From: Escherichia coli phage Wa28
Reading direction: 5' to 3' (one strand)
Length of the DNA: 64,000 nucleotides
Sequence record: LC788710.1
Shown here: piece after piece, positions 1 to 64,000 of the stretch
Layout of the letters: the number at the start of each line of letters is the position of its first letter
Position numbering within the stretch: the stretch's first letter is position 1
Translations under genes and position numbers: made by a program
The notes under the pieces: model-generated
Told to the model about the DNA's origin: nothing
The model's database searches: none
Seen by the model: the letters and a program-made list of their open reading frames with translations, nothing else

Positions 1-111
1 GCCAACTAACTATTTCATATTATATAATATACTTATAAATTAAAGAGAAATAATAACTATAAGAAACTATCGGCTAAGTGAGAACCACTATCATTTAACT
101 TATGCACAAAG

Positions 112-208
112 TTATCCACAGCACTTTTTGACTTGACACAATAAGCAACATTTTGGCGACTTATCCACAGACTTATATACAGGTTATCCTACTGTATAAA
201 TATACAGG
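112..208. repeat. Left arm of ~100-bp imperfect inverted repeat: DnaA-box matches TTATCCACA (112-120, 161-169), TTGACTTGACA (128-138), LexA-box-like palindrome CTGTATAAATATACAG (192-207)
   Basis: Read directly; reverse complement of 4202-4309 aligns block by block. Confidence 0.8.
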
Positions 209-456
209 GTAGAATGGTAGCAGTAACAACCGCAATCAAATTTAAGCGGTCTAAAACGCGCTACACGGCGTTTTCTCACTGCTGCCCTTATTATAATAAA
301 GCCTTGTGTACGCTTACAGAGAGCTAGAAATAGAAAACGCGCGGTTATCATAAAAACAGGCAGTAAGCAAGAAATAAAAAACCTTTTCTTTTTTCTTGCC
401 CCTAGCGAACAATTATATATATCATTCACTCACCGATTAACGAGGGAGACAAAGAA

Positions 457-1458
457 ATGTCTACTGTAAGAATTGCAGTACCAGCAAACGCCACTATTAT
501 TAATGGTAGTTTGCGCAACCTGCTAGATGGTAGTAGTGCGGCAAGCGTACAACATACCGCTACTATTGTAGAAAAGATTCACGATGAAATTTTAGACAAT
601 AATGATACTCATTATTCAGTTGATGATTTCACGCTATTACTAGACCAGACAAGGGCGCTAGTAATTTTCAACCGTGATTATCACATTTTCCGTAATAGTC
701 GGGGAACTGATATTGATTTTATCATTGTTGGTTATAGTGAGTCTCATAGTGGTTACATTGCGCGATTATATAACGTGCAAGAAAAAGAGCAGGTAACAGC
801 AACAAAAGTAAATAATATCAGACTGGATAGTGTCGGATCGTTATTAAATAGTATCTGGCGTGAATTATCATCCAGTTATAAAGGTGCTGATAGTGACGCA
901 ATCGAAACAACTGGCGTATTGTGTTTTGAACGCGCTACGGGTAACATGTTGATTCCTAATGATTATTTAGAGTATGGGAATGAATCAAACGTTGCAAACG
1001 CTGGATTTACACTTCTCCCGCTTGACAATGTAGCAAAACAGGCTGTACAATCTCAAACTTCAAGCGCAAATGCGCAAACTACTGAAAATAAAGGAAATAT
1101 TATGTCTAAAGTATCTTCTATCGTTGCCGCTAATAAATCCGCCGTTATTAACGCTGCTAAACTGGAAGCGGGTAAAATTGCACTGACTCAAATCACAAAA
1201 GTAGCGGCGAAAAAAGCGCCGTTTATGATTAAAGGGTATATTGATACGCCGATTGGTCGTGTAGTGATCGCTAACCTGCTGAGTGTAGCGGTTGACCAGT
1301 ACGCCCCGACTAACCAGAAAGCGAAAGCGGTAGCAGGCGCGGCAATGGAAGCGGCAATGTTGGAAATGGTACAGAGTTTCAATATTGCTGAAATGATCGA
1401 TGAAATGGTAAAAGGCATTGACATTTCTACCTTTACCCAAAACACCGAAACAGAATAA
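457..1458 (+). CDS. hypothetical protein (333 aa)
   Basis: ORF with GAGGGAG Shine-Dalgarno 8 nt upstream; terminator hairpin follows. Confidence 0.6.
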   Translation: MSTVRIAVPANATIINGSLRNLLDGSSAASVQHTATIVEKIHDEILDNNDTHYSVDDFTLLLDQTRALVIFNRDYHIFRNSRGTDIDFIIVGYSESHSGYIARLYNVQEKEQVTATKVNNIRLDSVGSLLNSIWRELSSSYKGADSDAIETTGVLCFERATGNMLIPNDYLEYGNESNVANAGFTLLPLDNVAKQAVQSQTSSANAQTTENKGNIMSKVSSIVAANKSAVINAAKLEAGKIALTQITKVAAKKAPFMIKGYIDTPIGRVVIANLLSVAVDQYAPTNQKAKAVAGAAMEAAMLEMVQSFNIAEMIDEMVKGIDISTFTQNTETE

Positions 1459-1467
1459 TAATTACTA

Positions 1468-1492
1468 GCGGGGATTATTCCCCGCTTTACTA
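1468..1492 (+). terminator. rho-independent terminator (GCGGGGATTATTCCCCGC + T run)
   Basis: GC hairpin followed by TTT immediately after stop of 457..1458. Confidence 0.6.
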
Positions 1493-1524
1493 TTTCCCTG
1501 TTAATTGTTAGGAGACTAATTATT

Positions 1525-1836
1525 ATGCAACTGAACCAAACCATGTTGGCGCAATTAGCCGAAAAAATGCCGAATAGCCCACACGTTAATTATTCAGATG
1601 ATAAAAGCAATATTCCTGTATGGGAAAAGCAAGGGCGTCCCTTTTTATGGGAACATGTAGAAAGCGCTAATAATTATCATGCTTTCTTTGATCGTGGTTA
1701 TGGCTGGCTATGTATTTTTGTAGGTGAAACTTTGCTGGATTATGGAATGGATGAAATAGTCCGTGATGACGTAATTTTCTTGAATAAAGGATTTTACGAT
1801 GTAGCAAATTCTCTTTATTTCCCTGTTAATTGTTAG
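1525..1836 (+). CDS. hypothetical protein (103 aa)
   Basis: ORF preceded by AGGAG; 3' end lies inside second copy of a 30-bp repeat. Confidence 0.55.
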   Translation: MQLNQTMLAQLAEKMPNSPHVNYSDDKSNIPVWEKQGRPFLWEHVESANNYHAFFDRGYGWLCIFVGETLLDYGMDEIVRDDVIFLNKGFYDVANSLYFPVNC

Positions 1837-1846
1837 GAGACTAATT

Positions 1847-2341
1847 ATGTCAGAAGAAAAATATGGCTTTTCGCTAGAAAGTGTGAATGAAGCTAAACAC
1901 GATATGATCGTTTTAGTTGATTGTCATACTGGCTATTGCGGGGAGGGCTGGACGGAGGAACATTTTGTTCCCGCTGGCTGTGATCTGGACGCTTTCGCAA
2001 ACGAACACGCATATGATAATGCTTCTCGTTTCGGTAGCGATGGGGAAGAAGATGAAGAAACAGGGGAATGGATTGAAAATGATAATGTTTATGCGAGTAT
2101 TTATCATTATCAATTGAGTAAATCCGGTATTTATGTAAATGGCGGCGATCCTATTAATACCGTTATGAAACTAATTATTAAACACGGTGGCGCGGAAATA
2201 ATTGGTAACAAGGCGTTATTATATGCAAATCGATTAAAACAGCTTGTTTATATTCCTGATAATTCCCGTTGGGATGAATATGCCGTTTTACAGAAAGAAC
2301 TAAAACGCTGTTTCGGTGTGGAAGCATTAGAAATAGTCTAA
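1847..2341 (+). CDS. hypothetical protein (164 aa), Cys/His-rich N-terminal half
   Basis: ORF preceded by AGGAG in repeated leader. Confidence 0.6.
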   Translation: MSEEKYGFSLESVNEAKHDMIVLVDCHTGYCGEGWTEEHFVPAGCDLDAFANEHAYDNASRFGSDGEEDEETGEWIENDNVYASIYHYQLSKSGIYVNGGDPINTVMKLIIKHGGAEIIGNKALLYANRLKQLVYIPDNSRWDEYAVLQKELKRCFGVEALEIV

Positions 2342-2357
2342 TGTAAAGTTTTGTAAA

Positions 2358-2384
2358 GGTCGCCTATTATGGCGACCTTTTTTG
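2358..2384 (+). terminator. rho-independent terminator (GGTCGCC..GGCGACC + TTTTTT)
   Basis: Perfect 7-bp stem followed by T6 right after stop at 2341. Confidence 0.7.
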
Positions 2385-2448
2385 TTATAATGCCTTTACA
2401 CCGAAACGGTGGGTTGAAAATTTTCCCTGATTTCTAGGAGGCGTTAAA

Positions 2449-2676
2449 ATGGTACATTCATCATCTTCTGCAATTTTTAACGGTATGGAATGGGTATCCG
2501 TTCCCGCTATTGTCAGCGTTATGGTTTCTGAGTTCGGCATAGGTAAAACTTATGTTACCATTCAGGGGCTTTACGACAATGACAAGATTGACCAGCAAAC
2601 CGCCGGATTTTTGCTGGATGAATTGAAAGCTAACCATTGCACTAAAAAGCAAGCGGCAAAAATTGTTTTAATGTAA
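2449..2676 (+). CDS. hypothetical protein (75 aa)
   Basis: ORF with TTCTAGGAGG leader. Confidence 0.5.
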   Translation: MVHSSSSAIFNGMEWVSVPAIVSVMVSEFGIGKTYVTIQGLYDNDKIDQQTAGFLLDELKANHCTKKQAAKIVLM

Positions 2677-2722
2677 TTATTAAAGGGGGTATATTATCCC
2701 CTAATTTCTAGGAGCTAATAAA

Positions 2723-2872
2723 ATGGTTATTTTTCGATCTATTCTGGCTAGTATCTTGGGCGCTATTTTATCGCTGTTTGTAATAGCTTTCGGCGTTCAC
2801 GTGGTTATTATTGGAGCAGGTATCGCGGGGTTTTCTTACTTGTTAGGCTGTATGACTGGTAAAGGGGAATAA
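2723..2872 (+). CDS. small hydrophobic membrane peptide (49 aa, MVIFRSILASILGAILSLFVIAFG...)
   Basis: Not in ORF track (<60 aa); hand-translated; same TTCTAGGAG leader as upstream gene. Confidence 0.35.
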   Translation: MVIFRSILASILGAILSLFVIAFGVHVVIIGAGIAGFSYLLGCMTGKGE

Positions 2873-2874
2873 AA

Positions 2875-3087
2875 ATGTTAAAGAATGTTTCCCTTGCCCG
2901 TTCCAAAGGTTTTAAGCTGGTGGATGTTAACACGTTCGAGCGTCCAGATTGTAAAATTGAATATGTAGCACGCAACAAAAATGCTTTCCGTGTTACAGAA
3001 AAGAAGTTTGACAAGCGCGGCAATTTGGTAGCCGAAACGATTAAACACTTTGCCACCTTTTACGCTGCATTTCGTGGGGTATTATAA
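2875..3087 (+). CDS. hypothetical protein (70 aa)
   Basis: ORF tightly packed after previous gene. Confidence 0.45.
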   Translation: MLKNVSLARSKGFKLVDVNTFERPDCKIEYVARNKNAFRVTEKKFDKRGNLVAETIKHFATFYAAFRGVL

Positions 3088-3193
3088 TGGAAAGGGCAAT
3101 TGTTAAAATGTTAACTTTTGTTTGTGGCGTGTCTAGTGCTGCAATGTTGATCACGCTAGTGATTATGATTATCCGTGACGCGAGGATCTTTTA

Positions 3194-3538
3194 ATGGTAA
3201 TTTATGAGGGCAATCGCTTTATTACTAATTGCCGTCCGGCATTATTAGCAAACTATTTAAATCAGCTTTCACCAGTTTATAAAGGCGTAGTTAATATCTA
3301 TGAGGGCAAAGCACATTATAAAATTTCTGCCGTTGTCGCCCGTGAACTAGCGTTTCAATTTTTAACTTTTGGGTCTTGTGACGTTCAGGTTATGGGGGAA
3401 GCGTTAATAGCGGAAAATGAAAATGAATTTATTGACATTTTCCGCAAAGTATGTACGGAGCGCCTGATTATGAAAGGCGCATATATTCAATCAACCGCTG
3501 AAAGTATTGAAACAGCGTTTCGAAAGGTGGCGCAATGA
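3194..3538 (+). CDS. hypothetical protein (114 aa)
   Basis: ORF; stop overlaps start of next ORF. Confidence 0.55.
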   Translation: MVIYEGNRFITNCRPALLANYLNQLSPVYKGVVNIYEGKAHYKISAVVARELAFQFLTFGSCDVQVMGEALIAENENEFIDIFRKVCTERLIMKGAYIQSTAESIETAFRKVAQ

Positions 3539-3735
3539 CTAAAGATGAAGCACTAGAAAAAATGAAACAAGGTTTCAAAGTTAGTAATCAATATTTTACT
3601 AGCGATGAATTTTTGTACATGAAAGAAAACGGCGTGATCATGTCAGAAGATGGTTACAATTTTAATGATTGGTTTTTCAATATTCGCAAGGGGGAGGAAT
3701 GGAAGCTAGACGGTTGGAGCGTTTACCGTGAATAG
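3535..3735 (+). CDS. hypothetical protein (66 aa)
   Basis: ORF with ATGA-type overlap to upstream gene. Confidence 0.5.
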   Translation: MTKDEALEKMKQGFKVSNQYFTSDEFLYMKENGVIMSEDGYNFNDWFFNIRKGEEWKLDGWSVYRE

Positions 3736-3861
3736 CTGGTGGCGAAAAACACAAAGCCATAAATCTAATAATACCGCTGGGAAACATTCCCAGCGTTTAC
3801 GATTTGGTAATGGCTTTACAATGATATTGATAATCATTCTCATTCTAGGAGCGATGGCGTT

Positions 3862-4056
3862 ATGAGTGATAAAATTGTTGTAACTAAAACTACTGTTACC
3901 GTTGATACTTTCTTTGTGCCTGATACGCTGGAAAATCGGCAAGCGGTGGAGCGTGGCGATTATGATAAAGTGATTTATGATAACGATGGTTACTACCAAC
4001 ATTTGGTAGACTCCTACGGCGAAAGCGAAAAGATCACACATCGACTACCAGACTAA
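3862..4056 (+). CDS. hypothetical protein (64 aa)
   Basis: ORF with CTAGGAGCG leader; terminator follows. Confidence 0.5.
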   Translation: MSDKIVVTKTTVTVDTFFVPDTLENRQAVERGDYDKVIYDNDGYYQHLVDSYGESEKITHRLPD

Positions 4057-4063
4057 TAATAAC

Positions 4064-4090
4064 GGGGCGCAACTATCTGCCCCCTTTTCT
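4064..4090 (+). terminator. rho-independent terminator (GGGGCGCAACTATCTGCCCC + TTTT)
   Basis: Hairpin plus T run just after stop at 4056. Confidence 0.6.
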
Positions 4091-4201
4091 GGCCTCCTCC
4101 AATTTTGCCCTTATTAAAATACCTCCTCCAAAAATAAACGCGTTAGAATGCGTTACAGAGCGTTTAAAGGCTATATTAGATTATTCTCCTACTGGAATAT
4201 A

Positions 4202-4309
4202 CTGTATATTTATACAGTAGAATAACCTGTTAATAAGTCTGTTGATAACGCCTCAAAATCGCTAGGATTTTGTCAAGTCAAATCATGCTGTTAATAAACC
4301 TGTGGATAA
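4202..4309. repeat. Right arm of inverted repeat: LexA-box-like CTGTATATTTATACAG (4202-4217), DnaA-box variants (4240-4248, 4301-4309), TGTCAAGTCAA (4271-4281)
   Basis: Reverse complement matches 112-208. Confidence 0.8.
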
Positions 4310-4319
4310 CTTAAATAGC

Positions 4320-4500
4320 AGTGTTTCTCACTTCCCTTTCTAAATGCGAATCATTATCATTATGCAACTCATTCGCATTCAATTCTGTAAATGATAACCA
4401 TTCTCATTCCACTTTCTAAACGCGAATCATTATCATTCGCATTCAACTTTTTAAATGAGAATCAATCTCATTATCATTCGCATTTCGGCAGGCAGGGCAT
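4320..4500. repeat. AT-rich block of short palindromic/direct repeats (AATGCGAATCATTATCATTCGCATT, AATGAGAATCAATCTCATT)
   Basis: Read directly. Confidence 0.7.
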
Positions 4501-4522
4501 TTTCATTTTGCCCTGCGCTTTT

Positions 4523-5125
4523 GTGCAAATCCGACATTGCTCCACGGGTGTTACGTGCGGGCGTGTATGTGCGAATCCGACAATTTTTGGTAGTGTGCAA
4601 ATCCGATGGGAAATATTTTTATAGTGTGCGAATCCGACAATGAATTTTCCTAAAAACTCCAGCAATCCGCAACTGCGATGCAATCCAGCTGGATTTACTA
4701 GAGTATGTGCAAATCCGACAAGTGTTAAGGTGTGCGAATCCGATAAGATTTTTGTGATTTCGATTGGAGGGTGTGTGATTGTGTGGGTTTGGGGAGAAGT
4801 TGAGAGAGTGAGAGAAAATAAGGGTAGAAACTGGAGTGGGCAGCATGGGTGGCGTGAAACGCCTGGTTTGCTGCGTTTTTGGGGATAATGCGGGATGTTT
4901 TGGCTAGAATTGAGATTAGGGGAGATAAAGCGAAATTTTATTAGCAAAATGGGGCAAAATCGCTTGACAAGTGAAAATTCCTGTGGCTCTAAAAAACTCA
5001 GGCAAATATGGGCCTTCGGCCCGAAATAATGCTGCTATTTTCAGTGTTCCTAAAAACTTTGGAGACTCCTATCAATGTGCAAATCCGACCATAAATTTCT
5101 AGAAACACAGTGTGCAAATCCGATA
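4523..5125 (+). repeat. Eight same-orientation copies of 15-bp motif TGTGC(A/G)AATCCGA(C/T) at 4523, 4568, 4594, 4626, 4706, 4731, 5076, 5111
   Basis: Read directly; irregular spacing; no coding potential beyond repeat-derived ORFs. Confidence 0.85.
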
Positions 5126-5265
5126 GCAATTTCCAGAAATGTGTTTTGGAAAAATGTCTCCTAGAAATAACCGCCCTCCCTATAACCGCCCTGTATTAAA
5201 CCGCCTATTGCTGGAGTTTCTAGGAACATGAAAACCGCCTGAGTTGGCGAGAGTTTTCCTAGAAA
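5094..5265. repeat. Cluster of palindromic TTCCTAGAAA/TTTCTAGGAA motifs and four AACCGCC repeats
   Basis: Read directly. Confidence 0.7.
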
Positions 5266-5490
5266 CTTAGGAGTCTACTAGAAAGTGTTGTGCTATCCTA
5301 GCAGATGAGCGGCAACAGGTGTATCATCTTGAACATTAATTTATCTATTCAACAGTATTAGTTTTTATATAAGTATAAGATCCCCAGGGGATTGTGAGAG
5401 ATGCTCCACCCCTGGGATACGAATTGCGTGAGATGGTACAAAACTTCTGAAGATTTCCCTAGCCCTCCGACAAGCTACGGGGAAATAGAA

Positions 5491-5530
5491 GTTTCCCATC
5501 CACCATCCGTATCCGGGTGGATCTCTTTAT
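5491..5530 (+). terminator. hairpin (ATCCACC..GGTGGAT) followed by T-rich tract
   Basis: Stem-loop then CTCTTTATTCT on plus strand. Confidence 0.4.
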
Positions 5531-5551
5531 TCTATGTTATTTCATAGAGTT

Positions 5552-5580
5552 ATTATAACATGCAGAAATCATAACGTCAA
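5552..5580 (-). promoter_or_regulatory. sigma70-like promoter (TTGACG-17-TATAAT) firing leftward into the repeat locus
   Basis: Reverse complement gives TTGACGTTATGATTTCTGCATGTTATAAT. Confidence 0.5.
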
Positions 5581-5587
5581 GTAGAGT

Positions 5588-6478
5588 TTATTCATCGAAC
5601 ATGAGATTTCCTTTCATCCCCATCTCCGCATACTCCATGAGTTCTCCTAGGGATCTCACAGGGTAATCTACTTTACTGAAGTTATCATAGATCTTACATG
5701 AACTCTCGTACAACTCGTTAGGTATCTGCAATTTGTTATCAGTTAGCTTCTCATAACGTGTAGAAGATTTTGTACCTTCAAACAGAACTGCAATAACTGC
5801 GGCGATTTGTTTGGTAAGATCATCTGCTCCTAGAATTATTCTATTAATAGCAATCGTTACTTCATGCTTAGGTTTCACAGGTGGAAGGATAGGCTTGAGA
5901 TCCTTAGGTAAAGGTTCTGTTCCTAGGAATCCTTCTTTTGTGCGGAACCAATAATTATCTAGATCAGATATTGTCTTAGACTTATTCCATATAGTGAAGC
6001 AAGGTTTATTTCCTTCACGATCTCTGTATTCACGAACTGGAAGATAATGATCAGGGAATGAGTTGAGTGCATCATGCATTGGTGAGCCTGTCTTTTTAAA
6101 TGACAAACCGTACAACTCATTATAATTCATAACTTCATCTTCATAAACATGGAAATCTTTATATGCTGGAAGATTAAACCATTCCTGAAGTGAATGAACT
6201 GCAAAACGTTGTGCCCAAGCATGCATCACAAGAACTCTGTACTCTTTTACTTCATCTTTTGGAGAAGTACCTCTAACTGTTCTAGCTGACCGAATACAGA
6301 ACATCTCAACAACACGTCTCTCGTTTAAAGAAAGCTCAGAGTAACAACGTTCATGGCAACCTTCTAGCATTTCTAGAAGTTCACGTAGTTTCTCTACATC
6401 GACCGGTGGAAAAGGTCTCTCTTCCACCGCGAATTTACCAACTACACCTTTCGGCTTTCTATTACTATAAAATCCCAT
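5588..6478 (-). CDS. hypothetical protein (296 aa)
   Basis: Long ORF, first gene of leftward train. Confidence 0.6.
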   Translation of the reverse strand: MGFYSNRKPKGVVGKFAVEERPFPPVDVEKLRELLEMLEGCHERCYSELSLNERRVVEMFCIRSARTVRGTSPKDEVKEYRVLVMHAWAQRFAVHSLQEWFNLPAYKDFHVYEDEVMNYNELYGLSFKKTGSPMHDALNSFPDHYLPVREYRDREGNKPCFTIWNKSKTISDLDNYWFRTKEGFLGTEPLPKDLKPILPPVKPKHEVTIAINRIILGADDLTKQIAAVIAVLFEGTKSSTRYEKLTDNKLQIPNELYESSCKIYDNFSKVDYPVRSLGELMEYAEMGMKGNLMFDE

Positions 6479-7089
6479 TAACGACCTCTAGCCTTATCTG
6501 CATCAATAGCTTCGAATACTTTCGTTAACATTTCTTCAAGCTCACCTTCTTTGCTAGGATTGCTCAAACGAATAGTATATGAGTTCCTAGAAACTCCTGA
6601 GTCTTCTTGTGCTCCGCGATCTTTTGCAAAGCCCATCATTGCAACGCCAGCTTTATTCCACTCGTCTACGCTAGATGCTTCCCCAAATTTATATGATTGC
6701 GTATTGCTTACCACGCCACCACAAGGAACATTGTGCATATCCGACATTAATCTTTTATCGGAATTATTCAGCATTGCGATTGGTCCCGACTGCCACGGAT
6801 CTCGAATAGTCACTGGAGTACTCGGGCGGTTCACTTCAGTCTTCACGAGTTTGTATCCAGCATCGATTAGTGCATTAATCAGATTATCAGCCGGGATACG
6901 AGCCGTGCCAAAGATAGCACGAGCATTCATAAGCTTAGCCTGAAATTCCTTGCAACCTTGAAGATCAGTGTGCAAAAACGACAGTTGCATAGATTTAAAC
7001 TGTACTGTAGCAGTCAGATCTTTAAAGCTGTAATCCCATGTGTCGAGTTCATGATCTGCAACTACTTTAATGGTTTGTTGTGTAAACAT
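6478..7089 (-). CDS. hypothetical protein (203 aa)
   Basis: ORF, start/stop overlap with neighbours. Confidence 0.6.
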   Translation of the reverse strand: MFTQQTIKVVADHELDTWDYSFKDLTATVQFKSMQLSFLHTDLQGCKEFQAKLMNARAIFGTARIPADNLINALIDAGYKLVKTEVNRPSTPVTIRDPWQSGPIAMLNNSDKRLMSDMHNVPCGGVVSNTQSYKFGEASSVDEWNKAGVAMMGFAKDRGAQEDSGVSRNSYTIRLSNPSKEGELEEMLTKVFEAIDADKARGR

Positions 7090-7274
7090 TATTTATTCTC
7101 CAGTTTATCTAACAGCTTACGAGCTGCGATATTGTGTTGTTTAATTTCTCTGTTAAGAATCTCGTTCTCACAGTTTAACTCTAGATTCTTAGTATTAAGA
7201 CGACTGCAAATCAGTATCAAGCCTAGAATAGTTAAGAGTGAACCGCCCAGTAATATAAGAAGTAATGTTTCCAT
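7089..7274 (-). CDS. small membrane protein (61 aa, TM + coiled coil)
   Basis: ORF, hydrophobic N-terminus. Confidence 0.45.
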   Translation of the reverse strand: METLLLILLGGSLLTILGLILICSRLNTKNLELNCENEILNREIKQHNIAARKLLDKLENK

Positions 7275-7507
7275 TATTTGATTCCCATGTAACGTTTAAG
7301 ATAAACAATGAAGTCTTCCGGTGCATGCTCTAGGCTACCTTGAGCCACGAATAACTTCAGAGCTTCACGTTGTAGTTTAAGAGTCGCCACCTCGCCACGT
7401 AACTTTGTTAGATCCTCTGCTAATTCTCTGGCTCTACGCATAATAACGAAAGATACAAGTATTACTATGAATAACATAACTACTAAGACGCTTGCTACAA
7501 TTTCCAT
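7274..7507 (-). CDS. small membrane protein (77 aa)
   Basis: ORF, hydrophobic N-terminus. Confidence 0.45.
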   Translation of the reverse strand: MEIVASVLVVMLFIVILVSFVIMRRARELAEDLTKLRGEVATLKLQREALKLFVAQGSLEHAPEDFIVYLKRYMGIK

Positions 7508-7794
7508 TAGTTACCCCAAATTAACATCCAACTCTTATCAAAGTTAGATACTCTATTAATTAATTCGCCCATAGAAATGTTATTGTTGTCTATGGCTTCT
7601 TGTACAAACTCTTTACCGAAATCATCTACTAGGTATTCTGTACCATTTATAATAATCTTGTAGAGAGCTGGGACTAAAGGATGTTGATGATTAAGAGGAC
7701 TCTCGTTAACAATTATCTCATTCTTTCCCCACGTCGTCTTGAACAGTTTGTGAGAGAGTAGAGCTAAGGGGTTTGACCAGACTACGTACTCCAT
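7507..7794 (-). CDS. hypothetical protein (95 aa)
   Basis: ORF. Confidence 0.45.
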   Translation of the reverse strand: MEYVVWSNPLALLSHKLFKTTWGKNEIIVNESPLNHQHPLVPALYKIIINGTEYLVDDFGKEFVQEAIDNNNISMGELINRVSNFDKSWMLIWGN

Positions 7795-8260
7795 CTTTCT
7801 TTAACTCCTGTTTTAACTTTTGATCTTTATTATACCAAATTATGTGCTCACCGTCAACTACAAATTTGTGGAAAGGTGCTGGTACGGTGTACACTCCATA
7901 TTCTGTTAAGCGTGTCACAACTTTATGTGCACATAATCGGCAACCATGTCCTTCTAAGTGAGACCGTGCAGTTTGCAAGAAGTAACCATCATGATCTGGA
8001 CAATAGATCTCAACTTGCTGTTGCATAGTTCTATACTTAACTCTCTCGTATCCAAAGAACTTACCATGTGCTTCTACAGCTCTCCTGATAAAGATTAGAT
8101 TAAGTGCATCTTGCTGGAAGTCTGGATGAAGTTGTTTGAGTTTAATTCTATTAATAGATCCATCTGATTTAGTGAATCTATTTATGGGAAACTGTAATGC
8201 TTCCTCATAAAGTAATTCGTTTATTTTATCTCTCATAGTATACACGAAAGGCCAGAACAA
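7718..8260 (-). CDS. hypothetical protein with Cys/His cluster (180 aa)
   Basis: ORF; CPDH...GHGCRLCAH motif. Confidence 0.5.
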   Translation of the reverse strand: MFWPFVYTMRDKINELLYEEALQFPINRFTKSDGSINRIKLKQLHPDFQQDALNLIFIRRAVEAHGKFFGYERVKYRTMQQQVEIYCPDHDGYFLQTARSHLEGHGCRLCAHKVVTRLTEYGVYTVPAPFHKFVVDGEHIIWYNKDQKLKQELKKDGVRSLVKPLSSTLSQTVQDDVGKE

Positions 8261-8281
8261 TTAAGTCCTGGCCTCTAGAAA

Positions 8282-8734
8282 TTAGGTAGCGTCAATGCTC
8301 ACTAAATCCGTTATAAATTCACCTGATTCCATAGGGATAGAGATCGCAGGGTCACATTCACAGGAGGTTATCCATTCGTCCCATTTACTATCAAGTAAAG
8401 AGATAAAGCTATCAGGACTTCCTCTTTCTTTATACCTAGCTAAATATTCTTCTTTTAGCTCTCGTTCTGGATAAAGCAAAATAAAATCTATTCCAGCAGC
8501 ATGAAGAGCATCTCGTACTTCTTTATGGCTAGAAACTAAGATCAGTTTACCTTCTTCTATAGCTTGTGAAATGTGCTCAATATAGTTTGCTGGAAAGTTA
8601 TCCTTCGGGAACTTAGAAGAATCCGAATCTAGTACACGTGGAAAACACTTAGTGAAGTAAGTCTTACCGCACCCTGGAAAAGCAGATATAACATTAAATT
8701 GCATAATTATTTCCTTAATGAAGTTGCTTGCCAT
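8282..8734 (-). CDS. P-loop NTPase (putative kinase), 150 aa
   Basis: Walker A FPGCGKT near N-terminus. Confidence 0.55.
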   Translation of the reverse strand: MASNFIKEIIMQFNVISAFPGCGKTYFTKCFPRVLDSDSSKFPKDNFPANYIEHISQAIEEGKLILVSSHKEVRDALHAAGIDFILLYPERELKEEYLARYKERGSPDSFISLLDSKWDEWITSCECDPAISIPMESGEFITDLVSIDAT

Positions 8735-9164
8735 TTAAGGCCATATCAGCGGTTTCCAGAAGAGATTCAGTAATCTCACGAGAAACTAGATATTCATCAA
8801 TTGAGTGGCGGCGTTTGCAGGCATAAGCATTAACAATCAGATCTAGAGCACCAAGAACATCATGAATAGTTACTTCTTCATCCTTGTCTAACTCTTCTTT
8901 GGTAATCTCAATTAACTGGCCAACTGCCATTAAAAGCCCAAGAATATCTGCTGTTTCGCCTGCCACCAGCGGATTAGCACATCCTACTGTAAGATCGAAA
9001 GCATGATTGACAATTGACTGCCCATCAACGCTTCCTTCCTCAATCTGCTTCTCCAACTGCTTCATCTGCTCTAGCACTGGATTTTTCTTTTGTGTCATGG
9101 TAAAGATTTCCTGTATCAGTTGGAAGGAATGCCGATTGTGCCTTCGGCGGATGTTGTTTAGCAA
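8715..9164 (-). CDS. hypothetical protein (start probably internal, about 9098)
   Basis: ORF; overlaps next ORF. Confidence 0.45.
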   Translation of the reverse strand: MLNNIRRRHNRHSFQLIQEIFTMTQKKNPVLEQMKQLEKQIEEGSVDGQSIVNHAFDLTVGCANPLVAGETADILGLLMAVGQLIEITKEELDKDEEVTIHDVLGALDLIVNAYACKRRHSIDEYLVSREITESLLETADMALNGKQLH

Positions 9165-9507
9165 TCCAGTTGAGGATCAGTACACGGCTAGGAACGATAT
9201 CGGTATTATACCAGAAATCATGAACCCAATGTCGTGCATTTTCAAACTTACCGAACTTATACGCTTTCTTGAACAGCTCAAAACCAAAACAGTCAGGTGC
9301 AAAATCTACATCACGATAAGGAATTACCTTAGATCCGGTGAGATCTTGAATCGCTGCGTTAATCTCTGTATGCGAGAACTTCGTTTCATGGAAAGTATTA
9401 AAGAAGCGGTAATTAAAACGTCCGTTCGTTTCGACAAACAACTGGATGAATAAATCATTAAATTGGCCATCAAACCAGTAATTCTGTAATCTTTGCAGTG
9501 CTGTCAT
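9040..9507 (-). CDS. hypothetical protein (155 aa)
   Basis: ORF. Confidence 0.5.
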   Translation of the reverse strand: MTALQRLQNYWFDGQFNDLFIQLFVETNGRFNYRFFNTFHETKFSHTEINAAIQDLTGSKVIPYRDVDFAPDCFGFELFKKAYKFGKFENARHWVHDFWYNTDIVPSRVLILNWIAKQHPPKAQSAFLPTDTGNLYHDTKEKSSARADEAVGEAD

Positions 9508-9704
9508 TTACGAACCCCATTTATTGCTGCGATAACGCCTTCATACATGAAAGGAAGAACTTGTGAAATGTGGAAATCTTGGACTGTCCAACCAGCTTCT
9601 TGATACATAATGTTAATGATTGCACAACTTAACATAAAAGCTGGTAGAATTATAAAGTAATCCCACGTTGCTTTCTGCAAGTTAGGGTTATAAAAATTAA
9701 TCAT
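9504..9704 (-). CDS. small membrane protein (66 aa)
   Basis: ORF, hydrophobic. Confidence 0.4.
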   Translation of the reverse strand: MINFYNPNLQKATWDYFIILPAFMLSCAIINIMYQEAGWTVQDFHISQVLPFMYEGVIAAINGVRK

Positions 9705-9804
9705 CTGTTTTTAAGTCTCCGTATTACTTTGGCCTGCTCAACGATTATGAAAGCGGCAACCACTAAACCGAAGATTAGGATTGCCGTAACAGTTGTTAAA
9801 TCAA

Positions 9805-10137
9805 TCAAGGCAGACGCCAAATATAATGGGCTGTCCAAAGTGTTTCTGGTTCATCGTCATGATGCATCACTAGGGACTCTGGAGAATAACTATTAGCCAG
9901 TTCTTTACGAACCATCTCACGTTCTTCGCCAGTTTCAATATTTTTAACAATCACTTTCATATTAAGAGGAGTTAGCTCAGAAAGTGGTCGCCATAAGTCT
10001 TCCAGATCTGTTTTAGTTTTATTCTGGATGGATTGCAAGACTTCTAGTGTCTGAGGATCTACATTAATAAACCCACGTTCAGTAACAAAACCTAGAAACT
10101 CGTCCAGCAGGGTTAATTCACTAAAATTAAGCTTCAT
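9805..10137 (-). CDS. hypothetical protein (110 aa)
   Basis: ORF. Confidence 0.5.
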   Translation of the reverse strand: MKLNFSELTLLDEFLGFVTERGFINVDPQTLEVLQSIQNKTKTDLEDLWRPLSELTPLNMKVIVKNIETGEEREMVRKELANSYSPESLVMHHDDEPETLWTAHYIWRLP

Positions 10138-10372
10138 CTTTCAGAATATCCTCGATCATGTCAGAAGATTGCTGTAGTTCGTCTACAATGCGTTTAACGT
10201 CAGTTTTTGTCACTTTACAGGCCAACATCGTGAACAGCATTGCAACGATGATGATAGGAACTGGCAGAACAAACAGTGCTACTTTAGCAACGTTCTTCGG
10301 GGTCCAGGTATGATACTTAGTAACCAGAACACCAACAATAACCAGATAAAAAGCTAAGATAATTAACATCAT
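10127..10372 (-). CDS. membrane protein (81 aa)
   Basis: ORF, two hydrophobic segments. Confidence 0.45.
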   Translation of the reverse strand: MMLIILAFYLVIVGVLVTKYHTWTPKNVAKVALFVLPVPIIIVAMLFTMLACKVTKTDVKRIVDELQQSSDMIEDILKDEA

Positions 10373-10650
10373 TTCTTAATCTCCGTGATTACCTGAGCGC
10401 GCAGGACTTTAATAGGAAGTTTAGTGTTACCAACAAGAGTTTCAATATTCGTTAGCTTTTCTTTAAGAAGATCTGAGCGTCTTTGTGCTAATTCGATATC
10501 TTCTTCCTGTTCAACGAGACGTTTAACTAGCCCATCATTGGTGAGGCGCATCCTATCCATATTTTTATTAGCATTAATAATGCCAATGATTCCACCAATT
10601 GCTGCTAAAGTCGTGAGAACCAGTAATCCAATTAAAATTTCTGTTATCAT
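10369..10650 (-). CDS. membrane-anchored coiled-coil protein (93 aa)
   Basis: ORF. Confidence 0.45.
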   Translation of the reverse strand: MITEILIGLLVLTTLAAIGGIIGIINANKNMDRMRLTNDGLVKRLVEQEEDIELAQRRSDLLKEKLTNIETLVGNTKLPIKVLRAQVITEIKK

Positions 10651-11054
10651 TTAAATACTCCATTAGCACACCACATGGATGGTGGGACTTCTTCTACATT
10701 TCCATAAAATTTGATCTTAAATAAGACACTACCTTTATTTTGGCAGAAAATCTTTCCTTCCTCTACCATAATTTTTGCTTGATTTGTGTCACCAGATCTT
10801 AAAACATCTATTACTGTAACCCCTGTAAATCTGGAGAATTGTTCATCAGCATATTCACCTTGTTGACGGTGTCTCTGCTCCATTTCCATGGCTGCTTTCT
10901 TTGCCTCTTCCCATTTATCCTTATGCTGGGTTGGGGCTTCCTTAACTTCTACTTTATCACGCTGGTTAAGCATGAAATCGGTAACACCGAGTGTGATAGC
11001 TAGAGAGACTAGGGCATTCAGCCCTAGTACAAGTAAGAATTTTCCATTAGTCAT
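10647..11054 (-). CDS. membrane-anchored protein (135 aa)
   Basis: ORF. Confidence 0.5.
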   Translation of the reverse strand: MTNGKFLLVLGLNALVSLAITLGVTDFMLNQRDKVEVKEAPTQHKDKWEEAKKAAMEMEQRHRQQGEYADEQFSRFTGVTVIDVLRSGDTNQAKIMVEEGKIFCQNKGSVLFKIKFYGNVEEVPPSMWCANGVFK

Positions 11055-11323
11055 TATTTCTTACCTTTCAGTTGCTTAACTTCACGCTCAAAAGATGCTG
11101 CACGACGTTCGGCAGTTGCCTGATGCTCTTTCGCAAAACGTGCTTCTTGTTTCGCAAGGTTGAATGCCATAGCATTCTTGTTCAGAGAATCATACATCTT
11201 TTTCATTGCCGGAATAGACATCTTCATGAGCTGACCTTCAAACCCTTGCATGTCCAACAGGATAGCCAATACGTTTGCCATTTCAGTTTTAGTCATGTTT
11301 TCCATTTGAACTTCCTCTCTCAT
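11054..11323 (-). CDS. hypothetical protein (89 aa)
   Basis: ORF directly downstream of consensus promoter. Confidence 0.5.
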   Translation of the reverse strand: MREEVQMENMTKTEMANVLAILLDMQGFEGQLMKMSIPAMKKMYDSLNKNAMAFNLAKQEARFAKEHQATAERRAASFEREVKQLKGKK

Positions 11324-11337
11324 TAATTTATAAATAT

Positions 11338-11366
11338 ATTATATAAGATTTCTGGACATTTAGCAA
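11338..11366 (-). promoter_or_regulatory. early promoter TTGCTA-17-TATAAT
   Basis: Reverse complement of plus strand. Confidence 0.65.
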
Positions 11367-11371
11367 GTAAA

Positions 11372-11902
11372 TTATTTATTTAATTCTTCTAATGCTGGAA
11401 GCAACCCGCGAAAGACTTCCTTAACTGCTAGCTCTCCGTGAAGCTCTTCCCTTAGTATATTAGCTGCTTCAACAGCTAAATTTAGATCTTGGTATCTAAA
11501 GTAGCCACCATGTACTGGAGTACTTTCAGAATTTCTGGCTTGGACTCTCCATTGCTGGAGATCTTTCTTCCAGCTAACCCCTAGATATCCAGAATTAGAT
11601 TGTGCGACTTTATTACGATTATTTTCCTGAGATGTGGCATCCTTTAGATTACACCATCTGTTATCTTTTCTTATATTATTTAAGTGATGAACTAAACCTG
11701 GGATATAACCCTCCATATACAGGAAAGCTAATCTATGGGCTGCATATCTTTTTCTGTTTATCCCGATAAATATATAACCATCTTTATCGGGACTGCCAGC
11801 GATAGCTCCAGCTTTAGCTCTACCCTTACTGACTTTCCTTATAAAGTCTCCTGTATCGGGATTATATTCAAATAGTTCTTTTAGTAGTTCTTGTGTTATC
11901 AT
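11372..11902 (-). CDS. HNH homing endonuclease with AP2-like DNA-binding domain
   Basis: HHLNNIRKDNRWCNL HNH motif; SGYLGVSW AP2-like. Confidence 0.7.
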   Translation of the reverse strand: MITQELLKELFEYNPDTGDFIRKVSKGRAKAGAIAGSPDKDGYIFIGINRKRYAAHRLAFLYMEGYIPGLVHHLNNIRKDNRWCNLKDATSQENNRNKVAQSNSGYLGVSWKKDLQQWRVQARNSESTPVHGGYFRYQDLNLAVEAANILREELHGELAVKEVFRGLLPALEELNK

Positions 11903-12334
11903 TTACCAATCGTTAACGAAACCTGAGAACTCAGAAGCAAAGACTAACTCAAATTTCTCAGCAATTTCAGGATGATCTTTACAGATCAGTTCAATGCACT
12001 TCTCAGGTTCCATACCATCTTCTTCAGGATCACCGTAATACTTGTCCCAAAGATCATCAGGAATAACTTGCTCAGCTAGATCTTGGAAGTTCACTAACTG
12101 ATAGCGTGGAGTATCCTCATTAATAAAGATCTCATGCAATTCCTCAGATACTTCTCCCTTATAATCGGAAATTAGCAGAGCATTGCAAGCAAAACATTCC
12201 CACATCATCAAACGCTCAGAAATCGGGTTCGATTTGTCTTGAACATAGGACTGAAAGACTGCCTTAAAAGTAGCTTTAACTTGCTCAAACTTATCTGCTG
12301 TTGCGATTAAAAGTGCTTTATCAATCTTTTGCAT
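11903..12334 (-). CDS. hypothetical protein (143 aa)
   Basis: ORF downstream of promoter. Confidence 0.55.
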   Translation of the reverse strand: MQKIDKALLIATADKFEQVKATFKAVFQSYVQDKSNPISERLMMWECFACNALLISDYKGEVSEELHEIFINEDTPRYQLVNFQDLAEQVIPDDLWDKYYGDPEEDGMEPEKCIELICKDHPEIAEKFELVFASEFSGFVNDW

Positions 12335-12364
12335 TTTGATTCCTTCTCATCAATTTATAAAGTA

Positions 12365-12393
12365 ATTATACAGAAAACTAAGCATTTTAGCAA
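12365..12393 (-). promoter_or_regulatory. early promoter TTGCTAA-17-TATAAT
   Basis: Motif read. Confidence 0.65.
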
Positions 12394-12399
12394 ATGAAG

Positions 12400-12428
12400 T
12401 TTTAAAATAAAAGGCCTAAGCCTAGGCC
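12400..12428 (-). terminator. rho-independent terminator (GGCCTAAGCCTAGGCC + U run on minus)
   Basis: Hairpin preceded on plus by A run. Confidence 0.6.
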
Positions 12429-12495
12429 CGTAAAGAAAGAGATAAGAACTACTATCCCTATTGCTATAAATATCTCACGAGCCATGCCATCAAAA

Positions 12496-13086
12496 TCAAA
12501 CATTGATATCTCCCCTCAATACCGCTGCCACATCTTCATCGATTTGGAGTATTTCACCAGTAGTGCAGTTAACCACTTTATCATAGCTTGTGAACTTGCC
12601 AGACACAATATCCTCTAGAGGAATAGGAGTCTTGCTCATCTCAAAAGAGACGTTGATATAACGTGGGTCACGCACAGAATTGGTGTGCACATGTCCGTGA
12701 ATGTTTAGCTTACCACGAAGTTCTGCTTCGTGCAATGGACAATGTGACAGCCAAAACTTCTTGCCACCACCTGTTTGCTTACCTAGAGCCTGAATATCAT
12801 CATAAACGTCTACAAGATCTTTAATACGCAGACCCTGACGTTCAGCATCGTGGTTGCCCATGATTAATTGGTTAGGCACATTGTAGATAACCGACTTCAA
12901 TTTAGCCAACCCTTCACGCCCCACGGCAATATCTCCTAGCAATACAAGTTTTGTACGCTTGCCAATGTGCTTGGACAAAGTATCTAGGATATATTCATCG
13001 TGCTCTTTCCTGTTCTTAAACCACGGACGGAAGCGAAGAGTTCCAGGATGGTCTAGGTGCAAATCCGACCAGAATTTAACTTTCAT
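12496..13086 (-). CDS. calcineurin-like metallophosphoesterase
   Basis: SDLHLD, GDIAVG, GNHD motifs. Confidence 0.7.
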   Translation of the reverse strand: MKVKFWSDLHLDHPGTLRFRPWFKNRKEHDEYILDTLSKHIGKRTKLVLLGDIAVGREGLAKLKSVIYNVPNQLIMGNHDAERQGLRIKDLVDVYDDIQALGKQTGGGKKFWLSHCPLHEAELRGKLNIHGHVHTNSVRDPRYINVSFEMSKTPIPLEDIVSGKFTSYDKVVNCTTGEILQIDEDVAAVLRGDINV

Positions 13087-13292
13087 TACTTATTCCTTAC
13101 ACAAGTTGAGGTAATAGTATAACTATCGTAGAATATACCTTTTGTGAGTCCAATTTGGATGCTGGAATTATCCAGCTTACCTCCAGCTACGTCACACAAG
13201 TGTCTAGTATCTTCTGCGGTGAATCTCATACTATTATCATAAGGATCACATCCAGCTAGTATTAGTACTGATACTAGTAGTAATCTCTTCAT
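13086..13292 (-). CDS. putative lipoprotein (68 aa)
   Basis: Signal peptide with LAGC lipobox. Confidence 0.5.
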   Translation of the reverse strand: MKRLLLVSVLILAGCDPYDNSMRFTAEDTRHLCDVAGGKLDNSSIQIGLTKGIFYDSYTITSTCVRNK

Positions 13293-13660
13293 TACAGAAC
13301 TTCCTCCGCATATTTATTCCAACCCTGACAATAACTACTAATACCACGAAGTTTGAATATTTCATCATAAACCTCATGGTGCTCTTTTGCTTCTTGATAT
13401 CCTTTGTCAAGTTCTTCTTGTCGTGCTTGCTCAAAATCAACACGATTCTCTAGCATTTTCCAGACTTTTTCATACTCTGGCCAGTCATGCTCTACCACAA
13501 CGGTTTTGAGATCCTCTTTTCCACGTTGTGCTCGACTATACCACAGTTTGGATAAGATATGTTCCAAAGTGGTAAAGTTGCTTTGAGTGATATGCCCTAA
13601 TTCTAGGGCTTTCTCAATATCAGACAACTTTATAACTACATAACGTTCTTCACGTTCCAT
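13292..13660 (-). CDS. hypothetical protein (122 aa)
   Basis: ORF. Confidence 0.55.
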   Translation of the reverse strand: MEREERYVVIKLSDIEKALELGHITQSNFTTLEHILSKLWYSRAQRGKEDLKTVVVEHDWPEYEKVWKMLENRVDFEQARQEELDKGYQEAKEHHEVYDEIFKLRGISSYCQGWNKYAEEVL

Positions 13661-14523
13661 TATAGAATCCTCTGTACACCACAGCTATCATTTTTATCTG
13701 TGGTAAATGTCAAGATCTTACCAGCTTCATCATTAACTTGCGCAACCGTCAACTGCCCGTTGAAAACACCGCCAGTATCGAGATAAACACGGTTCTTGTA
13801 CAGAATTGGGTAAGGAACACCAGTGTGGCCATGGAATACGAAATCTACACTTTCAACTTCTGGCACTTCCACAGTCAGTTCATCTTTAAATCCTGCATAA
13901 CGCTGGAAATAGGGGTGCTCTGCACCTTGCTTAGACAGATGAAAACCAATTTCCTGAATTACATCACGATCCCATAGATATGGCTCAATGTAATAACTAG
14001 GATGATCATTAGGATCATTTTCACTTGCAGCGATATGATCAATAATATCATCCCAATTAGGTGTATGTACATCGAATCCCGCATCTTTATACTGGAATGG
14101 TATTCCACCATGAACAACACCATATTTCTTGCCACGATGGAGTACAGTCATGAATACTGGCATTTTAACTGCCATATCTTCTGCGATACCTTTAATTGTA
14201 TCGGTATCTAGATCATTCATTGCCCACATTCCACCATTATACATCCAGTTGGCGTAGTCACCAGCAATCATAAACTGATCATGGTTGCCACGAACGCTGC
14301 GGAAGCGTGGGTTATATAAGAATTTGGCTAGAACCTGTAAGTTCTGCGGGCCACGGTCAATTAAGTCGCCAACACAGACAACATAGTCACGCTTCTCTTT
14401 ATATCCTGCTAGTTTAAGAGCATCTTCCAGCATATCATTACAGCCGTGAATATCTCCTACGAAGAACAGGTTAACATCGTCTGGTACTACTAACATTTCA
14501 TGCAGGTTAAATTCTTTTTTCAT
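13660..14523 (-). CDS. Ser/Thr protein phosphatase (PPP family)
   Basis: GDIHG, GDLIDRG, GNHD motifs. Confidence 0.8.
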   Translation of the reverse strand: MKKEFNLHEMLVVPDDVNLFFVGDIHGCNDMLEDALKLAGYKEKRDYVVCVGDLIDRGPQNLQVLAKFLYNPRFRSVRGNHDQFMIAGDYANWMYNGGMWAMNDLDTDTIKGIAEDMAVKMPVFMTVLHRGKKYGVVHGGIPFQYKDAGFDVHTPNWDDIIDHIAASENDPNDHPSYYIEPYLWDRDVIQEIGFHLSKQGAEHPYFQRYAGFKDELTVEVPEVESVDFVFHGHTGVPYPILYKNRVYLDTGGVFNGQLTVAQVNDEAGKILTFTTDKNDSCGVQRIL

Positions 14524-14554
14524 TATCTGGTTCCTTTCTCAAGTTTATAGGTAT

Positions 14555-14583
14555 ATTATATCAAAATTTTAAGCGTTTAGCAA
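14555..14583 (-). promoter_or_regulatory. early promoter TTGCTAA-17-TATAAT
   Basis: Motif read. Confidence 0.65.
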
Positions 14584-14586
14584 ATA

Positions 14587-14617
14587 AAGAAAAACCCAGA
14601 TCAGCTAAGATCTGGGT
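14587..14617 (-). terminator. rho-independent terminator (CCCAGATC..GATCTGGG)
   Basis: Hairpin with flanking A/T runs. Confidence 0.65.
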
Positions 14618-14625
14618 TGGATTTA

Positions 14626-14916
14626 TTAATCTTCTGGATTATCTTCCAGGAAGTTTTTGATTGCATCGTGCATAGTTTCCTTACGAAGCTGACGACCAAT
14701 CAGAATGTGGTTGGCTTCCACACGACCATTCGGTAGACGATCTGCTAGAACTACTACAGGAACTTGTCTAACACCGAACTTCTGCATAAGTTCTGTATTA
14801 TCAGTCTCTTTATGAACTTCTAGACTGTAGCCCTGTACTACTTTATCGAATACAGGCTCGAAAAGTTTACATGGGTTGCAAGTGGAACCTTTTAATAGAT
14901 ATATTAATTTACTCAT
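14626..14916 (-). CDS. thioredoxin/glutaredoxin-like protein
   Basis: CNPC redox motif, 96 aa. Confidence 0.6.
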   Translation of the reverse strand: MSKLIYLLKGSTCNPCKLFEPVFDKVVQGYSLEVHKETDNTELMQKFGVRQVPVVVLADRLPNGRVEANHILIGRQLRKETMHDAIKNFLEDNPED

Positions 14917-15319
14917 GTTTATTAATGGCCTCCAAAAAGCCTTTCATTACCTTGACAGTTGCAGTGCTAAGATCTAAGGTAGCACCTAAGCACTCGGATA
15001 CAGCAGCTTGATAAGGGGCTTTTAGCCTGCCTTCCGGTACTTGTACTTTCTTATAGGTTTTCTTCTTGACTTTATCCAGCATCGTTTCAAGAACATTGAG
15101 AGGCAACTTCTGACCTTCAATATTCACGCCAAGCTCTTCCATTAGCATGGTATTTAAGTCAATACGAGTAAGTTTCTTGCCCTTGCTAGACATACGAATT
15201 CCCGCCTTTTTCTCAAGTTTTGCACGCTCTGGTGAATCGAGGTCACGTAATGCGATGTTCAATTCATACGGAGCCATATTGTAATGGTTAGCCATCTGAG
15301 TATAGTAACGATCTGACAT
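14909..15319 (-). CDS. hypothetical protein (136 aa)
   Basis: ORF. Confidence 0.55.
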   Translation of the reverse strand: MSDRYYTQMANHYNMAPYELNIALRDLDSPERAKLEKKAGIRMSSKGKKLTRIDLNTMLMEELGVNIEGQKLPLNVLETMLDKVKKKTYKKVQVPEGRLKAPYQAAVSECLGATLDLSTATVKVMKGFLEAINKHE

Positions 15320-15352
15320 TTGTGAAACTCCTCTGATTCAATTTATATAAAT

Positions 15353-15381
15353 ATTATATAAAAATTTCAGCGGAAAGTCAA
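15353..15381 (-). promoter_or_regulatory. early promoter TTGACT-17-TATAAT
   Basis: Motif read. Confidence 0.6.
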
Positions 15382-15394
15382 CTACTTTTTTATA

Positions 15395-15811
15395 TTAGTG
15401 TGCTTGATGTGGGAATCTCTTCCTAACTAAGTACATAGTTATTGGATATATTGAATACATAAGTATAGGGGAGAAAAGGGTGAAATAAGCCGTGACTCCC
15501 CCAGCTAACATTAGTGGTATCAATGCTAGAGTAAGGGCCATAAGAATCATACCGAATGAGACAGCCAGGGCTACTGTGATGCAGTTCTCTAACTCCATCC
15601 AAAGCCAACAATATTTCGTATTCCTCTGGCAGTTGCATTTGCAAACGCCGAATGTGCCCATAATTATATACTCTAGCCCATGAACGACTTTCTTTAATGT
15701 ATCATTTTGGGTAACTAGTGCGACAACAGTGAGAATTATCATTAAGATGAAAATTACTAGGCTTATTTTCCATATTCCTAGTAATATCATGGTGAATAGT
15801 TCTGCAAACAT
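15395..15811 (-). CDS. multi-pass membrane protein (138 aa)
   Basis: ORF, 3-4 hydrophobic segments. Confidence 0.5.
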   Translation of the reverse strand: MFAELFTMILLGIWKISLVIFILMIILTVVALVTQNDTLKKVVHGLEYIIMGTFGVCKCNCQRNTKYCWLWMELENCITVALAVSFGMILMALTLALIPLMLAGGVTAYFTLFSPILMYSIYPITMYLVRKRFPHQAH

Positions 15812-15850
15812 GGCTTTCTCCTATCATTAAGTTTTTAAAGCCCCCTTTGC

Positions 15851-15876
15851 TTTAAAAGGCGGGAATTACCCCGCCT
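15851..15876 (-). terminator. rho-independent terminator (GGCGGG..CCCGCC)
   Basis: Hairpin with A run on plus. Confidence 0.55.
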
Positions 15877-15886
15877 TGATTTATTA

Positions 15887-16300
15887 TCAGACTAATTCTA
15901 CGTGACCACCGTCGTAAGTACCACGATCGATCTCATCATGATAATCACCAGAACTATTCCAGTCGGCACCAAAACGAAGTTTGACACCAAGTTCCTTACC
16001 GGCTTGTTCAAAAGCCTTCTTAACAGCCCAAAATGCTTCCAGATCTTTCCAATCAATCTTTCCATTAATATATGGTGCAAAATCGATAGCGTCTCCAGTT
16101 ACATGCTTACTCTTGCTAGGGTCTTTCAAAAATGAAGTACCATTAGCAATGTTTTGGGCACTTTGTGCTACTGTACGAATACCCTGTACGATTGTGAAAT
16201 CATATGGAGATAATTCTAAAGCCCTACGAGCTACCTTTTGTAGCTCGGGCTTAACAGTTGCTAATTGTTTTTCGCTATTTTTACCAAATTTAAAACTCAT
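15887..16300 (-). CDS. lys: endolysin, L-alanyl-D-glutamate peptidase (M15-like), 137 aa
   Basis: Near-identical to remembered T5 endolysin N-terminus MSFKFGKNSEKQLATVKPELQK. Confidence 0.85.
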   Translation of the reverse strand: MSFKFGKNSEKQLATVKPELQKVARRALELSPYDFTIVQGIRTVAQSAQNIANGTSFLKDPSKSKHVTGDAIDFAPYINGKIDWKDLEAFWAVKKAFEQAGKELGVKLRFGADWNSSGDYHDEIDRGTYDGGHVELV

Positions 16301-16953
16301 ATAGATCTACCTAATGATCTCCGTTGTGGGGAACAGAGCTTTGCTAAGTACTCATTAAATTGTTCCGAATCAGCTGTATCTACGGGTTTATCCTTCCATG
16401 CAATACCTATGTATCCAGCATAGATATTATTTAGGTTGAAATATGGACAAGTGTAGACGTAATTAAAAGTAATGTTCTTAAATGCTGGTATATTTGACCC
16501 TGTATATTTATTTACTTTTACACTTAAATCCGCAGCGTAGTTAAAGCCTTCCAGGTGACGTCTATAAAGTTCAGACGTCTTATTTACTGCTTTATCGGCC
16601 AAGTCAGCCCTATCCAATTGCGCATTGCTTTCCCATGCAATAATGTTTGAATAATCATTTATAGCATCTGGTTTATACTTTACTACAAAAACGGCATCCG
16701 CACCAGTCTGGGAGAAAAGAACCATACTCTTTTCTCGTGCTACATTAGGAAAGTTATCTATCCTTTGGGTTTGAACATCCTGTAAAACCGAAGACGTGGA
16801 GAAAGTCTTTAAAAATGACATCACCTCGCTAGTGTTACTTACAAACAAGAAAATAATGACAGCAACTAAGATAGTTAGCAGACGTTTTAGTAGTGAAGCT
16901 GGATCTTTCGCTTCTTGTAGCAGTATCGTTAATAGTTGTATAAACTTTTCCAC
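16297..16953 (-). CDS. putative holin (218 aa, single TM)
   Basis: Directly upstream of endolysin with overlapping stop/start; one TM segment. Confidence 0.5.
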   Translation of the reverse strand: MEKFIQLLTILLQEAKDPASLLKRLLTILVAVIIFLFVSNTSEVMSFLKTFSTSSVLQDVQTQRIDNFPNVAREKSMVLFSQTGADAVFVVKYKPDAINDYSNIIAWESNAQLDRADLADKAVNKTSELYRRHLEGFNYAADLSVKVNKYTGSNIPAFKNITFNYVYTCPYFNLNNIYAGYIGIAWKDKPVDTADSEQFNEYLAKLCSPQRRSLGRSI

Positions 16954-17068
16954 TTGTAACCTCCTCTAACCACTACCATTATACTAATTCTAGAGTAAAA
17001 TTACAATGTGTTTTTTAAGATCACTTCTGGAGCACAATTTTTTGTCGTTGTCAAGAAGAATTTTAGGC

Positions 17069-17100
17069 AAAAGAAAAGCCAGAGTCGTTAAACTCTGGCT
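17069..17100 (-). terminator. rho-independent terminator (GCCAGAGT..ACTCTGGC)
   Basis: Hairpin preceded by A run on plus. Confidence 0.65.
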
Positions 17101-17109
17101 TAAAACTAC

Positions 17110-17709
17110 TTACACTTCTCCATGTTCTTCTGGATGCGGGGCTTGAGCTTTACTACACTGCTCTTTACGATAATTCGCCAAAATTTCAATACGCTTATTG
17201 ATTTCTTTGCTGTTGAGATAGATATTCTTATTCTCTTTTACCATGTCCTCGATTTCGTCGACAGAGAAGAACGGAAAGTAAATATCTAGCATCATATCTT
17301 CTACAAACTGGTTGTAGGATTCATATGCTTTCTTGATTTCTTGACCTTTCTCGCAGAATCCGCCAGAGAACGTATGTCCCATAAGCGTAGCATGTGGATG
17401 TACAACCCAACCGTGGCAAGATAGGAAGATTGTGCAGTAAGCAGAAGCACTAGGACCGAGTAGGTGTCCAATAACAGTTCCACGACAGTTAGCGATTAGG
17501 TTAGATAGTTGTGCAGCAGTATCAACGTAACCACCCGGCCCATTAATCATCAGATTAATTTCATCATCTTCACCAGCCTGCATCAGTATCATGGATAGGT
17601 CACGATACTCATCCGGTGAGCCTAATTCTTCATCAAAGAAAAAGGTATATTCGTTAGATTGGCGAACAGTGTGAAACAGGTTAGTCTTTTCTTCTTTCTT
17701 GTTAGTCAT
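17110..17709 (-). CDS. ClpP-like serine peptidase
   Basis: NGPGG and GPSASA / MGHTFSGG motifs resembling ClpP. Confidence 0.6.
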   Translation of the reverse strand: MTNKKEEKTNLFHTVRQSNEYTFFFDEELGSPDEYRDLSMILMQAGEDDEINLMINGPGGYVDTAAQLSNLIANCRGTVIGHLLGPSASAYCTIFLSCHGWVVHPHATLMGHTFSGGFCEKGQEIKKAYESYNQFVEDMMLDIYFPFFSVDEIEDMVKENKNIYLNSKEINKRIEILANYRKEQCSKAQAPHPEEHGEV

Positions 17710-17721
17710 AGTGATCCTTAA

Positions 17722-18474
17722 TTATCCAACTAGTGGTTCTAGCTCTAAGTCACAGAAGTGGTACACATCGGTACGAAGTGCATCAAGTCCGTTGAAGGTA
17801 TTCTCAAATTTATGAGAAATATATTTTTCAGGAATACCGCTTTCAGACGGATGATCTGTCTCGATGCGATACTTATTAGTAATACCAGATTCAACCTTAA
17901 TAAGCATGGAATCCATATCTAGAGTATTGGTTTCCATGATTAGTTCTCCCTCATTGGGGAAACGCACATCGGTAACGATTGCGACGTCTGGGTCGTCTTT
18001 ATCGATGGATTGCTCCAGAATTATGAGCCAAATGCGTTCATGCACCAGCTGCCTTCCTAACTCAGTACCTACAAGCTGTAGCATTTTTCTTGGGGAGATA
18101 AATACGCTATACAGCGCATCATCAGCTTGCCCAATTAACTGCTGAGGATCAAGGTATTTTCCTTCAAATATCGGCCAAACGTACGAGAAGTCCTCAAACT
18201 TATCGATACCATACTTAAACCATACGTCTCTAGCTCGCTCCAATTGAGATTGTGTGACTGTAAACCATTGGTCAATCTCTTTTCCCCTGCGCTCTCCCAG
18301 AAACTCTGGAGTTACCCCGAGGATTACGGATGCAAGTTCGTAAACGGGTTTAGCAAAACTGTAACGACGGGATAAACACGTTGGGAACGTGTCATTACAC
18401 CAGTCAATCATTAATTCTGCAACGGTATCTTTTCCCGCACCAGCCTCACCATGTAAACCGACTAATACTGACAT
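17722..18474 (-). CDS. deoxynucleoside monophosphate kinase
   Basis: P-loop GEAGAGKDT close to N-terminus, as in T4 dNMP kinase. Confidence 0.65.
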   Translation of the reverse strand: MSVLVGLHGEAGAGKDTVAELMIDWCNDTFPTCLSRRYSFAKPVYELASVILGVTPEFLGERRGKEIDQWFTVTQSQLERARDVWFKYGIDKFEDFSYVWPIFEGKYLDPQQLIGQADDALYSVFISPRKMLQLVGTELGRQLVHERIWLIILEQSIDKDDPDVAIVTDVRFPNEGELIMETNTLDMDSMLIKVESGITNKYRIETDHPSESGIPEKYISHKFENTFNGLDALRTDVYHFCDLELEPLVG

Positions 18475-18827
18475 TAATCTTTCCTATTTGTAATGGGTGG
18501 ATAGTAAACTAAGCAACGTTTTTCTTGTAAATCTTGACGATAGAAGCAAACCATACCAGTCAGTCGTGAAATGTAAGAGTAAACTGCTTCCTCGCATTTT
18601 GCTTTTGCATTCCAATCTTTGTAAGGTACAACAACTACTACGCCATCTTCGCCATTCGTAGCTAATTTCTTTTCGAATTTGAAATCAAAGCTACACGGCT
18701 GAAGTCCTTTAGGCCAGTCAACATGGGCTTGCTTTAACTCATGTGAAGGCTCTGGTTTTATTTCTTCTGCACAGCCTGTGATTGTGATTGCGGCTGCGAG
18801 CAGTACTCCAAGTTTCCAGTTAAGCAT
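18474..18827 (-). CDS. lipoprotein, candidate outer-membrane spanin
   Basis: Signal peptide ITGC lipobox; start embedded in preceding gene. Confidence 0.45.
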   Translation of the reverse strand: MLNWKLGVLLAAAITITGCAEEIKPEPSHELKQAHVDWPKGLQPCSFDFKFEKKLATNGEDGVVVVVPYKDWNAKAKCEEAVYSYISRLTGMVCFYRQDLQEKRCLVYYPPITNRKD

Positions 18828-19207
18828 GCTAATCTTTCCTCGAACTCCTTACTCTGCTTTTTAGCAATTAATGTAACCAATCCAGGCTTTGCAGCTATAA
18901 TGTCTTGACGACTAAGTGCTTTATCAAGCTGACTAATTTTCTTGTCTAGATCTGCTTGGGAAACATTATTCATTGTGAAATACTGATTCATACGAGTTTC
19001 ACGAAGTTCACTTTCAGCTTTCACATTATTAAGGGAAGTCTCTAGGGACGTAATCTTTTTAGTAGCTACTGCAAGATCACCTGCTAGAGTCTCAACCTTA
19101 TTTACTAAGTGATAAGCACCGAATCCGATACCTATCGCAAGACCAGCTCCCAGGATATACCACTTACCTTGCCATATTCCTGAAAGAAGTTTTTGTATCA
19201 AATCCAT
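18758..19207 (-). CDS. N-terminal TM + coiled-coil protein, candidate inner-membrane spanin
   Basis: TM helix then long coiled coil; overlaps lipoprotein gene. Confidence 0.45.
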   Translation of the reverse strand: MDLIQKLLSGIWQGKWYILGAGLAIGIGFGAYHLVNKVETLAGDLAVATKKITSLETSLNNVKAESELRETRMNQYFTMNNVSQADLDKKISQLDKALSRQDIIAAKPGLVTLIAKKQSKEFEERLACLTGNLEYCSQPQSQSQAVQKK

Positions 19208-19862
19208 GTGCTGCTAACCTGTCTTTATCTGATACGGTAATCATATCAGGCTCACCAGTTCCTAGTACACCGAAGATATACTGTTCGAGAACTTGGTGTA
19301 AACGGTATAAGTTACTTTCAATTTCCTGCCACGGAATACCTGACTGGTGGAAACGAATGTTTGTCTGAATTACGAAGTTACGAACATCATCGTTATCGTT
19401 CTTCTTAATACCTTTCACATATGCAATTGGTACGCGCAGTTCAGATAAGATACGTTCTGCTTTAGGTTTTGCTTCAACCAACATATCTCGCATGGTTTCA
19501 CGAACATCACCACGATTCTTGTCTAGTAAGTAAGAACGGGCATGTAATCCCATTTCTTCCATTTTATCAAATACAGCATCGATGTTGAACGTTTTGAAAC
19601 TGAATGCCGGATGCCAGCAGGACAGCTCATGTAACCAGTAAACTTCACCTGCAATAAACAGCGGATTTACTGAGTATTCGAAATCACCACGGAAGGATAA
19701 GGAACCTTCACGAAACACCTGACGATTATGAACAATATTCTTTTCTACATCGTCGGTTACTTTTACTCGCAGCTCTTCAGTTTTACGCTCCCAGACACGA
19801 TCTGGATCAAATAAACTATTCTGCAAATCGTATACATCATTGAACTTTGAAATGATTCTCAT
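19164..19862 (-). CDS. hypothetical protein (232 aa)
   Basis: ORF. Confidence 0.55.
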   Translation of the reverse strand: MRIISKFNDVYDLQNSLFDPDRVWERKTEELRVKVTDDVEKNIVHNRQVFREGSLSFRGDFEYSVNPLFIAGEVYWLHELSCWHPAFSFKTFNIDAVFDKMEEMGLHARSYLLDKNRGDVRETMRDMLVEAKPKAERILSELRVPIAYVKGIKKNDNDDVRNFVIQTNIRFHQSGIPWQEIESNLYRLHQVLEQYIFGVLGTGEPDMITVSDKDRLAAHGFDTKTSFRNMAR

Positions 19863-19937
19863 AAATTATCCTTTTGCCTCAATCTATAAACATATTATAC
19901 AATACTTGTGGCATCTGAGCAACTGAAATTTTATTAC

Positions 19938-19972
19938 AAAAATAGCCCAGTCGCAAAATTGCAGGCTGGGCT
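19938..19972 (-). terminator. hairpin terminator (AGCCCAG..CTGGGCT)
   Basis: Hairpin with flanking A/T. Confidence 0.5.
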
Positions 19973-20007
19973 TTGTCATTATTATTCTTGCTAGGAGGTG
20001 ATTATCA

Positions 20008-20397
20008 TCACTCTTGTTTACTTAATTCTCTAGCACGACGTAGCGATCCAGCGGTTCTCCATAGTTTAATGTCGTCAACAACTTCTTTGTAGGGAGCAAT
20101 AGTAAGACCTAGCGGCCCCGCTACCAACAGTCCAAAGAAACCAATTACACGCATGTAAAGCAAGCATTCTTTGGGAGTCATTGACTGGACAGCCTGTCTT
20201 TCCTCAGCACTGTCGAACTCGTGTTCTCGATCGTCTAAACGTAGGTACTTAATAAACCATTCAGCAGAATATTCATCCAGATGACGAATAACTGCAATAG
20301 CATAGCCTAAACCAATAATAAACCATGCTGCTACAATGAATAAAATAAAGCTCATGATATCTCCAGTTAAAGTTGAGGTCAGCGACCAACTCACCAC
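20008..20397 (-). CDS. membrane protein (129 aa)
   Basis: ORF. Confidence 0.5.
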   Translation of the reverse strand: MVSWSLTSTLTGDIMSFILFIVAAWFIIGLGYAIAVIRHLDEYSAEWFIKYLRLDDREHEFDSAEERQAVQSMTPKECLLYMRVIGFFGLLVAGPLGLTIAPYKEVVDDIKLWRTAGSLRRARELSKQE

Positions 20398-20472
20398 TTA
20401 CCGCACTAAAGGGGCACGACTCCCTTATCCGTAACAGTTGCAGGTGACGCAACTCGGTCCTACGCGAGTTCT

Positions 20473-20757
20473 TTACTTGCTCTGCATTTCAGCGCGAAAC
20501 TTTTTCATCTTACGAGTTTTACGGAAGAAGAAGTAAGTAGCTACTGGCCCGAACAAGGTGTCCATGATAAGCATACCTGACATAATGAATTTGAACATCT
20601 TTTCATCGTCAAATTCTGCTAATTCTGGTGGACGATATTTGTTTATAACATAAAGAATAACATCTTTATTTTTAGAGATATACAGATCATCAATCAGGCT
20701 GTAAATCGCGACAACTGCACCAATAACAAACCACAAAGCAAATGGAGAGATAATCAT
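20473..20757 (-). CDS. membrane protein (94 aa)
   Basis: ORF. Confidence 0.45.
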   Translation of the reverse strand: MIISPFALWFVIGAVVAIYSLIDDLYISKNKDVILYVINKYRPPELAEFDDEKMFKFIMSGMLIMDTLFGPVATYFFFRKTRKMKKFRAEMQSK

Positions 20758-21047
20758 TTAAGATCCTTTTCATCAATTAGAATAGTAACAAACAATGGTA
20801 CACAACCTGGGCACAAATCTTTACCAAACTTTTCCATCACATCCCAAAGTGGTAAAGTAATCACACCATTCTTAACTCTAGAATCTGTATACTCAGCTAT
20901 TCGTTTATTTGCAAAATCAGTAGCTAAATCTGAGTTATGCTCGTAGCTATAATCAGTCCAGAATTTAACATGATCCTTTCTAAGATATTCTAGCACAGCA
21001 TCAGTTGCTGGAATCTGTACTAGACTGTTGAGATTTAGCTCTTTCAC
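20754..21047 (-). CDS. hypothetical protein (97 aa)
   Basis: ORF. Confidence 0.5.
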   Translation of the reverse strand: MKELNLNSLVQIPATDAVLEYLRKDHVKFWTDYSYEHNSDLATDFANKRIAEYTDSRVKNGVITLPLWDVMEKFGKDLCPGCVPLFVTILIDEKDLK

Positions 21048-21498
21048 GTTCTTCTCTCCGACGTTTGCGTTCTTTCATCATGTAAGCTGCTACAACTTCA
21101 TGGTAGTAGTCGTTAATGTTACCTTCAGGCAAGAAATGCTTAATCGTTTCTAGCTGGCAGACAACACGGTAAAGATGTTTATTTGGTAAACATAATTTCA
21201 TGCCCATAACAAATCCAGAGAAGCCTGGAACACTGAACATGGGTTGGGCTTCTACGTTGCCCTCTGGATTGATACTAAGTTCAATCGAGATGCCCATTTT
21301 CATGCTATAAAGCTGACAGCCTTCACCATTGCCAAATCTTGACCAAACAGTGAAGTCCTCATCTATCTGATCTTGGATTTCTTCGACTGCATGTTTAATT
21401 CTAGGGTCTAAATTACTCATCTTCACCTTCAAAGCCGCAGTCATAACGGCAAGTAAAAGAATCAGAACTATTAGTACGTTGAGTAGTGATTTCACCAC
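21001..21498 (-). CDS. hypothetical protein (true start may be 21420)
   Basis: ORF; internal Met with GAAGGTGAAG SD. Confidence 0.5.
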   Translation of the reverse strand: MVKSLLNVLIVLILLLAVMTAALKVKMSNLDPRIKHAVEEIQDQIDEDFTVWSRFGNGEGCQLYSMKMGISIELSINPEGNVEAQPMFSVPGFSGFVMGMKLCLPNKHLYRVVCQLETIKHFLPEGNINDYYHEVVAAYMMKERKRRREERERAKSQQSSTDSSN

Positions 21499-21712
21499 GT
21501 TTACTAACAGTAATAGCCGGAGTAGAGAAGTTTTTATTAGTATAGATTTCTACTTTGCCATTACGTTCTTTAACATCACGTACTTTACCATATTCGGTGG
21601 TAATGCCGTTCTGCTGAACTTTAACATTACCATTTTTCATAGAAACTTTGGTAGATGCCAGAGAACCGAAACTAACTGCTGAAATTACCAGAGCAATAAT
21701 AAACTTATTCAT
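21413..21712 (-). CDS. secreted protein (signal peptide MNKFIIALVISAVSFGSLAS)
   Basis: Start moved to internal Met with GAGGAAG SD. Confidence 0.45.
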   Translation of the reverse strand: MNKFIIALVISAVSFGSLASTKVSMKNGNVKVQQNGITTEYGKVRDVKERNGKVEIYTNKNFSTPAITVSKRGEITTQRTNSSDSFTCRYDCGFEGEDE

Positions 21713-21986
21713 CAGGATCTTCCTCATTACAGTCACGGCATACATCATAATCGTTGTAAGAATGTTCGTGCGCTTCACACCACCAGCCACATTCGTCACA
21801 CAGAAAGATTTCGGTCTTTTCAATGGCTTGGCCTAGTAATTCGTAGGCTTCATCATGTGTAATCTTCAGGCTACAAACATCAGCTACTTGTTGAACAATC
21901 AGACTCCCTACTTTGTGGTAGGACATGCAGGTTCCTTGTGCATCATGCTCAAGGACGTGGATAGCACAGTCTAAGCGATTTTTCAT
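21705..21986 (-). CDS. Cys-rich zinc-binding protein (93 aa)
   Basis: CDECGWWC...CRDC. Confidence 0.5.
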   Translation of the reverse strand: MKNRLDCAIHVLEHDAQGTCMSYHKVGSLIVQQVADVCSLKITHDEAYELLGQAIEKTEIFLCDECGWWCEAHEHSYNDYDVCRDCNEEDPDE

Positions 21987-22016
21987 TTCAAAGCCCTCTC
22001 ATCAATTTATATAAAT

Positions 22017-22045
22017 ATTATATCAAAAGGAGAGGGTTTTAGCAA
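22017..22045 (-). promoter_or_regulatory. early promoter TTGCTAA-17-TATAAT
   Basis: Motif read. Confidence 0.65.
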
Positions 22046-22062
22046 ATGAATTATTTACGAAA

Positions 22063-22458
22063 TTAGTCGTAAACCCACCATAACCCACGCTTACGCAGGT
22101 CATGATCACGGTTATAGTCATAATTTTCTGGATCTTTCAGTACACGGTGAAGTTCGCGACGGCTTCCCTGACGAACCATTTTGTTAGAATGCCACTTAAC
22201 ACTTCTGCTAATAGAATCCCACCAGTGTCCATCTTTCTTCTCGTTACGGATGATATTTTCCTGAATCTCCTTCTCAATTTCATCCCAAGTTTTAGCCCAT
22301 GCTTCATTGGAGCGAACTTGATAATATTTCCACTGCTTACCATCCCTATCCGTGTAGATATACGGAATACGGATATTAGTGCTATGAAAATTATAAGTAG
22401 AACGATGTGCAGCACGCCAGTGACGATCACCAGATTGTTTACGGTATGTACGGCTCAT
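22063..22458 (-). CDS. hypothetical protein (131 aa)
   Basis: ORF. Confidence 0.55.
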   Translation of the reverse strand: MSRTYRKQSGDRHWRAAHRSTYNFHSTNIRIPYIYTDRDGKQWKYYQVRSNEAWAKTWDEIEKEIQENIIRNEKKDGHWWDSISRSVKWHSNKMVRQGSRRELHRVLKDPENYDYNRDHDLRKRGLWWVYD

Positions 22459-22516
22459 ATTACCTCCATTAAGTCTTTTAAATTAACTTAATGTGGGCGA
22501 ACTTCAAAATATAACA

Positions 22517-22702
22517 TCAGTAATCTCCGTTGTCGTTGTATACTACCCCACTGCTGGGGAGTTCTTCTACTGTCACATTTTCGAATTCTATAGAACTTCT
22601 ATGGTTTCTAGCCAGTTCGATTGCTTCTTCCGCAGTTTCTGCAACGACAATAGCTGTACCACCTAACCACAGACCTCTATAGCTCACTTTAAAAATTTTC
22701 AT
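22517..22702 (-). CDS. hypothetical protein (61 aa)
   Basis: ORF. Confidence 0.4.
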   Translation of the reverse strand: MKIFKVSYRGLWLGGTAIVVAETAEEAIELARNHRSSIEFENVTVEELPSSGVVYNDNGDY

Positions 22703-22720
22703 TTCGAAAATCCTATATAC

Positions 22721-22756
22721 AAGAAAACCCCAGACTACTTATTCAATAGCTGGGGT
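22721..22756 (-). terminator. rho-independent terminator (CCCCAG..CTGGGG)
   Basis: Hairpin with A run on plus. Confidence 0.55.
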
Positions 22757-22766
22757 TTGTTATTAA

Positions 22767-23066
22767 TTAGATAATTTCTACAATATCCTGAGTTACAAAA
22801 CCGTCGAATTCATCAGAGATACCACCTGTAAAGGTGATGCCCATAATCATTGCATCCATCTTTTTAATCTCCGAGATTTTCATGCCTGCTTTACTATTCT
22901 TATAGTATTTGCGAGGATTCCCACACATCCAACAAGAACAGATGCAAGGAGTGGTAGTGATAATGCCTAACCGCTTAGGACTTTCTTCATGTGGGAAGAC
23001 TGTCCAATACTTTTTGCGATTGTTTTTCACACGTTGCCGGTGATGGCGTCTTAATGCTCGATCCAC
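22767..23066 (-). CDS. zinc-finger protein (CICSCWMC)
   Basis: ORF. Confidence 0.5.
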   Translation of the reverse strand: MDRALRRHHRQRVKNNRKKYWTVFPHEESPKRLGIITTTPCICSCWMCGNPRKYYKNSKAGMKISEIKKMDAMIMGITFTGGISDEFDGFVTQDIVEII

Positions 23067-23147
23067 ACATTTCTCCTAAAACTTGGGAGATAAATGGAGT
23101 TTGCTCGACTACCTTGCGTAGTTGGTAGAAATCGTACCCAAACCCCA

Positions 23148-23516
23148 TTACATCGCCTGAGTAAATGTACGACTAATAACGTCGTTCTGTTGTTCACGCG
23201 TCAATGCGTTAAATCGAACAGCATAGCCAGAGACACGGATGGTCAACTGAGGATATTTTTCAGGATGTTTCTGTGCATCCAAAAGCTGATCACGGCTTAA
23301 CACATTGACATTTAGGTGCTGACCACCCTCGACTTGAGGAACCACTTCCACATCTACAATGCGAAAGGCCTCAGGGTCAAAGTGAGGTGTGATACCTTCT
23401 AGATCTTCGACTAGAACTTTCTGTTTAAGTTCACCATCTTTAGAATATAGTTGAATGATCTGATTGTTATGAACAATGTTAATTACGCCAGACTTAAGAC
23501 TTTGATATGCTTTCAT
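23148..23516 (-). CDS. hypothetical protein (122 aa)
   Basis: ORF. Confidence 0.55.
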
Positions 23517-23881
23517 TAGATCTCCCTGATGTTAGAATTTGGCTCAGCTTTTTGTTAACCCAGAAGCAAGATAAAAACTGGAAGGCAGGCTTGCTTATTA
23601 AGTGAATACCCGATAATCGCTCGTAGTCCGGCTTGTGGATTGATAGTCCCATTCAGTTTAATAAGCACAGGAGCTTTGATTTTAACGTTGCGATCTTCCA
23701 GGTCTGTTGCAACTACGTGATTGCTCACGCTAAGACAATGGCTATCTAAAGTCTTAGCTTCTACATTTATACTCCTGGATAGCATGGAGTTGCAGTCTAC
23801 TTCCTGCTGTCACGCCCGGCCATTTATAGAATGTGGACTCTCTTCTCAGCAGGATCTGGTACAATGACCTGATCCTCTGTT

Positions 23882-23957
23882 TGGTAGTTAGTAGTGGATT
23901 TGAACCACTGTAGTCGCTCCGTATGAAGGAGGTGCATAACCACTCTGCCAACTAACT
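23882..23957 (-). tRNA. tRNA-Met-type (anticodon CAU)
   Basis: Hand-folded: T-arm AGTGG/ATTTGAA/CCACT, anticodon loop gives codon ATG, encoded CCA. Confidence 0.7.
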
Positions 23958-23963
23958 ATAATT

Positions 23964-24039
23964 TGGTACTCCGACTTGGGATCGAACCAAGATTTGACGA
24001 TTATCGGTCGCCTGTTCTAACCGTTTGAACTATCGGAGC
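23964..24039 (-). tRNA. tRNA-Ile (GAU), atypical C33
   Basis: Hand-folded cloverleaf; loop sense CCGAUAA. Confidence 0.55.
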
Positions 24040-24040
24040 A

Positions 24041-24334
24041 TTACATCATTTCGTCTAAGTAAGAAGTATACTGGTATTTAGCTTCTCCAGTTTTATCTAC
24101 TTCGACTTCTGTTCTAGGTACTTTTCGTACCAGACCGTGAATCATCTTGTACTGAATAGACTTAGATGGTTCGTGATCTTTTGGAAATACTTGTTTAACC
24201 GTTACTACTTTGAAGCCTTCACGAGGTGTTAGCACAACAACTTGATCACCTTCTTTTATTTTCCAAGACTCAGGAAATTCGTAAGTGTAGCGTTGACCAC
24301 CCGTTTGGAACACGACAGAAAGATAACGTTTCAT
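24041..24334 (-). CDS. hypothetical protein (97 aa)
   Basis: ORF downstream of promoter. Confidence 0.5.
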   Translation of the reverse strand: MKRYLSVVFQTGGQRYTYEFPESWKIKEGDQVVVLTPREGFKVVTVKQVFPKDHEPSKSIQYKMIHGLVRKVPRTEVEVDKTGEAKYQYTSYLDEMM

Positions 24335-24364
24335 TTGGTTTCCCTCTCATTAATTTATGTAAAT

Positions 24365-24393
24365 ATTATAACAAGAAATAAGAGAGAAGGCAA
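24365..24393 (-). promoter_or_regulatory. early promoter TTGCCT-17-TATAAT
   Basis: Motif read. Confidence 0.6.
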
Positions 24394-24408
24394 ATGAATT
24401 TTTAAATT

Positions 24409-24483
24409 TGGTGCTCCCACCAGGAATCGAACCCGGTTCAGATGCTTACAAGGCAACTGCATCGCCAGCAATGCTTTAGGAGC
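24409..24483 (-). tRNA. tRNA-Thr (UGU)
   Basis: Hand-folded cloverleaf. Confidence 0.65.
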
Positions 24484-24650
24484 AATAAACCCGTTATTTC
24501 AACGGAATTTCTTTTTCAAATACAGGAGACTTATCAGACATTACTGTCATAGCCAACTGCTGTAGAAATTCGAATGAGAGTTTTAAACGTTCTTCACCCA
24601 ACTCAACCTCAACACACTTCATTTGCTTATCAACCTTTAGCTTTAGATTA

Positions 24651-24872
24651 TCAGCCCTCTTCGGGTTCTCTTTGCTCAGCTATTGCTAGCCAGTCTGGTA
24701 AAAGAAACTTAGTACGAAATTCTTCATATGTTTCTTCTGGATGAAAGCTATAGCCTTGCTTTTCATCATTTAATAAAACCGAACCGTCTTCCTGTTCATA
24801 AGCTCGGTATGTTTCACCAATAATTAAAACTCGTCTATTGGGGTTTTTATTACGAAACTCAAAAACGTCCAT
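24651..24872 (-). CDS. hypothetical protein (73 aa)
   Basis: ORF. Confidence 0.45.
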   Translation of the reverse strand: MDVFEFRNKNPNRRVLIIGETYRAYEQEDGSVLLNDEKQGYSFHPEETYEEFRTKFLLPDWLAIAEQREPEEG

Positions 24873-24887
24873 AACGTTTCCTTAAGT

Positions 24888-24962
24888 TGGTGCGGGATAC
24901 GAGAGTCGAACTCGTGTCTACTGGTTGGAAGCCAGTTATTCTAGCCACTGAACTAATCACGC
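24888..24962 (-). tRNA. tRNA-Gly (UCC)
   Basis: Hand-folded; perfect T-arm and anticodon stem. Confidence 0.75.
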
Positions 24963-24968
24963 ATAAAT

Positions 24969-25044
24969 TGGCTGGAGAAGGAGGAATCGAACCTACCATT
25001 AACGGAGTCAAAGGCCGTTGTGCTAACCGTTACACTACTCTCCA
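24969..25044 (-). tRNA. tRNA-Gln (UUG)
   Basis: Hand-folded. Confidence 0.65.
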
Positions 25045-25050
25045 AGTATT

Positions 25051-25126
25051 TGGCTGGGATGCCACGGATCGAACGTGGAACCTTCGGAGTCAGAGGCCGA
25101 CGATCTGCCAATTGATCTACATCCCA
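25051..25126 (-). tRNA. tRNA-Gln (CUG)
   Basis: Hand-folded; exact acceptor pairing. Confidence 0.7.
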
Positions 25127-25133
25127 ATAATTT

Positions 25134-25334
25134 TTATTCTACAGGAACCGTGGCAATTGGATCTGGTTCTTCTAGACGTTTACCATTATGGTCAACACGA
25201 ATAATACCACAACCTTCACAGATTACAACAGCACCATAGCCTTCTTTAACTTCGGCTTCTGTAATCAGACCAGAAAGATCACCAGTATCTTTGCCCCACA
25301 TATCGATAGAGCATTCTTTGCAGAAATCAGCCAT
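25134..25334 (-). CDS. small zinc-ribbon protein (66 aa)
   Basis: CKEC...CEGC. Confidence 0.45.
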   Translation of the reverse strand: MADFCKECSIDMWGKDTGDLSGLITEAEVKEGYGAVVICEGCGIIRVDHNGKRLEEPDPIATVPVE

Positions 25335-25358
25335 ATTTTAGTTCCTGTATAAGTTAAT

Positions 25359-25433
25359 TGGTGCATCCTCAGGGAATCGAACCCCGATCGTAAAGTTCGT
25401 AGCTTTACATTCTTTCCGTTGAAATAAGGACGC
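25359..25433 (-). tRNA. tRNA-Arg (ACG)
   Basis: Hand-folded; perfect anticodon stem. Confidence 0.7.
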
Positions 25434-25438
25434 ATATT

Positions 25439-25515
25439 TGGGGTGGCTAGTGGAATTCGAATCCACATAGGCCTGATTCACAATCAGGATCATTAACCAA
25501 TTATGATATAGCCAC
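25439..25515 (-). tRNA. tRNA-His (GUG)
   Basis: Hand-folded; 77 nt consistent with extra 5' G. Confidence 0.8.
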
Positions 25516-25896
25516 AATTGAATACTATTAGGGGATGATCAGTCCTCCATTTGGCCGTCTAAGGTACCAAAGTTAGTCATTCTGCGCACAGGTTTTTCTC
25601 CTGATTCTTTATTGCGAATGCTCTCTAATAATACTCAATTGTGGCGGCTCTCCGAAACTCTTCTACTCTAGCCTTAGCAGCTTACTCCCGAACGCATGTC
25701 GGGAAAGTCTTACTAAGAACATCAAATAGCACCGTTACACTTTGAGCCATTAATGTATCAAGAAGCAGAAGGACTTGAACCTTCACGAGATAGACCATTT
25801 ATCTCAGCCTCGTTTTCGGGTATCTTATGAGGAGTGGATGTTCCCCTTACGCCCTTTAGGAAGCCCCGTCTACCGATTCCGGCATACTTCAAGATT

Positions 25897-25986
25897 TGGC
25901 AGAAGATAATGGAGTCGAACCATCACCGTATCACTACAGCGGGCCGGTTTTCAAGACCGGTTACGTACCACTACGTCCTATCTTCT
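25897..25986 (-). tRNA. tRNA-Ser (UGA), type II
   Basis: Hand-folded; long variable arm. Confidence 0.7.
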
Positions 25987-26213
25987 AGTATTTGTTCTAC
26001 TTCTTTTCGAAGATCTTCTGGATTATCATGATAGGTTGTTTGCCATACATAAATAACTCCAGTATCACATGCTTTATCAAATATTTCTCGCTCAGGAAGT
26101 TTCATGCCCATTGCGTACTTGATATGAAACTCTAAAGCTTGCTTACTAGGGAATGTATGACGCAAGAAAAACTTATCATTAACTAAATCCAACATCATAA
26201 TCTTGACTTTCAT
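25971..26213 (-). CDS. hypothetical protein (80 aa)
   Basis: ORF. Confidence 0.45.
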   Translation of the reverse strand: MKVKIMMLDLVNDKFFLRHTFPSKQALEFHIKYAMGMKLPEREIFDKACDTGVIYVWQTTYHDNPEDLRKEVEQILEDRT

Positions 26214-26234
26214 TTATATTCCCTATTAGTTGTT

Positions 26235-26327
26235 TGGCGGAAGAAGAGAGATTCGAACTCTCAAGCCTGCTTTAACAAGTCAGCCACTTTCCAAGCGGTT
26301 TTCGTCACCTAATCGATTTGCTCTTCC
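26235..26327 (-). tRNA. tRNA-Ser (GGA), type II
   Basis: Hand-folded; variable-arm hairpin; one weak anticodon-stem pair. Confidence 0.55.
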
Positions 26328-26501
26328 GTAGATCTCAGGATTAAATCATAAACTTCATTAGCAGATACTGGAAGTATGAGATTATACATCTTTTGGTCAT
26401 ACCTCTGACCATACTCTATAAACACATACTCTTTAGTTAATGTATTAACAGCTAACCAGATATCAGTTATAGGAGTTTTCATCATGAGTTAATCCAATGT
26501 T

Positions 26502-26582
26502 TGGTAGGGATGGAGGGACTCGAACCCACACCCGAAGACTAGAACCTAAATCTAGCGCGTCTGCCAATTTCGCCACATCCCC
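26502..26582 (-). tRNA. tRNA-Leu (UAG)
   Basis: Hand-folded; perfect anticodon stem; 9-nt variable region. Confidence 0.6.
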
Positions 26583-26589
26583 ATTTTAT

Positions 26590-26808
26590 TTAGTTAGAAA
26601 TAAATAGTAACCCTGCAACAATGGAACCTATGCCACTGAATACCATTATCAGCATAGCTTCTAAGCTGATAAAGCGGACGTTATATGGAGCGCCCCAAGA
26701 ATAATCAGTAAAGAAAGTTTTCTTTTCTTTAGCTAAATCTTTAATAGTTCTAAAATAGATAGCTAGTGCTAAAGCTACAAGAACTACAGAGGCTGCTAAG
26801 AATACCAT
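26590..26808 (-). CDS. small membrane protein (72 aa)
   Basis: ORF. Confidence 0.4.
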   Translation of the reverse strand: MVFLAASVVLVALALAIYFRTIKDLAKEKKTFFTDYSWGAPYNVRFISLEAMLIMVFSGIGSIVAGLLFISN

Positions 26809-26827
26809 ATTATTTCCTTAATTTGTT

Positions 26828-26903
26828 TGGTGGAGTCACTCAGAATTGAACTGAGTTCCACTGCTTGCAAGGCAGTAAGTTTAACCAAATAACCTATGAC
26901 CCC
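26828..26903 (-). tRNA. tRNA-Ala (UGC)
   Basis: Hand-folded; G3-U70 in acceptor stem. Confidence 0.75.
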
Positions 26904-26908
26904 GAATT

Positions 26909-26987
26909 TGGTGGAGAATAAGAGATTCGAACTCTTCTGATATCCTCGGTGCAAGCGAGGTGTCCACTCCAAGCAGACCCATTCCCC
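26909..26987 (-). tRNA. tRNA-Ala (UGC), second copy
   Basis: Hand-folded; G3-U70 present. Confidence 0.6.
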
Positions 26988-27249
26988 AAAATCTTTAAGT
27001 TTACTAAGGCTATTAGCTCGGTGTGCGTATTACCCTCAGACATTAGCCAGTAGAGGATAACCGCTCTTCACAAACCCGATACACTATTCAGTTGCCGCTG
27101 AATCTAGTGGACTAATCTAGAACTTATTGCAAAGTATCCCCCGCCATTAAGGGTCTACTTGCAATTGTGCTTTTTGGCAGCCAGTCCTAGGTCGAGCTAA
27201 TACCTTAGTGAACTTTGATGAGGATTTCTCCTCATCAATTTATATAAAT

Positions 27250-27278
27250 ATTATAACAAGAAATTAAGCATCAAGCAA
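27250..27278 (-). promoter_or_regulatory. early promoter TTGCTT-17-TATAAT
   Basis: Motif read. Confidence 0.7.
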
Positions 27279-27630
27279 GTACATTTTTAGCGATTTCTTG
27301 TATTTCCTTAACGTCACTAACGAAAAGGTAATCAGAGCTTCCAGAGTGCATACTCTGCATAACCACACCATCCTCTGGTGCATCTTCTTTCAAAGTAATA
27401 CCTAACCAGAACTCGGCAAAACTAGGTGTTACCTCACCTTGACTTGCCTTGAATACATCGGCTTCTGTGATCTCCTGACCAGTAGAGAGTCCCATGTACG
27501 GTACGTTCAGATCAATATCTTTGTAAAACTCAGCTAGATCTTGTTCGAAGTCCCAACCTTTAGAGATAGCGAACTCCATTGTTACATGACCGAAATAGCC
27601 TTGAACCTTGCTTGATAATTGCATTTGCAA
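27271..27630 (-). CDS. hypothetical protein (119 aa)
   Basis: ORF. Confidence 0.55.
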   Translation of the reverse strand: MQMQLSSKVQGYFGHVTMEFAISKGWDFEQDLAEFYKDIDLNVPYMGLSTGQEITEADVFKASQGEVTPSFAEFWLGITLKEDAPEDGVVMQSMHSGSSDYLFVSDVKEIQEIAKNVLA

Positions 27631-27649
27631 TTCCTTATTTTGAGTTAAT

Positions 27650-27723
27650 TGGTACTCGGTGATAGAATCGAACTATCGCAACCGCCGTGTAAAGACGGGG
27701 TTCTCCCATTAAACTAACCGAGC
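27650..27723 (-). tRNA. tRNA-Val (UAC)
   Basis: Hand-folded. Confidence 0.65.
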
Positions 27724-27727
27724 AATT

Positions 27728-27805
27728 TGGTGGATTGCCTGGGATTCGAACCCAGAACTGACGGATTAAAGGTCCGCTACTCTTATCCGGTTGAGCTAGC
27801 AATCC
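27728..27805 (-). tRNA. tRNA-Lys (UUU), atypical C33
   Basis: Hand-folded; exact acceptor pairing, GCUC D-stem; loop sense CCUUUAA. Confidence 0.6.
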
Positions 27806-28269
27806 AATTTTTCTACTAATAATTTAAAAGCATCTAGTACAGGTACTTCAAACCATTCCCCGGATACTCTGTAGTCTTTGAGAAGATTATGTAACTCTTT
27901 CTCCGTACGTCTTTTATCTGACGAAAATCTGAAATGGTGTAGCTTGTAGTCTCTATTAGGTGAATAGGTTTGATAACTTGCTAACCTCTCATTTACATCT
28001 ATAGTCATACCTATTTTATACATGCCTGGCCATGCGGGATTACCGATTACATATACAAAACCTTCCGTTATAGGTATTTTATGTTCTCTTTTGTATTTTA
28101 AGAGATTTAAAGCTGCCATTCGATAACAGAATTTAAATTCTGAAGTTTTTAACTTACCCTCTTTACCAGAAATTTCATTATATTTGCTCATATAAGCTCT
28201 TATAAGCTTATCATCTATAATAAAATTATCAGGAAGGTTTAAGGCAGCTAAAACTTTATTAATTAGCAT
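27796..28269 (-). CDS. T5orf172-domain (GIY-YIG-like) protein
   Basis: GFVYVIGNPAWPGMYKIGMT...YQTYSP motif. Confidence 0.65.
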   Translation of the reverse strand: MLINKVLAALNLPDNFIIDDKLIRAYMSKYNEISGKEGKLKTSEFKFCYRMAALNLLKYKREHKIPITEGFVYVIGNPAWPGMYKIGMTIDVNERLASYQTYSPNRDYKLHHFRFSSDKRRTEKELHNLLKDYRVSGEWFEVPVLDAFKLLVEKLDC

Positions 28270-28444
28270 AAACTTCCTTAATAGAGTAGACTTTCAAGTA
28301 AGGATGATTAATACCAAATTCCGCCATTACTTCATTTTCATCTTTACCATAATGGGCTAGTGGATACTTCTTACGATCTTTACTAGAACGTAAATCACTT
28401 ACTTTTAAACGAAATAATTTCATTTCGAAATCCTTCTATTAAAT

Positions 28445-28522
28445 TGGAAGCGGGTGCAGGAATCGAACCTACCTCTTTCTAGCTTATGAGACTAGCGATC
28501 TCTACCAGAGATCTAACCCGCA
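28445..28522 (-). tRNA. tRNA with CAU anticodon (Met, fMet or Ile2)
   Basis: Hand-folded. Confidence 0.6.
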
Positions 28523-28528
28523 ATTGTT

Positions 28529-28606
28529 TGGTCTCCGTGGGAGGATTTGAACCCCCGACCCTATCGCCCCAAACGAAACGCTCTAGCCAAACTGAGCTAC
28601 ACGGAG
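28529..28606 (-). tRNA. tRNA-Pro (UGG)
   Basis: Hand-folded; exact acceptor pairing. Confidence 0.65.
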
Positions 28607-28638
28607 AATATTCTTTGTTAACTCACTTTATAAAATAT

Positions 28639-28667
28639 ATTATACAGAGAATTAAGCTAAATAGCAA
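28639..28667 (-). promoter_or_regulatory. early promoter TTGCTA-17-TATAAT
   Basis: Motif read. Confidence 0.65.
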
Positions 28668-28921
28668 CTACATTTTTTAATAAATTTACTTATTGCGTAG
28701 GCCACCTGGAGGGTTCAAGCCCCACGGCTGACAAAGAAGTTTGCGAGACTTCTCTTAAACGCCAGAATAGACCCGCCGATCTATCGGAACCTACTCAATA
28801 AGTAAACTTTCGTTTACCTACACCTACCTGGTCGGGAGGATTTTCAGCGACTAGAACCGGCCGGAAACTCATCGCCTTGTTTATCTAGGAGTCCGTTCTC
28901 TAGGAAGCAGAAACCTAAATT

Positions 28922-28995
28922 TGGTGCGGTCGGAGGGAATCGAACCCTCAACTTCTGGTTGGCAACCAAAAATTATACCTTTTAACTACGAACGC
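28922..28995 (-). tRNA. tRNA-Gly (GCC)
   Basis: Hand-folded. Confidence 0.7.
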
Positions 28996-29001
28996 ATAAT
29001 A

Positions 29002-29130
29002 AGTCAATCTAGGCAGGACTTGAACCTGCTATCACTTGTGCGGATTTACGAGAACCATTCTTTCACTCGAATCGAACGAGCTTCTACCCTCGGCAAGCTG
29101 GTGTCCCCTCTCCACCACGCTAGAATGATA
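29002..29130 (-). other. two degenerate tRNA-like elements (T-arm-like GCAGG/ACTTGAA/CCTGC and CTCG/AATCGAA/CGAG) lacking full cloverleaf
   Basis: T-arms found; no pairing acceptor or canonical anticodon arm. Confidence 0.3.
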
Positions 29131-29208
29131 ATTAGTGCCTGCTCCTTTGAATCAAGAAGTCCACCCCGGACTTTGGGTCTTTGCAGTACATCACGCTGCT
29201 CTGATGTT

Positions 29209-29285
29209 TGGTACACCCACTAGGACTTGAACCTAGAACCTACCGCTTAAGAGGCGGTAGCTCTAACCAATTGAGCTATGGATGT
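29209..29285 (-). tRNA. tRNA-Lys (CUU)
   Basis: Hand-folded; perfect anticodon stem. Confidence 0.7.
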
Positions 29286-29291
29286 ATAATT

Positions 29292-29366
29292 TGGCGGTAC
29301 TAAGGGTAATCGAAACCCTACCTCTCCCGTGACAGGGGAGTATCCTAACCGTTAGACTATAGTACC
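29292..29366 (-). tRNA. tRNA-Asp (GUC)
   Basis: Hand-folded; exact acceptor pairing. Confidence 0.75.
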
Positions 29367-29938
29367 TTTAACTTTTTAAGTTCTTTAGGATTGCCTCCTA
29401 AAGAAGTGTATCTTTTACGCAACCCATTATCTGAATAACTTAACTTTCTCCCTGCACCTGACCAGCCTAGCTCTCTTACTGTAACCTCGATTATTTCTTT
29501 AGTTATAGAGATATCTTTTGGTTTATGTGAAGAGCACTCCTGACATTTTTCAGCTTTTAAAGAAATAGCTTTACCACAATCCTTACAACAATTATCATGG
29601 TTTAGTTTACTAAATCCTTTATCTTTTAAAGTCTTTTCTAGATGCTGCTCTTTTGTGAGCACTTGTAAGTTATTAAGACCCCAATAAGTAATGTCTGTGT
29701 TAATATGGTCAACTTCTAGTTCAGAGTCTAGACTTGGTAATTTCTTAAATGCACATGCTAAAATCCTATGTACACCGGTATTTCTCTGTTGACCATTTTT
29801 ATGGAGACGTATAGATAAGTATCCGTAATTACTGGTTATTTGGGTTAGTATTTTGTTTGATTTGATACTAAATACTAACCCATCCAAACTTACTAAGTAC
29901 TCCTCAAACCCTGGAATGGGTAAGGATATTCCGTGCAT
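29357..29938 (-). CDS. HNH homing endonuclease
   Basis: NGYLSIRL...HRILACAF...VDHIN motifs; Cys cluster. Confidence 0.65.
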   Translation of the reverse strand: MHGISLPIPGFEEYLVSLDGLVFSIKSNKILTQITSNYGYLSIRLHKNGQQRNTGVHRILACAFKKLPSLDSELEVDHINTDITYWGLNNLQVLTKEQHLEKTLKDKGFSKLNHDNCCKDCGKAISLKAEKCQECSSHKPKDISITKEIIEVTVRELGWSGAGRKLSYSDNGLRKRYTSLGGNPKELKKLKVL

Positions 29939-29941
29939 AAT

Positions 29942-30127
29942 TTACTCAGTTTTGAGTTTTTCGATAGCTTCCTCAACCTCTTTTAGAGCTTCACGACGCT
30001 CTACTTGACCTTGAAGTTCTTCAAGAAGTTCAGCTTTCAGAGCCTTAATAATATTACCACGAACCTTAATATTATTAATCAGATTATCACGATCAGCTTC
30101 TAGTCGAGCAATTGCACGAGTTGTCAT
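29942..30127 (-). CDS. small coiled-coil protein (61 aa)
   Basis: ORF. Confidence 0.4.
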   Translation of the reverse strand: MTTRAIARLEADRDNLINNIKVRGNIIKALKAELLEELQGQVERREALKEVEEAIEKLKTE

Positions 30128-30230
30128 ATCTATTTCCTCAGTTGTTAATGAAAAATGGTATCTGTGACTGAATTCGATATCAGCAATGATAGCTGGTTGG
30201 CTACCGGTTTACTTAACTCTACACAGAATA

Positions 30231-30313
30231 TGGCGGGCCGTGTAGGATTCGAACCTACGTTGTCTTTCGACATGGATTAACAGTCCACCGCCAAACCGCT
30301 TGGCTAACGACCC
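30231..30313 (-). tRNA. tRNA-Asn (GUU) with unusually long (13-nt) variable region
   Basis: Hand-folded. Confidence 0.55.
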
Positions 30314-30320
30314 TAAAATT

Positions 30321-30396
30321 TGGACGACCGCATGAGATTCGAACTCACATAAGGAGGTTTTGCAGGCCTCCGCCTAAGCCATTCAGCCAACGGTCG
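30321..30396 (-). tRNA. tRNA-Cys (GCA)
   Basis: Hand-folded. Confidence 0.6.
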
Positions 30397-30574
30397 ATTT
30401 ATCTTGCTTTTCGAGATTAGTAAACTCTAGATCTTTAGAATGTCCTATAGATCTAGCATAATAGCCATCTCCAGCATCGTAGCCTGATTTACCGCACTCA
30501 CACATCTTAAACTCTCTATAATGAGTGAAAATATGTTCAGAACCACAACACTTAAATTTAACTAACATTTTCAT
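30383..30574 (-). CDS. small zinc-ribbon protein (63 aa)
   Basis: CCGSEH...CECG. Confidence 0.4.
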   Translation of the reverse strand: MKMLVKFKCCGSEHIFTHYREFKMCECGKSGYDAGDGYYARSIGHSKDLEFTNLEKQDKSTVG

Positions 30575-30813
30575 TTAACACGCTCCGGTAAATCTTCGAG
30601 TTTATATTGAGTAGCCACATTAGCAGCATCTAGTAACAAACCCATATGTTTAAGAATCCTAGTGATAGCCTCGCCTTCTGCTTCTTCTACAAAAGTGCGT
30701 AGTTGAATGAAGTCAATACCCCCATCCATACCAGAGAAAATGTTTAGTAAGCGAAGCATTACCAGCTTACGTTCTTTCAATTCTTGTTCTGTCATGTTGC
30801 TTCTCCAGTTCAA
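30571..30813 (-). CDS. hypothetical protein (80 aa)
   Basis: ORF downstream of promoter. Confidence 0.45.
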   Translation of the reverse strand: MNWRSNMTEQELKERKLVMLRLLNIFSGMDGGIDFIQLRTFVEEAEGEAITRILKHMGLLLDAANVATQYKLEDLPERVK

Positions 30814-30824
30814 TTTATGTAATA

Positions 30825-30853
30825 ATTATACAGAACTTTAAGCGGTTAAGCAA
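30825..30853 (-). promoter_or_regulatory. early promoter TTGCTT-17-TATAAT
   Basis: Motif read. Confidence 0.65.
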
Positions 30854-31124
30854 CTACATTTTTTAAGAATTTGATGCCTTTCTTTTTCTTCTTATATTTC
30901 CACGTTAACGGGTTCTGTCGATTATGAACGCTTGAGATCTTTGTCTCGTCAAAGTTCTTCAAAACCATGTAATCACAGGCCAACTGTTCTAGTGGGATGT
31001 GATCTCCATCAAAAGCATAAACATAAGGCTGTTGACTAGCACGATAATGATAGACTTTGTTAATTCTGCGTTTCAGTGACTTATCCGCACAGTAAATAAA
31101 GAAGTTTTCAGGATGCATCAGCAT
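30846..31124 (-). CDS. hypothetical protein (92 aa)
   Basis: ORF. Confidence 0.45.
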   Translation of the reverse strand: MLMHPENFFIYCADKSLKRRINKVYHYRASQQPYVYAFDGDHIPLEQLACDYMVLKNFDETKISSVHNRQNPLTWKYKKKKKGIKFLKNVVA

Positions 31125-31135
31125 CTCCTTAAAAT

Positions 31136-31210
31136 TGGTGCACCCTGTTCGTATCGAACGAACCTCTCAAGCTCTTCAGGCAAGCGCTAATCCATCTCAG
31201 CTAAAGGTGC
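31136..31210 (-). tRNA. tRNA-Phe (GAA), weak anticodon stem
   Basis: Hand-folded; two U-U mismatches in anticodon stem. Confidence 0.5.
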
Positions 31211-31216
31211 AAATAT

Positions 31217-31293
31217 TGGCAAACCTACTAGGACTCGAACCTAGACCGTACGGTTTTGGAGACCGACATGCTGTCCAGTAACACTCTAGGAAT
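31217..31293 (-). tRNA. tRNA-Trp (CCA)
   Basis: Hand-folded; acceptor stem 5/7 paired. Confidence 0.55.
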
Positions 31294-31301
31294 GCAGAAA
31301 T

Positions 31302-31378
31302 TGGCGTCCTGTGCGGGGATCGAACCCGCAAACCCCACCTTGAAAGGGTGGTGACTTTACCAGTTTGTCTAACAGGAC
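31302..31378 (-). tRNA. tRNA-Glu (UUC)
   Basis: Hand-folded; all stems perfect. Confidence 0.8.
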
Positions 31379-31860
31379 TTAAATTGTTTATTGGATAGAT
31401 TGTTAAACTCGGAAAGTATGTCGTCTACACTTCTGTCTAACACTACCCATTCATTAAGCCGTTCAGGAAAGCTATTATGAAGCATTTTCTCCGCTTCTCT
31501 AGCATTAAACCAAAATGACCAATGTATTAACTTATAATCACGTAAGGGAGAATAAGTTTGGTAATTTCCTAATCTTGTTTTAGGATCAGAAGACATACCA
31601 ATTTTTACATAGTTATCCCACGCTGGGTTAGTTATTGCATAAATAAAACCACAGCTGGATTTTTCTCCAATACTTTTGTTATACTTGATAAAAGATAGGG
31701 CAGATAACTTCAAGCTATATCGACGATTACTATCGCGACCAAAGTTAGCTGTACCAAATGTGAGGCTTTCTAATATTAGATCTTTGTTTATATCGGCGGG
31801 TGAACCCAACTGTATAATACCTCTATTTGCAGCTTCTTGAATTATCCGATCAATATACAT
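31369..31860 (-). CDS. T5orf172-domain (GIY-YIG-like) protein
   Basis: GFIYAITNPAWDNYVKIGMS...YQTYSP motif. Confidence 0.65.
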   Translation of the reverse strand: MYIDRIIQEAANRGIIQLGSPADINKDLILESLTFGTANFGRDSNRRYSLKLSALSFIKYNKSIGEKSSCGFIYAITNPAWDNYVKIGMSSDPKTRLGNYQTYSPLRDYKLIHWSFWFNAREAEKMLHNSFPERLNEWVVLDRSVDDILSEFNNLSNKQFKSC

Positions 31861-31877
31861 ATCCTTTACCTTTAATT

Positions 31878-31965
31878 TGGTGGGCGTTAATGGAGTCGAA
31901 CCACTCGAGTCGCAATGACCAGGGATTTACAATCCCCTCCGCTACCACTTACGGAATAAACGCCC
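31878..31965 (-). tRNA. tRNA-Tyr (GUA), type II
   Basis: Hand-folded; long variable arm. Confidence 0.7.
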
Positions 31966-32094
31966 ATATTTAGAAGTATTCAAATACTTGTTTAAACACT
32001 TTTAAATATGTTTTCCAAATTAGATATCTATTATATCAAGTTTTGAAGGACTGAGCAAGTCAAATTTTAAAGAACTTGCTCAGTGCTACATCAG

Positions 32095-32370
32095 TTACTC
32101 GAAGCTAGGAGTGACGCTCAGTTTGAATGGAAGCTCGAACACTTCTTCATAATCATCATTGAGCGTAATTACACGACCTTCTAGCTTAGTCATGGTGATT
32201 TCGATATCAGCCCTTGCATCAGGAGCCATACCAGCTTCCACACATTTAGCTTTAACTTCCGGCAGAAGTTCTACGTCGTAGAAATAAAGCCATTCAATCT
32301 CACCTTCCCAGCCACCCCAGGATTTACAAACAGCACTTTCAACACCAGTTGCAGTAACACGTTTTGACAT
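32095..32370 (-). CDS. hypothetical protein (91 aa)
   Basis: ORF. Confidence 0.5.
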   Translation of the reverse strand: MSKRVTATGVESAVCKSWGGWEGEIEWLYFYDVELLPEVKAKCVEAGMAPDARADIEITMTKLEGRVITLNDDYEEVFELPFKLSVTPSFE

Positions 32371-32400
32371 TCGTTAACTCCTTCATCAATTTATATAACT

Positions 32401-32430
32401 ATTATAACAGAAATCTTAAGTAAAAAGCAA
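32401..32430 (-). promoter_or_regulatory. early promoter TTGCTT-18-TATAAT
   Basis: Motif read. Confidence 0.6.
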
Positions 32431-32460
32431 GTACATTTTTAAAATTTCTGCTTGGAGGAG

Positions 32461-32733
32461 TTAAACTCCTGATTCTTCAGCCAGATCAAGCCCAACCAAC
32501 GTGATTGCCATAATAGCCGCGCCATGTTCTTTCTCCCCTAGCTCTTTGGCTTGAGCGAGAATATTGAGGAATTGCTTTTGAAAATCTGCAACTTCTTCTG
32601 TCATGCCTGCTTCAGCAATAATTCCTTTAAGCATAAAGCGTTGTGCCGTAATTTCAGGATTAGCCATTTGTTTTCTCCAGTTATTTAGAATGTAAGCCAA
32701 ACTTAGGATCATAGCGATCGTAAGTCGTACCAT
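32461..32733 (-). CDS. hypothetical protein (90 aa)
   Basis: ORF. Confidence 0.5.
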   Translation of the reverse strand: MVRLTIAMILSLAYILNNWRKQMANPEITAQRFMLKGIIAEAGMTEEVADFQKQFLNILAQAKELGEKEHGAAIMAITLVGLDLAEESGV

Positions 32734-32818
32734 TAGTTGAAGCCTTAATGCTATGGAAACGACAGTACATAAATTTACGTAGTGCTTTCTTAATAGCTTT
32801 CATTTTATTTCCTTAATT

Positions 32819-32895
32819 TGGTAGGGGTGGTGGGATTCGAACCCACAAAACCTGAATTTTAAGTCCAGTACCTATGCCAATTCGATTACACCCCC
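32819..32895 (-). tRNA. tRNA-Leu (UAA), short variable loop
   Basis: Hand-folded; D-arm poorly paired. Confidence 0.55.
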
Positions 32896-32903
32896 ATGTA
32901 ATC

Positions 32904-33257
32904 TTAGCGAATCTCTAAACCCTGGAAATATCGAGGGAATGGAGAGCCAACTTCAAAATTGATGCCCCAATTAAGTTCAACGAGTTCAGATTTATTAAGA
33001 TCTAGGCCATTACCTTCAAAGATATAGCCGTAAACCGCAGGAAACATAGCTGCTAGATCTTCCATATCGGAATGAGCATTGTGTTCTTCACGGAACTGCT
33101 CAAACTCTTCAAAGAACTTTTCTAGGAAGAACTCAGGTACGATGAACGTTACCACATCAGTAGAATCATCGGTACGATACACCGTAGCTTGGAACAAGCC
33201 AACACCTAAAAGGTTTATTGCCGGAGTAGTAAAAATATCCATCTTAGCCTCGCTCAA
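32904..33257 (-). CDS. hypothetical acidic protein (117 aa)
   Basis: ORF. Confidence 0.5.
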   Translation of the reverse strand: MSEAKMDIFTTPAINLLGVGLFQATVYRTDDSTDVVTFIVPEFFLEKFFEEFEQFREEHNAHSDMEDLAAMFPAVYGYIFEGNGLDLNKSELVELNWGINFEVGSPFPRYFQGLEIR

Positions 33258-33429
33258 TGTCTAGACAAATTGCATATTCAGGGTTGATACCAGTACCTTT
33301 ACATGTAGGACATTCCCATTCTCTACAGAAAATACCCCCCGGTTCTGCATCATCCTGCCTACCACCACCATGACAGTCCTTACACCGACATTCTTCTAAT
33401 GCTTTCTTCATTTCATAGAATCTAGACAT
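33244..33429 (-). CDS. small zinc-ribbon protein (61 aa)
   Basis: CRCKDCHG...CREWECPTC. Confidence 0.45.
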   Translation of the reverse strand: MSRFYEMKKALEECRCKDCHGGGRQDDAEPGGIFCREWECPTCKGTGINPEYAICLDIERG

Positions 33430-33446
33430 ATAGTCTCCTGGTTAAT

Positions 33447-33524
33447 TGGTGGCTCCCGGAGGATTCGAACCTACCTACCTTTCGCTTATGAGGCGACGGC
33501 TCATACCAAATGAGCTTGAGAACC
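33447..33524 (-). tRNA. tRNA with CAU anticodon (Met, fMet or Ile2), third copy
   Basis: Hand-folded; anticodon loop identical to 28445-28522. Confidence 0.6.
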
Positions 33525-33529
33525 AAATT

Positions 33530-33623
33530 TGGAGGAAGATGCCAGACTCGAACTGGCACACCGTGTCTCCACAGCTACTGGCTGTTTAGCAAACAGCTCC
33601 CTTACCTTTAGGGTTAATCTTCC
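33530..33623 (-). tRNA. tRNA-Ser (GCU), type II
   Basis: Hand-folded; perfect anticodon stem, exact acceptor pairing. Confidence 0.7.
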
Positions 33624-33637
33624 GAATTTATGAATAT

Positions 33638-33666
33638 ATTATACAGAAAATTTCGGCATTAAGCAA
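33638..33666 (-). promoter_or_regulatory. early promoter TTGCTT-17-TATAAT
   Basis: Motif read. Confidence 0.65.
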
Positions 33667-33674
33667 GTGAAATT

Positions 33675-33971
33675 TTACTGAACACTGCACTGATACACTT
33701 GTTTGATACGTGTCACTGACTTCTTAGTTGGATTGATAGAAGAACCTTGCCACCAACGTGACTCTGAGCTAAGAACAGCGCCAGGAACAGCCTGCTCTTT
33801 TGGCAGAACAATATCAAAACACTGTTCACCCATATTATCTTTAATGTGTGACCAAATATCCAAAGTAAATCGTTCTAACTTATTACAAACCTGAACTTGA
33901 CAAAGTTCCTGTTGCGGAGCAGCAAATACAGAAGTAGATACTAGAGCCAATGCAAGTACAATGCGTTTCAT
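33675..33971 (-). CDS. secreted protein (signal peptide), 98 aa
   Basis: MKRIVLALALVSTSVFAAP. Confidence 0.5.
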   Translation of the reverse strand: MKRIVLALALVSTSVFAAPQQELCQVQVCNKLERFTLDIWSHIKDNMGEQCFDIVLPKEQAVPGAVLSSESRWWQGSSINPTKKSVTRIKQVYQCSVQ

Positions 33972-34001
33972 GTTTGATTCCTCTCTCGAATTTATAAATA
34001 T

Positions 34002-34030
34002 ATTATACAGAAATTTTCTATATTAAGCAA
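34002..34030 (-). promoter_or_regulatory. early promoter TTGCTT-17-TATAAT
   Basis: Motif read. Confidence 0.65.
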
Positions 34031-34077
34031 GTGAAAATTTCTGTATAATAGCCCTCGCTTAGAGGGCTATAACTACT

Positions 34078-34770
34078 TTATTTGTTAACGCGTACAAAGT
34101 ATCCTTTATAAGCTCCAAGAATAGAGTTGCCTAAGAATACTAGCCACATTGCTAGGATTGCGTAAGATGCACCTGTAGATTGAGCAGTTACAAGCCAAAT
34201 GTACACAGTACCAATGTTAATAGCAATCCAAATCAGCCATTGTTCAGCATATTGTTTGACCATAAGCCACATAGCAATCACACTACCAACCGCAGTAAAT
34301 GCATCCAACATTGGGAATGGATCAGCCGTAGTAGCAAGGAAACTACCATAACCTAACGTGGCTACTGCTAAAATCCCTAGAGTCAGCAAAGCTTGAGCTT
34401 TTGTCAGAACTTTAGTTGGAACATCCGGTAGATTACTTGGCTTATTTTTATGCCACAAGTACATTCCGTAGAACTGCATAGGAACGTAGTACAATAGGTT
34501 TAGTGCTGCGTTACCATAAAGATCAGCATTTAGAGCTGTAATACCGTAGGTCAGAACACCTACCAAACCCCAGACATAGTTGGAAACACGTCCTTTTGCA
34601 ACCAGAATAACACAAACCACATTGGTTATTGCAGTAGCCCAATCTAGAGCTGTACCATTATAGTTTGCTAAACTAATGAAGACAACCGCTATGAACAGCC
34701 ACAGATATTCCAGAGGTTTCCAGTTTTTAAAGTCATTTACGAGATAGTTAGTCATATTAAAACTCTCCAA
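34078..34770 (-). CDS. pnuC: PnuC-family nicotinamide riboside/NMN transporter
   Basis: Multi-TM; EQWLIWIAINIGTVYIW resembles E. coli PnuC ENWLLWVIINVISVVIF. Confidence 0.75.
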   Translation of the reverse strand: MESFNMTNYLVNDFKNWKPLEYLWLFIAVVFISLANYNGTALDWATAITNVVCVILVAKGRVSNYVWGLVGVLTYGITALNADLYGNAALNLLYYVPMQFYGMYLWHKNKPSNLPDVPTKVLTKAQALLTLGILAVATLGYGSFLATTADPFPMLDAFTAVGSVIAMWLMVKQYAEQWLIWIAINIGTVYIWLVTAQSTGASYAILAMWLVFLGNSILGAYKGYFVRVNK

Positions 34771-35830
34771 CGTTAAAGTGATGAATCAGCCAGTCTACTG
34801 CGTTTACTGCTTCGTCCATACGAACTTTGTAGTCCGGAGAGTCGATGTAAACAGTACGCCCTTCAGGGAACTGATTTGGAAATTCTTTCTTCATCTGCTC
34901 GAACAGTTCAGAAGTAATTGAACGATCGGAGTTAATACGTAAACCATCATCTACCCACTTGACAGTAGGCGCTAGAACAATTACTAAATCGTAATGTTCT
35001 TCTTTTGCAATTGCTGTAACCACAGGGTTCTTACTATGTTCATAAAGTCTGTGGTAGAACTCAGTAATAAAAGCATTTGTATCCACAAACATGATCTTAT
35101 TTGCAGTACGTTCTGCTTCAAACTCTAGCTCTTTGTGTCTGAACGCAATTTTACTATAGTCTTCGCTGGTAAGCAGATTTTCGTTACCAACTAGATCAAC
35201 TTCACAATACGTTCGGCCATATTCTTCTACCCACGAAGTGTTGTATAGCTTCGCAAGGTATTTTGTTAAAGTAGTCTTTCCTGAGCTTTCAGTCCCAATG
35301 ATTACAACCTTACGCACGTAATCTTTACGAGCTACGCTAGGAAGAAACTCCCAATACTTCATAAGATCATTACGAATCATTGTAGCTGAGATTGGAACAC
35401 GAGTCCGATCAGAATCTACAATATAATGACCAAACTTCGGCAGATATTTCTTATATTCTGCATCATAGTCTAGTTCGCTAGAGAAAATGGTGATCTCAGG
35501 CAAATGTCCGTAATTTTCATTAAGGATTCTAGCATATTCCGGCCAACCATTCGGATATTCAGGAATATCATCTTCAATAATGTACTCTACCGAAATGTGC
35601 TCAATATCCGCGTAAGTTTGTTCTAACCAACGAAGTCGATTCTTTAACTGTAATACTTCCTGATCACGAGTGTTCTGCTTATCCAGCCAACGATTATCAT
35701 GACTAACTACAACAATAACTCGTTCACACATAGTTGCTGCTGTGTTTATTAGGTTAATATGACCACGCGTTAATGGCGCGAACTTACCAATTACTAGACC
35801 AGTCTTAATCATATTTGATTCCTCTCTCAA
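34757..35830 (-). CDS. nadR: NadR-like bifunctional NMN adenylyltransferase / ribosylnicotinamide kinase
   Basis: N-terminal GKFAPLTRGH nucleotidyltransferase motif; central GTESSGKTT P-loop. Confidence 0.75.
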   Translation of the reverse strand: MREESNMIKTGLVIGKFAPLTRGHINLINTAATMCERVIVVVSHDNRWLDKQNTRDQEVLQLKNRLRWLEQTYADIEHISVEYIIEDDIPEYPNGWPEYARILNENYGHLPEITIFSSELDYDAEYKKYLPKFGHYIVDSDRTRVPISATMIRNDLMKYWEFLPSVARKDYVRKVVIIGTESSGKTTLTKYLAKLYNTSWVEEYGRTYCEVDLVGNENLLTSEDYSKIAFRHKELEFEAERTANKIMFVDTNAFITEFYHRLYEHSKNPVVTAIAKEEHYDLVIVLAPTVKWVDDGLRINSDRSITSELFEQMKKEFPNQFPEGRTVYIDSPDYKVRMDEAVNAVDWLIHHFNVGEF

Positions 35831-35842
35831 ATTTATAAATAT

Positions 35843-35871
35843 ATTATACAGAGAATTTAGCGTTCAAGCAA
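35843..35871 (-). promoter_or_regulatory. early promoter TTGCTT-17-TATAAT
   Basis: Motif read. Confidence 0.65.
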
Positions 35872-36024
35872 TCGAATTTTTAAACTTTTTAGTGGAAAAA
35901 TCTCAAGGCATTTAGTGGTAGCACGTTGTTGCTACAATAATAGTATATGATTCTAAAGAATTAAAGAATTAAATACTAAAGACCTTAGTTGAATAACTTA
36001 TGGGCTTTTCTTTTGCCTTAAATA

Positions 36025-36059
36025 CAGAAAAGCCCGCGCTCTCGGAGGAAACGCGGGCT
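36025..36059 (-). terminator. rho-independent terminator (GCCCGCG..CGCGGGC)
   Basis: 7-bp GC stem with A run on plus. Confidence 0.7.
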
Positions 36060-36083
36060 TGGTTCGAAGATTACGTGTAACTA

Positions 36084-37028
36084 TTACTTGTTACGCATAT
36101 CCATGATCATTTGACCATCGTAGCCAGTACCAACAACAGTCTGCGGTACACCACCTTGGTATTTTTCAGCACGAAGCATTTCAACTTCCAGCTGCTTCCA
36201 ACGAATCATTTCAGGAGTAATGGTACGTTGCAGCGCGGCGTTAGCTTCAGCTTCTTTCTTAGCTGCGTACAGTTTAGCATCTGCGTCACGTTCGTTAGCT
36301 ACTGCCATGTTTTCACGAGCAGAACGATCAGCTTCAGCTTGCTTAACTTTCTGCTGTGCTTCTTGTTCAACACGAGCCAATTCAGCTTTAGCGGCGTTAA
36401 CTTGTTCTTCACGAACTTTTGTGTTTTGTACCTGTTCCATGATTACAGGTGGCAGAGTAATATCCTGAAGGAATACTTGCTTAACCGTGTAACCATAAGG
36501 ACGCGCGTACTCTTCTACTTCTTGCTGAATAGCAGTTTGCAGTTGAGCCTGAATCTTAGCGTCGAACAGATCTTGTGCTTTTGGTACAGACTTACCAAAC
36601 TCACGAATCGTAGATAGCATCTTCTCTTCAACGTACTTGTTCAGAGCTTGATCCTGAGTACCTGCGTTAACACGGTTCATAGGAGCTTTAGCACCATCAA
36701 ACTGCAACATAACGGTAATGTCAACAGTGGACTTAAACTTATCCTGGCTAGGAACCTGGAGTTTATCCAGTTTCATAGAAATATCTTTCGTACTAAAAGT
36801 ATCAAAAGAGGCGAATGGGTTGACAATATGGAACCCCGGCAATACAGGATTAGGACTAACTTTACCCAGGAAAGTCTGAGTTTTAACCGTACCGTCCTGA
36901 ACAACTGTATAGGAATTGAGAGCCAGAATAAGAGCGCCAAGACCAACTACAGCACCAACACCCCAACGTTTAATAGTACGAATTACTTTTTGATCGGAAG
37001 TCAGTTCTTTAGTGTTTTTAGTAAACAT
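36084..37028 (-). CDS. SPFH/band-7 (prohibitin/HflC-like) membrane protein
   Basis: N-terminal TM, SPFH core, Ala/Glu/Lys-rich coiled-coil tail. Confidence 0.75.
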   Translation of the reverse strand: MFTKNTKELTSDQKVIRTIKRWGVGAVVGLGALILALNSYTVVQDGTVKTQTFLGKVSPNPVLPGFHIVNPFASFDTFSTKDISMKLDKLQVPSQDKFKSTVDITVMLQFDGAKAPMNRVNAGTQDQALNKYVEEKMLSTIREFGKSVPKAQDLFDAKIQAQLQTAIQQEVEEYARPYGYTVKQVFLQDITLPPVIMEQVQNTKVREEQVNAAKAELARVEQEAQQKVKQAEADRSARENMAVANERDADAKLYAAKKEAEANAALQRTITPEMIRWKQLEVEMLRAEKYQGGVPQTVVGTGYDGQMIMDMRNK

Positions 37029-37039
37029 ATATTTCCTTA

Positions 37040-37240
37040 TTATTTAGAAGAGTTAGCTACTACAGTTACTTTAGTTGCAGAAATAAACAGGCTAGCATCC
37101 ACAGCAAATTCAGGAGCTTTGATATCTCCGTTATGAAATATGACTATACCGGAGACTACTTCAAATGCTAGCGCTGTAACATCGGTGGTATTTACTTGTG
37201 AATGTTCACCTACTACTTTTACTATATATCGTGTTTTCAC
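37040..37240 (-). CDS. small protein, possible NfeD-like partner of SPFH
   Basis: 66-aa ORF immediately upstream of SPFH gene; beta-rich composition. Confidence 0.35.
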   Translation of the reverse strand: MKTRYIVKVVGEHSQVNTTDVTALAFEVVSGIVIFHNGDIKAPEFAVDASLFISATKVTVVANSSK

Positions 37241-37266
37241 TTTATTTTCCTAGCAGTTAATAAAAT

Positions 37267-37341
37267 TGGCCGAGGTGACAGGATTCGAACCTGCATAAAG
37301 GAATTTAGAAGACTCCTGCCTATCCCTTAGACTACACCCCG
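37267..37341 (-). tRNA. tRNA-Arg (UCU)
   Basis: Hand-folded. Confidence 0.65.
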
Positions 37342-38195
37342 TTTAGGTATTTTTAAGAACTCTTATAAAAGCTCTTAAAGATACCAGACGGTAGGTAGGG
37401 TCAGCCCCCTCAGATTAAGCTCTGCAGCCCTTCCGTCAGACAATATCTTCCAGTTTAAGTCAGGGTGACTTTGTGGTTATGTTCTCCGTATGTGAAGAAC
37501 TCGGTTAGGCTTAGGTCATGACTCCCAGCCTACTGCTGCCGCTCAACAGGAATTATCGCGAATTACCTGTACTATTGGGCACCATTAGTGACATCTCTCA
37601 TGTCAGCGTTTCCCACTCTCATATTCACGCGGTCTGTTAGAATCGCACCTCCGATTTTCGATGCGAAGCTGGATGCCTAGTCTCAGGTTAAACGGGGCAC
37701 ACACTAGGCAGTGATCCCGAGTTCCGAGTTTGGTTGAGGCCGTCAGGTTTCCTCGTGGTTTAGCTGTTTCGATTCTAACCTAATACTGATCAGGTGGCGT
37801 ACCTCCTGAACCGTCATAGTATGTACTCCAGCAGCGAATGCTTATCCGGTATAAGCCCGAGTTATCTGATTCTTTCCGACCGCAGGATTCGAACCTGCAT
37901 CTTCCACCAGTTACGGTTTGATATTACCGTTTATACTAGGACGGCAGTGTTATCACATAAGTCAGTTCGACACCCCACTAACATAAACTAGAGAAGAGTT
38001 TACGAGATTTCGGGACAGCTCCCGAGTTTTCCGCAGATTTTCAGTTCCCTATCAATAGCAATAAGCGTTAGCTCGTAGCCTCTCTCAGAGTACTTACTAG
38101 TCTCCAACTCACCGACTCTATTCAGTGGAATAGCTATCCTAGTAGGAATCACTAAACTCACTCAGCGTAATCGGCTCGCTGTTCTCTAATTTATG
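37342..38195 (-). ncRNA. about 850-nt ORF-free, hairpin-rich region transcribed from promoter at 38201-38229; candidate large structured RNA / leader
   Basis: No ORF >60 aa on minus; contains tRNA-like T-arm at 37882-37898. Confidence 0.35.
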
Positions 38196-38200
38196 AATCT

Positions 38201-38229
38201 ATTATACAGAATTTTGAGGCGTTTAGCAA
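38201..38229 (-). promoter_or_regulatory. early promoter TTGCTA-17-TATAAT
   Basis: Motif read. Confidence 0.65.
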
Positions 38230-38237
38230 ATCAATTT

Positions 38238-38681
38238 TTAATTAAATTCGCCAGCAACCTGAGCAGCAATGCCACCGTCGTAACGACCAGGAAACTCTTC
38301 CTTAATCGCTTTCATCAGCATACCTTTTGTAATCCCAGGGTTCAACTTAACTAATTCTGCAAAGTATTTGCGAATCTCAGAATCAGATAACTGAGGCGGC
38401 AGATACTGTTGTAGCCATTTGTTCAGTATATACTCATACTGAGCAGACTGCAAGCTATAATTATCAAGGTCTTGACCGTGAAGTTTAGCTTTCGTCTGAT
38501 TAATGCTTTTCAGTTGAGCTTTTAGATAAGATACAAACTGTTCAGAAGTAATGAAGTCTTTATCAACACGCTGAAGATCTCCGATTATGGTCTGGTAGCT
38601 TTTAGCTACTTCTTTATCAGAACCATCAACCTTAGATTCCTGCAAAGCCCTACGCAAAACATCTAGAATATTCTCTTCCAT
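38238..38681 (-). CDS. GatB/YqeY-like domain protein (147 aa)
   Basis: Helical protein; weak resemblance to YqeY family. Confidence 0.45.
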   Translation of the reverse strand: MEENILDVLRRALQESKVDGSDKEVAKSYQTIIGDLQRVDKDFITSEQFVSYLKAQLKSINQTKAKLHGQDLDNYSLQSAQYEYILNKWLQQYLPPQLSDSEIRKYFAELVKLNPGITKGMLMKAIKEEFPGRYDGGIAAQVAGEFN

Positions 38682-38881
38682 TATTTAATTCCCAGTGCTT
38701 GGTTAAAAGATTGTTCTGTCATAACTGCCGAGACTTTAGCGAAATCAAACTTCTTAGGGTTTGTAGTAATTTCAGCAACGTTAGTAGTTTTAACTGTTTT
38801 CGTAGTACGGATACCACGAGTATTAACACCAATAATTACAACTGATTTCATATTTCGCTTCCTCTCATTAATTTATGAAAG

Positions 38882-38910
38882 TATTATACAGAAATTTAAG
38901 GCTTTAAGCA
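38882..38910 (-). promoter_or_regulatory. early promoter TTGCTT-17-TATAAT
   Basis: Motif read. Confidence 0.65.
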
Positions 38911-38919
38911 ATCGAATTT

Positions 38920-39387
38920 TTAAGTTTTCTTAACCACAGGCTTGTAGAACGTATGGCCTTGAATCTTCGTTGTTTTCTTAAACTTCTTTGTCCAGTACGG
39001 TTTATCTTTACCACTATGGAAGTATAACGCTCCATGTGTTGGATCTTGTGGTAAATCAACGTAGTATATCACTCTAGCTAAATTCTTAGCAACTTGCCAA
39101 GCCTCATCGGTTTTATCAACTTTTGGTCTCTTGGCCACCCAAGAGAACTGGTTAGACTGATATACTACTTTACAGTAAGAATCAGGAAAAGTACCAGAGT
39201 TAACACGGTTTTTAGTAACCTGTGCAACTGCGATCATTCCTTTAGTGCCCTCACCTCGTGCTTCGAAGTAGATATTTTTTGCAATGCAATCAATCTGCTT
39301 TGAGTCGTAGGTCGCATGACTATTGAAGCTATAGGTTAGGGCAGCTATTAAAAGCAAAGCTGCCTTCATTTTATTTACTCCGGCCAA
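38920..39387 (-). CDS. secreted SleB-like cell-wall hydrolase
   Basis: Signal peptide; NIYFEARGEG...VAQVTKNRV motif. Confidence 0.5.
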   Translation of the reverse strand: MAGVNKMKAALLLIAALTYSFNSHATYDSKQIDCIAKNIYFEARGEGTKGMIAVAQVTKNRVNSGTFPDSYCKVVYQSNQFSWVAKRPKVDKTDEAWQVAKNLARVIYYVDLPQDPTHGALYFHSGKDKPYWTKKFKKTTKIQGHTFYKPVVKKT

Positions 39388-39692
39388 TCGTACTCAATAC
39401 GATTAGGGCTTTCTTGATACCCTTCGTCTAAGAGATCATTACGCATGGTCTCTTTAGCTACTGGGTTCGAGGTTACTAGTACCACTTTCTTGGGTCTCTG
39501 ACCAAATTCTAGGAGTAAACGAAGAATTTGATAACCTTCCATACCATCTACAGCCAGATCGTTATCCATATAAACGAAATGACCTGTGGTATCGGTTTTA
39601 TTCAGAAACTCAACAGCGGCTTCGGGGGTTCGAATGATAATGTCCATTCCATGAAGGTTACGCACATCATCAATCAGAATATGAAAAATCAT
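39375..39692 (-). CDS. CheY-like receiver-domain protein (putative)
   Basis: ILIDDV...MDNDL..GMEGYQ pattern. Confidence 0.35.
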   Translation of the reverse strand: MIFHILIDDVRNLHGMDIIIRTPEAAVEFLNKTDTTGHFVYMDNDLAVDGMEGYQILRLLLEFGQRPKKVVLVTSNPVAKETMRNDLLDEGYQESPNRIEYDWPE

Positions 39693-39722
39693 AATAGCCT
39701 CGTCTCATCAATTTAAAAATAT

Positions 39723-39751
39723 ATTATACAGAAAACTAAACTAATTAGCAA
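39723..39751 (-). promoter_or_regulatory. early promoter TTGCTA-17-TATAAT
   Basis: Motif read. Confidence 0.65.
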
Positions 39752-40131
39752 ATACATTTTTAAATTGAGAGACTAGTAAACCGATAAACAGCCTAGAGGC
39801 GCCACAGGCCATATCTTATGAGCCATGTACCTTTGATCTAGGGTTTGAATCATCAACGAATACTTTGCATCTTTTAGCTTTAGAAGGTTAGAAGTTTGAG
39901 TGCTTTTAACTTTTCAGCTTTCATACTTGAGCGTTGATCTTTGAAGTTGTGTTGGTACTACCAACGACCGTTTTTACAGTTCAGCTTAAGAGGCTGGTGT
40001 AATAAACATAATCTCCAATAGATTATACTTTATAGTATGGTCAGCGGTCTTATTTAACCTCGTATTTCAACCGCTGCTGCGAGGTAAGATGCTTGGGCTT
40101 TCGTCTACCGATTTACTAGTCTTTTAAATTA

Positions 40132-40770
40132 TTACTCTACTTCGATAAAAGTAGAGGCGTTGGACTCAGATAGAACAAAGTCAACGTTAGTTGCAAAGTC
40201 CTGGTACTCTTCGTCGTGTTGCTTGATCAGCTTTTCCAGCCCCAGCGGATCGATCAGGAACGGAGTGTTCTTGAGTTCCAGCAGGTTAAGCTGCATCTTA
40301 ACTTCATCCTCGGAAGTCTTCTTGTCGCGGGTAGCCATGGTATCCTGCAAACGCTCATACTTAGCATCAAACTGAGCTTTCTGAGTGTTAAACTTAACAG
40401 TAGCAGCATGGAACTGCTTACGCATGTTAGCCAGCAACTGAGCTTTGAGTTCCATAGAACGCTTAGCTTCGATTGCTTCCGCAACAGTCATAGAGCGCGA
40501 ACCGATCTCTACAACAGTTTCAGCATTGCTCTTGATCAGCGCAGCTTTCAGACGATCACGCTGGGACATCATATCCAGCAGAGACTGGAAATCAGTCTTA
40601 ATACGGGTAGACAGAGCATCTACTTCGATTGCAGCGCCAACGACAACTTGGTTCTTGTCCTTACCTTCACCAACAGCGATCAAAAGCTGTTGTTCAGTAG
40701 CTTTACGGATTTTAGCTTCCAGAGACTTGATAGTTGCCAGAGCACGAGTTTTAGAGATACGAGTAGTCAT
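40132..40770 (-). CDS. hypothetical protein (212 aa, helical)
   Basis: ORF. Confidence 0.55.
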   Translation of the reverse strand: MTTRISKTRALATIKSLEAKIRKATEQQLLIAVGEGKDKNQVVVGAAIEVDALSTRIKTDFQSLLDMMSQRDRLKAALIKSNAETVVEIGSRSMTVAEAIEAKRSMELKAQLLANMRKQFHAATVKFNTQKAQFDAKYERLQDTMATRDKKTSEDEVKMQLNLLELKNTPFLIDPLGLEKLIKQHDEEYQDFATNVDFVLSESNASTFIEVE

Positions 40771-40823
40771 TATTTGCTTCCTTATATGAAGTTTGAGATT
40801 TGAATTTGTTTAAAAACGGCCTA

Positions 40824-41006
40824 TTACAGACCGATTGCCAGCATAGTGTGCAGAACAGTATCAGAACTGTTATCAATATTCGGATTGGCGCGATTCAGTA
40901 CATTAAAGATTTTCTGGATGCCGGACTGACGTTCAGCCATACGACGCAGACCCAGGTTACGTTTTGCTACTTTACCATTTTTACGGACGTTTTTAGATAC
41001 TGGCAT
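40824..41006 (-). CDS. small basic protein (60 aa)
   Basis: ORF. Confidence 0.4.
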   Translation of the reverse strand: MPVSKNVRKNGKVAKRNLGLRRMAERQSGIQKIFNVLNRANPNIDNSSDTVLHTMLAIGL

Positions 41007-41046
41007 AATTGTTTTCCTTTTGTTGTTCTCTCAAATTTATGAATAT

Positions 41047-41075
41047 ATTATACAGAATTTTGGAGCTGAAAGCAA
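41047..41075 (-). promoter_or_regulatory. early promoter TTGCTT-17-TATAAT
   Basis: Motif read. Confidence 0.65.
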
Positions 41076-41076
41076 A

Positions 41077-41778
41077 TCAAATTTTGATTTTTTCGATCAT
41101 GACGGCTACACAATAACTTTCAACTAAAGCATCGAATGCTGGATCATGCTTCACAGGATAGATTCCATAACGAATGGTGTCCATCTTTTCCATTTTAGCT
41201 TTTGCCCAGCTAGCACCTTCGGCTTCTAGATCTTTATAGCTATAACCAGCTTGCATCCACTGATTACGGAAAGATCGAACGTTACCTAAGTTCCAGAATT
41301 TCCACGGAACTATTTCTTCATGGGTTCCGGCATGGAACGTATTTGCAGAGTAGATTGTCATATCAAACTCTGGGCCATTGCCGTAGTACAGAGCATTATC
41401 TCCTAGAGACAATTCCATAATGTTCTGAGCCATAGAGAAGGCAGCATAATTAGAGCCTACGTCATTAGTGCAGTGATGCTTACCATCACGGAAGGCAATC
41501 AGTTTAGGATTACGACCATTTAGAGCCTCCATAATATGGAGCGCAGATGGACTGTTTTTAGCTTGATCCATCCAGAATGCAATAGTAGAGGCAGTTACCT
41601 TAGCACCCGCATTAAGCTGATCTTGAACGTCTAGAGTAACGAATACCAGATCAGGATCTTTATCAATTCCGTGCATCGCTACAAAAGCGAAAGAAGGCAT
41701 TGCAATATGAGTAGTACCGCAATTTCCTGGAGTACCTAGAGATTCAATGTCCAGCATACCAAAGGGCTTGAATTTCAT
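41077..41778 (-). CDS. hypothetical protein, possible DnaQ-like 3'-5' exonuclease
   Basis: N-terminal GMLDIESLG resembles Exo I motif D-x-E. Confidence 0.4.
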   Translation of the reverse strand: MKFKPFGMLDIESLGTPGNCGTTHIAMPSFAFVAMHGIDKDPDLVFVTLDVQDQLNAGAKVTASTIAFWMDQAKNSPSALHIMEALNGRNPKLIAFRDGKHHCTNDVGSNYAAFSMAQNIMELSLGDNALYYGNGPEFDMTIYSANTFHAGTHEEIVPWKFWNLGNVRSFRNQWMQAGYSYKDLEAEGASWAKAKMEKMDTIRYGIYPVKHDPAFDALVESYCVAVMIEKIKI

Positions 41779-41808
41779 AATTATGTCCTTTATTGTTGTA
41801 GAAAACTA

Positions 41809-42021
41809 TTAAAGAGCTGTCTCTTTAATAGACTCCCACTGTTTGGGGTCTTTCAGAGGAAGTTCCTCTTCTTCAAACAGGTCTGTTCCATTTTCACTAA
41901 CATCCCAGTTTTCTTCCATGATTTCTTCTAGAAGCTCATGTTTAGAAAGACGAGTGTAGTCTCTAGCAGACTTGTGAGTGCTAGCACGGTTAAAATCATT
42001 CTTTGCAACGAAGTTACGCAT
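41809..42021 (-). CDS. hypothetical protein (70 aa)
   Basis: ORF. Confidence 0.45.
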   Translation of the reverse strand: MRNFVAKNDFNRASTHKSARDYTRLSKHELLEEIMEENWDVSENGTDLFEEEELPLKDPKQWESIKETAL

Positions 42022-42029
42022 AGTTTCTC

Positions 42030-42054
42030 CAAATAAGAGGGGCTTTCGCCCCCT
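42030..42054 (-). terminator. rho-independent terminator (GAGGGGCTTTCGCCCC)
   Basis: Hairpin. Confidence 0.6.
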
Positions 42055-42062
42055 GATTTAAA

Positions 42063-42278
42063 TTACTTGCCCAGCAGTTTAAGGATATTTTCCTTAATAG
42101 TTTGAGCAGATTTTTCACTCTTATTGGTTTCAGCCAGTTTCAGAGCGAGTTCTTCCTGCTGTTTCTGAATATCAGCAGCAGTTTTCTGGTCAGCTTCAAT
42201 ACGAGCTTGAAGTTCATCAGTAATAGTGGTAAAGGAAGCAACGATTTCAGTAACGGAACGTGGTTTCTTAGAGAACAT
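42063..42278 (-). CDS. hypothetical protein (71 aa)
   Basis: ORF. Confidence 0.45.
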   Translation of the reverse strand: MFSKKPRSVTEIVASFTTITDELQARIEADQKTAADIQKQQEELALKLAETNKSEKSAQTIKENILKLLGK

Positions 42279-42299
42279 AAAAATATCCTTAATTAGTCA

Positions 42300-42324
42300 G
42301 AGAAAGAGTTAGTATATGGGGCTT
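42300..42324 (-). terminator. rho-independent terminator (ATGGGGCTTTCGCCCCAT)
   Basis: Hairpin. Confidence 0.6.
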
Positions 42325-42339
42325 TCGCCCCATCAATCA

Positions 42340-42864
42340 TTACTTCGCTTTACGCTTACGAGCAGGTTTAGTGGATTTAGTGGATTTACGATCAGAAGCA
42401 CCAGTAAACTTAATACCGATACCATAGCACAGAGCGCGAACGTTGTCACGGCTATACTCTACCCCGAAGATATTCGGTTTAACGGAGCCAAACTGTCCAC
42501 GGGATTCACGCATTACGTCAGCCATTGGCTTACGCTTCTGATTGACTGCTTTTTCGTAATCTTTCAGAGCCATACCGTTGCGGGCGAACATCTCAGCACC
42601 TCCGTTAAAGCTCAGAGTTACCGGTACAGACTTATGACCTTCACCCTTGATGAACACAACCTGCTTAGCAGTTGCGCGAGTGGAGTTCTTAGCCTTCGGC
42701 TTCTGACGAATCGGAGCCGGAGACTTCAGAGCAGTCTGAGCCTGAGCATCGCTAGGATGCTTACGCAGATGACGTTCCAGACGAGCCTTACGATTGGCTT
42801 CGGTCTGAGCGAAAGTTTTAACTGCCGGAGCTGCCTGAGTTTTTGCGTTTTTCTGCTTAGCCAT
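42340..42864 (-). CDS. highly basic protein (174 aa), possible nucleic-acid binding
   Basis: Lys/Arg-rich termini. Confidence 0.55.
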   Translation of the reverse strand: MAKQKNAKTQAAPAVKTFAQTEANRKARLERHLRKHPSDAQAQTALKSPAPIRQKPKAKNSTRATAKQVVFIKGEGHKSVPVTLSFNGGAEMFARNGMALKDYEKAVNQKRKPMADVMRESRGQFGSVKPNIFGVEYSRDNVRALCYGIGIKFTGASDRKSTKSTKPARKRKAK

Positions 42865-42902
42865 TATTTGTTTTCCTTTTTGTTGATCAATTTATGAGAT
42901 AT

Positions 42903-42931
42903 ATTATACTAAATTTTGAAGCGTTTAGCAA
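42903..42931 (-). promoter_or_regulatory. early promoter TTGCTA-17-TATAAT
   Basis: Motif read. Confidence 0.65.
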
Positions 42932-42947
42932 ATGAATTTTTTAAAAA

Positions 42948-43226
42948 TTATCTGCCGATCATCTTAGCTTGTTCCTCACTGGAAACGTATTGATAACCAC
43001 CCTTGTTATACGCAGGAGCAGTACACAGTTTCTTACGCTCAATTTCTTCTTGAGCTTTGCGTTCCCTTTCGGCTAACTCTTCATCTAGGTAAACTAGACG
43101 TTGCTCCGGAGGTGGTGGAAGCCTAGTTTCTGGCTCACCAATATTTGCCTTTCTGATCTGACGCGGAGATTGTGCGCGTTTTCTCAAAGGTTTAAATCCT
43201 AATGAATTTGAGTTGTAAATTCGCAT
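42948..43226 (-). CDS. hypothetical protein (92 aa)
   Basis: ORF. Confidence 0.45.
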   Translation of the reverse strand: MRIYNSNSLGFKPLRKRAQSPRQIRKANIGEPETRLPPPPEQRLVYLDEELAERERKAQEEIERKKLCTAPAYNKGGYQYVSSEEQAKMIGR

Positions 43227-43253
43227 AAAGCCCTCCTCACTTTCAATACGAAT

Positions 43254-43282
43254 ATTATACTAAATTCGAGGGCTTTAAGCAA
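43254..43282 (-). promoter_or_regulatory. early promoter TTGCTT-17-TATAAT
   Basis: Motif read. Confidence 0.65.
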
Positions 43283-43302
43283 GTGAATTTTTAATTTATT
43301 TA

Positions 43303-43791
43303 TTACATCTCAGCAAGTTCTTGCTCAGTAATTACAGTATTGCATAGAGCATCAACTTCTTCATTACCACGAATACCTGAGTGACCTTTAACCTTAACAA
43401 AGGTTGGATTGGTATCATGGAAGTTAATGTACTGTTGGGTTAGTTTAAATGCTTCTTGCCAGAGTTCTAGATTAAGAGGGGTTTCACCATCTCCCTTCTT
43501 CCAGCCTTTCTTCTGCCAAGACCACATCCAGCTTTCCATACCATTTTTGCAGTAAGCAGAATCAGTGTAGATAATTACTGGACGATTATCTTTCTTAGTA
43601 GACCAACGAAGAACTTCTACAATTGCAGTAAGTTCCATTTCGTTATTAGTAGTTTTAGGGCTGAAGCCAGATTTAGAGCCAATACGATCATCATTATCAT
43701 TATAGACAACGAATCCCCACGCACCTAAACCAGGATTGCCTTTACATGCACCATCTGTATATATGTGGAAAACCGACATTATTTGCTCCAA
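43303..43791 (-). CDS. rnhA: ribonuclease H
   Basis: HIYTDGACKGNPG, ELTA, YTDS, GHSG..GNEEVD motifs. Confidence 0.8.
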   Translation of the reverse strand: MEQIMSVFHIYTDGACKGNPGLGAWGFVVYNDNDDRIGSKSGFSPKTTNNEMELTAIVEVLRWSTKKDNRPVIIYTDSAYCKNGMESWMWSWQKKGWKKGDGETPLNLELWQEAFKLTQQYINFHDTNPTFVKVKGHSGIRGNEEVDALCNTVITEQELAEM

Positions 43792-44048
43792 TCAATTTCA
43801 AGCCAAAAACCTTCACGCTGTTCATACTTAGCTTCTACAACATAACCTAGTTTGCTAAGTTTTTGCATGACGCTATTTCTAGCGTTTTCTGAGTATTCAG
43901 TTAATCCCTGGATGTGACAATTAAATTCTTTATCTTTAATAGCTTTGTCAATCTCTACGGCAATAAGTGATTCTAGGTCAATTACTTCCTTTTTAATGCT
44001 AGCAATAGTATTTTGTTTTGCTTCTAAAGCAGATAAAAGAATAGACAT
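43779..44048 (-). CDS. hypothetical protein (89 aa)
   Basis: ORF. Confidence 0.45.
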   Translation of the reverse strand: MSILLSALEAKQNTIASIKKEVIDLESLIAVEIDKAIKDKEFNCHIQGLTEYSENARNSVMQKLSKLGYVVEAKYEQREGFWLEIDWSK

Positions 44049-44050
44049 AT

Positions 44051-44629
44051 TTATTCTCCAATTACTAAAATATCATGTTGAGAAGATACACCACACATAT
44101 AATCTGCACAATGCGTAAAAGCCAGATCAATGATTTCAAATATATCATCTACATCTAAATCTGTGGCTCGACAATCCGCAATAGCTAAACCTGTACGAAT
44201 ACTGGAAAGTACATCTTCTCCTCCACAGCCTACACCGGCATATTCAACTTCTAGAATAGAAGCATTAGATTGGAAAATAAAGATTCTTCCTTTGTAGAGC
44301 ATAATAAATTGTCCCAGATTAGGTTCAGCATATTTTTCATTTTTCTTTTCGCCAAAATCTTTCTGGTTAAACATATCACGTAATTTAGGTACTATTTCCG
44401 TATATAAATATTTATCATCAGAAATATCTGCTAAACGTGGTGGTACAGTAAAGCTATGCTCTAGTAATTGTCCCATGTAGAAGGAACTAGTGTATCCGAA
44501 GCACAAATCATCAGAGATTTTGAATACTTTCGGATTTTTAACCAGCAGTTTCGTATAGCCATTAGAACCCATACGATCACCGGCTAAGTATACTTTATCT
44601 TTATATTTAAATGCTACTATGGCTGTCAT
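44051..44629 (-). CDS. Ntn-hydrolase (HslV/proteasome-beta-like) peptidase, putative
   Basis: Thr directly after initiator Met (MTAIVAFKYKDKVYLAGD). Confidence 0.45.
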   Translation of the reverse strand: MTAIVAFKYKDKVYLAGDRMGSNGYTKLLVKNPKVFKISDDLCFGYTSSFYMGQLLEHSFTVPPRLADISDDKYLYTEIVPKLRDMFNQKDFGEKKNEKYAEPNLGQFIMLYKGRIFIFQSNASILEVEYAGVGCGGEDVLSSIRTGLAIADCRATDLDVDDIFEIIDLAFTHCADYMCGVSSQHDILVIGE

Positions 44630-44659
44630 TATTAAATCCTTCTGTCAAATTAGAAGTAT

Positions 44660-44688
44660 ATTATATTTGAATTTCACTCAGTAAGCAA
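44660..44688 (-). promoter_or_regulatory. early promoter TTGCTT-17-TATAAT
   Basis: Motif read. Confidence 0.65.
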
Positions 44689-44727
44689 ATGAAATTTAAA
44701 TATAATAGCCCCGAAGGGCTATTTGAA

Positions 44728-45081
44728 TTAGATTATAATCAAGATTATTAGGGCGTATGTCAGATAATGCAGTAACTGATCAAATCCTAAAGCTATCCAA
44801 AACTTAGCATCGCTTATAGCGTATTTACAGCGTTGTGCTTTCCAATAATCTATAATAAAGTGTAGAATTAATTCCATAATAGCTAAAGCTATAGACATTC
44901 CTGGTGATGTGAATAGGATTAGAATTGCAAATGTTAATCCAGCATGTACTAGCGAATGGGTTAATAATGGAAGTTTCCACCCTATTTTATGCGTCTTTCT
45001 TAGCATATATGGTGTTTGGAGTGGATAATCGGCCATAAAATGTTTTAGAAAGAATATGACAAATAATAGTATAATTAACAT
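44728..45081 (-). CDS. membrane protein (117 aa)
   Basis: ORF, 3 hydrophobic segments. Confidence 0.5.
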   Translation of the reverse strand: MLIILLFVIFFLKHFMADYPLQTPYMLRKTHKIGWKLPLLTHSLVHAGLTFAILILFTSPGMSIALAIMELILHFIIDYWKAQRCKYAISDAKFWIALGFDQLLHYLTYALIILIII

Positions 45082-45084
45082 ATG

Positions 45085-45939
45085 TTACACCGTAAATGGA
45101 TATGCAATAGCAGGATGGTGTTCATAGCCACGAACAGTAAAATCATCCTTACTTACCCACGTTAATACATCATCCAAAGTTCTAATATTTGGATTGATTT
45201 CTAAAGTAGGAGGTGCAAAAGGTTCACGATCGAATTGCTTGTGCTCCATCAGAACATTATACTGATCTTCATAGATATGAAGATTAATAATCTTTTGACG
45301 AGCAATACCTGGCTTAAGACCTGTAATCTGTGCCATAATAGCTAGAAGTGCATAGCATTGCACCATATTAAATACTTGGCCCAGCAAGAAATCATTAGAC
45401 CTCTGGAAAGAGTTTAGGTATAGTGTATCACCTAAAATAGAGAATTGATGGGTATGCATACACGGACGTAGGCATCCTTTACGAAATTCCCCAGGGTTCC
45501 AAAAAGTTAAAATTTCTCCACGATCGTCAATCCCTCTTTTCAAATTATGATAGACTTTGGCTAACTGATCAAATACCATACCATCAGAATTAGTCCAATG
45601 ACGTCCTTGAACACCATAGACTCGTCCCATATCATCCTCGCCTTTACGGAATGGATTACCTAGCCAGGCAATATTTTCATTTGCATTAGCATTCCATGTA
45701 TTAACACCAATAGCGCGGAATTGTGCTGCTGAGTCGTACCCACGGAGATATCCGATCATTTCCATTATTGCTTGTTTAGCAAATGCTTTACGAGTAGTTA
45801 CTAGCGGCAGTTCTCCTGCTCCTACGTTAAAGGTAAAGTCTGCATCAATAATGGTTAGGCAACGAACCCCTGTTCTAGGATTCGTTACCCATACACCCTC
45901 TTCAAGAATACGTTTTCCAGTTTCAATATATTGCTTCAT
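45085..45939 (-). CDS. thyA: thymidylate synthase
   Basis: 284 aa; ThyA-like core; adjacent to DHFR and nrd genes. Confidence 0.8.
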
Positions 45940-46466
45940 TTAAATATCACCAATTCTTGTAAGAATGAAAGCGTTTTATCTGCATTCTGTCCTGCTACAT
46001 AATCCATTCTAGTTGCCATTGAATTAGTTAAAGTAATGTGATGATGCAGATGTACATCAGCAGATAATGGTGTAGCTGAAGTAATAGTAGAGATATACGC
46101 CATATCTAGATGATTTTTGACATACATTTCAAGAAGCAGAGTTGCTCCCCCTAATACTACAGTTACTTCTTCCTTGAGGAAATCAGGTAGACTGTATCCA
46201 ATGTTACTTATGCGTGTGGCTGATCCTACAGAGTTAGGTAGTGGTCTATTTGCATAAATAAATAGGTCAGAATCTCCTAGTATTCTTTTTTGCAGAGTCT
46301 CAGGGAAGGCTAACCAAGTTCCTGCACCTACAATAATATTATCAGGTGCTAGAGAATCCAAAGTAGTATAGAAGATATCTAGTTCTTCTTTGAAAGAACC
46401 CCAGGGGAGCTTACCATTGAGGCCGAACTCCCCATTCGGCCCAGTTGCATAGATTGCTGCTATCAT
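45936..46466 (-). CDS. dihydrofolate reductase
   Basis: [23 protein letters not shown]-terminus. Confidence 0.75.
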
Positions 46467-47611
46467 TAGAACATGCCCTCAAATTCGTTACCCAGATCTT
46501 TCAGGGTATCAGCAGAAGTTTCAGTTACCTGACCCACACGATATGCTGCACCAATCTGGATTTCTTGTGGGGCAGGCTGTAAGGAAGTAGTATCCAGCCA
46601 GTTCATAATCCACGGAATAGGGTTCTTAGTAATTACAGGTAAGTGGCTTGGCCATTCTACACCAATGTGCATAAATGCGTTACGTCCTACAAAGTAAAGG
46701 TATTCTTCAAGCAGTTCTGCATTCAAACCAATCAGACTACGGCCTTTAAAGATAAAGTGACCCCATTCAATCTCAGTTTTCAGAGTTTTCAGGAGTTGTG
46801 CTGGTGCTTTAGCTAATGCTTCATCTACCAGATCTTTATCAAACTGCTGGAACATAATCTGGATGATAGCTTTAGACATTTGAGTATGCAGAGCTTCATC
46901 TTTAGCGATTAATTGCAGGTTCTTAGCAATACCTTGCAGAATATCGTTCTCTGCTAGAGCAAAGGTACATGCAAAAGATGCGTAGAACTGCATTGCTTCC
47001 AGACCGTAGATTGCAAAGTAAGCATCTAACAGCTTAGCCTGAGTTTCACGTTTAACTTCAGGGAACTCAGTTTCTGGATAAGTATTATCACCACGATGAT
47101 CACGTACTGCAAGGAAATACTGACCTAACAGATACAATTCATCAAACAGTTCAACAGAATCTGCGATACGTGCAAATGCTTCTTGGTTTTTAGTTACAGA
47201 ATCAATAAATTCTGCTGGGTCAGTCAGAACGTTACGAATAATGTTACTATACGCACGGCTATGTAGATCTTCGAAGTAGCTCCACTGCTTGAGCATACCT
47301 TCCAATTCAGGACGGCTTACAAGTGGCATAATAGCTGCCTCAGGAGCACGACTAATGAAAGAATCTGTTTGAACCTGCCAAGCTAAGTTCAGCAGAGTGA
47401 TTTCTTGTATTTCTCTTGGAAGATTAGGCCATTGCTTTTTGTCACTTTCTAGACTGATTTCAGTTTCAGTCCAAAACTGGCTCCTCTGTAATAGTGCGAG
47501 TCGTTCTAGCTCTGGATGAGCAACACGAACATAGTCTGCTACTCCCAGGGCATCTCCGAGAAATAGCTCTTCAGAATCAGGATTCCAGTTCAGATTTAGT
47601 AAGGTTGTCAT
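46466..47611 (-). CDS. nrdB: ribonucleotide reductase class Ia beta subunit
   Basis: 381 aa; di-iron NrdB-like motifs. Confidence 0.85.
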   Translation of the reverse strand: MTTLLNLNWNPDSEELFLGDALGVADYVRVAHPELERLALLQRSQFWTETEISLESDKKQWPNLPREIQEITLLNLAWQVQTDSFISRAPEAAIMPLVSRPELEGMLKQWSYFEDLHSRAYSNIIRNVLTDPAEFIDSVTKNQEAFARIADSVELFDELYLLGQYFLAVRDHRGDNTYPETEFPEVKRETQAKLLDAYFAIYGLEAMQFYASFACTFALAENDILQGIAKNLQLIAKDEALHTQMSKAIIQIMFQQFDKDLVDEALAKAPAQLLKTLKTEIEWGHFIFKGRSLIGLNAELLEEYLYFVGRNAFMHIGVEWPSHLPVITKNPIPWIMNWLDTTSLQPAPQEIQIGAAYRVGQVTETSADTLKDLGNEFEGMF

Positions 47612-47614
47612 TAA

Positions 47615-48133
47615 TTATTCTCCATTATTAGCGTATTCGCCATGAAATTCTTTAAGTTTAATATCTCTATGTTCTAGAGCTTTTTCTAGAGGCATTGCGG
47701 AAGATCTGTAAACAGTACCGTTGTGTGTTATCCTAACCCTCCAGTTTCCTGAACTAAGAGGCTCTAGGTTTTTATGTCCATGGGTATTGTTTTTACCGGC
47801 TCCCCTATTTTGGGCATTACCAGCATCGGTTGATTCTCGTAGATTTAAAGGATGGTTATTAAGTTTATTTGTATCTTTATGGTCTACTGTCTTAGTTGGG
47901 TAATATCCATAATAGAGACAGAAGATTACTACATGATTTCTTAATTCCCATCTATAACCTTCCACGTTAAGTCGGAAGCATAGGTAGCCATTTCCATTGA
48001 CGGCTCCTACAGGTTTTCCAGCAAATCTAGTATTAAATCCACCTTTATTAGTCTCTCTTGGCTTCCAATAGAGAGTATCTTCTCTGAGTTCTAGATATTT
48101 CTCTAGAAATTCTTTTGTTAGTTGAGGTTTCAC
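47615..48133 (-). CDS. HNH homing endonuclease between nrdB and nrdA
   Basis: VDHKDTNKLNNHPLNL HNH motif. Confidence 0.7.
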   Translation of the reverse strand: MKPQLTKEFLEKYLELREDTLYWKPRETNKGGFNTRFAGKPVGAVNGNGYLCFRLNVEGYRWELRNHVVIFCLYYGYYPTKTVDHKDTNKLNNHPLNLRESTDAGNAQNRGAGKNNTHGHKNLEPLSSGNWRVRITHNGTVYRSSAMPLEKALEHRDIKLKEFHGEYANNGE

Positions 48134-48196
48134 AGTATATCTCCTTAATATAGAGATATTATAGCAAATCTGGTAGCGATTAGCAAGTAAAATTTC

Positions 48197-48224
48197 AAAG
48201 AAAAAGGAGACCCGAAGATCTCCT
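48197..48224 (-). terminator. rho-independent terminator (GGAGATC..GATCTCC)
   Basis: Hairpin with T/A runs both sides. Confidence 0.55.
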
Positions 48225-48232
48225 TGTTTTTA

Positions 48233-50623
48233 TTATAGGTTACAACCACCGGATGCACAACCTGCTGCTTCTTCACCAGCTCCACCACCATTTTCAGTGT
48301 TGAAGTTAGCGTAGTACCAAGTTTTCCAACCATACTTAACAGCAGTCATGAAGTCACGAACTACTACTGGGCCAGGAATAATTTCATTCTCAAACTTGGT
48401 GTAGTCATAGTACATATTCGTACTTATAGACTGACTGAAGAATTTCTGCATGGTTGCTACCCATTTGATCCACTCGATACGATCTACATCATAAGCCAGT
48501 TTATAGCTCATTAATGTATCCCAATCAGTTGCACCTGGAGCAATTGCAATTACTTTATTCACTGCACTACCCTTGATAGATACAATCTTACGAGGCGGTT
48601 CAATAGAGTTAGTAACACCTAGCAGTACAGAGGAACTTTCACCCGGCATCTGAGCAGTCAGAACGGAGTTACGCATACCATATTTCAGGATATCTGCACG
48701 CAGAGATTCCCAATCCATTTCTAGATCAACAGTTACCAGTTCATCAACAGTTTTCTTGTACGTGTCGATTACCAGAGTCCCTTTGGATGGCTTAGTACGA
48801 TTAAACCAGTCACATGCACCTTGTTCTTTAGCCAGACGTACAGAGGCTTTGTGCAGGAAGTAGGACAGCTTCTCAGCTTCACGGTGAATCCAGTTACGGG
48901 CTTCAACACCTTCATAAGCCAAACCTTCTGCTGCCATTGCACCTGCTGCATTCATCAGACCAATACCAACGTTACGACGTTTCTTAGCCGTGTATTCCAT
49001 GGTTGGGAATGGATAATCCTGAATCTCGATGATTGTATCAACGAATTTCAGAAGGATGTAGCAAGTTTTCTCCCATTCAGCCAGAGATTCCATGCGACCT
49101 AGTACAACACCACCTAAGTTACACAGAGATACTTCACCAATGTCCTCTGGACGCATATCGTCTAACTGATCTTGGGTCTTATACAGTTCCGTAATGTGAT
49201 GGAATGGACGGGTTGGCTGAGTAATTTCAACACAAAGGTTGGTCATACGAATCGGGTCAAGGAAGTTACCATGACGGTTAGATTCACCAATGTGATGAGC
49301 ATACATACGCCCTGTTTCCATACGGATACGTAACCAAGTATCTAGGATTTCTTTTGCAGAGATTCTAGGAGCTGCTGGAATTGTTTTTCCTTCGTGGTCG
49401 ATCTTTGTAAGAGATGCCACACGTTTCTCCGCTGCCACGTAGATTTCTTCAAACTTAGCCTCATCTTCATCATAAAACGCTTCATGAACTTCTGGTGCGT
49501 AGAAGTAGGACATTAGCGTAATATCTTCGTTTTTCAGGTAACGTTTTAACAGAAGGTTGTTAAAGCTCAGAGAGTAATCCATTTTATCGATTTTATTCTC
49601 GTCTGTAGCACGTTGTTGTTTAACCTGCATCAATTGAATGATTTCAGGATCGAAGTATGGATAAGACACAGTAGCAGAACCGCCACGGGTTTGCTGAGTG
49701 TTAGCTTTTACTGAACGGTCAATGTGTCGATAATATGGCAGTTTTCCGGAATGCGGGAATGCCCCATTTCGCACCGGATCAGCAATTGATCGGCTTTCAA
49801 GATGATACCCGATTCCCGCTCGGGCTGCGACCATTTTGAAGACGATATGCTCGGCTGTGTCGATTGAATCGAGGGTATCAGTACTATCAACAAGACAACA
49901 AGAAGCAAAACCGCGGTCGCTGCTCCTAAGACCCACGAGAGGTGGAGTCGGCACGTTGATTTTATGGAGTGACATTGCGTTGTAGAGGTCGATTGCATCG
50001 AGAATTGTCCAGTTAGGTTGAGATAACATCGCCATTGCCATACCCATATAGGCAAACTGCGGGGTTTCATAAATTTCACCAGTTGCAATATTACGACGAG
50101 AATACTTGTCGAAGAACTGTTTCAGTCCACCACTGGTGAATAAACGATCACGATCATGATCAATAACTTGGTTCAGAGCGTCAAACTGATCATCGCTAAT
50201 CCATGCACTCATGTCTTCCCAAGCGCCTGCACGAACCATATGATCGTGGAAGAAACGCAGAGAAGGAGGTTCAAAGGAATCATATAGGCGTTTACGCATC
50301 TGCGCAAGACGTAATTCCTTTGCTACAGTATCATATGCTGGGTTGTCTTTGATAAGACCTTCAGCGGCTTTAATTAACACATCTTGGAGTGTATCGGAGT
50401 CTACAACACCTTTGGGTAGATTTTTCAGGGCAGCCATAACTACGGCAGACCAACTTACGTCAGTATCTTTACATGCCCATGCAGCCCAATCATTGAGTTT
50501 TTCAGGAGCAAAGTCCTGAACAGTACCGTCACGTTTAATTACTTTTTCGATGCGATGGCTCATTTGGCTTTCCTTTTTGTAGTTATCAGGATTTAGGAAA
50601 TATTCTACTTTGTTTTGGGTCAT
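48233..50623 (-). CDS. nrdA: ribonucleotide reductase class Ia alpha subunit
   Basis: 796 aa; ATP-cone N-terminus, C-terminal Cys pair. Confidence 0.9.
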   Translation of the reverse strand: MTQNKVEYFLNPDNYKKESQMSHRIEKVIKRDGTVQDFAPEKLNDWAAWACKDTDVSWSAVVMAALKNLPKGVVDSDTLQDVLIKAAEGLIKDNPAYDTVAKELRLAQMRKRLYDSFEPPSLRFFHDHMVRAGAWEDMSAWISDDQFDALNQVIDHDRDRLFTSGGLKQFFDKYSRRNIATGEIYETPQFAYMGMAMAMLSQPNWTILDAIDLYNAMSLHKINVPTPPLVGLRSSDRGFASCCLVDSTDTLDSIDTAEHIVFKMVAARAGIGYHLESRSIADPVRNGAFPHSGKLPYYRHIDRSVKANTQQTRGGSATVSYPYFDPEIIQLMQVKQQRATDENKIDKMDYSLSFNNLLLKRYLKNEDITLMSYFYAPEVHEAFYDEDEAKFEEIYVAAEKRVASLTKIDHEGKTIPAAPRISAKEILDTWLRIRMETGRMYAHHIGESNRHGNFLDPIRMTNLCVEITQPTRPFHHITELYKTQDQLDDMRPEDIGEVSLCNLGGVVLGRMESLAEWEKTCYILLKFVDTIIEIQDYPFPTMEYTAKKRRNVGIGLMNAAGAMAAEGLAYEGVEARNWIHREAEKLSYFLHKASVRLAKEQGACDWFNRTKPSKGTLVIDTYKKTVDELVTVDLEMDWESLRADILKYGMRNSVLTAQMPGESSSVLLGVTNSIEPPRKIVSIKGSAVNKVIAIAPGATDWDTLMSYKLAYDVDRIEWIKWVATMQKFFSQSISTNMYYDYTKFENEIIPGPVVVRDFMTAVKYGWKTWYYANFNTENGGGAGEEAAGCASGGCNL

Positions 50624-50686
50624 TTTGCAAGTACAATTTTACAGATAAAAAGAGCCCGGATATTTTCATACCCAGGCTCGTCTGTC

Positions 50687-50929
50687 TTACCATTTAAGTT
50701 TATCGGTCATATCAGTTAGTTTCTGTCGTATTTCCTTAGCCATAAGAATGTCTATAGAAGTACTCAGTTCATTATAGTTGAAAGGCCGATTTGGATTAGA
50801 GGCTACAATTTTCCACGCTAGGGTAGTCTTAGGACTTTCTTCTCCTTCCTTACGTGTAATCATATTAGCAGCACTCAATGAAGTACGGTGGATCTTAGTT
50901 TTGCGGTGCAGATGTACGACGTTTTCCAT
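50687..50929 (-). CDS. hypothetical protein (80 aa)
   Basis: ORF. Confidence 0.45.
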   Translation of the reverse strand: MENVVHLHRKTKIHRTSLSAANMITRKEGEESPKTTLAWKIVASNPNRPFNYNELSTSIDILMAKEIRQKLTDMTDKLKW

Positions 50930-50930
50930 A

Positions 50931-51692
50931 TTACACCTTCCCCATATCCTTAAAGATATCGTAGAATGCTTTAGACTCTGGTGAGCGAACGTTGTCGATC
51001 AGTTCGATCATAGAGAAAGGAGAGTTTTCGTACTTCTCATAGACTTCCATAAGAAGTGCTAGACCTGAATCACCCTTGATGTCTTTCTGAGCTATATCTC
51101 CACAGATAATTAGACGACAATCTTGTCCGACACGAGTCAAGAGACAGATCATTGCTTCAACGGAGATATTCTGAGCTTCATCGACAATTACATAGGAGTT
51201 GTTGAAAGTTCGGCCACGGGCATGTTCGATAGCCAGGAATTTAATTTTCTGACGTTCGACATATCCTTTGTAGGCGTGATCACCGATTGCCCATTTCATG
51301 CCATCGGCTATTGGTTCCAACCAAGGCTCTAGCTTTTCTGCCAGATCACCTGGGAGCATACCAAGAGATTTACCTAGAGGTTCGTTTGGACGCACGAGGA
51401 TCACTTGCTCAATATCTGAGTGAATGTCTACGAGTTCCTGAGCTGCAAGAACGGATGGAATAAAGGTTTTACCAGTACCTGGCTCACCAATACCCACAGT
51501 CACTGTGTTGTTCTTGATCATATTGATATATGATTTTTGCTCACGGTTTTTACCAACTAGGGATTTAGCAACTGGATTGGCGTAATCACCAGAGAAATCT
51601 GCTTGAATTACGTTACTCTCGTACTTGTTGCCACGCTTTCTTGAACCATTGCGGTTCTCTCTTTTTTGACGTGCTTTTCCCATAAATAACAC
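50931..51692 (-). CDS. phoH: PhoH-like ATPase
   Basis: Walker A GEPGTGKT, Walker B VIVDEAQN. Confidence 0.85.
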   Translation of the reverse strand: MLFMGKARQKRENRNGSRKRGNKYESNVIQADFSGDYANPVAKSLVGKNREQKSYINMIKNNTVTVGIGEPGTGKTFIPSVLAAQELVDIHSDIEQVILVRPNEPLGKSLGMLPGDLAEKLEPWLEPIADGMKWAIGDHAYKGYVERQKIKFLAIEHARGRTFNNSYVIVDEAQNISVEAMICLLTRVGQDCRLIICGDIAQKDIKGDSGLALLMEVYEKYENSPFSMIELIDNVRSPESKAFYDIFKDMGKV

Positions 51693-51756
51693 TCCTATAG
51701 TGTACTTCGCTAACAGAGGATCAACAAAAAGATCTTGTTTATCAACTTACAAATAT

Positions 51757-51785
51757 ATTATACCAATATATGCGGGAGAAAGCAA
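51757..51785 (-). promoter_or_regulatory. early promoter TTGCTT-17-TATAAT for phoH train
   Basis: Motif read. Confidence 0.65.
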
Positions 51786-51987
51786 CTACAATTTTAAATA
51801 AGCCTATGATATTGCATTTAAATAAAAAATTTGCTTGCTTTTATTGGGAGATGTATGGTACTAGATAATCATTTTATATCGCGTACACGGGTGCGTGATT
51901 ATACTATTTTTAGTAGAGGTTGGCAAATAAAATTTTTTGACTCAGATCAATTTACAGAATGTTATAGTAAAATATTGTTGACATCCG

Positions 51988-52016
51988 CCTTCGAATGAGT
52001 TATAATAGTAGTCTTA
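51988..52016 (+). promoter_or_regulatory. consensus sigma70 promoter TTGACA-17-TATAAT for nrdD
   Basis: Motif read. Confidence 0.75.
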
Positions 52017-52035
52017 GTTAGAGAAGGAGGGTATA

Positions 52036-53910
52036 ATGAATCGCAATGAAGAACTAAAGTATAAAGGAATGCAGTCCTTGATTCGAAACTGCAAAGAAAT
52101 TATCGAAGGTTCAGCAGATGAAGAGCTGCTGTTTAATAATGCCAATAAGCCCTCAGAACGTTTCCCTACACAAAGGGATATGCTTGCAGGGGAATTGAGT
52201 AAATATCTGATTCTGGAAGAAATGCCGATCCAGATTCGAAATGCTCACATGATTGGTGATATTCACTTCCATGATGCTGATTACGCTGCGTTAGGTATGA
52301 CTAACTGTTGCCTGGTTGCTTTGGAAGATATGTTGAAGAATGGTATGAAGGTTGGTAATGCTGAAATCAGTACGCCAAACTCTATCACTACTGCGGCTGC
52401 TATTACAGCTCAGATTATCACTCAGGTTAGCTCACACCAATATGGTGGTACTTCTGTAGACCGATTAGATGAAGTATTGGCTCCTTATGTTCGTAAGTCT
52501 TATGATAAGAATCATGCGTTTGCAAAACGTTGGACTAAGGATGAAGCCAAAGCATCTGTAATGGCTACGGAAATGACTGAGAAAGAAGTTTACGATGCCT
52601 GCCAGGGTCTAGAGTACGAAATCAATACGATGTTCAACTCTAATGGTCAGAGTCCATTTATTACCTTTGGTTTCGGTTTAGGAACTTCTTGGGAAGCACG
52701 TCTTGTACAGAAAGCAATCTTAGAAGTGCGTATGGATGGTTTGGGTATCAATAAACGTACTGCTATCTTCCCTAAACTGGTATTTGTTCTACGTGACGGC
52801 GTAAACATGAAACCTGGCGATGTTAACTATGATATCAAGAAGTTAGCTATGAAGTGTACTGCTGAACGTATGTATCCGGACTATATCAGCTATGATAAGG
52901 TTGTAGAAGTTACGGGGGACTACAAAGTCTCTATGGGCTGTCGTTCATTCCTGGCTGCTGCGGAAGATGGTGAAACTTCTGGTCGTAACAACTTAGGCGT
53001 TGTTTCCGTAAACCTTCCTCGAATCGCTATCGAAGCGGAAGGAAATATTGATCTATTCTTCGATCTGCTTGAGCTGCGTGTGGATACCGCGTTAAAAGCA
53101 TTGGAGTGGAGGGTTGATCGCTTAAAATACATTCAAGCTAAAGCTGCGCCCATCCTCTATATGTCAGGAGCCTTTGGATTACGTCTGGGGCCAGATGAAT
53201 ATGTATTTGATCATTTCTACAAGCGTGCTTCTGTATCCCTAGGATATATTGGCTGCCACGAAATGTTGCAGCTCATGTTTGGTAAAGATGTAGATACAAT
53301 GTCTGAGTCTTGTATCAAGTTCGTTCAACGTGTGCTACAATACATGCGTGATCGTGCTGATCAGAAGAAGGAAGAGACTCAATTAGGGTATAGTCTGTAT
53401 GCTACACCATCTGAATCTCTATGTGATCGCTTCTGTCGCCTAGACCGTGAGTATTTCCCAGAGCATGAAGATATTCTGGCTAAAGGATATTACACTAATT
53501 CCCATCACCTTGATGTAGAACGTAAGGTTGCTCCAAATGTGAAGTTTGATTATGAGTCTAACTTTACTCCTATTGCTTCTGGTGGGTGCATTTCCTATGT
53601 GGAATTACCTGATATGAAACGATTCCCTGATGCATTGGAATGGGTTATTAACTATGCTGCAAGTAAAGTTCATTACTTCGGTATTAATACTCCAGTAGAC
53701 TCTTGTGGGGAATGCGGGTTCTTGGGTGAAACTATAGCTTCTGAGGATGGTTTCAAATGTCCAATTTGTGGCAATCATGATCCTGAGACTCTTGAGGTAA
53801 CTCGTCGAGTTTGTGGATATCTTGGAAATCCAGGTGCTCGTCCGTTTAACCCAGGTAAACAACATGAGGTTATGGGTCGAGTGAAACATCAAGACATTCG
53901 CGCTAAATAA
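52036..53910 (+). CDS. nrdD: anaerobic ribonucleoside-triphosphate reductase (class III)
   Basis: 624 aa; C-terminal CGECGF...CPICG zinc site and RVCGYLG glycyl-radical motif. Confidence 0.9.
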   Translation: MNRNEELKYKGMQSLIRNCKEIIEGSADEELLFNNANKPSERFPTQRDMLAGELSKYLILEEMPIQIRNAHMIGDIHFHDADYAALGMTNCCLVALEDMLKNGMKVGNAEISTPNSITTAAAITAQIITQVSSHQYGGTSVDRLDEVLAPYVRKSYDKNHAFAKRWTKDEAKASVMATEMTEKEVYDACQGLEYEINTMFNSNGQSPFITFGFGLGTSWEARLVQKAILEVRMDGLGINKRTAIFPKLVFVLRDGVNMKPGDVNYDIKKLAMKCTAERMYPDYISYDKVVEVTGDYKVSMGCRSFLAAAEDGETSGRNNLGVVSVNLPRIAIEAEGNIDLFFDLLELRVDTALKALEWRVDRLKYIQAKAAPILYMSGAFGLRLGPDEYVFDHFYKRASVSLGYIGCHEMLQLMFGKDVDTMSESCIKFVQRVLQYMRDRADQKKEETQLGYSLYATPSESLCDRFCRLDREYFPEHEDILAKGYYTNSHHLDVERKVAPNVKFDYESNFTPIASGGCISYVELPDMKRFPDALEWVINYAASKVHYFGINTPVDSCGECGFLGETIASEDGFKCPICGNHDPETLEVTRRVCGYLGNPGARPFNPGKQHEVMGRVKHQDIRAK

Positions 53911-53917
53911 TGAATCA

Positions 53918-53950
53918 GCCAGGTTGCTAGTCGACCTGGCTTTTATTTTA
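53918..53950 (+). terminator. rho-independent terminator (GCCAGGT..ACCTGGC + T run)
   Basis: Hairpin plus TTTTATTTTATTT. Confidence 0.7.
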
Positions 53951-53951
53951 T

Positions 53952-53980
53952 TTGCTTTCGAGCTAAAACTTATGTATAAT
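53952..53980 (+). promoter_or_regulatory. early promoter TTGCTT-17-TATAAT
   Basis: Motif read. Confidence 0.7.
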
Positions 53981-54008
53981 TGATTTATAAATTTGAGAGG
54001 AGAAAGCT

Positions 54009-54290
54009 ATGAGCGAATTGCTTCCGAAAGTAGATGTTTCCCATCTTGTAGAGCCTAGTGAAGAACGTAAGGCTCTAGATTGGTTGGGCGGATTTGATTA
54101 TCGTCGTGTTGTTGCAACATGGAATGATAAGAAAGTTAAGAAGTTTCGGGTACATTATGTAGGTAAAGACAAGTGGCTCTGGATTGATTATGAAGAATCG
54201 AAGGGGTCTACTAAGGCTGTGAAAATTTATCGTATGTATGGGTATTATTATGCTCACTGTGATAAGAATGAATTTACAGTACAGAACTAA
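54009..54290 (+). CDS. hypothetical protein (93 aa)
   Basis: ORF with GAGAGGAG SD. Confidence 0.5.
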   Translation: MSELLPKVDVSHLVEPSEERKALDWLGGFDYRRVVATWNDKKVKKFRVHYVGKDKWLWIDYEESKGSTKAVKIYRMYGYYYAHCDKNEFTVQN

Positions 54291-54299
54291 GGAACAAGA

Positions 54300-54503
54300 A
54301 TGAAAAACGTAAAACATCTTAAATATCGCTTAATTTACAACGGACGTATGGAAACAGAAGATCTAGCTCAGCTAGCGATCAATTCAGATGAAGTTACAGT
54401 TCGTGCTTTGTCCATCGAGAAGCTGCGTGCTTCTTACGAAAATCGTATTATGGAATTGGAGGAAAAACTTTATGGACTTCTTGAATCAGAATCTAAAAAG
54501 TAA
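54300..54503 (+). CDS. hypothetical protein (67 aa)
   Basis: ORF. Confidence 0.45.
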   Translation: MKNVKHLKYRLIYNGRMETEDLAQLAINSDEVTVRALSIEKLRASYENRIMELEEKLYGLLESESKK

Positions 54504-54666
54504 TTTAGAAAATATGCTTATGGAGCAGTGGAATGCTGGGTATAATGCTGGAGTAGCTACCTGTATTGCTGGTTTGGATATGCTTATTAAGCAAGAGAAG
54601 GTTCGCCCAGAAGAAGCAATTCTGCTCCAAAATATCATCGAAGGATTCAAGCAAGGAATCGTATAA
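54471..54666 (+). CDS. hypothetical protein (65 aa; start MDFLNQ)
   Basis: Internal Met of track ORF 54388..54666 with GGAGG SD. Confidence 0.4.
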
Positions 54667-55517
54667 TGCGTAGACTAATCGTTGTTAGTGGTGCAGGTTT
54701 GAGTGTAGATAGTGGTGTTCGTGCTTTCCGTACTGATACTGCTAGTGGGAAATCCTTATGGGATGAGTACGATCTAGAGGAAGTATGTAGCTTGCCTAAC
54801 TTTGAAGCTGGCTTCCGTCGCTTCTGTGGTGAAGATGATCCTAACTACTTCAGTGCTCGTTTCCCTGGCATTGATGAAGATGGTAACGATCTGTATCTCA
54901 AGACTCATGAGTTCTACAACATGCGTCGTCAGGAATTACAGACTGTTGAGCCTAACATTGCCCATCTGCGAATTGCAGAATGGTTCCAGCGTTATGGTGC
55001 GGATAGCGTGAAGAACTTCACTACTAACGTTGATGACCTTCTGGAACGTGCTGGTATCCCTCGTGATGAAATCATTCACGCTCACGGGTACTTGAAAGAG
55101 GTGATCTATCGTCAGGGTCGCAACCAAATCATTGAAGATGTTGGGTATACTGCGATTGCCCCTGAGGATTACGAATGGGTAAAACCAAACGTAACATTCT
55201 TTGGTGAGACGGCTCCGTGGTATATGGGTCAGATTAACCTGTTTGATACACTTACTAGCAATGATATGGTTATTGTAGTAGGTTGTAGCAACCAAGTAAT
55301 CGACTTCAACTGGGAGCTATTTCCTGCTGTATGTCGTGGAACTAAGATGATGGTTGTTAACCCACAAGTTCGTTATGACGAACAGCTTGAGTATGAGAAA
55401 CGTGGTGTTACTGTATGGCGTGCTGGAGCTGCCGAAGTTTTTGGTAATAAACACTTTATTGATCAAGTTGAAGCTTTTATGGAGGGAAATATTTATGTCC
55501 CAGAAAAGCATGTGTGA
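54666..55517 (+). CDS. Sir2-family (sirtuin-like) NAD-dependent enzyme, no zinc-ribbon
   Basis: GAGLSVDSGVRAFR, TTNVDDLLERAG, HAHG, FFGE, VVGCS motifs. Confidence 0.7.
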   Translation: MRRLIVVSGAGLSVDSGVRAFRTDTASGKSLWDEYDLEEVCSLPNFEAGFRRFCGEDDPNYFSARFPGIDEDGNDLYLKTHEFYNMRRQELQTVEPNIAHLRIAEWFQRYGADSVKNFTTNVDDLLERAGIPRDEIIHAHGYLKEVIYRQGRNQIIEDVGYTAIAPEDYEWVKPNVTFFGETAPWYMGQINLFDTLTSNDMVIVVGCSNQVIDFNWELFPAVCRGTKMMVVNPQVRYDEQLEYEKRGVTVWRAGAAEVFGNKHFIDQVEAFMEGNIYVPEKHV

Positions 55518-55677
55518 TCTTTTAGTATGGCCAGACGGTAGTTGGTGCTACCGTTTCGAATTTGCTACTGATGACTTCTCATGGAAGAGTGATGATTTCT
55601 GCGTTATCTATGAGGATACAGCAGAATGGAAAGAGTTCCTTATTAAGGAGGGAGAATATGGTGAAGAAGATTTTTAA
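55494..55677 (+). CDS. hypothetical protein (60 aa)
   Basis: Internal Met of track ORF with GGAGGG SD. Confidence 0.4.
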
Positions 55678-55843
55678 GGGTATCTGGAAAGGTCTAGTAT
55701 GGTTTGTTAACCTAATCGGTATGATTACCATTTATTCTCTGTTCCTATCTGTTATGTGGGGTAAAGGTGAGCTGAAGGTTCCAATTCCTTTTACTGATGA
55801 AGTTAAAGTCTGGACGTGGGATGCTACTGGTGGAAATAAGTAA
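55655..55843 (+). CDS. small membrane protein (62 aa)
   Basis: Internal Met with AGGAGGG SD. Confidence 0.4.
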   Translation, partial: NMVKKIFKGIWKGLVWFVNLIGMITIYSLFLSVMWGKGELKVPIPFTDEVKVWTWDATGGNK

Positions 55844-56336
55844 TACTCCTATAATTTTTCTGGATATTGATGGAGTGCTCAATTCGAGCATCTCTCACCA
55901 TCATGCTCCAGATAGTGAAAAGCTATTCTTTGGTAGTGATTGGGTTTATAAGCCCTTACTCCAGGCTTTTCAGAACTTCCTTAAACCTTCTCCAATAATG
56001 ATTGTTGGGGTATCTTCGTGGTTTTCTGTACGAAACGAGATGGAGAACGTCCAGATTATGACCGGACTCGGTTTGATCGATCGTTTTCTTGGTACTACAG
56101 ATTTTACTGGAGGTGGTTTATATCGAGGTAATTCTGTCTTACGTTTCGTAGAAAAACATAAGCTCAAGCATTGGTGCGTCCTAGATGATGCTGGTGCTAT
56201 GATGTACCAATTTCCTACTGTTATTGTAAATGGCAGGAATGGAATAAACCTTCAAGATTTAAATGCTATAAGCTATATGCTGGAATTTAGTCCAGATCTT
56301 GAAATGTGTAAGGCTCTTCAGAAACTTAAGGTATAA
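55797..56336 (+). CDS. HAD-superfamily hydrolase (start uncertain)
   Basis: IIFLDIDGVLN motif I. Confidence 0.55.
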   Translation: MKLKSGRGMLLVEISNTPIIFLDIDGVLNSSISHHHAPDSEKLFFGSDWVYKPLLQAFQNFLKPSPIMIVGVSSWFSVRNEMENVQIMTGLGLIDRFLGTTDFTGGGLYRGNSVLRFVEKHKLKHWCVLDDAGAMMYQFPTVIVNGRNGINLQDLNAISYMLEFSPDLEMCKALQKLKV

Positions 56337-56338
56337 GC

Positions 56339-56767
56339 ATGTTCAATAATATTTTCATGAAAGAGGTAAATCCTATGCTCCTCAACTTCTGGCGTTCTCT
56401 CCCTAATGGTATGTACAATGAAACCATCAATCTGCTTAAGATTTGGTGTGAGAATAACGATATCTTCCTGTCTTTTAAAGGCCCACTAGAGGAAGCTCCG
56501 TGTATTGGAGTTAGCGTGGATTTAGGGGAGGGAGTAGAAGAAATTGTAGACTGGAAAGAACTCGATGAAATGGGTCTGGTTTTTGCCTTGAACCATAAGC
56601 TGTTTATGCCTGCAAATCACCGTCTTATTGTAAACTATCGCACTGGTGAAGCTCCTGCTTTCCAGGTAAATGAACGTGAGGGCTGGTCATATTCGCCCGA
56701 AGAAGTAAATGAGGGGATTCAGAAACTTCGTCGTTTCGGGTATATGATCCCAGGTTTAACTGCTTAA
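56339..56767 (+). CDS. hypothetical protein, paralog A (142 aa)
   Basis: Shares WxELxxMGLxxALN...GExP...PGL pattern with next ORF. Confidence 0.55.
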   Translation: MFNNIFMKEVNPMLLNFWRSLPNGMYNETINLLKIWCENNDIFLSFKGPLEEAPCIGVSVDLGEGVEEIVDWKELDEMGLVFALNHKLFMPANHRLIVNYRTGEAPAFQVNEREGWSYSPEEVNEGIQKLRRFGYMIPGLTA

Positions 56768-56776
56768 GGAGGCAGA

Positions 56777-57172
56777 ATGGAACAAGTATTTTGGCGTCAG
56801 ATAGATCCTAGTTTGGTAGAGCGTGCTGAAGGGCTCCTTGCACGTTGGTGGGGGGTTGACAAGGTTAGTGTAACATTTCCGTTTACTTCTGTAACAGACC
56901 CTAGTGTAGGTGTCTTTGTGGACGAAGATGAAGATGATGGTTGGGAAGCTGACTGGAATGAATTGTCCAGTATGGGCTTGATTGTTGCCCTCAACTTCTC
57001 TATATTCCACCCACGTGGTTTAGCTATTACACGTGATCCCGAAACCGGTGAATCCCCTTATCTTTTGCAAGTAGAAGATGATATTTGGGAGTACACCGAA
57101 GATATTCTCGAAGAAGCTAAAGGTCAATTAAATCGCATTGGGATCTATGTTCCAGGCCTAAATGATGATTGA
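56777..57172 (+). CDS. hypothetical protein, paralog B (131 aa)
   Basis: Tandem paralog of 56339..56767. Confidence 0.55.
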   Translation: MEQVFWRQIDPSLVERAEGLLARWWGVDKVSVTFPFTSVTDPSVGVFVDEDEDDGWEADWNELSSMGLIVALNFSIFHPRGLAITRDPETGESPYLLQVEDDIWEYTEDILEEAKGQLNRIGIYVPGLNDD

Positions 57173-57196
57173 TTTTCATTAGTCCAATCCTGATTA

Positions 57197-57220
57197 CCGA
57201 GTCATTTTGGCTCGGTTTTC
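57197..57220 (+). terminator. rho-independent terminator (CCGAG..CTCGG + TTTT)
   Basis: Hairpin plus T run. Confidence 0.6.
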
Positions 57221-57263
57221 TCTGTGCTCAAAGACACTGATAGCACCTTCGGAAAAATTTTAC

Positions 57264-57292
57264 TTGCAGGATGGTCAAAATCTTGATATAAT
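57264..57292 (+). promoter_or_regulatory. promoter TTGCAG-17-TATAAT
   Basis: Motif read. Confidence 0.55.
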
Positions 57293-57788
57293 ATTTATAT
57301 TGAATTGAGAGACATTAGTAAAAATTGATTTTGCTAATTTTTCTTGTTTACAATCCGCAATACGGAACAGTTAGGCTGCCCCATTAAGGGTTGTTTTAAC
57401 TATTACTAGTGTTTATACTGCATTAGTTAATTATCAATTAAGTGATCTGCGTACCCTGAATTCGGAAAGGTAAATCCAAACCGTGCATATTTAGCTCGTT
57501 ATATAGGCAGAGCTTTATATGGGGGTGCGAACGAAAAGAGCAGCGAATGGTGACACGTCCAGTAGCCACCTACCAATAGGATAGTGAGGGCAATCAGAAT
57601 CGGCTTAGCGGCCAATGACCTAGGTTCTGATCTGGATAAGAGTTAAGAGAGCGCAGCACTGAGGTATGATAACTTATTCATACTGCTTGATGATGATTAA
57701 TGTTTGTGTAAATGGTAGTAATAGTTGTTCTATTCTTTTGAATAGTCCTAAAGAAAGATATTCGAATAACCAACATAGGAGTATTGTT

Positions 57789-60578
57789 GTGTTCTCAATC
57801 CTACAAGGTCACGCAGGATTTTCCAGAGATAAAGCTACTGGCATCTGGAAAGAGATCAAAGTGGAAGATTACACCTTTGCAAAGCGATTCTCTAAAGAGC
57901 ATCCAGAAGGTAAACCAGCTTCCATGCCCTTCAAATTTGATGTACTTGAAGAACTTGACCCGCAAAACCTTGCTGAAATGTTACCTATCATGCGTCGTCT
58001 TACCAAAGACCCGCATATTGTAGCTATTCGTGGTAAATGTTTAGCTCCAAAAGATAATGTGCGTCGTACCAGAGGAAACTTTAACGTATCCAATCCTAGT
58101 CATATTATTGCTATGGACGTGGACGGTATTGTAGATACTGGTGGCTATGACAAGTTTAATCTTGTTGGCATGGCACGTCATATTATTAAGATGTTGAATA
58201 GTATTAGTGAGGATATGTTTCCTCTTGATGCAGGGTTTATTGCTCATGCATCGTCTTCGGCTGGCCTAAAACCAGGTATCCGAATGCACTTAATGCTAGA
58301 ATCTAATGTCAAGGTAACGCAGGGACAATTAAAATTCTTATTTACATCCATCAATGACAGTAGTAAGCAAAAGTATGGCTTTGATATTGCTGACTTAGCT
58401 TATTATTCTTCTGTTCAGCTTCACTATTTCGCAGATCCCTTATTTGATGATGGTATAGTCGATCCGTTTAAAGCGGAGAATAAACCACGTCTTGTGTATG
58501 TTAAGGGTTCGAAAGTGAATCTACCCAATAACCTAGTTGACTTTGAAACAACTAGAGGTGAGTTTAAAGAAGAATTCTACTCCTTACTTGACCAAATTAA
58601 AGGCAAGAAGGCTGCATCTGATAAAGTGGAAGAAACCATCAGCGAACTAGAAGAAGCTGAGGATGGGGTGTACCTGCGTATTATTCCAAAACTTTACCAC
58701 AGAGCGTTAGAAGATGGTGTTGACTTTACATGGTTAGAACGTGAGATTAAACCAGCTTTATCTGAATATATTGCAACTAAAGATAATAGTCGTAATATTC
58801 AAGATTACTTTAATAACGGTCGTAAGCAGGCTCTCAAAGCCTTTGTAAATAACTCCAAACGTGAGATTCCACCCAACTTAAAAGGTGTACCATTAAAACG
58901 TCTGGACACAGATTCTCCACCAGAAGTTCCATACCTGAAAATTAATATTGTACCACCAAAAGGACATTTAACATTTGTTAAGGCAAGTCTTGGTACGGGT
59001 AAAACTACAGCAGTAACTAAGTGGCTAGATGCAGGTGTTCTTCCAGGAAACTTTATTGCAATCACAAATACTAGGGCACTTGTATCTTCTAACGCGAAGA
59101 AATTCGGTGCTGGTCAGTATGATAAGTCAGTTGATATGCTGAACTTCAAACGTGGTGCCATTGATCGTATGTCTTCAACTATTCACTCTATCCATAAGTT
59201 CAAGAGCTTTGTGGGTCAGATTGATACGATCTTTATTGATGAATGTGACGCAGTAATGAATGATCTGTTATTCGCTCCGGTTGTTAAAAATCGTCGTGAA
59301 TGTATTCAGGTTCTTCGTGATATCCTTATTACTGCTAAAACTGTTATCTTATCCGATGGTGATATTAGTGCAGAAACGATTGAAGCCTATGGTTCTTTGA
59401 TTGATTTTGATAAACCAGTCGCATTTTATAATCACCACCGTAAAATGCTGGCGAAAGCTCATGCTTATGAATTCCCTGATGAATCCAGTATTTGGGTTGC
59501 ACTTCAAACATCTTTAGAGATGGGGGGGAAATCAATCCTAGTATCTGACTGTGGCCCGGATGAACTGAATGAGAAGGGAATGGCATTACGTCGTAATACT
59601 GGTGCGTTAGTTAAAGAAATTCACTCAAACTCTACGTCTGATGTAGATATCCGACGTATTCTGGATTATACAACTAATGAGCTAATTGATCAACAGATTG
59701 ATTGTTTATTATGTAGTCCATCTGTAACGAGTGGTGTTGACTTTAACTATTTTGATAACGTATTCGTAATCACTAGAACCTCAAACCAAGCGCCAAACAT
59801 GCGTTTTCAAGCAATCAGGCGCGACCGTGGTGCTCAGAACATTTATTATTTTATTGATAAATCTACGAGTGGATTTTCTGCGGGTTCCGAGCAATATAAT
59901 ATTGACGAAGGTTGGATTGAGTTAGCCCAACAACTGTACGCACGTCGTCGTGAGCTGGAATCTAGAAACTATACCAGTACTTTGCGGTATTATCTTCTCG
60001 ATCAAGGTGCAACTATTGATATTTTCAGTGAAAGCTGGGGAACTATCGAAGGTGCAGGCAAAGAGTATACAGAAGAGCGAATCAAAGCTATTTTGCACTC
60101 AACTCCTGAATATTGCGCACCACGTCATGCAGACGCATATGAAGCTAAATTGCTTCTGGTTCGCTATTATCATCTGGATTCTATCAAAGATGTAACAATG
60201 GAACATGTTGAACAGTATATCAAGGATAAACCGAATGATCGAGCTGCATTTTTCCACAAGATGCACGACATGTTCTGGGAAGATATTAAAAAGTGTTCAA
60301 ACGTAACAATCAAACCGTTTATCGAAGCTCTTAAGAATAAGAAGAAGGATTTCTTCCTTAAGACAGGTCAGAGCGCTAACCCAAAATATGCTCGTATGTA
60401 TCTTGGCATGATGGGTATCGGTAAAGATCTGGATACGGAAAAGATTGTGGACTGGTACAGAACTTACTGTAAGATCGAATGTATGCCGATTCCAGTTAAG
60501 TTTATGACAGACGAAGAACGTCAGATGCACGAGGAAGCTCTTGCTGAATTGGGAGCTAGAAATGACAGTGAAGAATAA
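57789..60578 (+). CDS. large Walker A/B NTPase, putative replication origin-binding / SF2 helicase-like protein
   Basis: GTGKTT Walker A, IFIDECD Walker B; GTG start with TAGGAG SD preferred over track ATG at 57666 (low-complexity N-term). Confidence 0.55.
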   Translation: MFSILQGHAGFSRDKATGIWKEIKVEDYTFAKRFSKEHPEGKPASMPFKFDVLEELDPQNLAEMLPIMRRLTKDPHIVAIRGKCLAPKDNVRRTRGNFNVSNPSHIIAMDVDGIVDTGGYDKFNLVGMARHIIKMLNSISEDMFPLDAGFIAHASSSAGLKPGIRMHLMLESNVKVTQGQLKFLFTSINDSSKQKYGFDIADLAYYSSVQLHYFADPLFDDGIVDPFKAENKPRLVYVKGSKVNLPNNLVDFETTRGEFKEEFYSLLDQIKGKKAASDKVEETISELEEAEDGVYLRIIPKLYHRALEDGVDFTWLEREIKPALSEYIATKDNSRNIQDYFNNGRKQALKAFVNNSKREIPPNLKGVPLKRLDTDSPPEVPYLKINIVPPKGHLTFVKASLGTGKTTAVTKWLDAGVLPGNFIAITNTRALVSSNAKKFGAGQYDKSVDMLNFKRGAIDRMSSTIHSIHKFKSFVGQIDTIFIDECDAVMNDLLFAPVVKNRRECIQVLRDILITAKTVILSDGDISAETIEAYGSLIDFDKPVAFYNHHRKMLAKAHAYEFPDESSIWVALQTSLEMGGKSILVSDCGPDELNEKGMALRRNTGALVKEIHSNSTSDVDIRRILDYTTNELIDQQIDCLLCSPSVTSGVDFNYFDNVFVITRTSNQAPNMRFQAIRRDRGAQNIYYFIDKSTSGFSAGSEQYNIDEGWIELAQQLYARRRELESRNYTSTLRYYLLDQGATIDIFSESWGTIEGAGKEYTEERIKAILHSTPEYCAPRHADAYEAKLLLVRYYHLDSIKDVTMEHVEQYIKDKPNDRAAFFHKMHDMFWEDIKKCSNVTIKPFIEALKNKKKDFFLKTGQSANPKYARMYLGMMGIGKDLDTEKIVDWYRTYCKIECMPIPVKFMTDEERQMHEEALAELGARNDSEE

Positions 60579-60795
60579 AAAGTGGGAAACAAGGAAGTTT
60601 CCAGTAAAAGAACGTAAAACTTCTGTTTACGATACTGCGGAGAAACTATGTAGGGTTGTACCACCTCGTCTCGCTGGCATCCCTAATGTCTCCATATGGT
60701 TACTTAAACAACGGAAGACTCGTGTGTCTCTTCGCATTGGCTTTGAGTTAGATAAAGTCTATGCTGAACTTGCTTCTTTGCTCAAAGAATCATAA
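60562..60795 (+). CDS. hypothetical protein (77 aa)
   Basis: Internal Met overlapping upstream stop. Confidence 0.45.
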   Translation: MTVKNKKWETRKFPVKERKTSVYDTAEKLCRVVPPRLAGIPNVSIWLLKQRKTRVSLRIGFELDKVYAELASLLKES

Positions 60796-60804
60796 AAATT
60801 TTAT

Positions 60805-60833
60805 TTGCTTTCAGGAAAAATTTTCTGTATAAT
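60805..60833 (+). promoter_or_regulatory. promoter TTGCTT-17-TATAAT, near-exact match to classical T5 PN25
   Basis: Sequence CATAAAAATTTTATTTGCTTTCAGGAAAAATTTTCTGTATAATAGATTCATAAATTTGAGAGAGGAG recalled from PN25. Confidence 0.85.
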
Positions 60834-60864
60834 AGATTCATAAATTTGAGAGAGGAGTTTAAAT

Positions 60865-61569
60865 ATGGCTGGTTCTCGTAGAAAGAAACTTATCCATGAA
60901 ATCCCTGATGAAACCTTTAAAAAGGTTATTGAACATCTGGAGAATGGTGGTACTAAGAAAGCAGCATGTGAGATGCTCGGTGTTTCTTCTAACCCAACTA
61001 TGGAACGAATGATCGAGGAATGGAGAGATCGTCAGGTTCAAGTTGCGGAAATGAAAAAGAAGAAGCGCGGAACACTAATTGAAGGTGTTGAGCTTGCAAA
61101 CGTAATTGAACAGTATCTTTCTGGTGATTCTTTTGAAGAAATCGCAGATCGTAACTATCGTTCTGTAGCGATGATTAAATCTGTTCTGGAACGTTATGGT
61201 GCTCTGCTTCGTTTAAACGATATTGTTGATCCATTGAATCCTCCATTGATTCCTGATGATGCAATGGCAGAAGAATTTGAAGTTGGAGAACTTGTTTGGG
61301 TTCCCGGCTACCAGTGTATTGGTGAAATCAAGAAAGCAATGACTAACCCAGTTGGCTGCTACCGTGTTTGGTTGTTATCAGAAGGTAAACAACAGAACGT
61401 TCATTATATGCACTACGAATTAGCTTCTGTTAAACATCTGGAAAAGCTGGGAGTTAATGTTAAAGCTCTGGGCTTTAAATGGAGCCGTGAAGAAGTTATC
61501 ACGTTGGTTAATGAAGCTGTTAAAGCCGCCCTGAAACTCGATAAAGAGAAAGGAAAACGTCGTGAGTAA
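60865..61569 (+). CDS. HTH DNA-binding protein (234 aa)
   Basis: N-terminal GGTKKAACEMLGVSSNPTMERMIEEW helix-turn-helix-like. Confidence 0.55.
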   Translation: MAGSRRKKLIHEIPDETFKKVIEHLENGGTKKAACEMLGVSSNPTMERMIEEWRDRQVQVAEMKKKKRGTLIEGVELANVIEQYLSGDSFEEIADRNYRSVAMIKSVLERYGALLRLNDIVDPLNPPLIPDDAMAEEFEVGELVWVPGYQCIGEIKKAMTNPVGCYRVWLLSEGKQQNVHYMHYELASVKHLEKLGVNVKALGFKWSREEVITLVNEAVKAALKLDKEKGKRRE

Positions 61570-61795
61570 ACTAACTGATCTGTTAAAAGCTGGAGACGTG
61601 AAATATCTCCAGCGAGATAGCTGGAAGAACACCCGAGACTTTACATTCTTGTTAAAATTTGATGTAGATAGTGACACTGTTAAGCTATATGAGTGGCCTA
61701 GTATACACTGCGTACGCCCGATAGTAACAGTAGTTAATCTTAGTCTAGAAGAAGCTCTGGCCGACGATTGGGAGATCGTTGAACTAGATGTGTAG
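61562..61795 (+). CDS. hypothetical protein (77 aa)
   Basis: ORF overlapping upstream stop. Confidence 0.45.
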   Translation: MSKLTDLLKAGDVKYLQRDSWKNTRDFTFLLKFDVDSDTVKLYEWPSIHCVRPIVTVVNLSLEEALADDWEIVELDV

Positions 61796-61814
61796 CAGTT
61801 ACTGAAAAATTTCA

Positions 61815-61843
61815 GTTGCTTAATCCTGTAATTCTTGATATAA
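61815..61843 (+). promoter_or_regulatory. early promoter TTGCTT-17-TATAAT
   Basis: Motif read. Confidence 0.7.
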
Positions 61844-61902
61844 TATTCTCATAGTTTGAAAGAACTATTCTGTTTAATTCTTAATTAAGGAAATCGAAAA
61901 AT

Positions 61903-62313
61903 ATGACTACTCCAACTCAGTGGACTGATGAACTGTTCGAAAAAATGTCTTCCGACTACGTTGCTCGTATGGAGCAATTCCCAGAAGACGAGCGTCCGGG
62001 CGTTAGCATGGAAATTGTTAGCGAAATTGCTCAGGAAAATGGTGTAACTCCGAACGGTTTCCGTATGAAGCTGACCAAAGCAGGTCTGTATATCAAGAAA
62101 GCTGCTGGCTCTACTTCTAAATCAAGCGCATCTACTGGAGAAAAAGCTTCTGGTGGTTCTCGTACTTCCAAAGCTCAGGCTCACTCCGATCTTCGCTCTG
62201 CATTCTCTGATGCTGGCTTAGCACCGGACTTCCTGGACGACGCAATCATCGACAAGCTGACCGGTAAAGCAGCTGCTCATCTGGCAGAAGCTATCCGAGC
62301 TATCACTAAGTAA
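61903..62313 (+). CDS. hypothetical protein (136 aa)
   Basis: ORF. Confidence 0.55.
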   Translation: MTTPTQWTDELFEKMSSDYVARMEQFPEDERPGVSMEIVSEIAQENGVTPNGFRMKLTKAGLYIKKAAGSTSKSSASTGEKASGGSRTSKAQAHSDLRSAFSDAGLAPDFLDDAIIDKLTGKAAAHLAEAIRAITK

Positions 62314-62349
62314 TTCTTAGATAAATCCACCAACACAAGGAATACAGTT

Positions 62350-62646
62350 ATGAATAAAGCTGAAATTATTGCTCAATGCGAAAAATTTGGTGAGTTTTAT
62401 CTTCATTACGAAAAACTTCGTCAGAAAGGAACCACGTACCTTCAGGGTACGATGGAGTTTGATCCAGCTCAGGATAAATACCTGGCTGAGCGTATTAAAC
62501 GTGAGCGCATCCGTAAGCCGAAAGAAGATGAAATCCTCGTTTTCTCTCGTACTAACGATAGCTTCCGTTTCATTCCTGTTGCGAAAGTTCGCCGTGTGAC
62601 GAGCCTCCAGTCAGAGTTAGATCGTGCTTCTCCAGTAGGCCGATAA
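62350..62646 (+). CDS. hypothetical protein (98 aa)
   Basis: ORF with AAGGAA SD. Confidence 0.5.
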   Translation: MNKAEIIAQCEKFGEFYLHYEKLRQKGTTYLQGTMEFDPAQDKYLAERIKRERIRKPKEDEILVFSRTNDSFRFIPVAKVRRVTSLQSELDRASPVGR

Positions 62647-62656
62647 GAAACCAATT

Positions 62657-62680
62657 AGCCCCTATATGGGGCTTTTTGTG
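62657..62680 (+). terminator. rho-independent terminator (AGCCCCTATATGGGGCT + TTTT)
   Basis: Hairpin plus T run. Confidence 0.7.
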
Positions 62681-62696
62681 TATTTGGGATATGTAA

Positions 62697-63005
62697 ATGA
62701 GCGATCAGGTAAATCAAAACTATGAAGGACACATTGACGACCAGTCCATCATGCTTTGGGAGAAGGACGGGGAACAAGTAAGACTAACCGTATCTGAATT
62801 TCGTGGGAATCTATACATGGGAATTCGTTACTGGCTCCAAGATATTACTGGAGAGTGGTTTCCAACGAAATCCGGCTTCTCTTTTCCTTATACCCTAGAA
62901 ACTACATCACAGCTATTTTACGCTTTTACGCAAATCCTCAGTGAATCCGAGGTCTTGCATGAAATACAGAAACGAGCTGAAGAACTCAAAGCCAAGAATG
63001 CCTAG
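62697..63005 (+). CDS. hypothetical protein (102 aa)
   Basis: ORF. Confidence 0.5.
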   Translation: MSDQVNQNYEGHIDDQSIMLWEKDGEQVRLTVSEFRGNLYMGIRYWLQDITGEWFPTKSGFSFPYTLETTSQLFYAFTQILSESEVLHEIQKRAEELKAKNA

Positions 63006-63032
63006 TTCTTGGCTTTTTCTTTATAAATGTAC

Positions 63033-63061
63033 TTGCTTTCGACTCAGTTTTGTTATATAAT
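63033..63061 (+). promoter_or_regulatory. early promoter TTGCTT-17-TATAAT
   Basis: Motif read. Confidence 0.7.
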
Positions 63062-63093
63062 ATTTATATAAATTGATGAGAGATATAAATAAA

Positions 63094-64000
63094 TGACTAA
63101 TGTAAAAGAATTTATTAAACGCTGTCAAGAAGCATATTATCAAGGTATGTCTTTAATCTCTGACGAAGAATATGATCGTCTGATTAAAAGATTCCCACTA
63201 GAGGAAGAAATCGGACCGAAAGGTGATATTCCTCATTTGTATCGTATGTATTCTTTGCAGAAAGTCTATTACGGTCGCGGTGATAAAGCTCCATTCAATC
63301 CATTAGGTCAGGTTGAAACTGATAAGTTAGATGGTTGTGCGATTTCTCTATTATATATTAATGGTGAATTTGTTCAAGCGTTAACTCGTGGTAACGGTAT
63401 TCTAGGGAATGATGTAACGCATAATGTTAAAATGCTGAACATCCCCAAAACTATTTCCCAAAAAGTACCAACTCAAATCACTGGTGAAGTTCTCATTACT
63501 AAAGAAGTAGAGAACAAACGTAACTACGCTTCGGGTGCTATTAACCTGAAAGACAGCGATGATTTCATCCAACGTATTGGTGAAGGTGGTTTAATCTTCG
63601 TTGCATACGGTATCCAGTGTTCAGCGGAAACAGTCGGTATTACAGAAGCCTATTTAAAAGATATGCTTTGGCTAGAGAATGAGAACTTCTTGACAGTTGT
63701 TAATGTTCGTTCCTTCTTTAAATGGATTCCGACAGATGGTAAAGTTGTTCGCATTAACGACAACAATAAATTCTTCCGTGAAGGTTGGACTAATAAATTT
63801 CCTCGTGGTGCATTTGCTATTAAAGAGGATGAAGAAGGCGAAATTACCACACTTGTTAAAGTTGAATGGCAAGTAGGGGCTTCTGGTAAAGTAACTCCAG
63901 TTGGTTATTTCGAACCGGTGATTATTGATGATGCCACAATCGTTAAAGCAACTCTTAATAACGTTGATTATATTAACGCTCTCGATTTAGAGATCGGTTG
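63094..64000 (+). CDS. ligA: NAD-dependent DNA ligase, N-terminal part (runs off window)
   Basis: Adenylation-site motif KLDGCAISLLY (KxDG) as in LigA-type ligases. Confidence 0.7.

Follow-up and report, generated by a model that had tools for sequence, protein, structure and literature searches.

Two tRNAs encoded in the window (the whole 64,000-nucleotide stretch of DNA that was analyzed), tRNA-Ile(GAU) and tRNA-Lys(UUU), have C rather than U at position 33, and judging by their sequences both appear to be normal, functional members of widespread phage tRNA lineages. We believe that C33 more probably shields them from host enzymes that cut or modify tRNAs than provides a new mode of decoding. 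The explanation that we favor, tentatively and at somewhat less than an even chance, is that these are ordinary, functional elongator tRNAs from two phage lineages whose anticodon arms have C33 as a fixed trait maintained by selection, one that may serve counter-defense.

Position 33 in the tRNA genes of the window

The window matches the T5-like Epseptimavirus Shin27, an E. coli phage, at 100% identity, and its phage belongs to the same T5-like genus. ARAGORN found 29 tRNA genes, each on the - strand, which together with the small ORFs between them form a T5-type tRNA gene region (23882..37341, - strand) that holds both C33 tRNAs and is syntenic with the regions of T5, BF23 and SP15. Rfam covariance-model scores across the window were 29.3-69.6 bits (the gathering score of the Rfam tRNA model, RF00005, is 29). 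Degenerate tRNA-like genes occur in phage arrays, an example being a borderline Rfam match at 37874-37945.

The sequence-only reading had proposed C33 in both tRNAs, with loops CCGAUAA (Ile) and CCUUUAA (Lys) in a register set by well-paired anticodon stems, and this was confirmed by ARAGORN extraction and by alignment to the Rfam tRNA model. We took positions 27-43 from all 29 tRNAs; position 33 was U in 27 and C only in Ile-GAU and Lys-UUU. The tRNA-Ile(GAU) gene (23964..24039, - strand, CCA encoded; ARAGORN, and Rfam RF00005 full-length at 58.9 bits) has the anticodon arm GGCGA-CCGAUAA-UCGUC at window positions 24012-23996, with C33 at base 24006. The tRNA-Lys(UUU) gene (27728..27805, - strand, CCA encoded; ARAGORN, and RF00005 full-length at 59.9 bits) has the arm GCGGA-CCUUUAA-UCCGU at 27777-27761, with C33 at base 27771. 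All five anticodon-stem pairs were standard in both tRNAs, so that no shifted register with U33 is possible. In the covariance-model alignment that the same reading had called for, both tRNAs aligned over their full length with C in the consensus-U column and posterior '*' at every anticodon-arm base, and no alternative register with U33 scored better. The premise that U33 is near-universal in elongator tRNAs also holds: reviews of the field treat U33, which forms the U-turn, as invariant (PMC5041475).

C33 was not due to a sequencing error. We searched synthetic U33 31-mers of both tRNAs against 50,697 phage records and found no exact full-length match; the best full-length matches were one mismatch off and within the 95-99% identity band, which held about 100-112 records for Lys and 166 for Ile. 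When orthologous tRNAs in relatives were compared, C33 was present in every homologue retrieved (BF23, Bas32, S132, 26175IV, Roth39, Boggle, KEY, BIS47, Gurke and ZHF), with no reversion to U within these Ile and Lys alleles. The same base in over 100 phages that were sequenced independently of one another, scores in the upper part of the range for the window, pairing in every stem of both tRNAs and strong covariation among homologues all argue against a sequencing or assembly artefact or decaying genes. Based on the unmatched U33 31-mers and this covariation, we rejected artefact and pseudogenes, to which we give next to no credence.

Conservation and spread of the C33 alleles

The number of C33 tRNAs in the window is not remarkable. 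C33 occurred in about 2.5% of sampled phage tRNAs, a rate at which a simple calculation gives a probability of about 0.16 of finding at least 2 among 29; the signal therefore lies in conservation of C33 and not in its count. C33 was carried by phage tRNAs of many specificities with no codon-class pattern, and its frequency in ANN-decoding (t6A-class) tRNAs was about 2.4% versus about 2.6% in others, that is, without enrichment. This spread is consistent with the main rival to counter-defense, near-neutral hitch-hiking on mobile cassettes, in which a tolerated, nearly neutral and itself useless C33 arose once or a few times and was spread by recombination or homing of alleles. We consider this rather unlikely, but the most serious of the alternatives. 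Among the same sampled tRNAs, C33 was never found in Met-CAU (0/166) or Arg-UCU (0/109), which argues against neutrality because position 33 is then not generally free.

The C33 tRNA-Ile(GAU) belongs to a phage group that is large and has diverged deeply, with covariation throughout the cloverleaf. The window copy is 100% identical to those in Shin27, bux, LVR16A and GreteKellenberger, among others. Across 43 distinct C33 tRNA-Ile sequences, 99.2% of stem cells were paired and 17 of the 21 pairs had compensatory changes, a level of covariation reached by 0 of 500 shuffles. Within the C33 tRNA-Ile group, identity outside the anticodon arm averaged only 65%, with a minimum of 41%. C33 was also kept in homologues from Klebsiella, Erwinia and Brevundimonas phages that were found by BLAST and not by pattern, and the outer stem of these homologues has compensatory changes. 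If C33 were neutral, drift back to U would be expected, yet it was invariant in the roughly 166 Ile and 100-112 Lys records and persisted while the acceptor, D and T stems changed on both sides. In favor of neutrality, U33 and C33 tRNAs sharing one inner stem coexist and are intermixed: viral contigs with the CGA/UCG inner stem yielded 45 unique C33 and 31 unique U33 sequences.

Patchwork mixing of alleles in the T5-like tRNA region likewise fits a neutral spread. When we compared anticodon arms in four phages, the same array positions were occupied by different tRNA versions in relatives. Arms of Asp, His, Phe, Thr-UGU and Arg-UCU were invariant in T5-like phages, and Lys-UUU had at least six different arms, a point for the favored explanation. 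The tRNA-Ile slot holds differing U33 versions in T5, BF23 and SP15, and the tRNA-Lys slot does so in T5 and SP15; the C33 tRNAs are thus interchangeable alleles in a mosaic region. Two findings on distribution count toward the favored explanation: neither allele turned up in 5,426 complete E. coli genomes, and in metagenome contigs C33 was found in 7 of 71 cases in dense tRNA arrays and 1 of 118 in sparse loci (p=0.005).

Unrelated phage families have exchanged the C33 tRNA-Lys along with a T5orf172 nuclease-like ORF. This 157-aa ORF (27796..28269, - strand) has a T5orf172/MUG113 (GIY-YIG-type nuclease-like) domain (Pfam PF13455, 9.6e-19; PF10544, 5e-15), and at its 3' end it runs into the tRNA-Lys gene, sharing the first 10 nt of that gene. 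The same C33 Lys allele is in BF23 (one D-loop base different from the window copy), Bas32 IrisVonRoten, Eps7 and phiR2-01. ORF and tRNA form a two-gene unit that is also present in Aeromonas T4-like phages: in phages ZHF and 44RR, the ORF homologues have 49-51% identity and likewise adjoin a C33 tRNA-Lys. About 85 phage records had an ORF homologue at ≥80% identity (tblastn), with tRNA-Lys under the match among the matches listed. The ORF is not beside the U33 Lys alleles of T5 and SP15. That the allele is so tightly linked, in two phage families, to a nuclease gene that is putatively mobile supports the neutral account for tRNA-Lys, whose C33 would ride on the T5orf172 cassette. Against it, the anticodon arm including C33 is the best-conserved block between the Aeromonas and T5-like tRNA-Lys copies, a 21-nt block around the arm being identical and the rest about 80% identical.

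Selection might instead act on the DNA. Homing-endonuclease genes sit in phage tRNA clusters, with T4 SegB and the F-Tfl HNH enzymes of T5 as examples that act in such regions. The tRNA-Lys gene could contain or abut the site of the adjacent putative T5orf172/GIY-YIG-type homing endonuclease, in which case the divergent arm with C33 would give self-immunity while co-infecting relatives would have their U33 alleles cut and converted. As with the SegB and F-Tfl HNH genes, a small nuclease-family ORF directly adjoins the tRNA gene (here overlapping its 5' end), is present or absent among close relatives, and is linked to a tRNA allele that differs from that of phages lacking the ORF; the pairing recurs in Aeromonas phages, and the T5 paralogue T5.069 overlaps the start of tRNA-Asn in like manner. 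Unlike those genes, the window ORF is a putative nuclease with a T5orf172/MUG113 domain and not a characterized Seg or HNH enzyme, and the ORF-tRNA pair is common to more than one phage family. We consider selection on the DNA improbable: it does not cover tRNA-Ile, whose adjoining ORF had no nuclease domain in a domain search and whose C33 form is found in many unrelated arrays, and among 34 further C33 Lys-UUU sequences most differ considerably in their stems.

Decoding by the C33 tRNAs

Although its register, its loops and the rarity of exceptions to U33 stood, the sequence-only reading had also suggested specialized decoding or a non-canonical function, and for this we found no support. 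Here C33 would reshape the loop, either for specialized decoding (wobble, frameshifting or codon context) or for a non-translational role as a decoy or inhibitor of host nucleases. The invariance of the U33 turn gives some reason to expect this, decoding of A-starting codons could change if C33 prevents t6A37, and the PARIS authors speculate that overexpressed viral tRNAs might competitively inhibit AriB (PMC12409363). However, both tRNAs score well and keep A73-CCA and the cognate anticodon. Read against published synthetase identity sets (PMC9976931), the Ile elements (A73, C4-G69, U12-A23, C29-G41 and G34-A35-U36-A37-A38) and the Lys elements (A73 and the UUU anticodon) are intact. The depositors of BF23 annotated its Lys tRNA, with the anticodon changed, as an effective amber suppressor, indicating a normal part in translation. 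The phage has no second Ile-GAU or Lys-UUU gene, so the two C33 tRNAs are its sole own supply for AUU/AUC and AAA, respectively; AAA and AUU rank third and fourth in codon use in the long ORFs of the window, which points to ordinary, heavy-duty decoding. Finally, C33 in yeast tRNA-Leu(GAG), a natural elongator, has a minimal effect on function (bioRxiv 10.64898/2026.02.20.707122), which also fits a neutral C33. A specialized function therefore seems quite improbable, slightly more so than selection on the DNA.

The window tRNAs resemble eukaryotic C33 tRNAs (initiator tRNA-Met of multicellular organisms and S. cerevisiae tRNA-Leu(GAG)), which are otherwise canonical and functional; those are cellular genes, unlike the viral genes here. 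The eukaryotic initiator loop, CCCAUAA, has the C32-C33-N-N-U36-A37-A38 layout of CCGAUAA and CCUUUAA. Initiators also have three G-C pairs closing the anticodon stem, and the window tRNAs have neither these nor a CAU anticodon. In the eukaryotic tRNAs, C33 modulates t6A37 formation (PMC8887486) and yeast elongation is little affected. Human and nematode KEOPS differ here from E. coli TsaBCDE, which is reported to reject C33 (PMC8887486).

C33 and host tRNA-targeting enzymes

Counter-defense is, we infer, the best reading of C33: host enzymes that act on the anticodon loop may use a C33 loop less well as a substrate, which would explain why C33 is kept, and decoding would be left essentially intact. 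tRNA-Lys(UUU) is targeted by PrrC (PMC2610378), AriB (PMC12409363) and RorSlfn5 (PMC13056530). PrrC cleaves 3' of U33 (PMC2610378), and C33 would sit at the 33|34 bond cut by the PrrC/RloC class. It could work twice, directly at the bond that is cut and also by depriving the tRNA of t6A37, because PrrC cleavage is improved by t6A37 (PMC13191261) and C33 is a reported anti-determinant for E. coli TsaBCDE, U33C having abolished t6A formation in vitro in a single tRNA (PMC8887486). The Lys allele also has C41 and C16; in E. coli tRNA-Lys, A41C and U16C, which belong to three types of substitution with this effect, impair cleavage by PARIS AriB (PMC12409363). For tRNA-Ile(GAU), CdiA-CT-EC536, which cleaves it between positions 32 and 33 (PMC11724271), is an example of an enterobacterial tRNase able to cut beside position 33.

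The closest known case is T5 tRNA-Lys(UUU), which neutralizes PARIS defense (Burman et al. 2024, PMC11464382; Belukhina et al. 2025, PMC12409363). The window tRNA-Lys occupies the same slot of the T5-type region, adjoining tRNA-Val, and has the same anticodon in an arm diverged from that of the host, along with C41 and C16. It is a distinct allele (57/78 bases identical), with C33 and U39 where T5 has U33 and A39, and with the T5orf172 ORF that T5 lacks at that spot; the likeness is one of sequence, and PARIS neutralization is known for the T5 tRNA. Phage tRNA-Lys rescued infection on both PrrC170 (PMC11555353) and PARIS (PMC11464382) hosts. The tRNA-Lys of SP15, which rescues phages from PrrC170 (PMC11555353), has U33 in a loop identical to that of E. 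coli, so C33 is unnecessary for evading PrrC170.

Anticodon-loop mutations have been put forward as a way for phage tRNAs to escape host anticodon nucleases (van den Berg et al. 2023, eLife, PMC10264068). Like those tRNAs, ours are phage copies of host-targeted tRNAs with loops that differ from the host at or beside known cleavage sites. Unlike here, that study does not mention position 33 and assumes that coliphage tRNA-Lys is repaired by phage RNA ligase and not protected by a loop change (PMC10264068). For C33, moreover, we know of no nuclease to which it matters.

Several observations speak against counter-defense. We know of no tRNA-Ile(GAU)-specific anticodon nuclease that acts as a phage defense. 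Cleavage by the yeast gamma-toxin is unaffected by U33C. t6A37 is a strong determinant for bacterial IleRS (PMC9976931), so its loss should lower the charging efficiency of the Ile tRNA. The lack of ANN enrichment and the intermixing of U33 and C33 tRNAs that share an inner stem also count against it, as does the co-occurrence of C33-Ile with C33-Lys across phages, which was no more frequent than expected by chance.

C33 in two tRNAs of phage Wa28

Two of the tRNA genes of Wa28 have C rather than U at position 33. The part of the window in which they lie (23800-28700) is 100% identical to Escherichia coli phage Shin27 (LC788709; Demerecviridae, Markadamsvirinae, Epseptimavirus) and is related to 617 phage records, chiefly from Salmonella, Escherichia, and Klebsiella phages. 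The G+C content of the window is 39.8%. ARAGORN called 29 tRNA genes between 23882 and 37341, every one on the minus strand, and the gene order of this region is the same as in T5, BF23, and SP15. Rfam confirmed 27 of the 29 and added one borderline match. When we extracted positions 27-43 from the 29 tRNAs, base 33 was U in 27 and C in exactly two: tRNA-Ile(GAU) (23964-24039, minus strand; arm GGCGA-CCGAUAA-UCGUC, in which C33 is base 24006 of the window) and tRNA-Lys(UUU) (27728-27805, minus strand; arm GCGGA-CCUUUAA-UCCGU, in which C33 is base 27771 of the window).

The extracted arms and the columns of a covariance model both upheld the sequence-only reading, which had placed C33 in these two tRNAs and had held that paired stems set the loop register, giving the loops CCGAUAA and CCUUUAA. 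The fit to Rfam RF00005 was 58.9 bits for tRNA-Ile and 59.9 bits for tRNA-Lys (gathering score, 29), spanning model positions 1-71, with the anticodon arm at maximal posterior and C in the consensus-U column in both. Each tRNA has a seven-base anticodon loop and five standard stem pairs, and U33 is the sole canonical feature that fails. Because all five pairs are standard in both tRNAs, no other register yields U33, and the alternative fold that could have overturned the reading was not found. Sequencing error, the other such possibility, was ruled out by searching 50,697 phage records with synthetic, loop-centered 31-mers carrying U33. There was no exact full-length match among these records for either tRNA; the best full-length matches were one mismatch off, and 112 (Lys) and 166 (Ile) records fell in the 95-99% identity band. 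Every homologue that we fetched had C33. We also considered and rejected the possibility that the genes are tRNA pseudogenes: all stems pair, the model scores are high, and the homologues are conserved with covariation. C33 in these tRNAs is real and conserved.

The two tRNAs are almost certainly ordinary working elongators, judging from the features that their sequences retain. Both genes encode the A73-CCA end. Compared with published identity sets (PMC9976931), tRNA-Ile keeps A73, C4-G69, U12-A23, C29-G41, G34-A35-U36, A37, A38, and U20, with G16 to A16 as the sole change, and tRNA-Lys keeps U34-U35-U36 and A73. The tRNA-Lys of BF23 differs from that of the window by one D-loop base, and according to the BF23 record it becomes an effective amber suppressor when its anticodon is replaced by CUA; the suppressor backbone presumably kept C33. 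In the long ORFs of the window, AAA is the third and AUU the fourth most frequent codon, and the phage tRNA set has one gene each with the Ile-GAU and Lys-UUU anticodons. The specialized decoding that had been proposed from C33 is unsupported, as both tRNAs read as ordinary elongators with identity elements kept. In yeast tRNA-Leu(GAG), C33 is the natural base, and its replacement by U had only minor effects (bioRxiv 10.64898/2026.02.20.707122).

The statement that U33 is near-universal in elongators agrees with the literature, in which U33 is called invariant, with eukaryotic initiators (C33) and Candida tRNA-Ser (G33) named as exceptions (PMC5041475). The eukaryotic C33 initiator differs from the window tRNAs in its anticodon (CAU, versus GAU and UUU), and the stem-closing pair of both window tRNAs is A31-U39. 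Three consecutive G-C pairs close the anticodon stem of the eukaryotic initiator.

The array contains four tRNAs with a CAU anticodon (cf. 24969-25126, minus strand). The borderline Rfam match (37874-37945, minus strand; 29.3 bits, with the gathering score at 29), which ARAGORN did not call, is past tRNA-Arg(UCU), at about the place that the stable 'RNAX' has in the T5 and BF23 annotations, and may be a tRNA-like remnant.

Alleles and breadth of C33 in phages

The C33 alleles of tRNA-Ile and tRNA-Lys assort independently among T5-like phages. At the same array position, T5, BF23, and SP15 have a tRNA-Ile with U33 and an arm (CUCGG-CUGAUAA-CCGAG) very unlike that of the window. The tRNA-Lys arm is CUGGU-CUUUUAA-ACCAU in T5 and UCCGA-CUUUUAA-UCGGA in SP15. 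BF23 and Bas32 have the C33 allele of tRNA-Lys (in BF23 together with U33 tRNA-Ile), GreteKellenberger (Bas26) and saus132 have C33 tRNA-Ile and U33 tRNA-Lys, and Shin27 has C33 in both. Among four phages (Wa28, T5, BF23, and SP15), there is a single version of the anticodon arm for Asp, His, Phe, Thr-UGU, and Arg-UCU, and there are three to four versions each for Lys-UUU, Tyr, Ala, Pro, and Leu-UAG; adding BD13, vB_Kpn_3, and GreteKellenberger brought the Lys-UUU arms to at least six. The C33 alleles of the window were absent from 5,426 complete E. coli genomes, and the host arms have U33 (Ile, CACCC-CUGAUAA-GGGUG; Lys, GUUGA-CUUUUAA-UCAAU).

In T5-like phages, the tRNA region is a mosaic of alleles. 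The variable tRNAs Lys, Tyr, Asn, and Ala are published targets of defence tRNases. The tRNA-Lys(UUU) of GreteKellenberger and SuperGirl has its D arm and T arm in common with the window allele; it is wholly unlike the window allele in the acceptor stem and in the anticodon arm, which is CCGAG-CUUUUAC-CUCGU and has U33 and C38. This pattern suggests recombination or the diversification of individual arms. The window has two neighbouring tRNA-Ala(UGC) genes (26828-26903 and 26909-26987, minus strand), with the arms ACUGC-CUUGCAA-GCAGU and CCUCG-CUUGCAC-CGAGG. The second is the SP15 allele, and thus two alleles of one specificity adjoin in this phage.

C33 in tRNA-Ile(GAU) extends well beyond T5-like phages. 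Long patterns for the T5-like alleles matched only four (Lys) and five (Ile) IMG/VR loci, so we drew allele counts from the GenBank phage set. With the exact Ile stem and any base at position 33, viral contigs had 18 C and 15 T, with C33 in at least six different backbones. A scan with the inner stem (CGA-CNGAUAA-UCG plus the T-loop; 120 loci among the matches listed, pooled with earlier loci) gave, among those matches, at least 45 unique C33 and at least 31 unique U33 tRNA-Ile(GAU), with 15 outer-stem combinations. Homologues found by BLAST rather than by pattern kept C33 and had the outer stem altered on both of its sides: GGCGA/UCGCC in the Klebsiella T5-like phage Roth39 and the Vequintavirinae phage BIS47, AACGA/UCGUU in Klebsiella phage Boggle and Erwinia phage KEY, CCCGA/UCGGA in the Brevundimonas jumbo phage Gurke, and CUCGA/UCGAG in Aeromonas phage 44RR. 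The group includes Demerecviridae, Vequintavirinae, Straboviridae, Dolichocephalovirinae, and many uncultured phages.

We aligned 43 distinct C33 tRNA-Ile sequences, in which the loop and three inner pairs were constant through the design of the search. Bases paired in 99.2% of stem cells, with compensatory change in 17 of 21 pairs. The covariation score was 0.80, versus 0.17 for shuffled alignments (equalled in 0 of 500 shuffles), and all slid registers collapsed. A73 was invariant, though it had not been selected for. Outside the anticodon arm, identity averaged 65% (minimum, 41%), and C33 and U33 forms were partly intermixed.

C33 was rarer in tRNA-Lys than in tRNA-Ile. Among Lys-UUU genes with the exact stem of the window allele, position 33 was T in 117, C in two, and A in one. 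A scan for A31-CCUUUAA-U39 gave 34 unique C33 tRNA-Lys, mostly in dense phage tRNA arrays. C33 tRNA-Ile and C33 tRNA-Lys occur together in 44RR and in two further loci (L449 and L494).

Outside any search pattern, C33 was present in 62 of 2,474 tRNAs (2.5%) of many specificities, including Ile-GAU (3/42), Lys-UUU (1/66), and Val-UAC (5/77). Among the non-pattern tRNAs of the viral-contig loci (L002-L527), C33 was at zero in Met-CAU (0/166), Arg-UCU (0/109), Arg-ACG (0/72), Trp (0/72), Cys (0/70), and Phe (0/82), and at 6-7% in Val-UAC, Ala-UGC, Ile-GAU, and Thr-GGU. From these differences, some tRNA species seem to tolerate C33 better than others. In metagenomes, C33 occurred in 1 of 118 tRNAs in loci with one to four tRNAs versus 7 of 71 where an array had at least five (p=0.005, with a small control). 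This suggests, from a small cellular baseline (1/118), that C33 may be enriched in phage-type arrays over cellular tRNAs. The Ile anticodon-arm pattern gave no tRNA among the first 120 matches listed in bacterial genomes.

Some uncultured viral contigs have C33 in multiple tRNAs (12/37 in L471, 6/19 in L432, 5/35 in L136, and 5/17 in L308), and those of L136 are mainly decoders of ANN codons (Lys-UUU, Asn-GUU, Thr-UGU, and Thr-GGU). These contigs hint that some phage lineages use C33 as a general habit. In a metagenome contig (Ga0157380_10006239), the only tRNA of its locus is a well-paired tRNA-Val(GAC) that has C33 (loop UCGACAC) and encodes its CCA. Two Val-GAC genes of viral contigs have this loop too, and C33 elongators may therefore exist in some cellular lineages as well.

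A nuclease-like ORF linked to C33 tRNA-Lys

A 157-aa ORF with MUG113 and T5orf172 domains (27796-28269, minus strand) overlaps the first 10 nt of C33 tRNA-Lys. The ORF, labelled a GIY-YIG family nuclease in the annotation of one relative, is present in Shin27, BF23, Bas32, and JLBYU43 and is absent beside the tRNA-Lys alleles of T5 and SP15. Two Aeromonas T4-like phages, ZHF and 44RR, again have a T5orf172 ORF overlapping a tRNA-Lys whose anticodon arm, including C33, is identical to that of the window. The Aeromonas homologues at the 5' end of C33 tRNA-Lys (1065-1625 in locus L529 and 3208-3798 in locus L032, both minus strand) are 49-51% identical to the window ORF (E values of 3e-28 and 1e-28), and the tRNAs share about 80% of their bases, including an unbroken run of 21 nt about the anticodon arm.

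Since the linkage is kept in unrelated phage families, the ORF and the tRNA behave as a two-gene unit. From these comparisons, the pair looks like a mobile nuclease-plus-tRNA cassette common to different phage families. A linked, variably present nuclease-family ORF with linkage kept elsewhere, as in a homing cassette, was found for tRNA-Lys only.

T5 has a related arrangement at another tRNA. T5.069 (10007-10525 of the T5 locus), a 47%-identical paralogue of the window ORF, overlaps the 5' end of the T5 tRNA-Asn (9953-10030), the anticodon arm of which is unlike that of the Asn allele found in the window and in SP15. Allele replacement in the tRNA region may generally involve an ORF lying over the start of a tRNA.

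Position 33 and host tRNA-directed enzymes

Published facts about U33, t6A37, and cleavage sites make a counter-defence role for C33 plausible, especially in tRNA-Lys(UUU), a hub target. PrrC cuts tRNA-Lys 3' of U33, and RloC cuts there and one base further (PMC2610378). PrrC cleavage is improved by mnm5s2U34 and t6A37 (PMC13191261). With E. coli TsaBCDE, U33C abolished t6A formation in the one tRNA tested, and the authors therefore regard C33 as an anti-determinant in both bacteria and yeast (PMC8887486). Lys-UUU is a target of PrrC (PMC2610378), PARIS AriB (PMC12409363), and RorSlfn5 (PMC13056530); the phage tRNA-Lys is thus an isoacceptor of a host tRNA attacked by defence nucleases. AriB cuts Lys-UUU at 40|41 and depends on U39, the strongest determinant, A41, and U16, with A41C and U16C being two of the three substitutions that impair cleavage (PMC12409363). 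Compared with the host tRNA, phage tRNA-Lys has C33 at the scissile bond of PrrC and C41 and C16 at determinants of AriB. With these two changed and U39 kept, partial resistance to PARIS is predicted.

E. coli tRNA-Ile(GAU) is cut between C32 and U33 by CdiA-CT-EC536 (PMC11724271). This documented attacker is an interbacterial toxin, and the phage tRNA-Ile differs from that of the host in having C33 at the 32|33 bond. We know of no phage-defence nuclease for tRNA-Ile(GAU).

We believe that the best explanation for C33, the role of which we infer from this literature, is that the anticodon arm would be selected in an arms race with host tRNA-directed enzymes and that mobile cassettes would aid the spread of C33 alleles. 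A serious rival is that C33 is near-neutral and hitch-hikes on spreading alleles, and several observations weaken a counter-defence role. SP15 tRNA-Lys already evades PrrC170 (PMC11555353) with U33 and a loop the same as that of E. coli, so the evading tRNA is not the C33 allele. Cleavage by yeast gamma-toxin is unaffected by U33C, and t6A37 counts among the strong determinants of bacterial IleRS (PMC9976931). C33 was not concentrated in t6A-class (U36-A37-A38) tRNAs (5/282 versus 17/727, p=0.81; about 2.4% versus 2.6% in a larger set). Nor did C33 in tRNA-Ile vary together with C33 in tRNA-Lys in 107 distinct arrays (C in both, 4; C in Ile only, 28; C in Lys only, 13; U in both, 62; p=0.77). 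The T5 and SP15 tRNA-Lys used in published nuclease tests are different alleles with U33, unlike the C33 allele of the window, for which we found no cleavage-resistance or infection-rescue test in the literature searched.

A broader proposal, which we consider unlikely, is that C33 is a general counter-defence signature of phage tRNAs, allowing normal decoding by tRNAs that are not substrates for host enzymes requiring U33. In enterobacteria, the enzymes evaded would be the t6A37 machinery and the t6A/U33-dependent anticodon nucleases of the PrrC/RloC type. If this broader proposal is true, the C33 tRNA-Ile(GAU) group would point to an undiscovered host tRNase or other anticodon-loop effector acting against tRNA-Ile(GAU).

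We found no report of C33 in phage tRNAs in the literature searched. The genes have long been in GenBank and variant phage tRNAs are known; in that literature, neither the C33 detail nor how widely phages have it seems to be described. A set of phage tRNAs departs from an "invariant" U33, and by the best explanation this departure would be kept under selection. Should C33 keep E. coli enzymes from forming t6A37 or from cutting the tRNA in the PrrC manner, it would provide a one-base route to defence-proof tRNAs and a specific determinant for phage tRNAs facing tRNA-cutting immunity (PARIS, PrrC, retron Eco7, and Schlafen), and tRNA-Ile(GAU) would be suggested as an unrecognized immune target. 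If C33 is neutral, it calls for caution in tRNA annotation and in claims that U33 is invariant. Laboratory phages with these alleles are available: BF23 and BASEL Bas32 for tRNA-Lys, and Bas26 for tRNA-Ile.

What the first reader, a model, noticed from the sequence alone, without database searches (positions are those of the whole stretch)
34078..35830. Phage-encoded NAD+ salvage pair: PnuC transporter plus NadR-like NMN adenylyltransferase/riboside kinase
Adjacent genes encode a PnuC-type transporter and a two-domain NadR-like enzyme, forming a complete nicotinamide riboside to NMN to NAD+ route. With the NAD-dependent ligase and the Sir2-like protein elsewhere in the window, the phage appears to manage the NAD+ pool itself. 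This would supply its ligase and could counter NAD+-depleting abortive-infection defences by a route distinct from known phage NAD+ reconstitution pathways.
Basis: partly seen in the sequence, partly recalled or inferred. Interest (0 to 1): 0.75.

Follow-up and report, generated by a model that had tools for sequence, protein, structure and literature searches.

The report
Phage NAD+ salvage operon (NARP3)
This T5-like phage carries a transporter gene and an enzyme gene that import nicotinamide riboside and turn it into NAD+, but the same pair was published in August 2026 as the anti-defence pathway "NARP3", so the finding is correct and no longer new.

Summary
On the minus strand, window 34757-35812 encodes a 351-aa NadR-like enzyme with an NMN adenylyltransferase domain and a ribosylnicotinamide kinase domain but no HTH domain. 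One base after its stop codon, 34078-34755 encodes a 225-aa PnuC transporter.

The window comes from an Epseptimavirus (Demerecviridae, T5-like). The two proteins are 350/351 and 223/225 identical to Bas30_86 and Bas30_87 of Escherichia phage TrudiRoth. Yan et al. (Sci Adv, 12 Aug 2026; PMC13464706; PDB 9X6H/9X6F) characterised those two proteins biochemically, structurally and in vivo as "NARP3". All 23 residues named there are conserved here.

The functional reading is therefore supported, but the pathway is already known. Osterman et al. had also predicted it in 2024.

What remains open: NARP3 has never been tested in its native phage. The proposed link to the phage's NAD+-dependent ligase and Sir2-like protein is untested, and both genes also occur in relatives that lack the cassette.

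I add that the cassette is a separate transcription unit bracketed by a 39-nt promoter/5'-UTR direct repeat, and that one natural "empty site" phage keeps a single repeat copy.

The parts
34757..35812 (-). nadR-like gene: 351-aa bifunctional NMN adenylyltransferase (residues 1-166) and ribosylnicotinamide kinase (residues 167-351), with no HTH domain. Orthologue of Bas30_86.
   Evidence: NF005988 254 bits (cut-off 201), matching from profile position 59. PDB 9X6F/9X6H E 2e-241. 350/351 identical to Bas30_86, the one change being V161A. All 20 named site residues are conserved, as are the TRGH, ISATMIR and Walker A GTESSGKT motifs.
34078..34755 (-). pnuC gene: 225-aa nicotinamide riboside transporter. 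Orthologue of Bas30_87.
   Evidence: PF04973 E 4e-43; TIGR01528 120 bits (cut-off 42). Matches N. mucosa PnuC 4QTN at E 1e-31. 223/225 identical to Bas30_87 (I61V, M213L), with NR-binding residues N45, Q94 and N180 conserved. Multiple hydrophobic stretches. Against phage PSa2 it shows 40 synonymous and 3 non-synonymous codon changes.
35843..35871 (-). Predicted promoter of the operon: TTGCTT, 15 nt, then TGTATAAT (extended -10).
   Evidence: Exact match to the T5-type promoter pattern. At up to 2 mismatches there are 23 matches in the window against 1.4 expected, and nearly all point in the direction of the local genes. Sequence read. Function is inferred and was not tested.
35814..35852 (-). 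Copy 1 of a 39-nt direct repeat (-10 box, 5'-UTR and Shine-Dalgarno), immediately upstream of the nadR ATG.
   Evidence: Only two copies occur in the window at up to 3 mismatches, with 0 expected. Alignment.
33973..34011 (-). Copy 2 of the 39-nt repeat, immediately upstream of the next gene (33675-33971, a 98-aa protein labelled lipoprotein in some related records). It marks the downstream edge of the cassette.
   Evidence: Phage NG_S8 has a single copy joined directly to that gene.
36030..36060 (-). Intrinsic terminator of the upstream SPFH/band-7 gene, which insulates the cassette on its upstream side.
   Evidence: 12-bp stem followed by a T-rich tail. Folding energy -20.7 kcal/mol, z -4.0.
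34048..34070 (-). 9-bp GC-rich hairpin starting 8 nt after the pnuC stop codon. Probably a terminator or an RNA-stabilising hairpin.
   Evidence: Folding energy -17.1 kcal/mol, z -4.7. It has no T-rich tail, so a terminator function is uncertain.

Best explanation
This is a NARP3 operon, a phage NAD+ reconstitution pathway. It is a two-gene unit, probably expressed early, in a T5-like (Epseptimavirus) phage. PnuC sits in the inner membrane and lets nicotinamide riboside (NR) into the cell. The NadR-like enzyme phosphorylates NR to NMN with ATP in its C-terminal kinase domain, then adenylates NMN to NAD+ in its N-terminal NMNAT domain. The result is an NR-dependent refill of the NAD+ pool. This lets infection proceed in hosts whose defences (Sir2-HerA, DSR1) hydrolyse NAD+.

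Shown for near-identical proteins: NR binding, both enzyme steps, the crystal structures, NAD+ restoration, and phage rescue when the pair is expressed from a plasmid. Inferred here: that this copy behaves the same way, that it is transcribed from its own T5-type promoter with translational coupling of the two genes, and that it works this way during native infection.
For: Family assignments pass curated cut-offs. The NadR-like protein is 350/351 identical to Bas30_86 and to PDB 9X6F/9X6H; PnuC is 223/225 identical to Bas30_87. Every residue named in the paper as a site residue or mutated there is unchanged: NadR K10, F11, S37, E80, P84, Y86, G89, W90, Y93, F110, S112, D115, V139, I141, K163, D164, R167, K168, E230 and D275; PnuC N45, Q94 and N180 (residue lists). 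Published function of Bas30_86/87 (PMC13464706): PnuC binds NR with Kd about 0.66 uM and forms a trimer; Bas30_86 converts NR to NMN to NAD+ in vitro; co-expression restores NAD+/NADH depleted by Sir2-HerA and raises T7 and lambda plating 10^3- to 10^4-fold; neither gene works alone; rescue depends on NR with EC50 3.6-5.6 uM. Operon anatomy: own promoter, flanking hairpins, and a 1-nt gap between the genes with a Shine-Dalgarno sequence inside the nadR 3' end. pnuC is under purifying selection (40 synonymous against 3 non-synonymous changes versus PSa2). The gene pair stays linked in distant phages: adjacent at about 26% identity in Vibrio phage D25, and in reversed order in Bacillus phage Thrax4.
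Against: Nothing in the sequence contradicts this reading. There are caveats. The published in vivo work used plasmid expression with T7, lambda and Klebsiella phages, and the authors state that NARP3 was not tested in its native phage. The pathway needs external NR and does not recycle the ADPR and nicotinamide left by the defence, so its benefit depends on the environment. The V161A change lies two residues from K163 in the kinase site, and its effect is untested. Promoter and terminator calls are consensus matches only.
Confidence: 0.9

Rival explanations
1. The cassette mainly supports replication rather than countering defence. The phage's NAD+-dependent DNA ligase releases NMN at every ligation, and the Sir2-like protein consumes NAD+. 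The NMNAT domain would re-adenylate ligase-derived NMN, and PnuC would top up the pool, keeping NAD+ available for nick sealing during rapid T5-type replication.
For: The window holds a Sir2-family gene (54666-55517) and the start of ligase subunit A (about 63096 onward), whose sequence carries NAD-type ligase adenylation and OB domains. The cassette lies in the early tRNA region behind a T5-type promoter. That the ligase releases NMN and that NMNAT uses NMN is established enzymology, cited from my own knowledge. Bas30_86 converts NMN to NAD+ directly. The native role is untested.
Against: T5 has the split NAD-dependent ligase and a Sir2-like gene but no nadR/pnuC in the syntenic slot. The Epseptimaviruses NG_S8 and SUT_E1620 lack the cassette at this site; NG_S8 has a 99% identical Sir2-like protein, and both carry CDSs at the ligase position. 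The ligase therefore works without the cassette. Published rescue needed both genes and external NR, which points to import rather than internal recycling. Bas30_86 binds NMN weakly (Kd 6.8 uM).
Confidence: 0.2
2. The genes are carried-over host-like metabolic genes with no significant role in infection, or are decaying.
For: The cassette is accessory. It is absent from this site in T5 and in at least two Epseptimaviruses.
Against: Both reading frames are intact. All catalytic and binding residues are conserved. pnuC shows strong purifying selection. About 206-208 phage records carry copies at 80% identity or more, and roughly 780-790 records have homologues of each gene. Activity has been demonstrated for near-identical proteins.
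Confidence: 0.03

Closest known systems
NARP3 (Bas30_86/Bas30_87 of Escherichia phage TrudiRoth; Yan et al., Sci Adv 2026, PMC13464706; PDB 9X6H, 9X6F)
   Same: Same genus (Epseptimavirus), same gene order and same 1-nt gene junction. The proteins are 99.7% and 99.1% identical, and all named functional residues are identical.
   Different: There are three conservative substitutions: NadR V161A, and PnuC I61V and M213L. The phage genome is different: no record in the collection matches the window fully, and the best matches are about 97-98% identical over about 90% of a 24-kb stretch.
Bacterial NadR (E. coli/Salmonella trifunctional NadR, PDB 8X7F; H. influenzae NadR, PDB 1LW7) with chromosomal PnuC (N. 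mucosa PnuC, PDB 4QTN)
   Same: Same NMNAT and RNK folds and motifs: (H/T)xGH, ISxxxxR and Walker A. Same PnuC family. Same NR to NMN to NAD+ chemistry.
   Different: The phage protein has no N-terminal HTH repressor domain (only 6 codons of open frame lie upstream of the ATG). In the phage the two genes are fused into one operon, whereas in E. coli they are at separate loci.
NARP1 (Adps + Namat) and NARP2 (Nampt + Nmnat) phage NAD+ reconstitution pathways (Osterman et al. 2024, bioRxiv 10.1101/2024.02.11.579819)
   Same: Same outcome: the phage rebuilds NAD+ to overcome NAD+-depleting defences.
   Different: Different substrates and enzymes. NARP1 reuses ADPR and nicotinamide, and NARP2 uses nicotinamide and PRPP. 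This system imports external NR and includes a transporter.
Vibrio phage KVP40 NadV/NatV with PnuC
   Same: It is also a phage with a PnuC homologue (25% identity) and an NMNAT-containing enzyme.
   Different: NatV has a Nudix domain in place of the RNK domain, so its route goes through Nampt rather than NR kinase.

Membership tests
NARP3 (phage NadR-like + PnuC operon) | Two-gene cassette with the nadR-like gene immediately upstream of pnuC on the same strand | tested here: met
   nadR-like 34757-35812 (-) and pnuC 34078-34755 (-), separated by 1 nt. Same layout as bas30_0086/0087.
NARP3 (phage NadR-like + PnuC operon) | NadR-like enzyme with NMNAT and RNK domains and no HTH domain | tested here: met
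   The NF005988 match begins at profile position 59 of 411. Pfam CTP_transf_like covers residues 13-153 and AAA_28 covers 174-320 of the 357-aa ORF. The open frame extends only 6 codons upstream of the ATG.
NARP3 (phage NadR-like + PnuC operon) | Functionally validated residues of Bas30_86 (K10, F11, S37, E80, P84, G89, F110, S112, D115, V139, I141, E230, D275) and of Bas30_87 (N45, Q94, N180) | tested here: met
   All are identical in the window proteins.
NARP3 (phage NadR-like + PnuC operon) | NR uptake, NR to NMN to NAD+ catalysis, and restoration of NAD+ and phage growth against Sir2-HerA or DSR1 | not testable with these tools
   Shown experimentally only for Bas30_86/87. Inferred here from 99.7% and 99.1% identity.
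Bacterial trifunctional NadR (regulator + NMNAT + RNK) | N-terminal HTH DNA-binding domain that confers NAD-responsive repression | tested here: not met
   The protein aligns only to positions 59-407 of the NadR profile, and no upstream coding capacity exists. It is NadR-like and bifunctional, not a transcriptional regulator, although some phage records label it as one.
PnuC transporter family (PF04973 / TIGR01528) | Profile score above the curated cut-off, and a multi-helix membrane protein homologous to the solved PnuC structure | tested here: met
   PF04973 148 bits (cut-off 27) and TIGR01528 120 bits (cut-off 42). Matches 4QTN at E 1e-31 over residues 14-220. Hydrophobic stretches span the protein.

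The most novel reading that the evidence does not exclude
In its native Epseptimavirus, the cassette may do more than published. It could act with the phage's own NAD+ consumers, for example by re-adenylating NMN released by the split NAD+-dependent ligase. It may also be a mobile promoter-bracketed cassette that is gained and lost by recombination between its 39-nt promoter/5'-UTR repeats, which would explain its patchy presence among T5-like phages. Neither point is addressed in the NARP3 paper: searching its text finds no mention of ligase, direct repeats or Demerecviridae, and the authors say the native context was not tested.
Probability: 0.25. Interest if true: 0.35.

Novelty: already known. 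Interest (0 to 1): 0.15.

Why it matters
NAD+ depletion is a common bacterial anti-phage strategy, and phage pathways that rebuild NAD+ decide whether such defences work. This locus is a near-identical copy of the recently characterised third such pathway, NARP3, so it does not add a new principle. It does give a second natural genomic context for the pathway. It also shows that the cassette is accessory and repeat-bracketed within Markadamsvirinae. The one clear gap left in the literature is a deletion test in a native T5-like phage.

Tried and rejected
1. I rejected them in favour of the ATG starts at 35812 and 34755, on the basis of the Bas30 annotation, the crystal construct and the Shine-Dalgarno positions.

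2. I considered that the protein might be a true NadR regulator, as several GenBank records label it. I rejected this because the HTH domain is absent.

3. PSa2 annotates a small ORF next to the Sir2-like gene as a 'nicotinamide mononucleotide transporter'. The window equivalent (within 54388-54666) has no PnuC signal. It matches only phrog_5827 of unknown function, so the label looks like a mis-annotation.

4. I tested whether the cassette co-occurs with the ligase and Sir2-like genes. It does not: both are present in relatives without the cassette.

5. An internal promoter-like site lies inside pnuC (34657-34685). I treated it as chance, because the scan found fewer promoter-like sites in the region than in shuffled sequence (6 against 9.5).

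6. Searching the literature for 'NARP3' and for T5-like + PnuC found no further study beyond PMC13464706 and the 2024 prediction.

7. I did not run the large protein databases, structure prediction or fold search. A crystal structure of a protein differing by one residue already exists.

Full report
**What is at the coordinates**

The window has two adjacent minus-strand ORFs at exactly the stated positions: 34078-34770 (230 aa) and 34757-35830 (357 aa).

- The downstream ORF is a PnuC transporter. It matches Pfam PF04973 (E 4.4e-43), TIGR01528 (120 bits against a cut-off of 42) and phrog_1880. It also aligns with the solved Neisseria mucosa PnuC structure 4QTN (E 1e-31).
- The upstream ORF is NadR-like. 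It passes the NCBIfam NadR model NF005988 (254 bits, cut-off 201), but the match starts only at profile position 59, after the HTH domain.
- Pfam splits this ORF into a cytidylyltransferase-like domain (NMNAT) and an AAA_28 domain (kinase). PHROGs places it in phrog_3462.

**True gene limits**

The Bas30 annotation and the crystallised construct both start at MIKTGL... and MTNYLV.... In the window these are ATG 35812 and ATG 34755.

- Each ATG follows a Shine-Dalgarno sequence: GAGAGAGGAA before nadR, and GGAGAG inside the end of nadR before pnuC.
- With these starts the genes are 351 and 225 codons long and are separated by one base (TAA-T-ATG). This arrangement suggests translational coupling.

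**Where the window comes from**

The 2.5-kb locus matches 360 phage records. Nearly all are Salmonella or Escherichia T5-like phages of the genus Epseptimavirus (Demerecviridae, Markadamsvirinae), and most annotate the pair as an NMN adenylyltransferase or NadR plus PnuC. No record matches the window in full. The best matches are 97-98% identical over about 90% of a 24-kb stretch. The window also holds 29 tRNA genes, typical of the T5 early region.

**It is already known**

- The paper studies Bas30_86 (NadR-like) and Bas30_87 (PnuC) from Escherichia phage TrudiRoth, which is also an Epseptimavirus.
- **Transporter:** it is a trimer that binds NR with Kd about 0.66 uM, and N45, Q94 and N180 are essential.
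- **Enzyme:** it converts NR to NMN to NAD+ in vitro.
- **Structures:** crystal structures 9X6H and 9X6F were solved, and kinase-site and NMNAT-site residues were mutated.
- **In vivo:** co-expressing both genes restores NAD+/NADH depleted by Sir2-HerA and raises T7 and lambda plating 10^3- to 10^4-fold. It also counteracts DSR1.
- **Requirements:** neither gene works alone, and rescue depends on NR with EC50 3.6-5.6 uM.
- Osterman et al. had already proposed the NadR-PnuC operon of BASEL phages as a further NAD+ reconstitution pathway in 2024.

**How close this copy is**

- The window NadR-like protein hits PDB 9X6F at E 2e-241.
- Direct comparison gives 350/351 identity to Bas30_86 (V161A) and 223/225 identity to Bas30_87 (I61V, M213L).
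- All 20 named NadR residues and all 3 PnuC residues are unchanged.
- The TRGH, ISATMIR and Walker A GTESSGKT motifs are present.
- Function can therefore be transferred with high confidence, although it was not measured for this copy.

**Operon anatomy (my addition)**

- *Upstream terminator.* The upstream SPFH/band-7 gene ends in a strong terminator at 36030-36060 (12-bp stem, -20.7 kcal/mol, z -4.0).
- *Promoter.* A promoter TTGCTT-N15-TGTATAAT lies at 35843-35871. At up to 2 mismatches this pattern occurs 23 times in the window against 1.4 expected, and it follows gene direction, as T5-type promoters would.
- *Downstream hairpin.* Eight bases after the pnuC stop codon there is a 9-bp GC-rich hairpin at 34048-34070 (-17.1 kcal/mol, z -4.7). 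It has no T-rich tail.
- These calls are consensus and folding evidence only.

**A repeat brackets the cassette (my addition)**

- The 39 nt that cover the -10 box, 5'-UTR and Shine-Dalgarno sequence upstream of nadR (35814-35852) recur with one mismatch upstream of the next gene (33973-34011).
- No other copy exists in the window at up to 3 mismatches, and none is expected by chance.
- A query built as the predicted deletion product found Epseptimavirus NG_S8. That phage has the nadR-type -35 box and spacer, a single repeat copy, and then the downstream gene's ATG, with no nadR-pnuC.
- SUT_E1620 also lacks the cassette at this site. T5 carries unrelated genes (T5.076-078) in the same slot.
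- The cassette is therefore accessory. The structure fits gain or loss by recombination between promoter repeats. I recall from memory that this resembles the promoter/stem-loop cassettes described in T4-type phages, but I did not check that comparison.

**Selection and spread**

- Against phage PSa2, nadR differs at 4 of 1056 bases. pnuC differs at 46 of 678 bases, with 40 synonymous and 3 non-synonymous codon changes. This indicates purifying selection on pnuC and a mosaic boundary between the two genes.
- About 206-208 phage records carry copies at 80% identity or more. Homologues of each protein occur in about 780-790 records with similar host profiles.
- The two genes are adjacent in Vibrio phage D25 at about 26% identity, and linked in reversed order in Bacillus phage Thrax4. 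Linkage that survives this much divergence and a change of order supports functional coupling.

**The ligase and Sir2 argument**

- Both genes exist in the window. The Sir2-family ORF at 54666-55517 is closest to CobB-type deacylases. Its catalytic HG motif aligns, but the zinc-binding cysteines do not.
- The start of NAD-dependent ligase subunit A begins at about 63096.
- These are core genes of the group. T5 has both without the cassette in the syntenic slot. NG_S8 has a 99% identical Sir2-like protein and a CDS at the ligase position without the cassette.
- The cassette is therefore not required for the ligase. Whether it helps recycle ligase-derived NMN remains an open rival reading, which I rate at about 0.2.

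**Verdict**

The novelty claim has been overtaken by publication.

The main open question is the native-context role, which the NARP3 authors themselves list as a limitation. The repeat-bracketed cassette structure is a smaller open point.

Noticed in passing
window 33973-34011 and 35814-35852 (minus strand); L006 (NG_S8) 1600-1905; L007 (SUT_E1620) 1740-1960: A 39-nt promoter/5'-UTR/RBS direct repeat (1 mismatch) brackets the nadR-pnuC cassette. Epseptimavirus NG_S8 has a single copy at the same site with no cassette, which fits gain or loss by recombination between the repeats.
   Followed up: partly
window 54666-55517 (+): A 283-aa Sir2-family protein (PF02146, phrog_2162), closest to CobB-type deacylases (1S5P, E 2e-16). 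The catalytic HG motif aligns, but the zinc-binding cysteine segment is missing from the alignment. It is a core gene of the group: 52% identical in T5 (T5.102) and 99% identical in NG_S8. Its function in the phage is unknown.
   Followed up: partly
window about 63096-64000 (+), runs off the window end: N-terminal part of NAD-dependent DNA ligase subunit A (adenylation and OB domains, KLDG motif). In T5 and in PSa2 the ligase is split into two genes, ligA and ligB.
   Followed up: partly
whole window, e.g. 30825-30853, 33638-33666, 38883-38911, 53952-53980, 60805-60833: The T5-type promoter pattern TTGCTT-N15-TGTATAAT has 23 matches at up to 2 mismatches (1.4 expected). Its strand switches at about 51.8 kb together with gene direction and GC skew.
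   Followed up: no
window 54388-54666 (+); L001 40336-40530: The small ORF next to the Sir2-like gene is annotated 'nicotinamide mononucleotide transporter' in phage PSa2. It shows no PnuC signal and matches only phrog_5827 of unknown function, so the label is probably a mis-annotation.
   Followed up: yes
window 34078-35812 versus L001 (PSa2) 20479-22213: Divergence is sharply uneven across the operon: nadR has 4 differences in 1056 nt and pnuC has 46 in 678 nt. This suggests a recombination breakpoint at or near the gene junction.
   Followed up: no
window 36084-37028 (-) and 33675-33971 (-): The cassette's neighbours are an SPFH/band-7 membrane protein (the T5.080 homologue, truncated in NG_S8) and a 98-aa protein with a hydrophobic, signal-peptide-like N-terminus (phrog_6894), labelled lipoprotein in some related records. 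Neither has a known function.
   Followed up: no

What the first reader, a model, noticed from the sequence alone, without database searches (positions are those of the whole stretch)
37342..38195. About 850-nt ORF-free, hairpin-rich region downstream of a consensus promoter: candidate large structured RNA
A strong promoter at 38201-38229 transcribes leftward through about 850 nt with no ORF over 60 aa before reaching tRNA-Arg and the SPFH operon. The stretch is GC-richer than its surroundings and contains a tRNA-like T-arm (37882-37898) without a full cloverleaf. Large ornate ncRNAs in phages often lie beside tRNA genes.
Basis: inference. Interest (0 to 1): 0.65.

Follow-up and report, generated by a model that had tools for sequence, protein, structure and literature searches.

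The report
Large structured RNA (RNAX) of T5-like phages
The stretch encodes a roughly 850-base folded RNA that makes no protein; it is listed in the phage T5 record only as "RNAX, stable RNA with unknown functions", and it resembles the giant phage RNAs GOLLD and ROOL, whose role is also unknown.

Summary
The window is a T5-like phage (Epseptimavirus). Region 37342-38194 (- strand) is the counterpart of "rnaX / RNAX, stable RNA with unknown functions", annotated in the T5 and BF23 GenBank records between promoter P16-17 and tRNA-Arg(UCU). So the transcript itself is not new. Its structure, class and function are undescribed, and Rfam 15 has no family for it.

Comparison of about 45 distinct versions (638-1290 nt) shows a modular RNA:
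- a 5'-end helix P1 that closes an optional 5' module;
- an embedded tRNA-like cloverleaf with no anticodon loop, replaced by a plain hairpin in some phages;
- a conserved middle core;
- a conserved 3' domain ending in a long hairpin that abuts tRNA-Arg.

Compensatory changes are abundant and exceed both controls. No ORF is conserved.

Two hairpin loops in the 3' domain carry palindromes. AGUCAUGA is invariant on at least five different stems. The other loop switches among UCGCGA, CGCGCG, CUCGAG, CCGCGG and GUGCGCAC. This is the signature used elsewhere to argue for symmetric kissing loops in OLE, GOLLD and ROOL.

Best reading: a GOLLD/ROOL-like structured RNA. Self-association is inferred, not shown. 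Function remains unknown.

The parts
38201..38229 (-). Sigma-70 promoter (TTGCTA, 17 nt, TATAAT); counterpart of T5/BF23 promoter P16-17
   Evidence: The same promoter plus initial transcribed sequence recurs at other sites of related loci.
37342..38194 (-). RNAX transcript body. The 5' end is inferred at about 38194, 7 nt after the -10 box (the T5 annotation would place it about 7 nt further in). The 3' end is inferred at the RNase P cut at the 5' end of tRNA-Arg.
   Evidence: Homology to the annotated misc_RNA rnaX; fold z = -3.09.
38182..38194 (-). P1, 5' strand (AUAAAUUAGAGAA)
   Evidence: Pairs with 37983-37995. The pairing is kept in every variant, including DU_PP_V (AUAAAUUAAAGA/GCUUUAAUUUAU) and PM135 (UAUUAAAUCGGA/UACGGUUUAAUG).
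37983..37995 (-). P1, 3' strand (UUCUCUAGUUUAU)
   Evidence: In T5 the two strands are joined by a 4-nt loop, so the 5' module is an insertion in the P1 loop.
37996..38181 (-). Optional, variable 5' module. It contains hairpin P2 (38163-38181, CAGCG-AGCCGAUUA-CGCUG), whose loop pairs with the downstream AGUCGG (pseudoknot).
   Evidence: Absent in T5 and six other variants; replaced by a homing-endonuclease ORF in phage H8. Loop/target covary: CCGAUU/AGUCGG, CCGAUU/AAUCGG, GCAGA/UCUGU.
37946..37974 (-). Conserved hairpin GGUGU...ACACU immediately 5' of the tRNA-like element
   Evidence: Invariant pairs in 15 variants.
37874..37945 (-). Embedded tRNA-like element: acceptor, D and T arms, and a short 'anticodon' arm (3 bp, 6-nt loop GUAACU). 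G1.A72 and U5.U68 mismatches; no CCA.
   Evidence: Rfam tRNA 29.3 bits; not called by ARAGORN. Covariation: 91.4% of cells paired against 28-54% in slid controls. Replaced by a simple hairpin in L004/L079/L005 and by a long-arm version in Sugarlandvirus.
37834..37873 (-). Conserved linker AAGAAUCAGAUAACU plus a hairpin (GCUUAU/AUAAGC)
   Evidence: The hairpin stem has at least six different sequences across variant types, with conserved flanks.
37620..37833 (-). Middle domain: helix GCUG/CAGC enclosing a variable insert, then hairpins. The core 37720-37771 (CGAAACAGCUAAACCACGAGGAAACCUGACGGCCUCAACCAAACUCGGAAC) is 100% identical in Sugarlandvirus.
   Evidence: GCUG/CAGC becomes GCUA/UAGC in DU_PP_V.
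37347..37619 (-). Conserved 3' domain. Closing helix GUGG (37613-37616) with CCAC (37473-37476) around four hairpins, then hairpin AGUCA-CCC-UGACU, a three-way junction, and a terminal 16-bp hairpin (37347-37384).
   Evidence: RNAalifold and pair counts: 54 pairs, 96.8% of cells paired, 18 pairs with changes on both sides.
37516..37523 (-). Hairpin loop AGUCAUGA (palindrome UCAUGA / GUCAUGAC); candidate symmetric kissing loop
   Evidence: Invariant in all variant types on at least five different stems. Occurs once in the 64-kb window.
37556..37561 (-). Hairpin loop palindrome UCGCGA (hairpin 37546-37570); second candidate kissing loop
   Evidence: Relatives carry CGCGCG, CGCG, CUCGAG, CCGCGG or GUGCGCAC at the corresponding hairpin. 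PM135 carries UCGCGA on an unrelated stem.
37267..37341 (-). tRNA-Arg(UCU), co-transcribed. Its 5' processing site defines the 3' end of RNAX.

Best explanation
Shown: this is the Epseptimavirus version of phage T5 'RNAX'. It is a non-coding, highly structured RNA of about 850 nt, conserved in modular form (638-1290 nt) across T5-like phages.

Inferred: it is transcribed from a strong early sigma-70 promoter as one unit with tRNA-Arg(UCU) and the SPFH operon. RNase P cleavage at the tRNA 5' end would free it. Helix P1 at the 5' end and a 16-bp hairpin at the 3' end would protect it, which would explain why it is 'stable'.

Shown: it has a conserved 3' domain and middle core, plus exchangeable peripheral modules (the 5' module and a tRNA-like element with no anticodon loop).

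Most likely mode of action (inference, my estimate about 0.3 on its own): it acts as an RNA scaffold in the manner of GOLLD and ROOL. It would self-associate through the two palindromic loops of the 3' domain (AGUCAUGA and UCGCGA). In most variants it would display or tether a tRNA-shaped module, and so act on the phage's tRNA or translation economy during infection. Its actual function is not known.

The confidence of 0.55 is for the whole statement: about 0.9 for the identity and structured non-coding RNA part, and about 0.3 for the self-associating scaffold part.
For: Identity: 99.9% identical to sequenced Epseptimaviruses. The region aligns in blocks with T5 and BF23, where it is annotated as misc_RNA rnaX with promoter P16-17.

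Structure:
- 3' domain: 96.8% of cells paired against 36-45% when partners are slid; 18 double-change pairs against 1-4; 0 of 500 shuffles reach the observed score.
- tRNA-like element: 91.4% against 28-54%; 6 double-change pairs against 0-2.
- P1, the P2 pseudoknot, the post-tRNA-like hairpin and the GCUG/CAGC helix all covary across genera.
- Fold z = -3.09 on the transcribed strand.

Non-coding: no ORF is conserved.

Conservation: parts of RNAX are better conserved than the neighbouring hydrolase gene in Sugarlandvirus (84-100% against 70%).

GOLLD-like organisation: large size; beside the tRNA array of a phage; conserved 3' part and variable or optional 5' part; a tRNA-shaped module between them. 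GOLLD is described in the same terms in PMC12286853.

Palindromic loops: one is invariant and one switches between different palindromes. PMC12286853 uses this pattern to support symmetric intermolecular kissing loops in OLE, GOLLD and ROOL.
Against: - No Rfam family other than tRNA matches at E <= 10, in the window or in seven variant loci. Any relation to GOLLD or ROOL is therefore by analogy only.
- The palindrome argument was noticed after the fact. Per-loop chance is 0.03-0.3. Six-nt palindromes as a whole are depleted rather than enriched in RNAX (9 found against 13 expected). L029 and L082 keep only CGCG. The tRNA T-loop UUCGAA is also a palindrome with no such role.
- Transcription, processing, stability and oligomerisation were not observed here. 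'Stable RNA' rests on a GenBank note.
- The order of modules differs in Proteus phage PM135, which is hard to fit to a single rigid architecture.
Confidence: 0.55

Rival explanations
1. tRNA mimic or decoy. The embedded tRNA-shaped module, carried on a stable scaffold, would titrate or recruit a host or phage factor that recognises the tRNA elbow or acceptor. Candidates are RNase P, T-loop modification enzymes, a tRNA-directed defence nuclease, or the phage YqeY-like protein.
For: The acceptor, D and T arms are conserved and covary, including the D-loop GG and the T-loop. T5-family tRNAs are known to counter tRNA-cleaving defences (papers listed). A YqeY/GatB-tail-like gene lies directly upstream in most genera.
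Against: The module is replaced by a plain hairpin in several otherwise intact RNAX versions (L004, L079, L005) and in PM135, so it is dispensable. It has no anticodon loop, so it cannot decoy anticodon nucleases. Sugarlandvirus has RNAX without the YqeY-like gene, and Vibrio phage Thalassa has the gene inside its tRNA array with no RNAX-sized gap beside it. This reading does not explain the conserved 3' domain.
Confidence: 0.2
2. Cis-acting leader or processing platform. The long structured 5' leader would control the maturation, yield or timing of tRNA-Arg(UCU) and translation of the downstream SPFH operon, and would have no function of its own once cut off.
For: It always lies upstream of tRNA-Arg(UCU) on the same strand with no terminator between. 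A similar leader hairpin precedes tRNA-Arg in a FelixO1-like phage.
Against: At 640-1290 nt with conserved multi-helix domains it far exceeds what a leader needs. In Sugarlandvirus, L005/L029 and PM135, ORFs separate RNAX from tRNA-Arg, and the terminal hairpin stays with RNAX. The GenBank note calls it a stable RNA.
Confidence: 0.15
3. Non-functional mosaic. The stretch would be a graveyard of decayed tRNA genes and homing-endonuclease scars in the recombination-prone tRNA region, transcribed only in passing.
For: Module content is mosaic, with insertions, replacements and homing-endonuclease ORFs in relatives. The tRNA-like element resembles a degraded tRNA and is annotated as a pseudo-tRNA in some records.
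Against: Compensatory changes maintain at least ten helices across genera. There is a 52-nt block with 100% identity between genera. Loop motifs are invariant on varying stems.
Confidence: 0.05
4. Cluster of small protein genes, as annotated in several GenBank records (hypothetical proteins of 53-65 aa).
For: ORFs of 40-65 aa exist and are annotated in, for example, phages GreteKellenberger and Seabear.
Against: Each ORF is truncated, shifted or absent in close relatives. The conserved part of the 65-aa ORF is simply the antisense of the tRNA-like element.
Confidence: 0.02

Closest known systems
RNAX (gene rnaX, misc_RNA) of phages T5 (AY543070), BF23 (NC_042564) and DT571/2
   Same: Same locus (promoter P16-17, then RNAX, then tRNA-Arg(UCU), then the SPFH gene), same strand. 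Block-wise sequence homology: 3' domain about 80%, tRNA-like region about 88%.
   Different: The window version has a roughly 185-nt 5' module that T5 lacks and a differently built middle domain. It lacks T5's 74-nt duplication in the 3' domain. The GenBank records give no structure or function.
GOLLD RNA (Rfam RF01998)
   Same: Very large (around 800 nt), encoded by phages next to tRNA islands, with a conserved 3' region and a variable 5' region, and tRNAs sometimes in the linker. Palindromic loops covary as symmetric kissing loops (PMC12286853).
   Different: No covariance-model match at E <= 10. Sequence and helices are unrelated. GOLLD is named as lake- and Lactobacillales-derived and is also reported in Mycobacterium tRNA arrays. 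GOLLD's 14-mer cage is shown by cryo-EM; nothing of the kind has been tested for RNAX.
ROOL RNA (Rfam RF03087)
   Same: Large ornate phage or prophage RNA near tRNA islands, function unknown, with a variable linker.
   Different: No covariance-model match. In ROOL the 5' and 3' parts are intertwined, whereas RNAX is modular.
tRNA-like modules embedded in larger RNAs (tmRNA tRNA-like domain, bacterial Y-RNA-like YrlA, MALAT1 mascRNA); listed from my own knowledge
   Same: An L-shaped tRNA mimic with T-loop and D-loop elbow inside a larger stable RNA, and a possible RNase P substrate.
   Different: ARAGORN and Rfam find no tmRNA. The module sits internally rather than being formed by the RNA ends, and it is dispensable in some variants.
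Phage T4 species 1 and 2 RNAs (rnaC, rnaD); from my own knowledge
   Same: Stable RNAs of unknown function encoded within a phage tRNA gene cluster and co-processed with tRNAs.
   Different: They are small (about 120-140 nt). No homology was tested here.

Membership tests
T5 RNAX (rnaX misc_RNA) | Lies between promoter P16-17 and tRNA-Arg(UCU), upstream of the SPFH/Band_7 gene, on the same strand | tested here: met
T5 RNAX (rnaX misc_RNA) | Sequence homology to the annotated T5 and BF23 rnaX | tested here: met
   (blocks of 79-91% identity; the middle domain is only partly alignable).
T5 RNAX (rnaX misc_RNA) | Accumulates as a stable RNA in infected cells | not testable with these tools
   Rests only on the GenBank note. 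No paper describing it was found in the searchable library.
GOLLD (RF01998) | Match to the Rfam covariance model | tested here: not met
   No hit at the gathering score or at E <= 10, in the window or in seven variant loci.
GOLLD (RF01998) | Large phage RNA beside tRNA genes, conserved 3' half, variable 5' half, tRNA in the linker of some members | tested here: met
   The comparison text is from PMC12286853. The RNAX element is tRNA-like, not a true tRNA.
GOLLD (RF01998) | Homo-oligomeric cage held by kissing loops and A-minor contacts | not testable with these tools
   Only indirect: palindromic loops.
ROOL (RF03087) | Match to the Rfam covariance model | tested here: not met
tRNA (RF00005), for 37874-37945 | Cloverleaf reaching the Rfam gathering score | tested here: inconclusive
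   29.3 bits against a gathering score of 29 in the window; 26.6-38.3 bits in relatives. ARAGORN calls it in T5 and DU_PP_V but not in the window.
tRNA (RF00005), for 37874-37945 | 7-nt anticodon loop on a 5-bp stem, and an intact acceptor stem with a 3' CCA or a site for adding one | tested here: not met
   3-bp stem with 6-nt loop GUAACU. Long irregular hairpin in Sugarlandvirus; 4-nt loop in DU_PP_V. G1.A72 and U5.U68 mismatches. The element is followed by AGA, not CCA.
tmRNA / RNase P RNA / group I and II introns / riboswitches | Match to the Rfam or ARAGORN model | tested here: not met

The most novel reading that the evidence does not exclude
RNAX is a third, independent class of phage-encoded self-assembling RNA, alongside ROOL and GOLLD. 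It would form dimers or higher oligomers through the invariant UCAUGA loop and the switching CG-rich palindromic loop. It would tether a tRNA-shaped module and would be released from a pre-tRNA transcript. It occurs in the classical, genetically tractable T5 / E. coli system.
Probability: 0.2. Interest if true: 0.9.

Novelty: new variant of a known kind. Interest (0 to 1): 0.7.

Why it matters
GOLLD and ROOL are among the largest bacterial and phage RNAs of unknown function. Cryo-EM shows they form RNA-only cages, but nobody knows what the cages do.

RNAX has a comparable size, genomic setting and domain logic. It is present in more than 500 sequenced T5-like phages of E. coli, Salmonella and Klebsiella, where phage and host genetics, defence-system collections and deletion mutants are readily available.

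If RNAX works like those RNAs, the question of what giant phage RNAs next to tRNA islands are for becomes directly testable. Even if it does not, this is a large, conserved, probably abundant RNA of a model phage. It has sat in GenBank as 'function unknown' for two decades, it lacks an Rfam family, and it is routinely mis-annotated as hypothetical proteins or odd tRNAs.

Tried and rejected
- Rfam at gathering and at E <= 10, on the window and on seven variant loci: only tRNA hits. This rejects GOLLD, ROOL, tmRNA, RNase P RNA, introns and riboswitches.
- ARAGORN tmRNA search: none found.
- Similarity to E. coli genomes (host RNA mimicry): none.
- Coding potential: the ORFs are not conserved.
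- YqeY-like protein as an obligate partner: rejected. Sugarlandvirus has RNAX without it, and Vibrio phage Thalassa has it without an RNAX-sized gap.
- Search for relatives outside T5-like phages:
  - The motif GGGGTGTNGAA...ACACTGCC in IMG/VR gave 11 non-T5 contigs. None carries any other RNAX motif, so these are chance matches.
  - The leader pattern found only T5-like genomes in IMG/VR, and its eight metagenome hits all carry RNAX-type sequence.
  - A FelixO1-like phage shares only tRNA-Arg and a leader-type hairpin.
- General enrichment of palindromes: not found; they are depleted overall.
- Literature searches for RNAX or T5 stable RNA returned nothing descriptive.
- A complete secondary structure for the middle domain and the three-way junction was not settled. 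MAFFT cannot align the swapped modules, and no covariance model was built.

Full report
**What the window is.** The 1.1 kb around the finding is 99.6-99.9% identical to sequenced T5-like phages of the genus Epseptimavirus (Salmonella phages Seabear and Stitch, Escherichia phage GreteKellenberger). In all, 527 phage records contain something similar to 37342-38200, at 75-100% identity. Nearly all are Salmonella, Escherichia and Klebsiella phages of the family Demerecviridae.

**Check of the observation.**
- Promoter: TTGCTA-17-TATAAT at 38229-38201 (-), 10 of 12 matches, and the only such site in 36900-38800.
- tRNA-Arg(UCU) is at 37267-37341 (-). It is followed by a 66-aa ORF and a Band_7/SPFH gene.
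- Between promoter and tRNA, the transcribed strand has no ORF above 53 aa.
- GC content is 0.46-0.50 against 0.33-0.41 in the flanks.
- The transcribed strand folds better than shuffled controls (z = -3.09). The other strand gives z = -1.72.
- The 'T-arm' belongs to an almost complete cloverleaf at 37874-37945 (-). It just reaches the Rfam tRNA gathering score (29.3 against 29), and ARAGORN does not call it.

**It is already on record as RNAX.** In T5 (AY543070) and BF23 (NC_042564) the homologous stretch is annotated as 'misc_RNA, gene rnaX, RNAX, stable RNA with unknown functions'. There it abuts tRNA-Arg and is preceded by 'promoter P16-17'. DT571/2 carries the same label. Most other records annotate nothing there, or they call small hypothetical proteins, or a tRNA-Sec, -Ser, -Pro, 'OTHER' or pseudo-tRNA. 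I found no paper in the searchable library that describes RNAX.

The promoter and the first transcribed bases (AUAAAUUAGAGA) closely resemble the classical strong T5 early promoters such as P_N25. That comparison is from my own memory, not a tool result. The same promoter-plus-start sequence recurs at other sites of related loci.

**Comparative anatomy.** I collected about 45 distinct versions from IMG/VR, GenBank phages and metagenomes. From the inferred start to the terminal hairpin they measure 638-1290 nt.

Positions below use q, counted on the RNA strand (window coordinate = 38241 - q). The parts, in order:

1. **P1.** The first 12-13 nt pair with an internal strand (window 38182-38194 with 37983-37995). 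Every variant keeps this pairing. DU_PP_V has a compensatory change (AUAAAUUAAAGA/GCUUUAAUUUAU) and Proteus phage PM135 has wholly different sequences that still pair (UAUUAAAUCGGA/UACGGUUUAAUG).
2. **5' module (q60-245).**
   - It sits in the P1 loop. It is missing in T5 and six other variants, where P1 is a simple hairpin. In phage H8 an HNH/AP2-type endonuclease ORF takes its place.
   - It contains hairpin P2, whose loop pairs with a downstream segment. Loop and target covary: CCGAUU/AGUCGG, CCGAUU/AAUCGG, GCAGA/UCUGU.
3. **tRNA-like element**, flanked by invariant sequences.
4. **Hairpin after the tRNA-like element.** Its stem has at least six different sequences.
5. **Middle domain.** Inserts vary around a core that is 100% identical over 52 nt between Epseptimavirus and Sugarlandvirus.
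6. **3' domain of about 273 nt**, ending in a 16-bp hairpin next to tRNA-Arg.

**Statistics for structure.**
- *3' domain.* On 17 diverse sequences, RNAalifold proposes a closing helix GUGG/CCAC around four hairpins, plus two further hairpins. For 54 pairs, 96.8% of cells are standard pairs, against 36-45% when the 3' partners are slid by 1-3 columns. There are 18 pairs with changes on both sides, against 1-4 in the slid versions. None of 500 shuffles reaches the observed covariation score.
- *tRNA-like element.* On 15 sequences including DU_PP_V, 91.4% of cells are paired against 28-54%. There are 6 double-change pairs against 0-2. The U5.U68 mismatch of the window is resolved to A-U in T5 and to U-A in BF23. 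C6-G67 becomes U-A in L024. In DU_PP_V pairs 4-69 and 7-66 are both changed.

**Not coding.** None of the window's small ORFs survives in relatives. The conserved part of the 65-aa ORF is the antisense of the tRNA-like element.

**Nature of the tRNA-like element.** It keeps the acceptor, D and T arms, including the D-loop GG and the T-loop. Its 'anticodon arm' varies:
- in the window, a 3-bp stem with a 6-nt loop;
- in DU_PP_V, a 5-bp stem with a 4-nt loop;
- in most Sugarlandvirus versions (L031-L033, L064, L095, L100) and in L098, a long irregular hairpin whose inner stem covaries (GGGGA/UCCCC against GGAGAU/AUCUCC).

In L004, L079 and L005 the whole element is replaced by a plain hairpin on the same basal stem, and PM135 also has a hairpin at that position. 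It is therefore a tRNA-shaped decoration that can be exchanged. It is not a decoding tRNA and not the heart of the RNA.

**What it is not.**
- Rfam 15 gives only tRNA hits, at the gathering score and at E <= 10, for the window and seven variant loci. There is no GOLLD, ROOL, tmRNA, RNase P RNA, intron or riboswitch match.
- There is no similarity to any complete E. coli genome.
- Outside T5-like phages I found nothing. IMG/VR motif hits in other contigs carry no second motif. A leader pattern recovered only T5-like genomes in IMG/VR, and its eight metagenome hits all carry RNAX-type sequence. A FelixO1-like phage shares only tRNA-Arg and a leader-type hairpin.

**Distribution within Demerecviridae.**
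- Tequintavirus and Epseptimavirus have it.
- Sugarlandvirus has a version of about 1270 nt.
- Hongcheonvirus DU_PP_V has it.
- Proteus (Novosibvirus PM135) and Providencia phages have a rearranged form.
- Vibrio phage Thalassa shows no comparable gap next to its YqeY-like gene.

**Neighbours.**
- The gene directly upstream is a weak YqeY/GatB-tail match (25.4 bits, below the cutoff of 27). Some records annotate it as 'tRNA amidotransferase'.
- Its relatives occur in 461 phage records, essentially all T5-like.
- Klebsiella Sugarlandvirus phages have RNAX without it. In Thalassa it sits inside the tRNA array.
- It therefore looks tRNA-related but is not an obligate RNAX partner.

**Mechanism: shown and inferred.**
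- *Shown:* a conserved, modular, non-coding structured RNA on the promoter strand, contiguous with tRNA-Arg, with no terminator-like site between them.
- *Inferred from established RNase P biology:* the 3' end is made by RNase P cutting at the tRNA 5' end. A paired 5' end (P1) and a long 3' hairpin would protect the RNA, which fits the 'stable RNA' note.
- *Inferred function:* the organisation matches what PMC12286853 reports for GOLLD. That RNA is very large, phage-encoded and near tRNA islands. [quoted passage not shown]

**The palindromic loops.**
- The loop AGUCAUGA (window 37516-37523) is invariant in every variant type on at least five different stems. It occurs once in the 64-kb window.
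- The hairpin loop at 37546-37570 carries UCGCGA. Corresponding hairpins elsewhere carry:
  - CGCGCG in T5;
  - CUCGAG in L005 and L083;
  - CCGCGG in Sugarlandvirus;
  - GUGCGCAC in S126 and IrmaTschudi;
  - UCGCGA on an unrelated stem in PM135;
  - only CGCG in L029 and L082.
- PMC12286853 uses exactly this behaviour, loops switching between palindromes, as evolutionary support for symmetric intermolecular kissing loops in OLE and GOLLD. It notes that the other symmetric kissing loops are invariant.

**Caveats on the palindromes.** I noticed the pattern after the fact. Each loop has a 3-30% chance of holding a 6-nt palindrome. Palindromes are depleted overall in RNAX. The tRNA T-loop UUCGAA is also palindromic. 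I therefore put self-association at about 0.3, and a full cage-type assembly lower.

**Rivals.**
- A tRNA-mimic decoy or recruiter is weakened by the dispensability of the tRNA-like module.
- A purely cis-acting leader is weakened by the RNA's size and by variants in which ORFs separate RNAX from tRNA-Arg.
- A neutral mosaic relic is contradicted by the covariation.
- Small proteins are contradicted by the lack of ORF conservation.

**Novelty and verdict.** The transcript is not a new discovery, because rnaX is annotated in T5. What is new is the evidence that it is a large, ornate, family-wide structured RNA. It has exchangeable modules, an embedded tRNA mimic and GOLLD-like organisation, and no Rfam family or described function. 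I rate it a new variant of the known kind 'large ornate phage RNAs beside tRNA islands'. Interest is 0.7, mainly because it sits in a classical, tractable phage-host system.

Noticed in passing
window 23882-33623 (- strand): An array of 28 tRNA genes, including two tRNA-Ala(UGC), three tRNA-Met(CAU), two tRNA-Gln, two tRNA-Lys, two tRNA-Gly, two tRNA-Leu and two tRNA-Ser. RNAX and tRNA-Arg(UCU) lie about 3.6 kb beyond the array on the same strand.
   Followed up: no
L007 (phage H8) 3442-3970; L086 (IrmaTschudi) 1315-1797: In some relatives an HNH/AP2-type homing-endonuclease ORF replaces the RNAX 5' module and P1, directly behind the same promoter. The rest of RNAX is kept.
   Followed up: partly
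L005, L029, L030-L033, L035 (between RNAX and tRNA-Arg): One or two small ORFs (about 0.5 kb) are inserted between the RNAX terminal hairpin and tRNA-Arg in several lineages. The hairpin stays with RNAX.
   Followed up: partly
L028/L002 (T5), RNA positions about 545-620 of its RNAX: T5 carries a 74-nt insertion in the 3' domain that duplicates the AGUCACCUUGAC-UAAACUGGAA motif.
   Followed up: no
window 38182-38240 and related loci (e.g. L001 6830-6891 and 4670-4723): The promoter plus its first roughly 15 transcribed bases (AUAAAUUAGAGA) is repeated at other early promoters. RNAX uses this shared initial transcribed sequence as the 5' strand of helix P1.
   Followed up: partly
window 37580-37616 vs 37955-37980, and 37473-37480 vs 37755-37762: Two similar motif pairs occur: AGUGGGG...CUAAACCAC around the tRNA-like domain, and AGUGGGAAA...AUAACCAC around the 3' domain. 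This suggests an internal duplication or alternative long-range pairings. The bases are invariant, so covariation cannot decide.
   Followed up: no
window 37742-37749 vs 37433-37441: The hairpin loop CCUGACGG in the middle core repeats the 5' strand (CUGACGG) of the outer stem of the 3' three-way junction. It could compete for the same partner, CCGUC(U)GG at 37385-37392. This may be an alternative pairing or an intermolecular swap.
   Followed up: no
L102 (Felixounavirus UAB_Phi87) 1682-1730 and 1021-1075: Hairpins of the type UCUUUAAGRGCUUU...AGAGUCUUUAAAGAUU directly precede tRNA genes in a FelixO1-like phage. They resemble the RNAX terminal hairpin, so this may be a shared pre-tRNA leader element.
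   Followed up: partly
window 38238-38681 (-) and GenBank records: The YqeY-like 147-aa gene is annotated inconsistently across records as 'recombination-related exonuclease', 'tRNA amidotransferase' or 'YqeY domain protein'. The Pfam YqeY match is below the cutoff (25.4 against 27 bits).
   Followed up: partly
window 34757-35830 (-): A 357-aa protein with cytidylyltransferase-like and AAA_28 domains, which is a NadR-like organisation (NMN adenylyltransferase / ribosylnicotinamide kinase).
   Followed up: no
public records PP355768.1, GU169904.1, OR848534.1, MG065655.1: Some records look chimeric or mislabelled. A 261-kb 'Straboviridae' Klebsiella phage carries a Sugarlandvirus RNAX locus. 'Staphylococcus phage SA1', a 'Listeria phage' and 'Campylobacter phage' records match T5-like or FelixO1-like sequence.
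   Followed up: no
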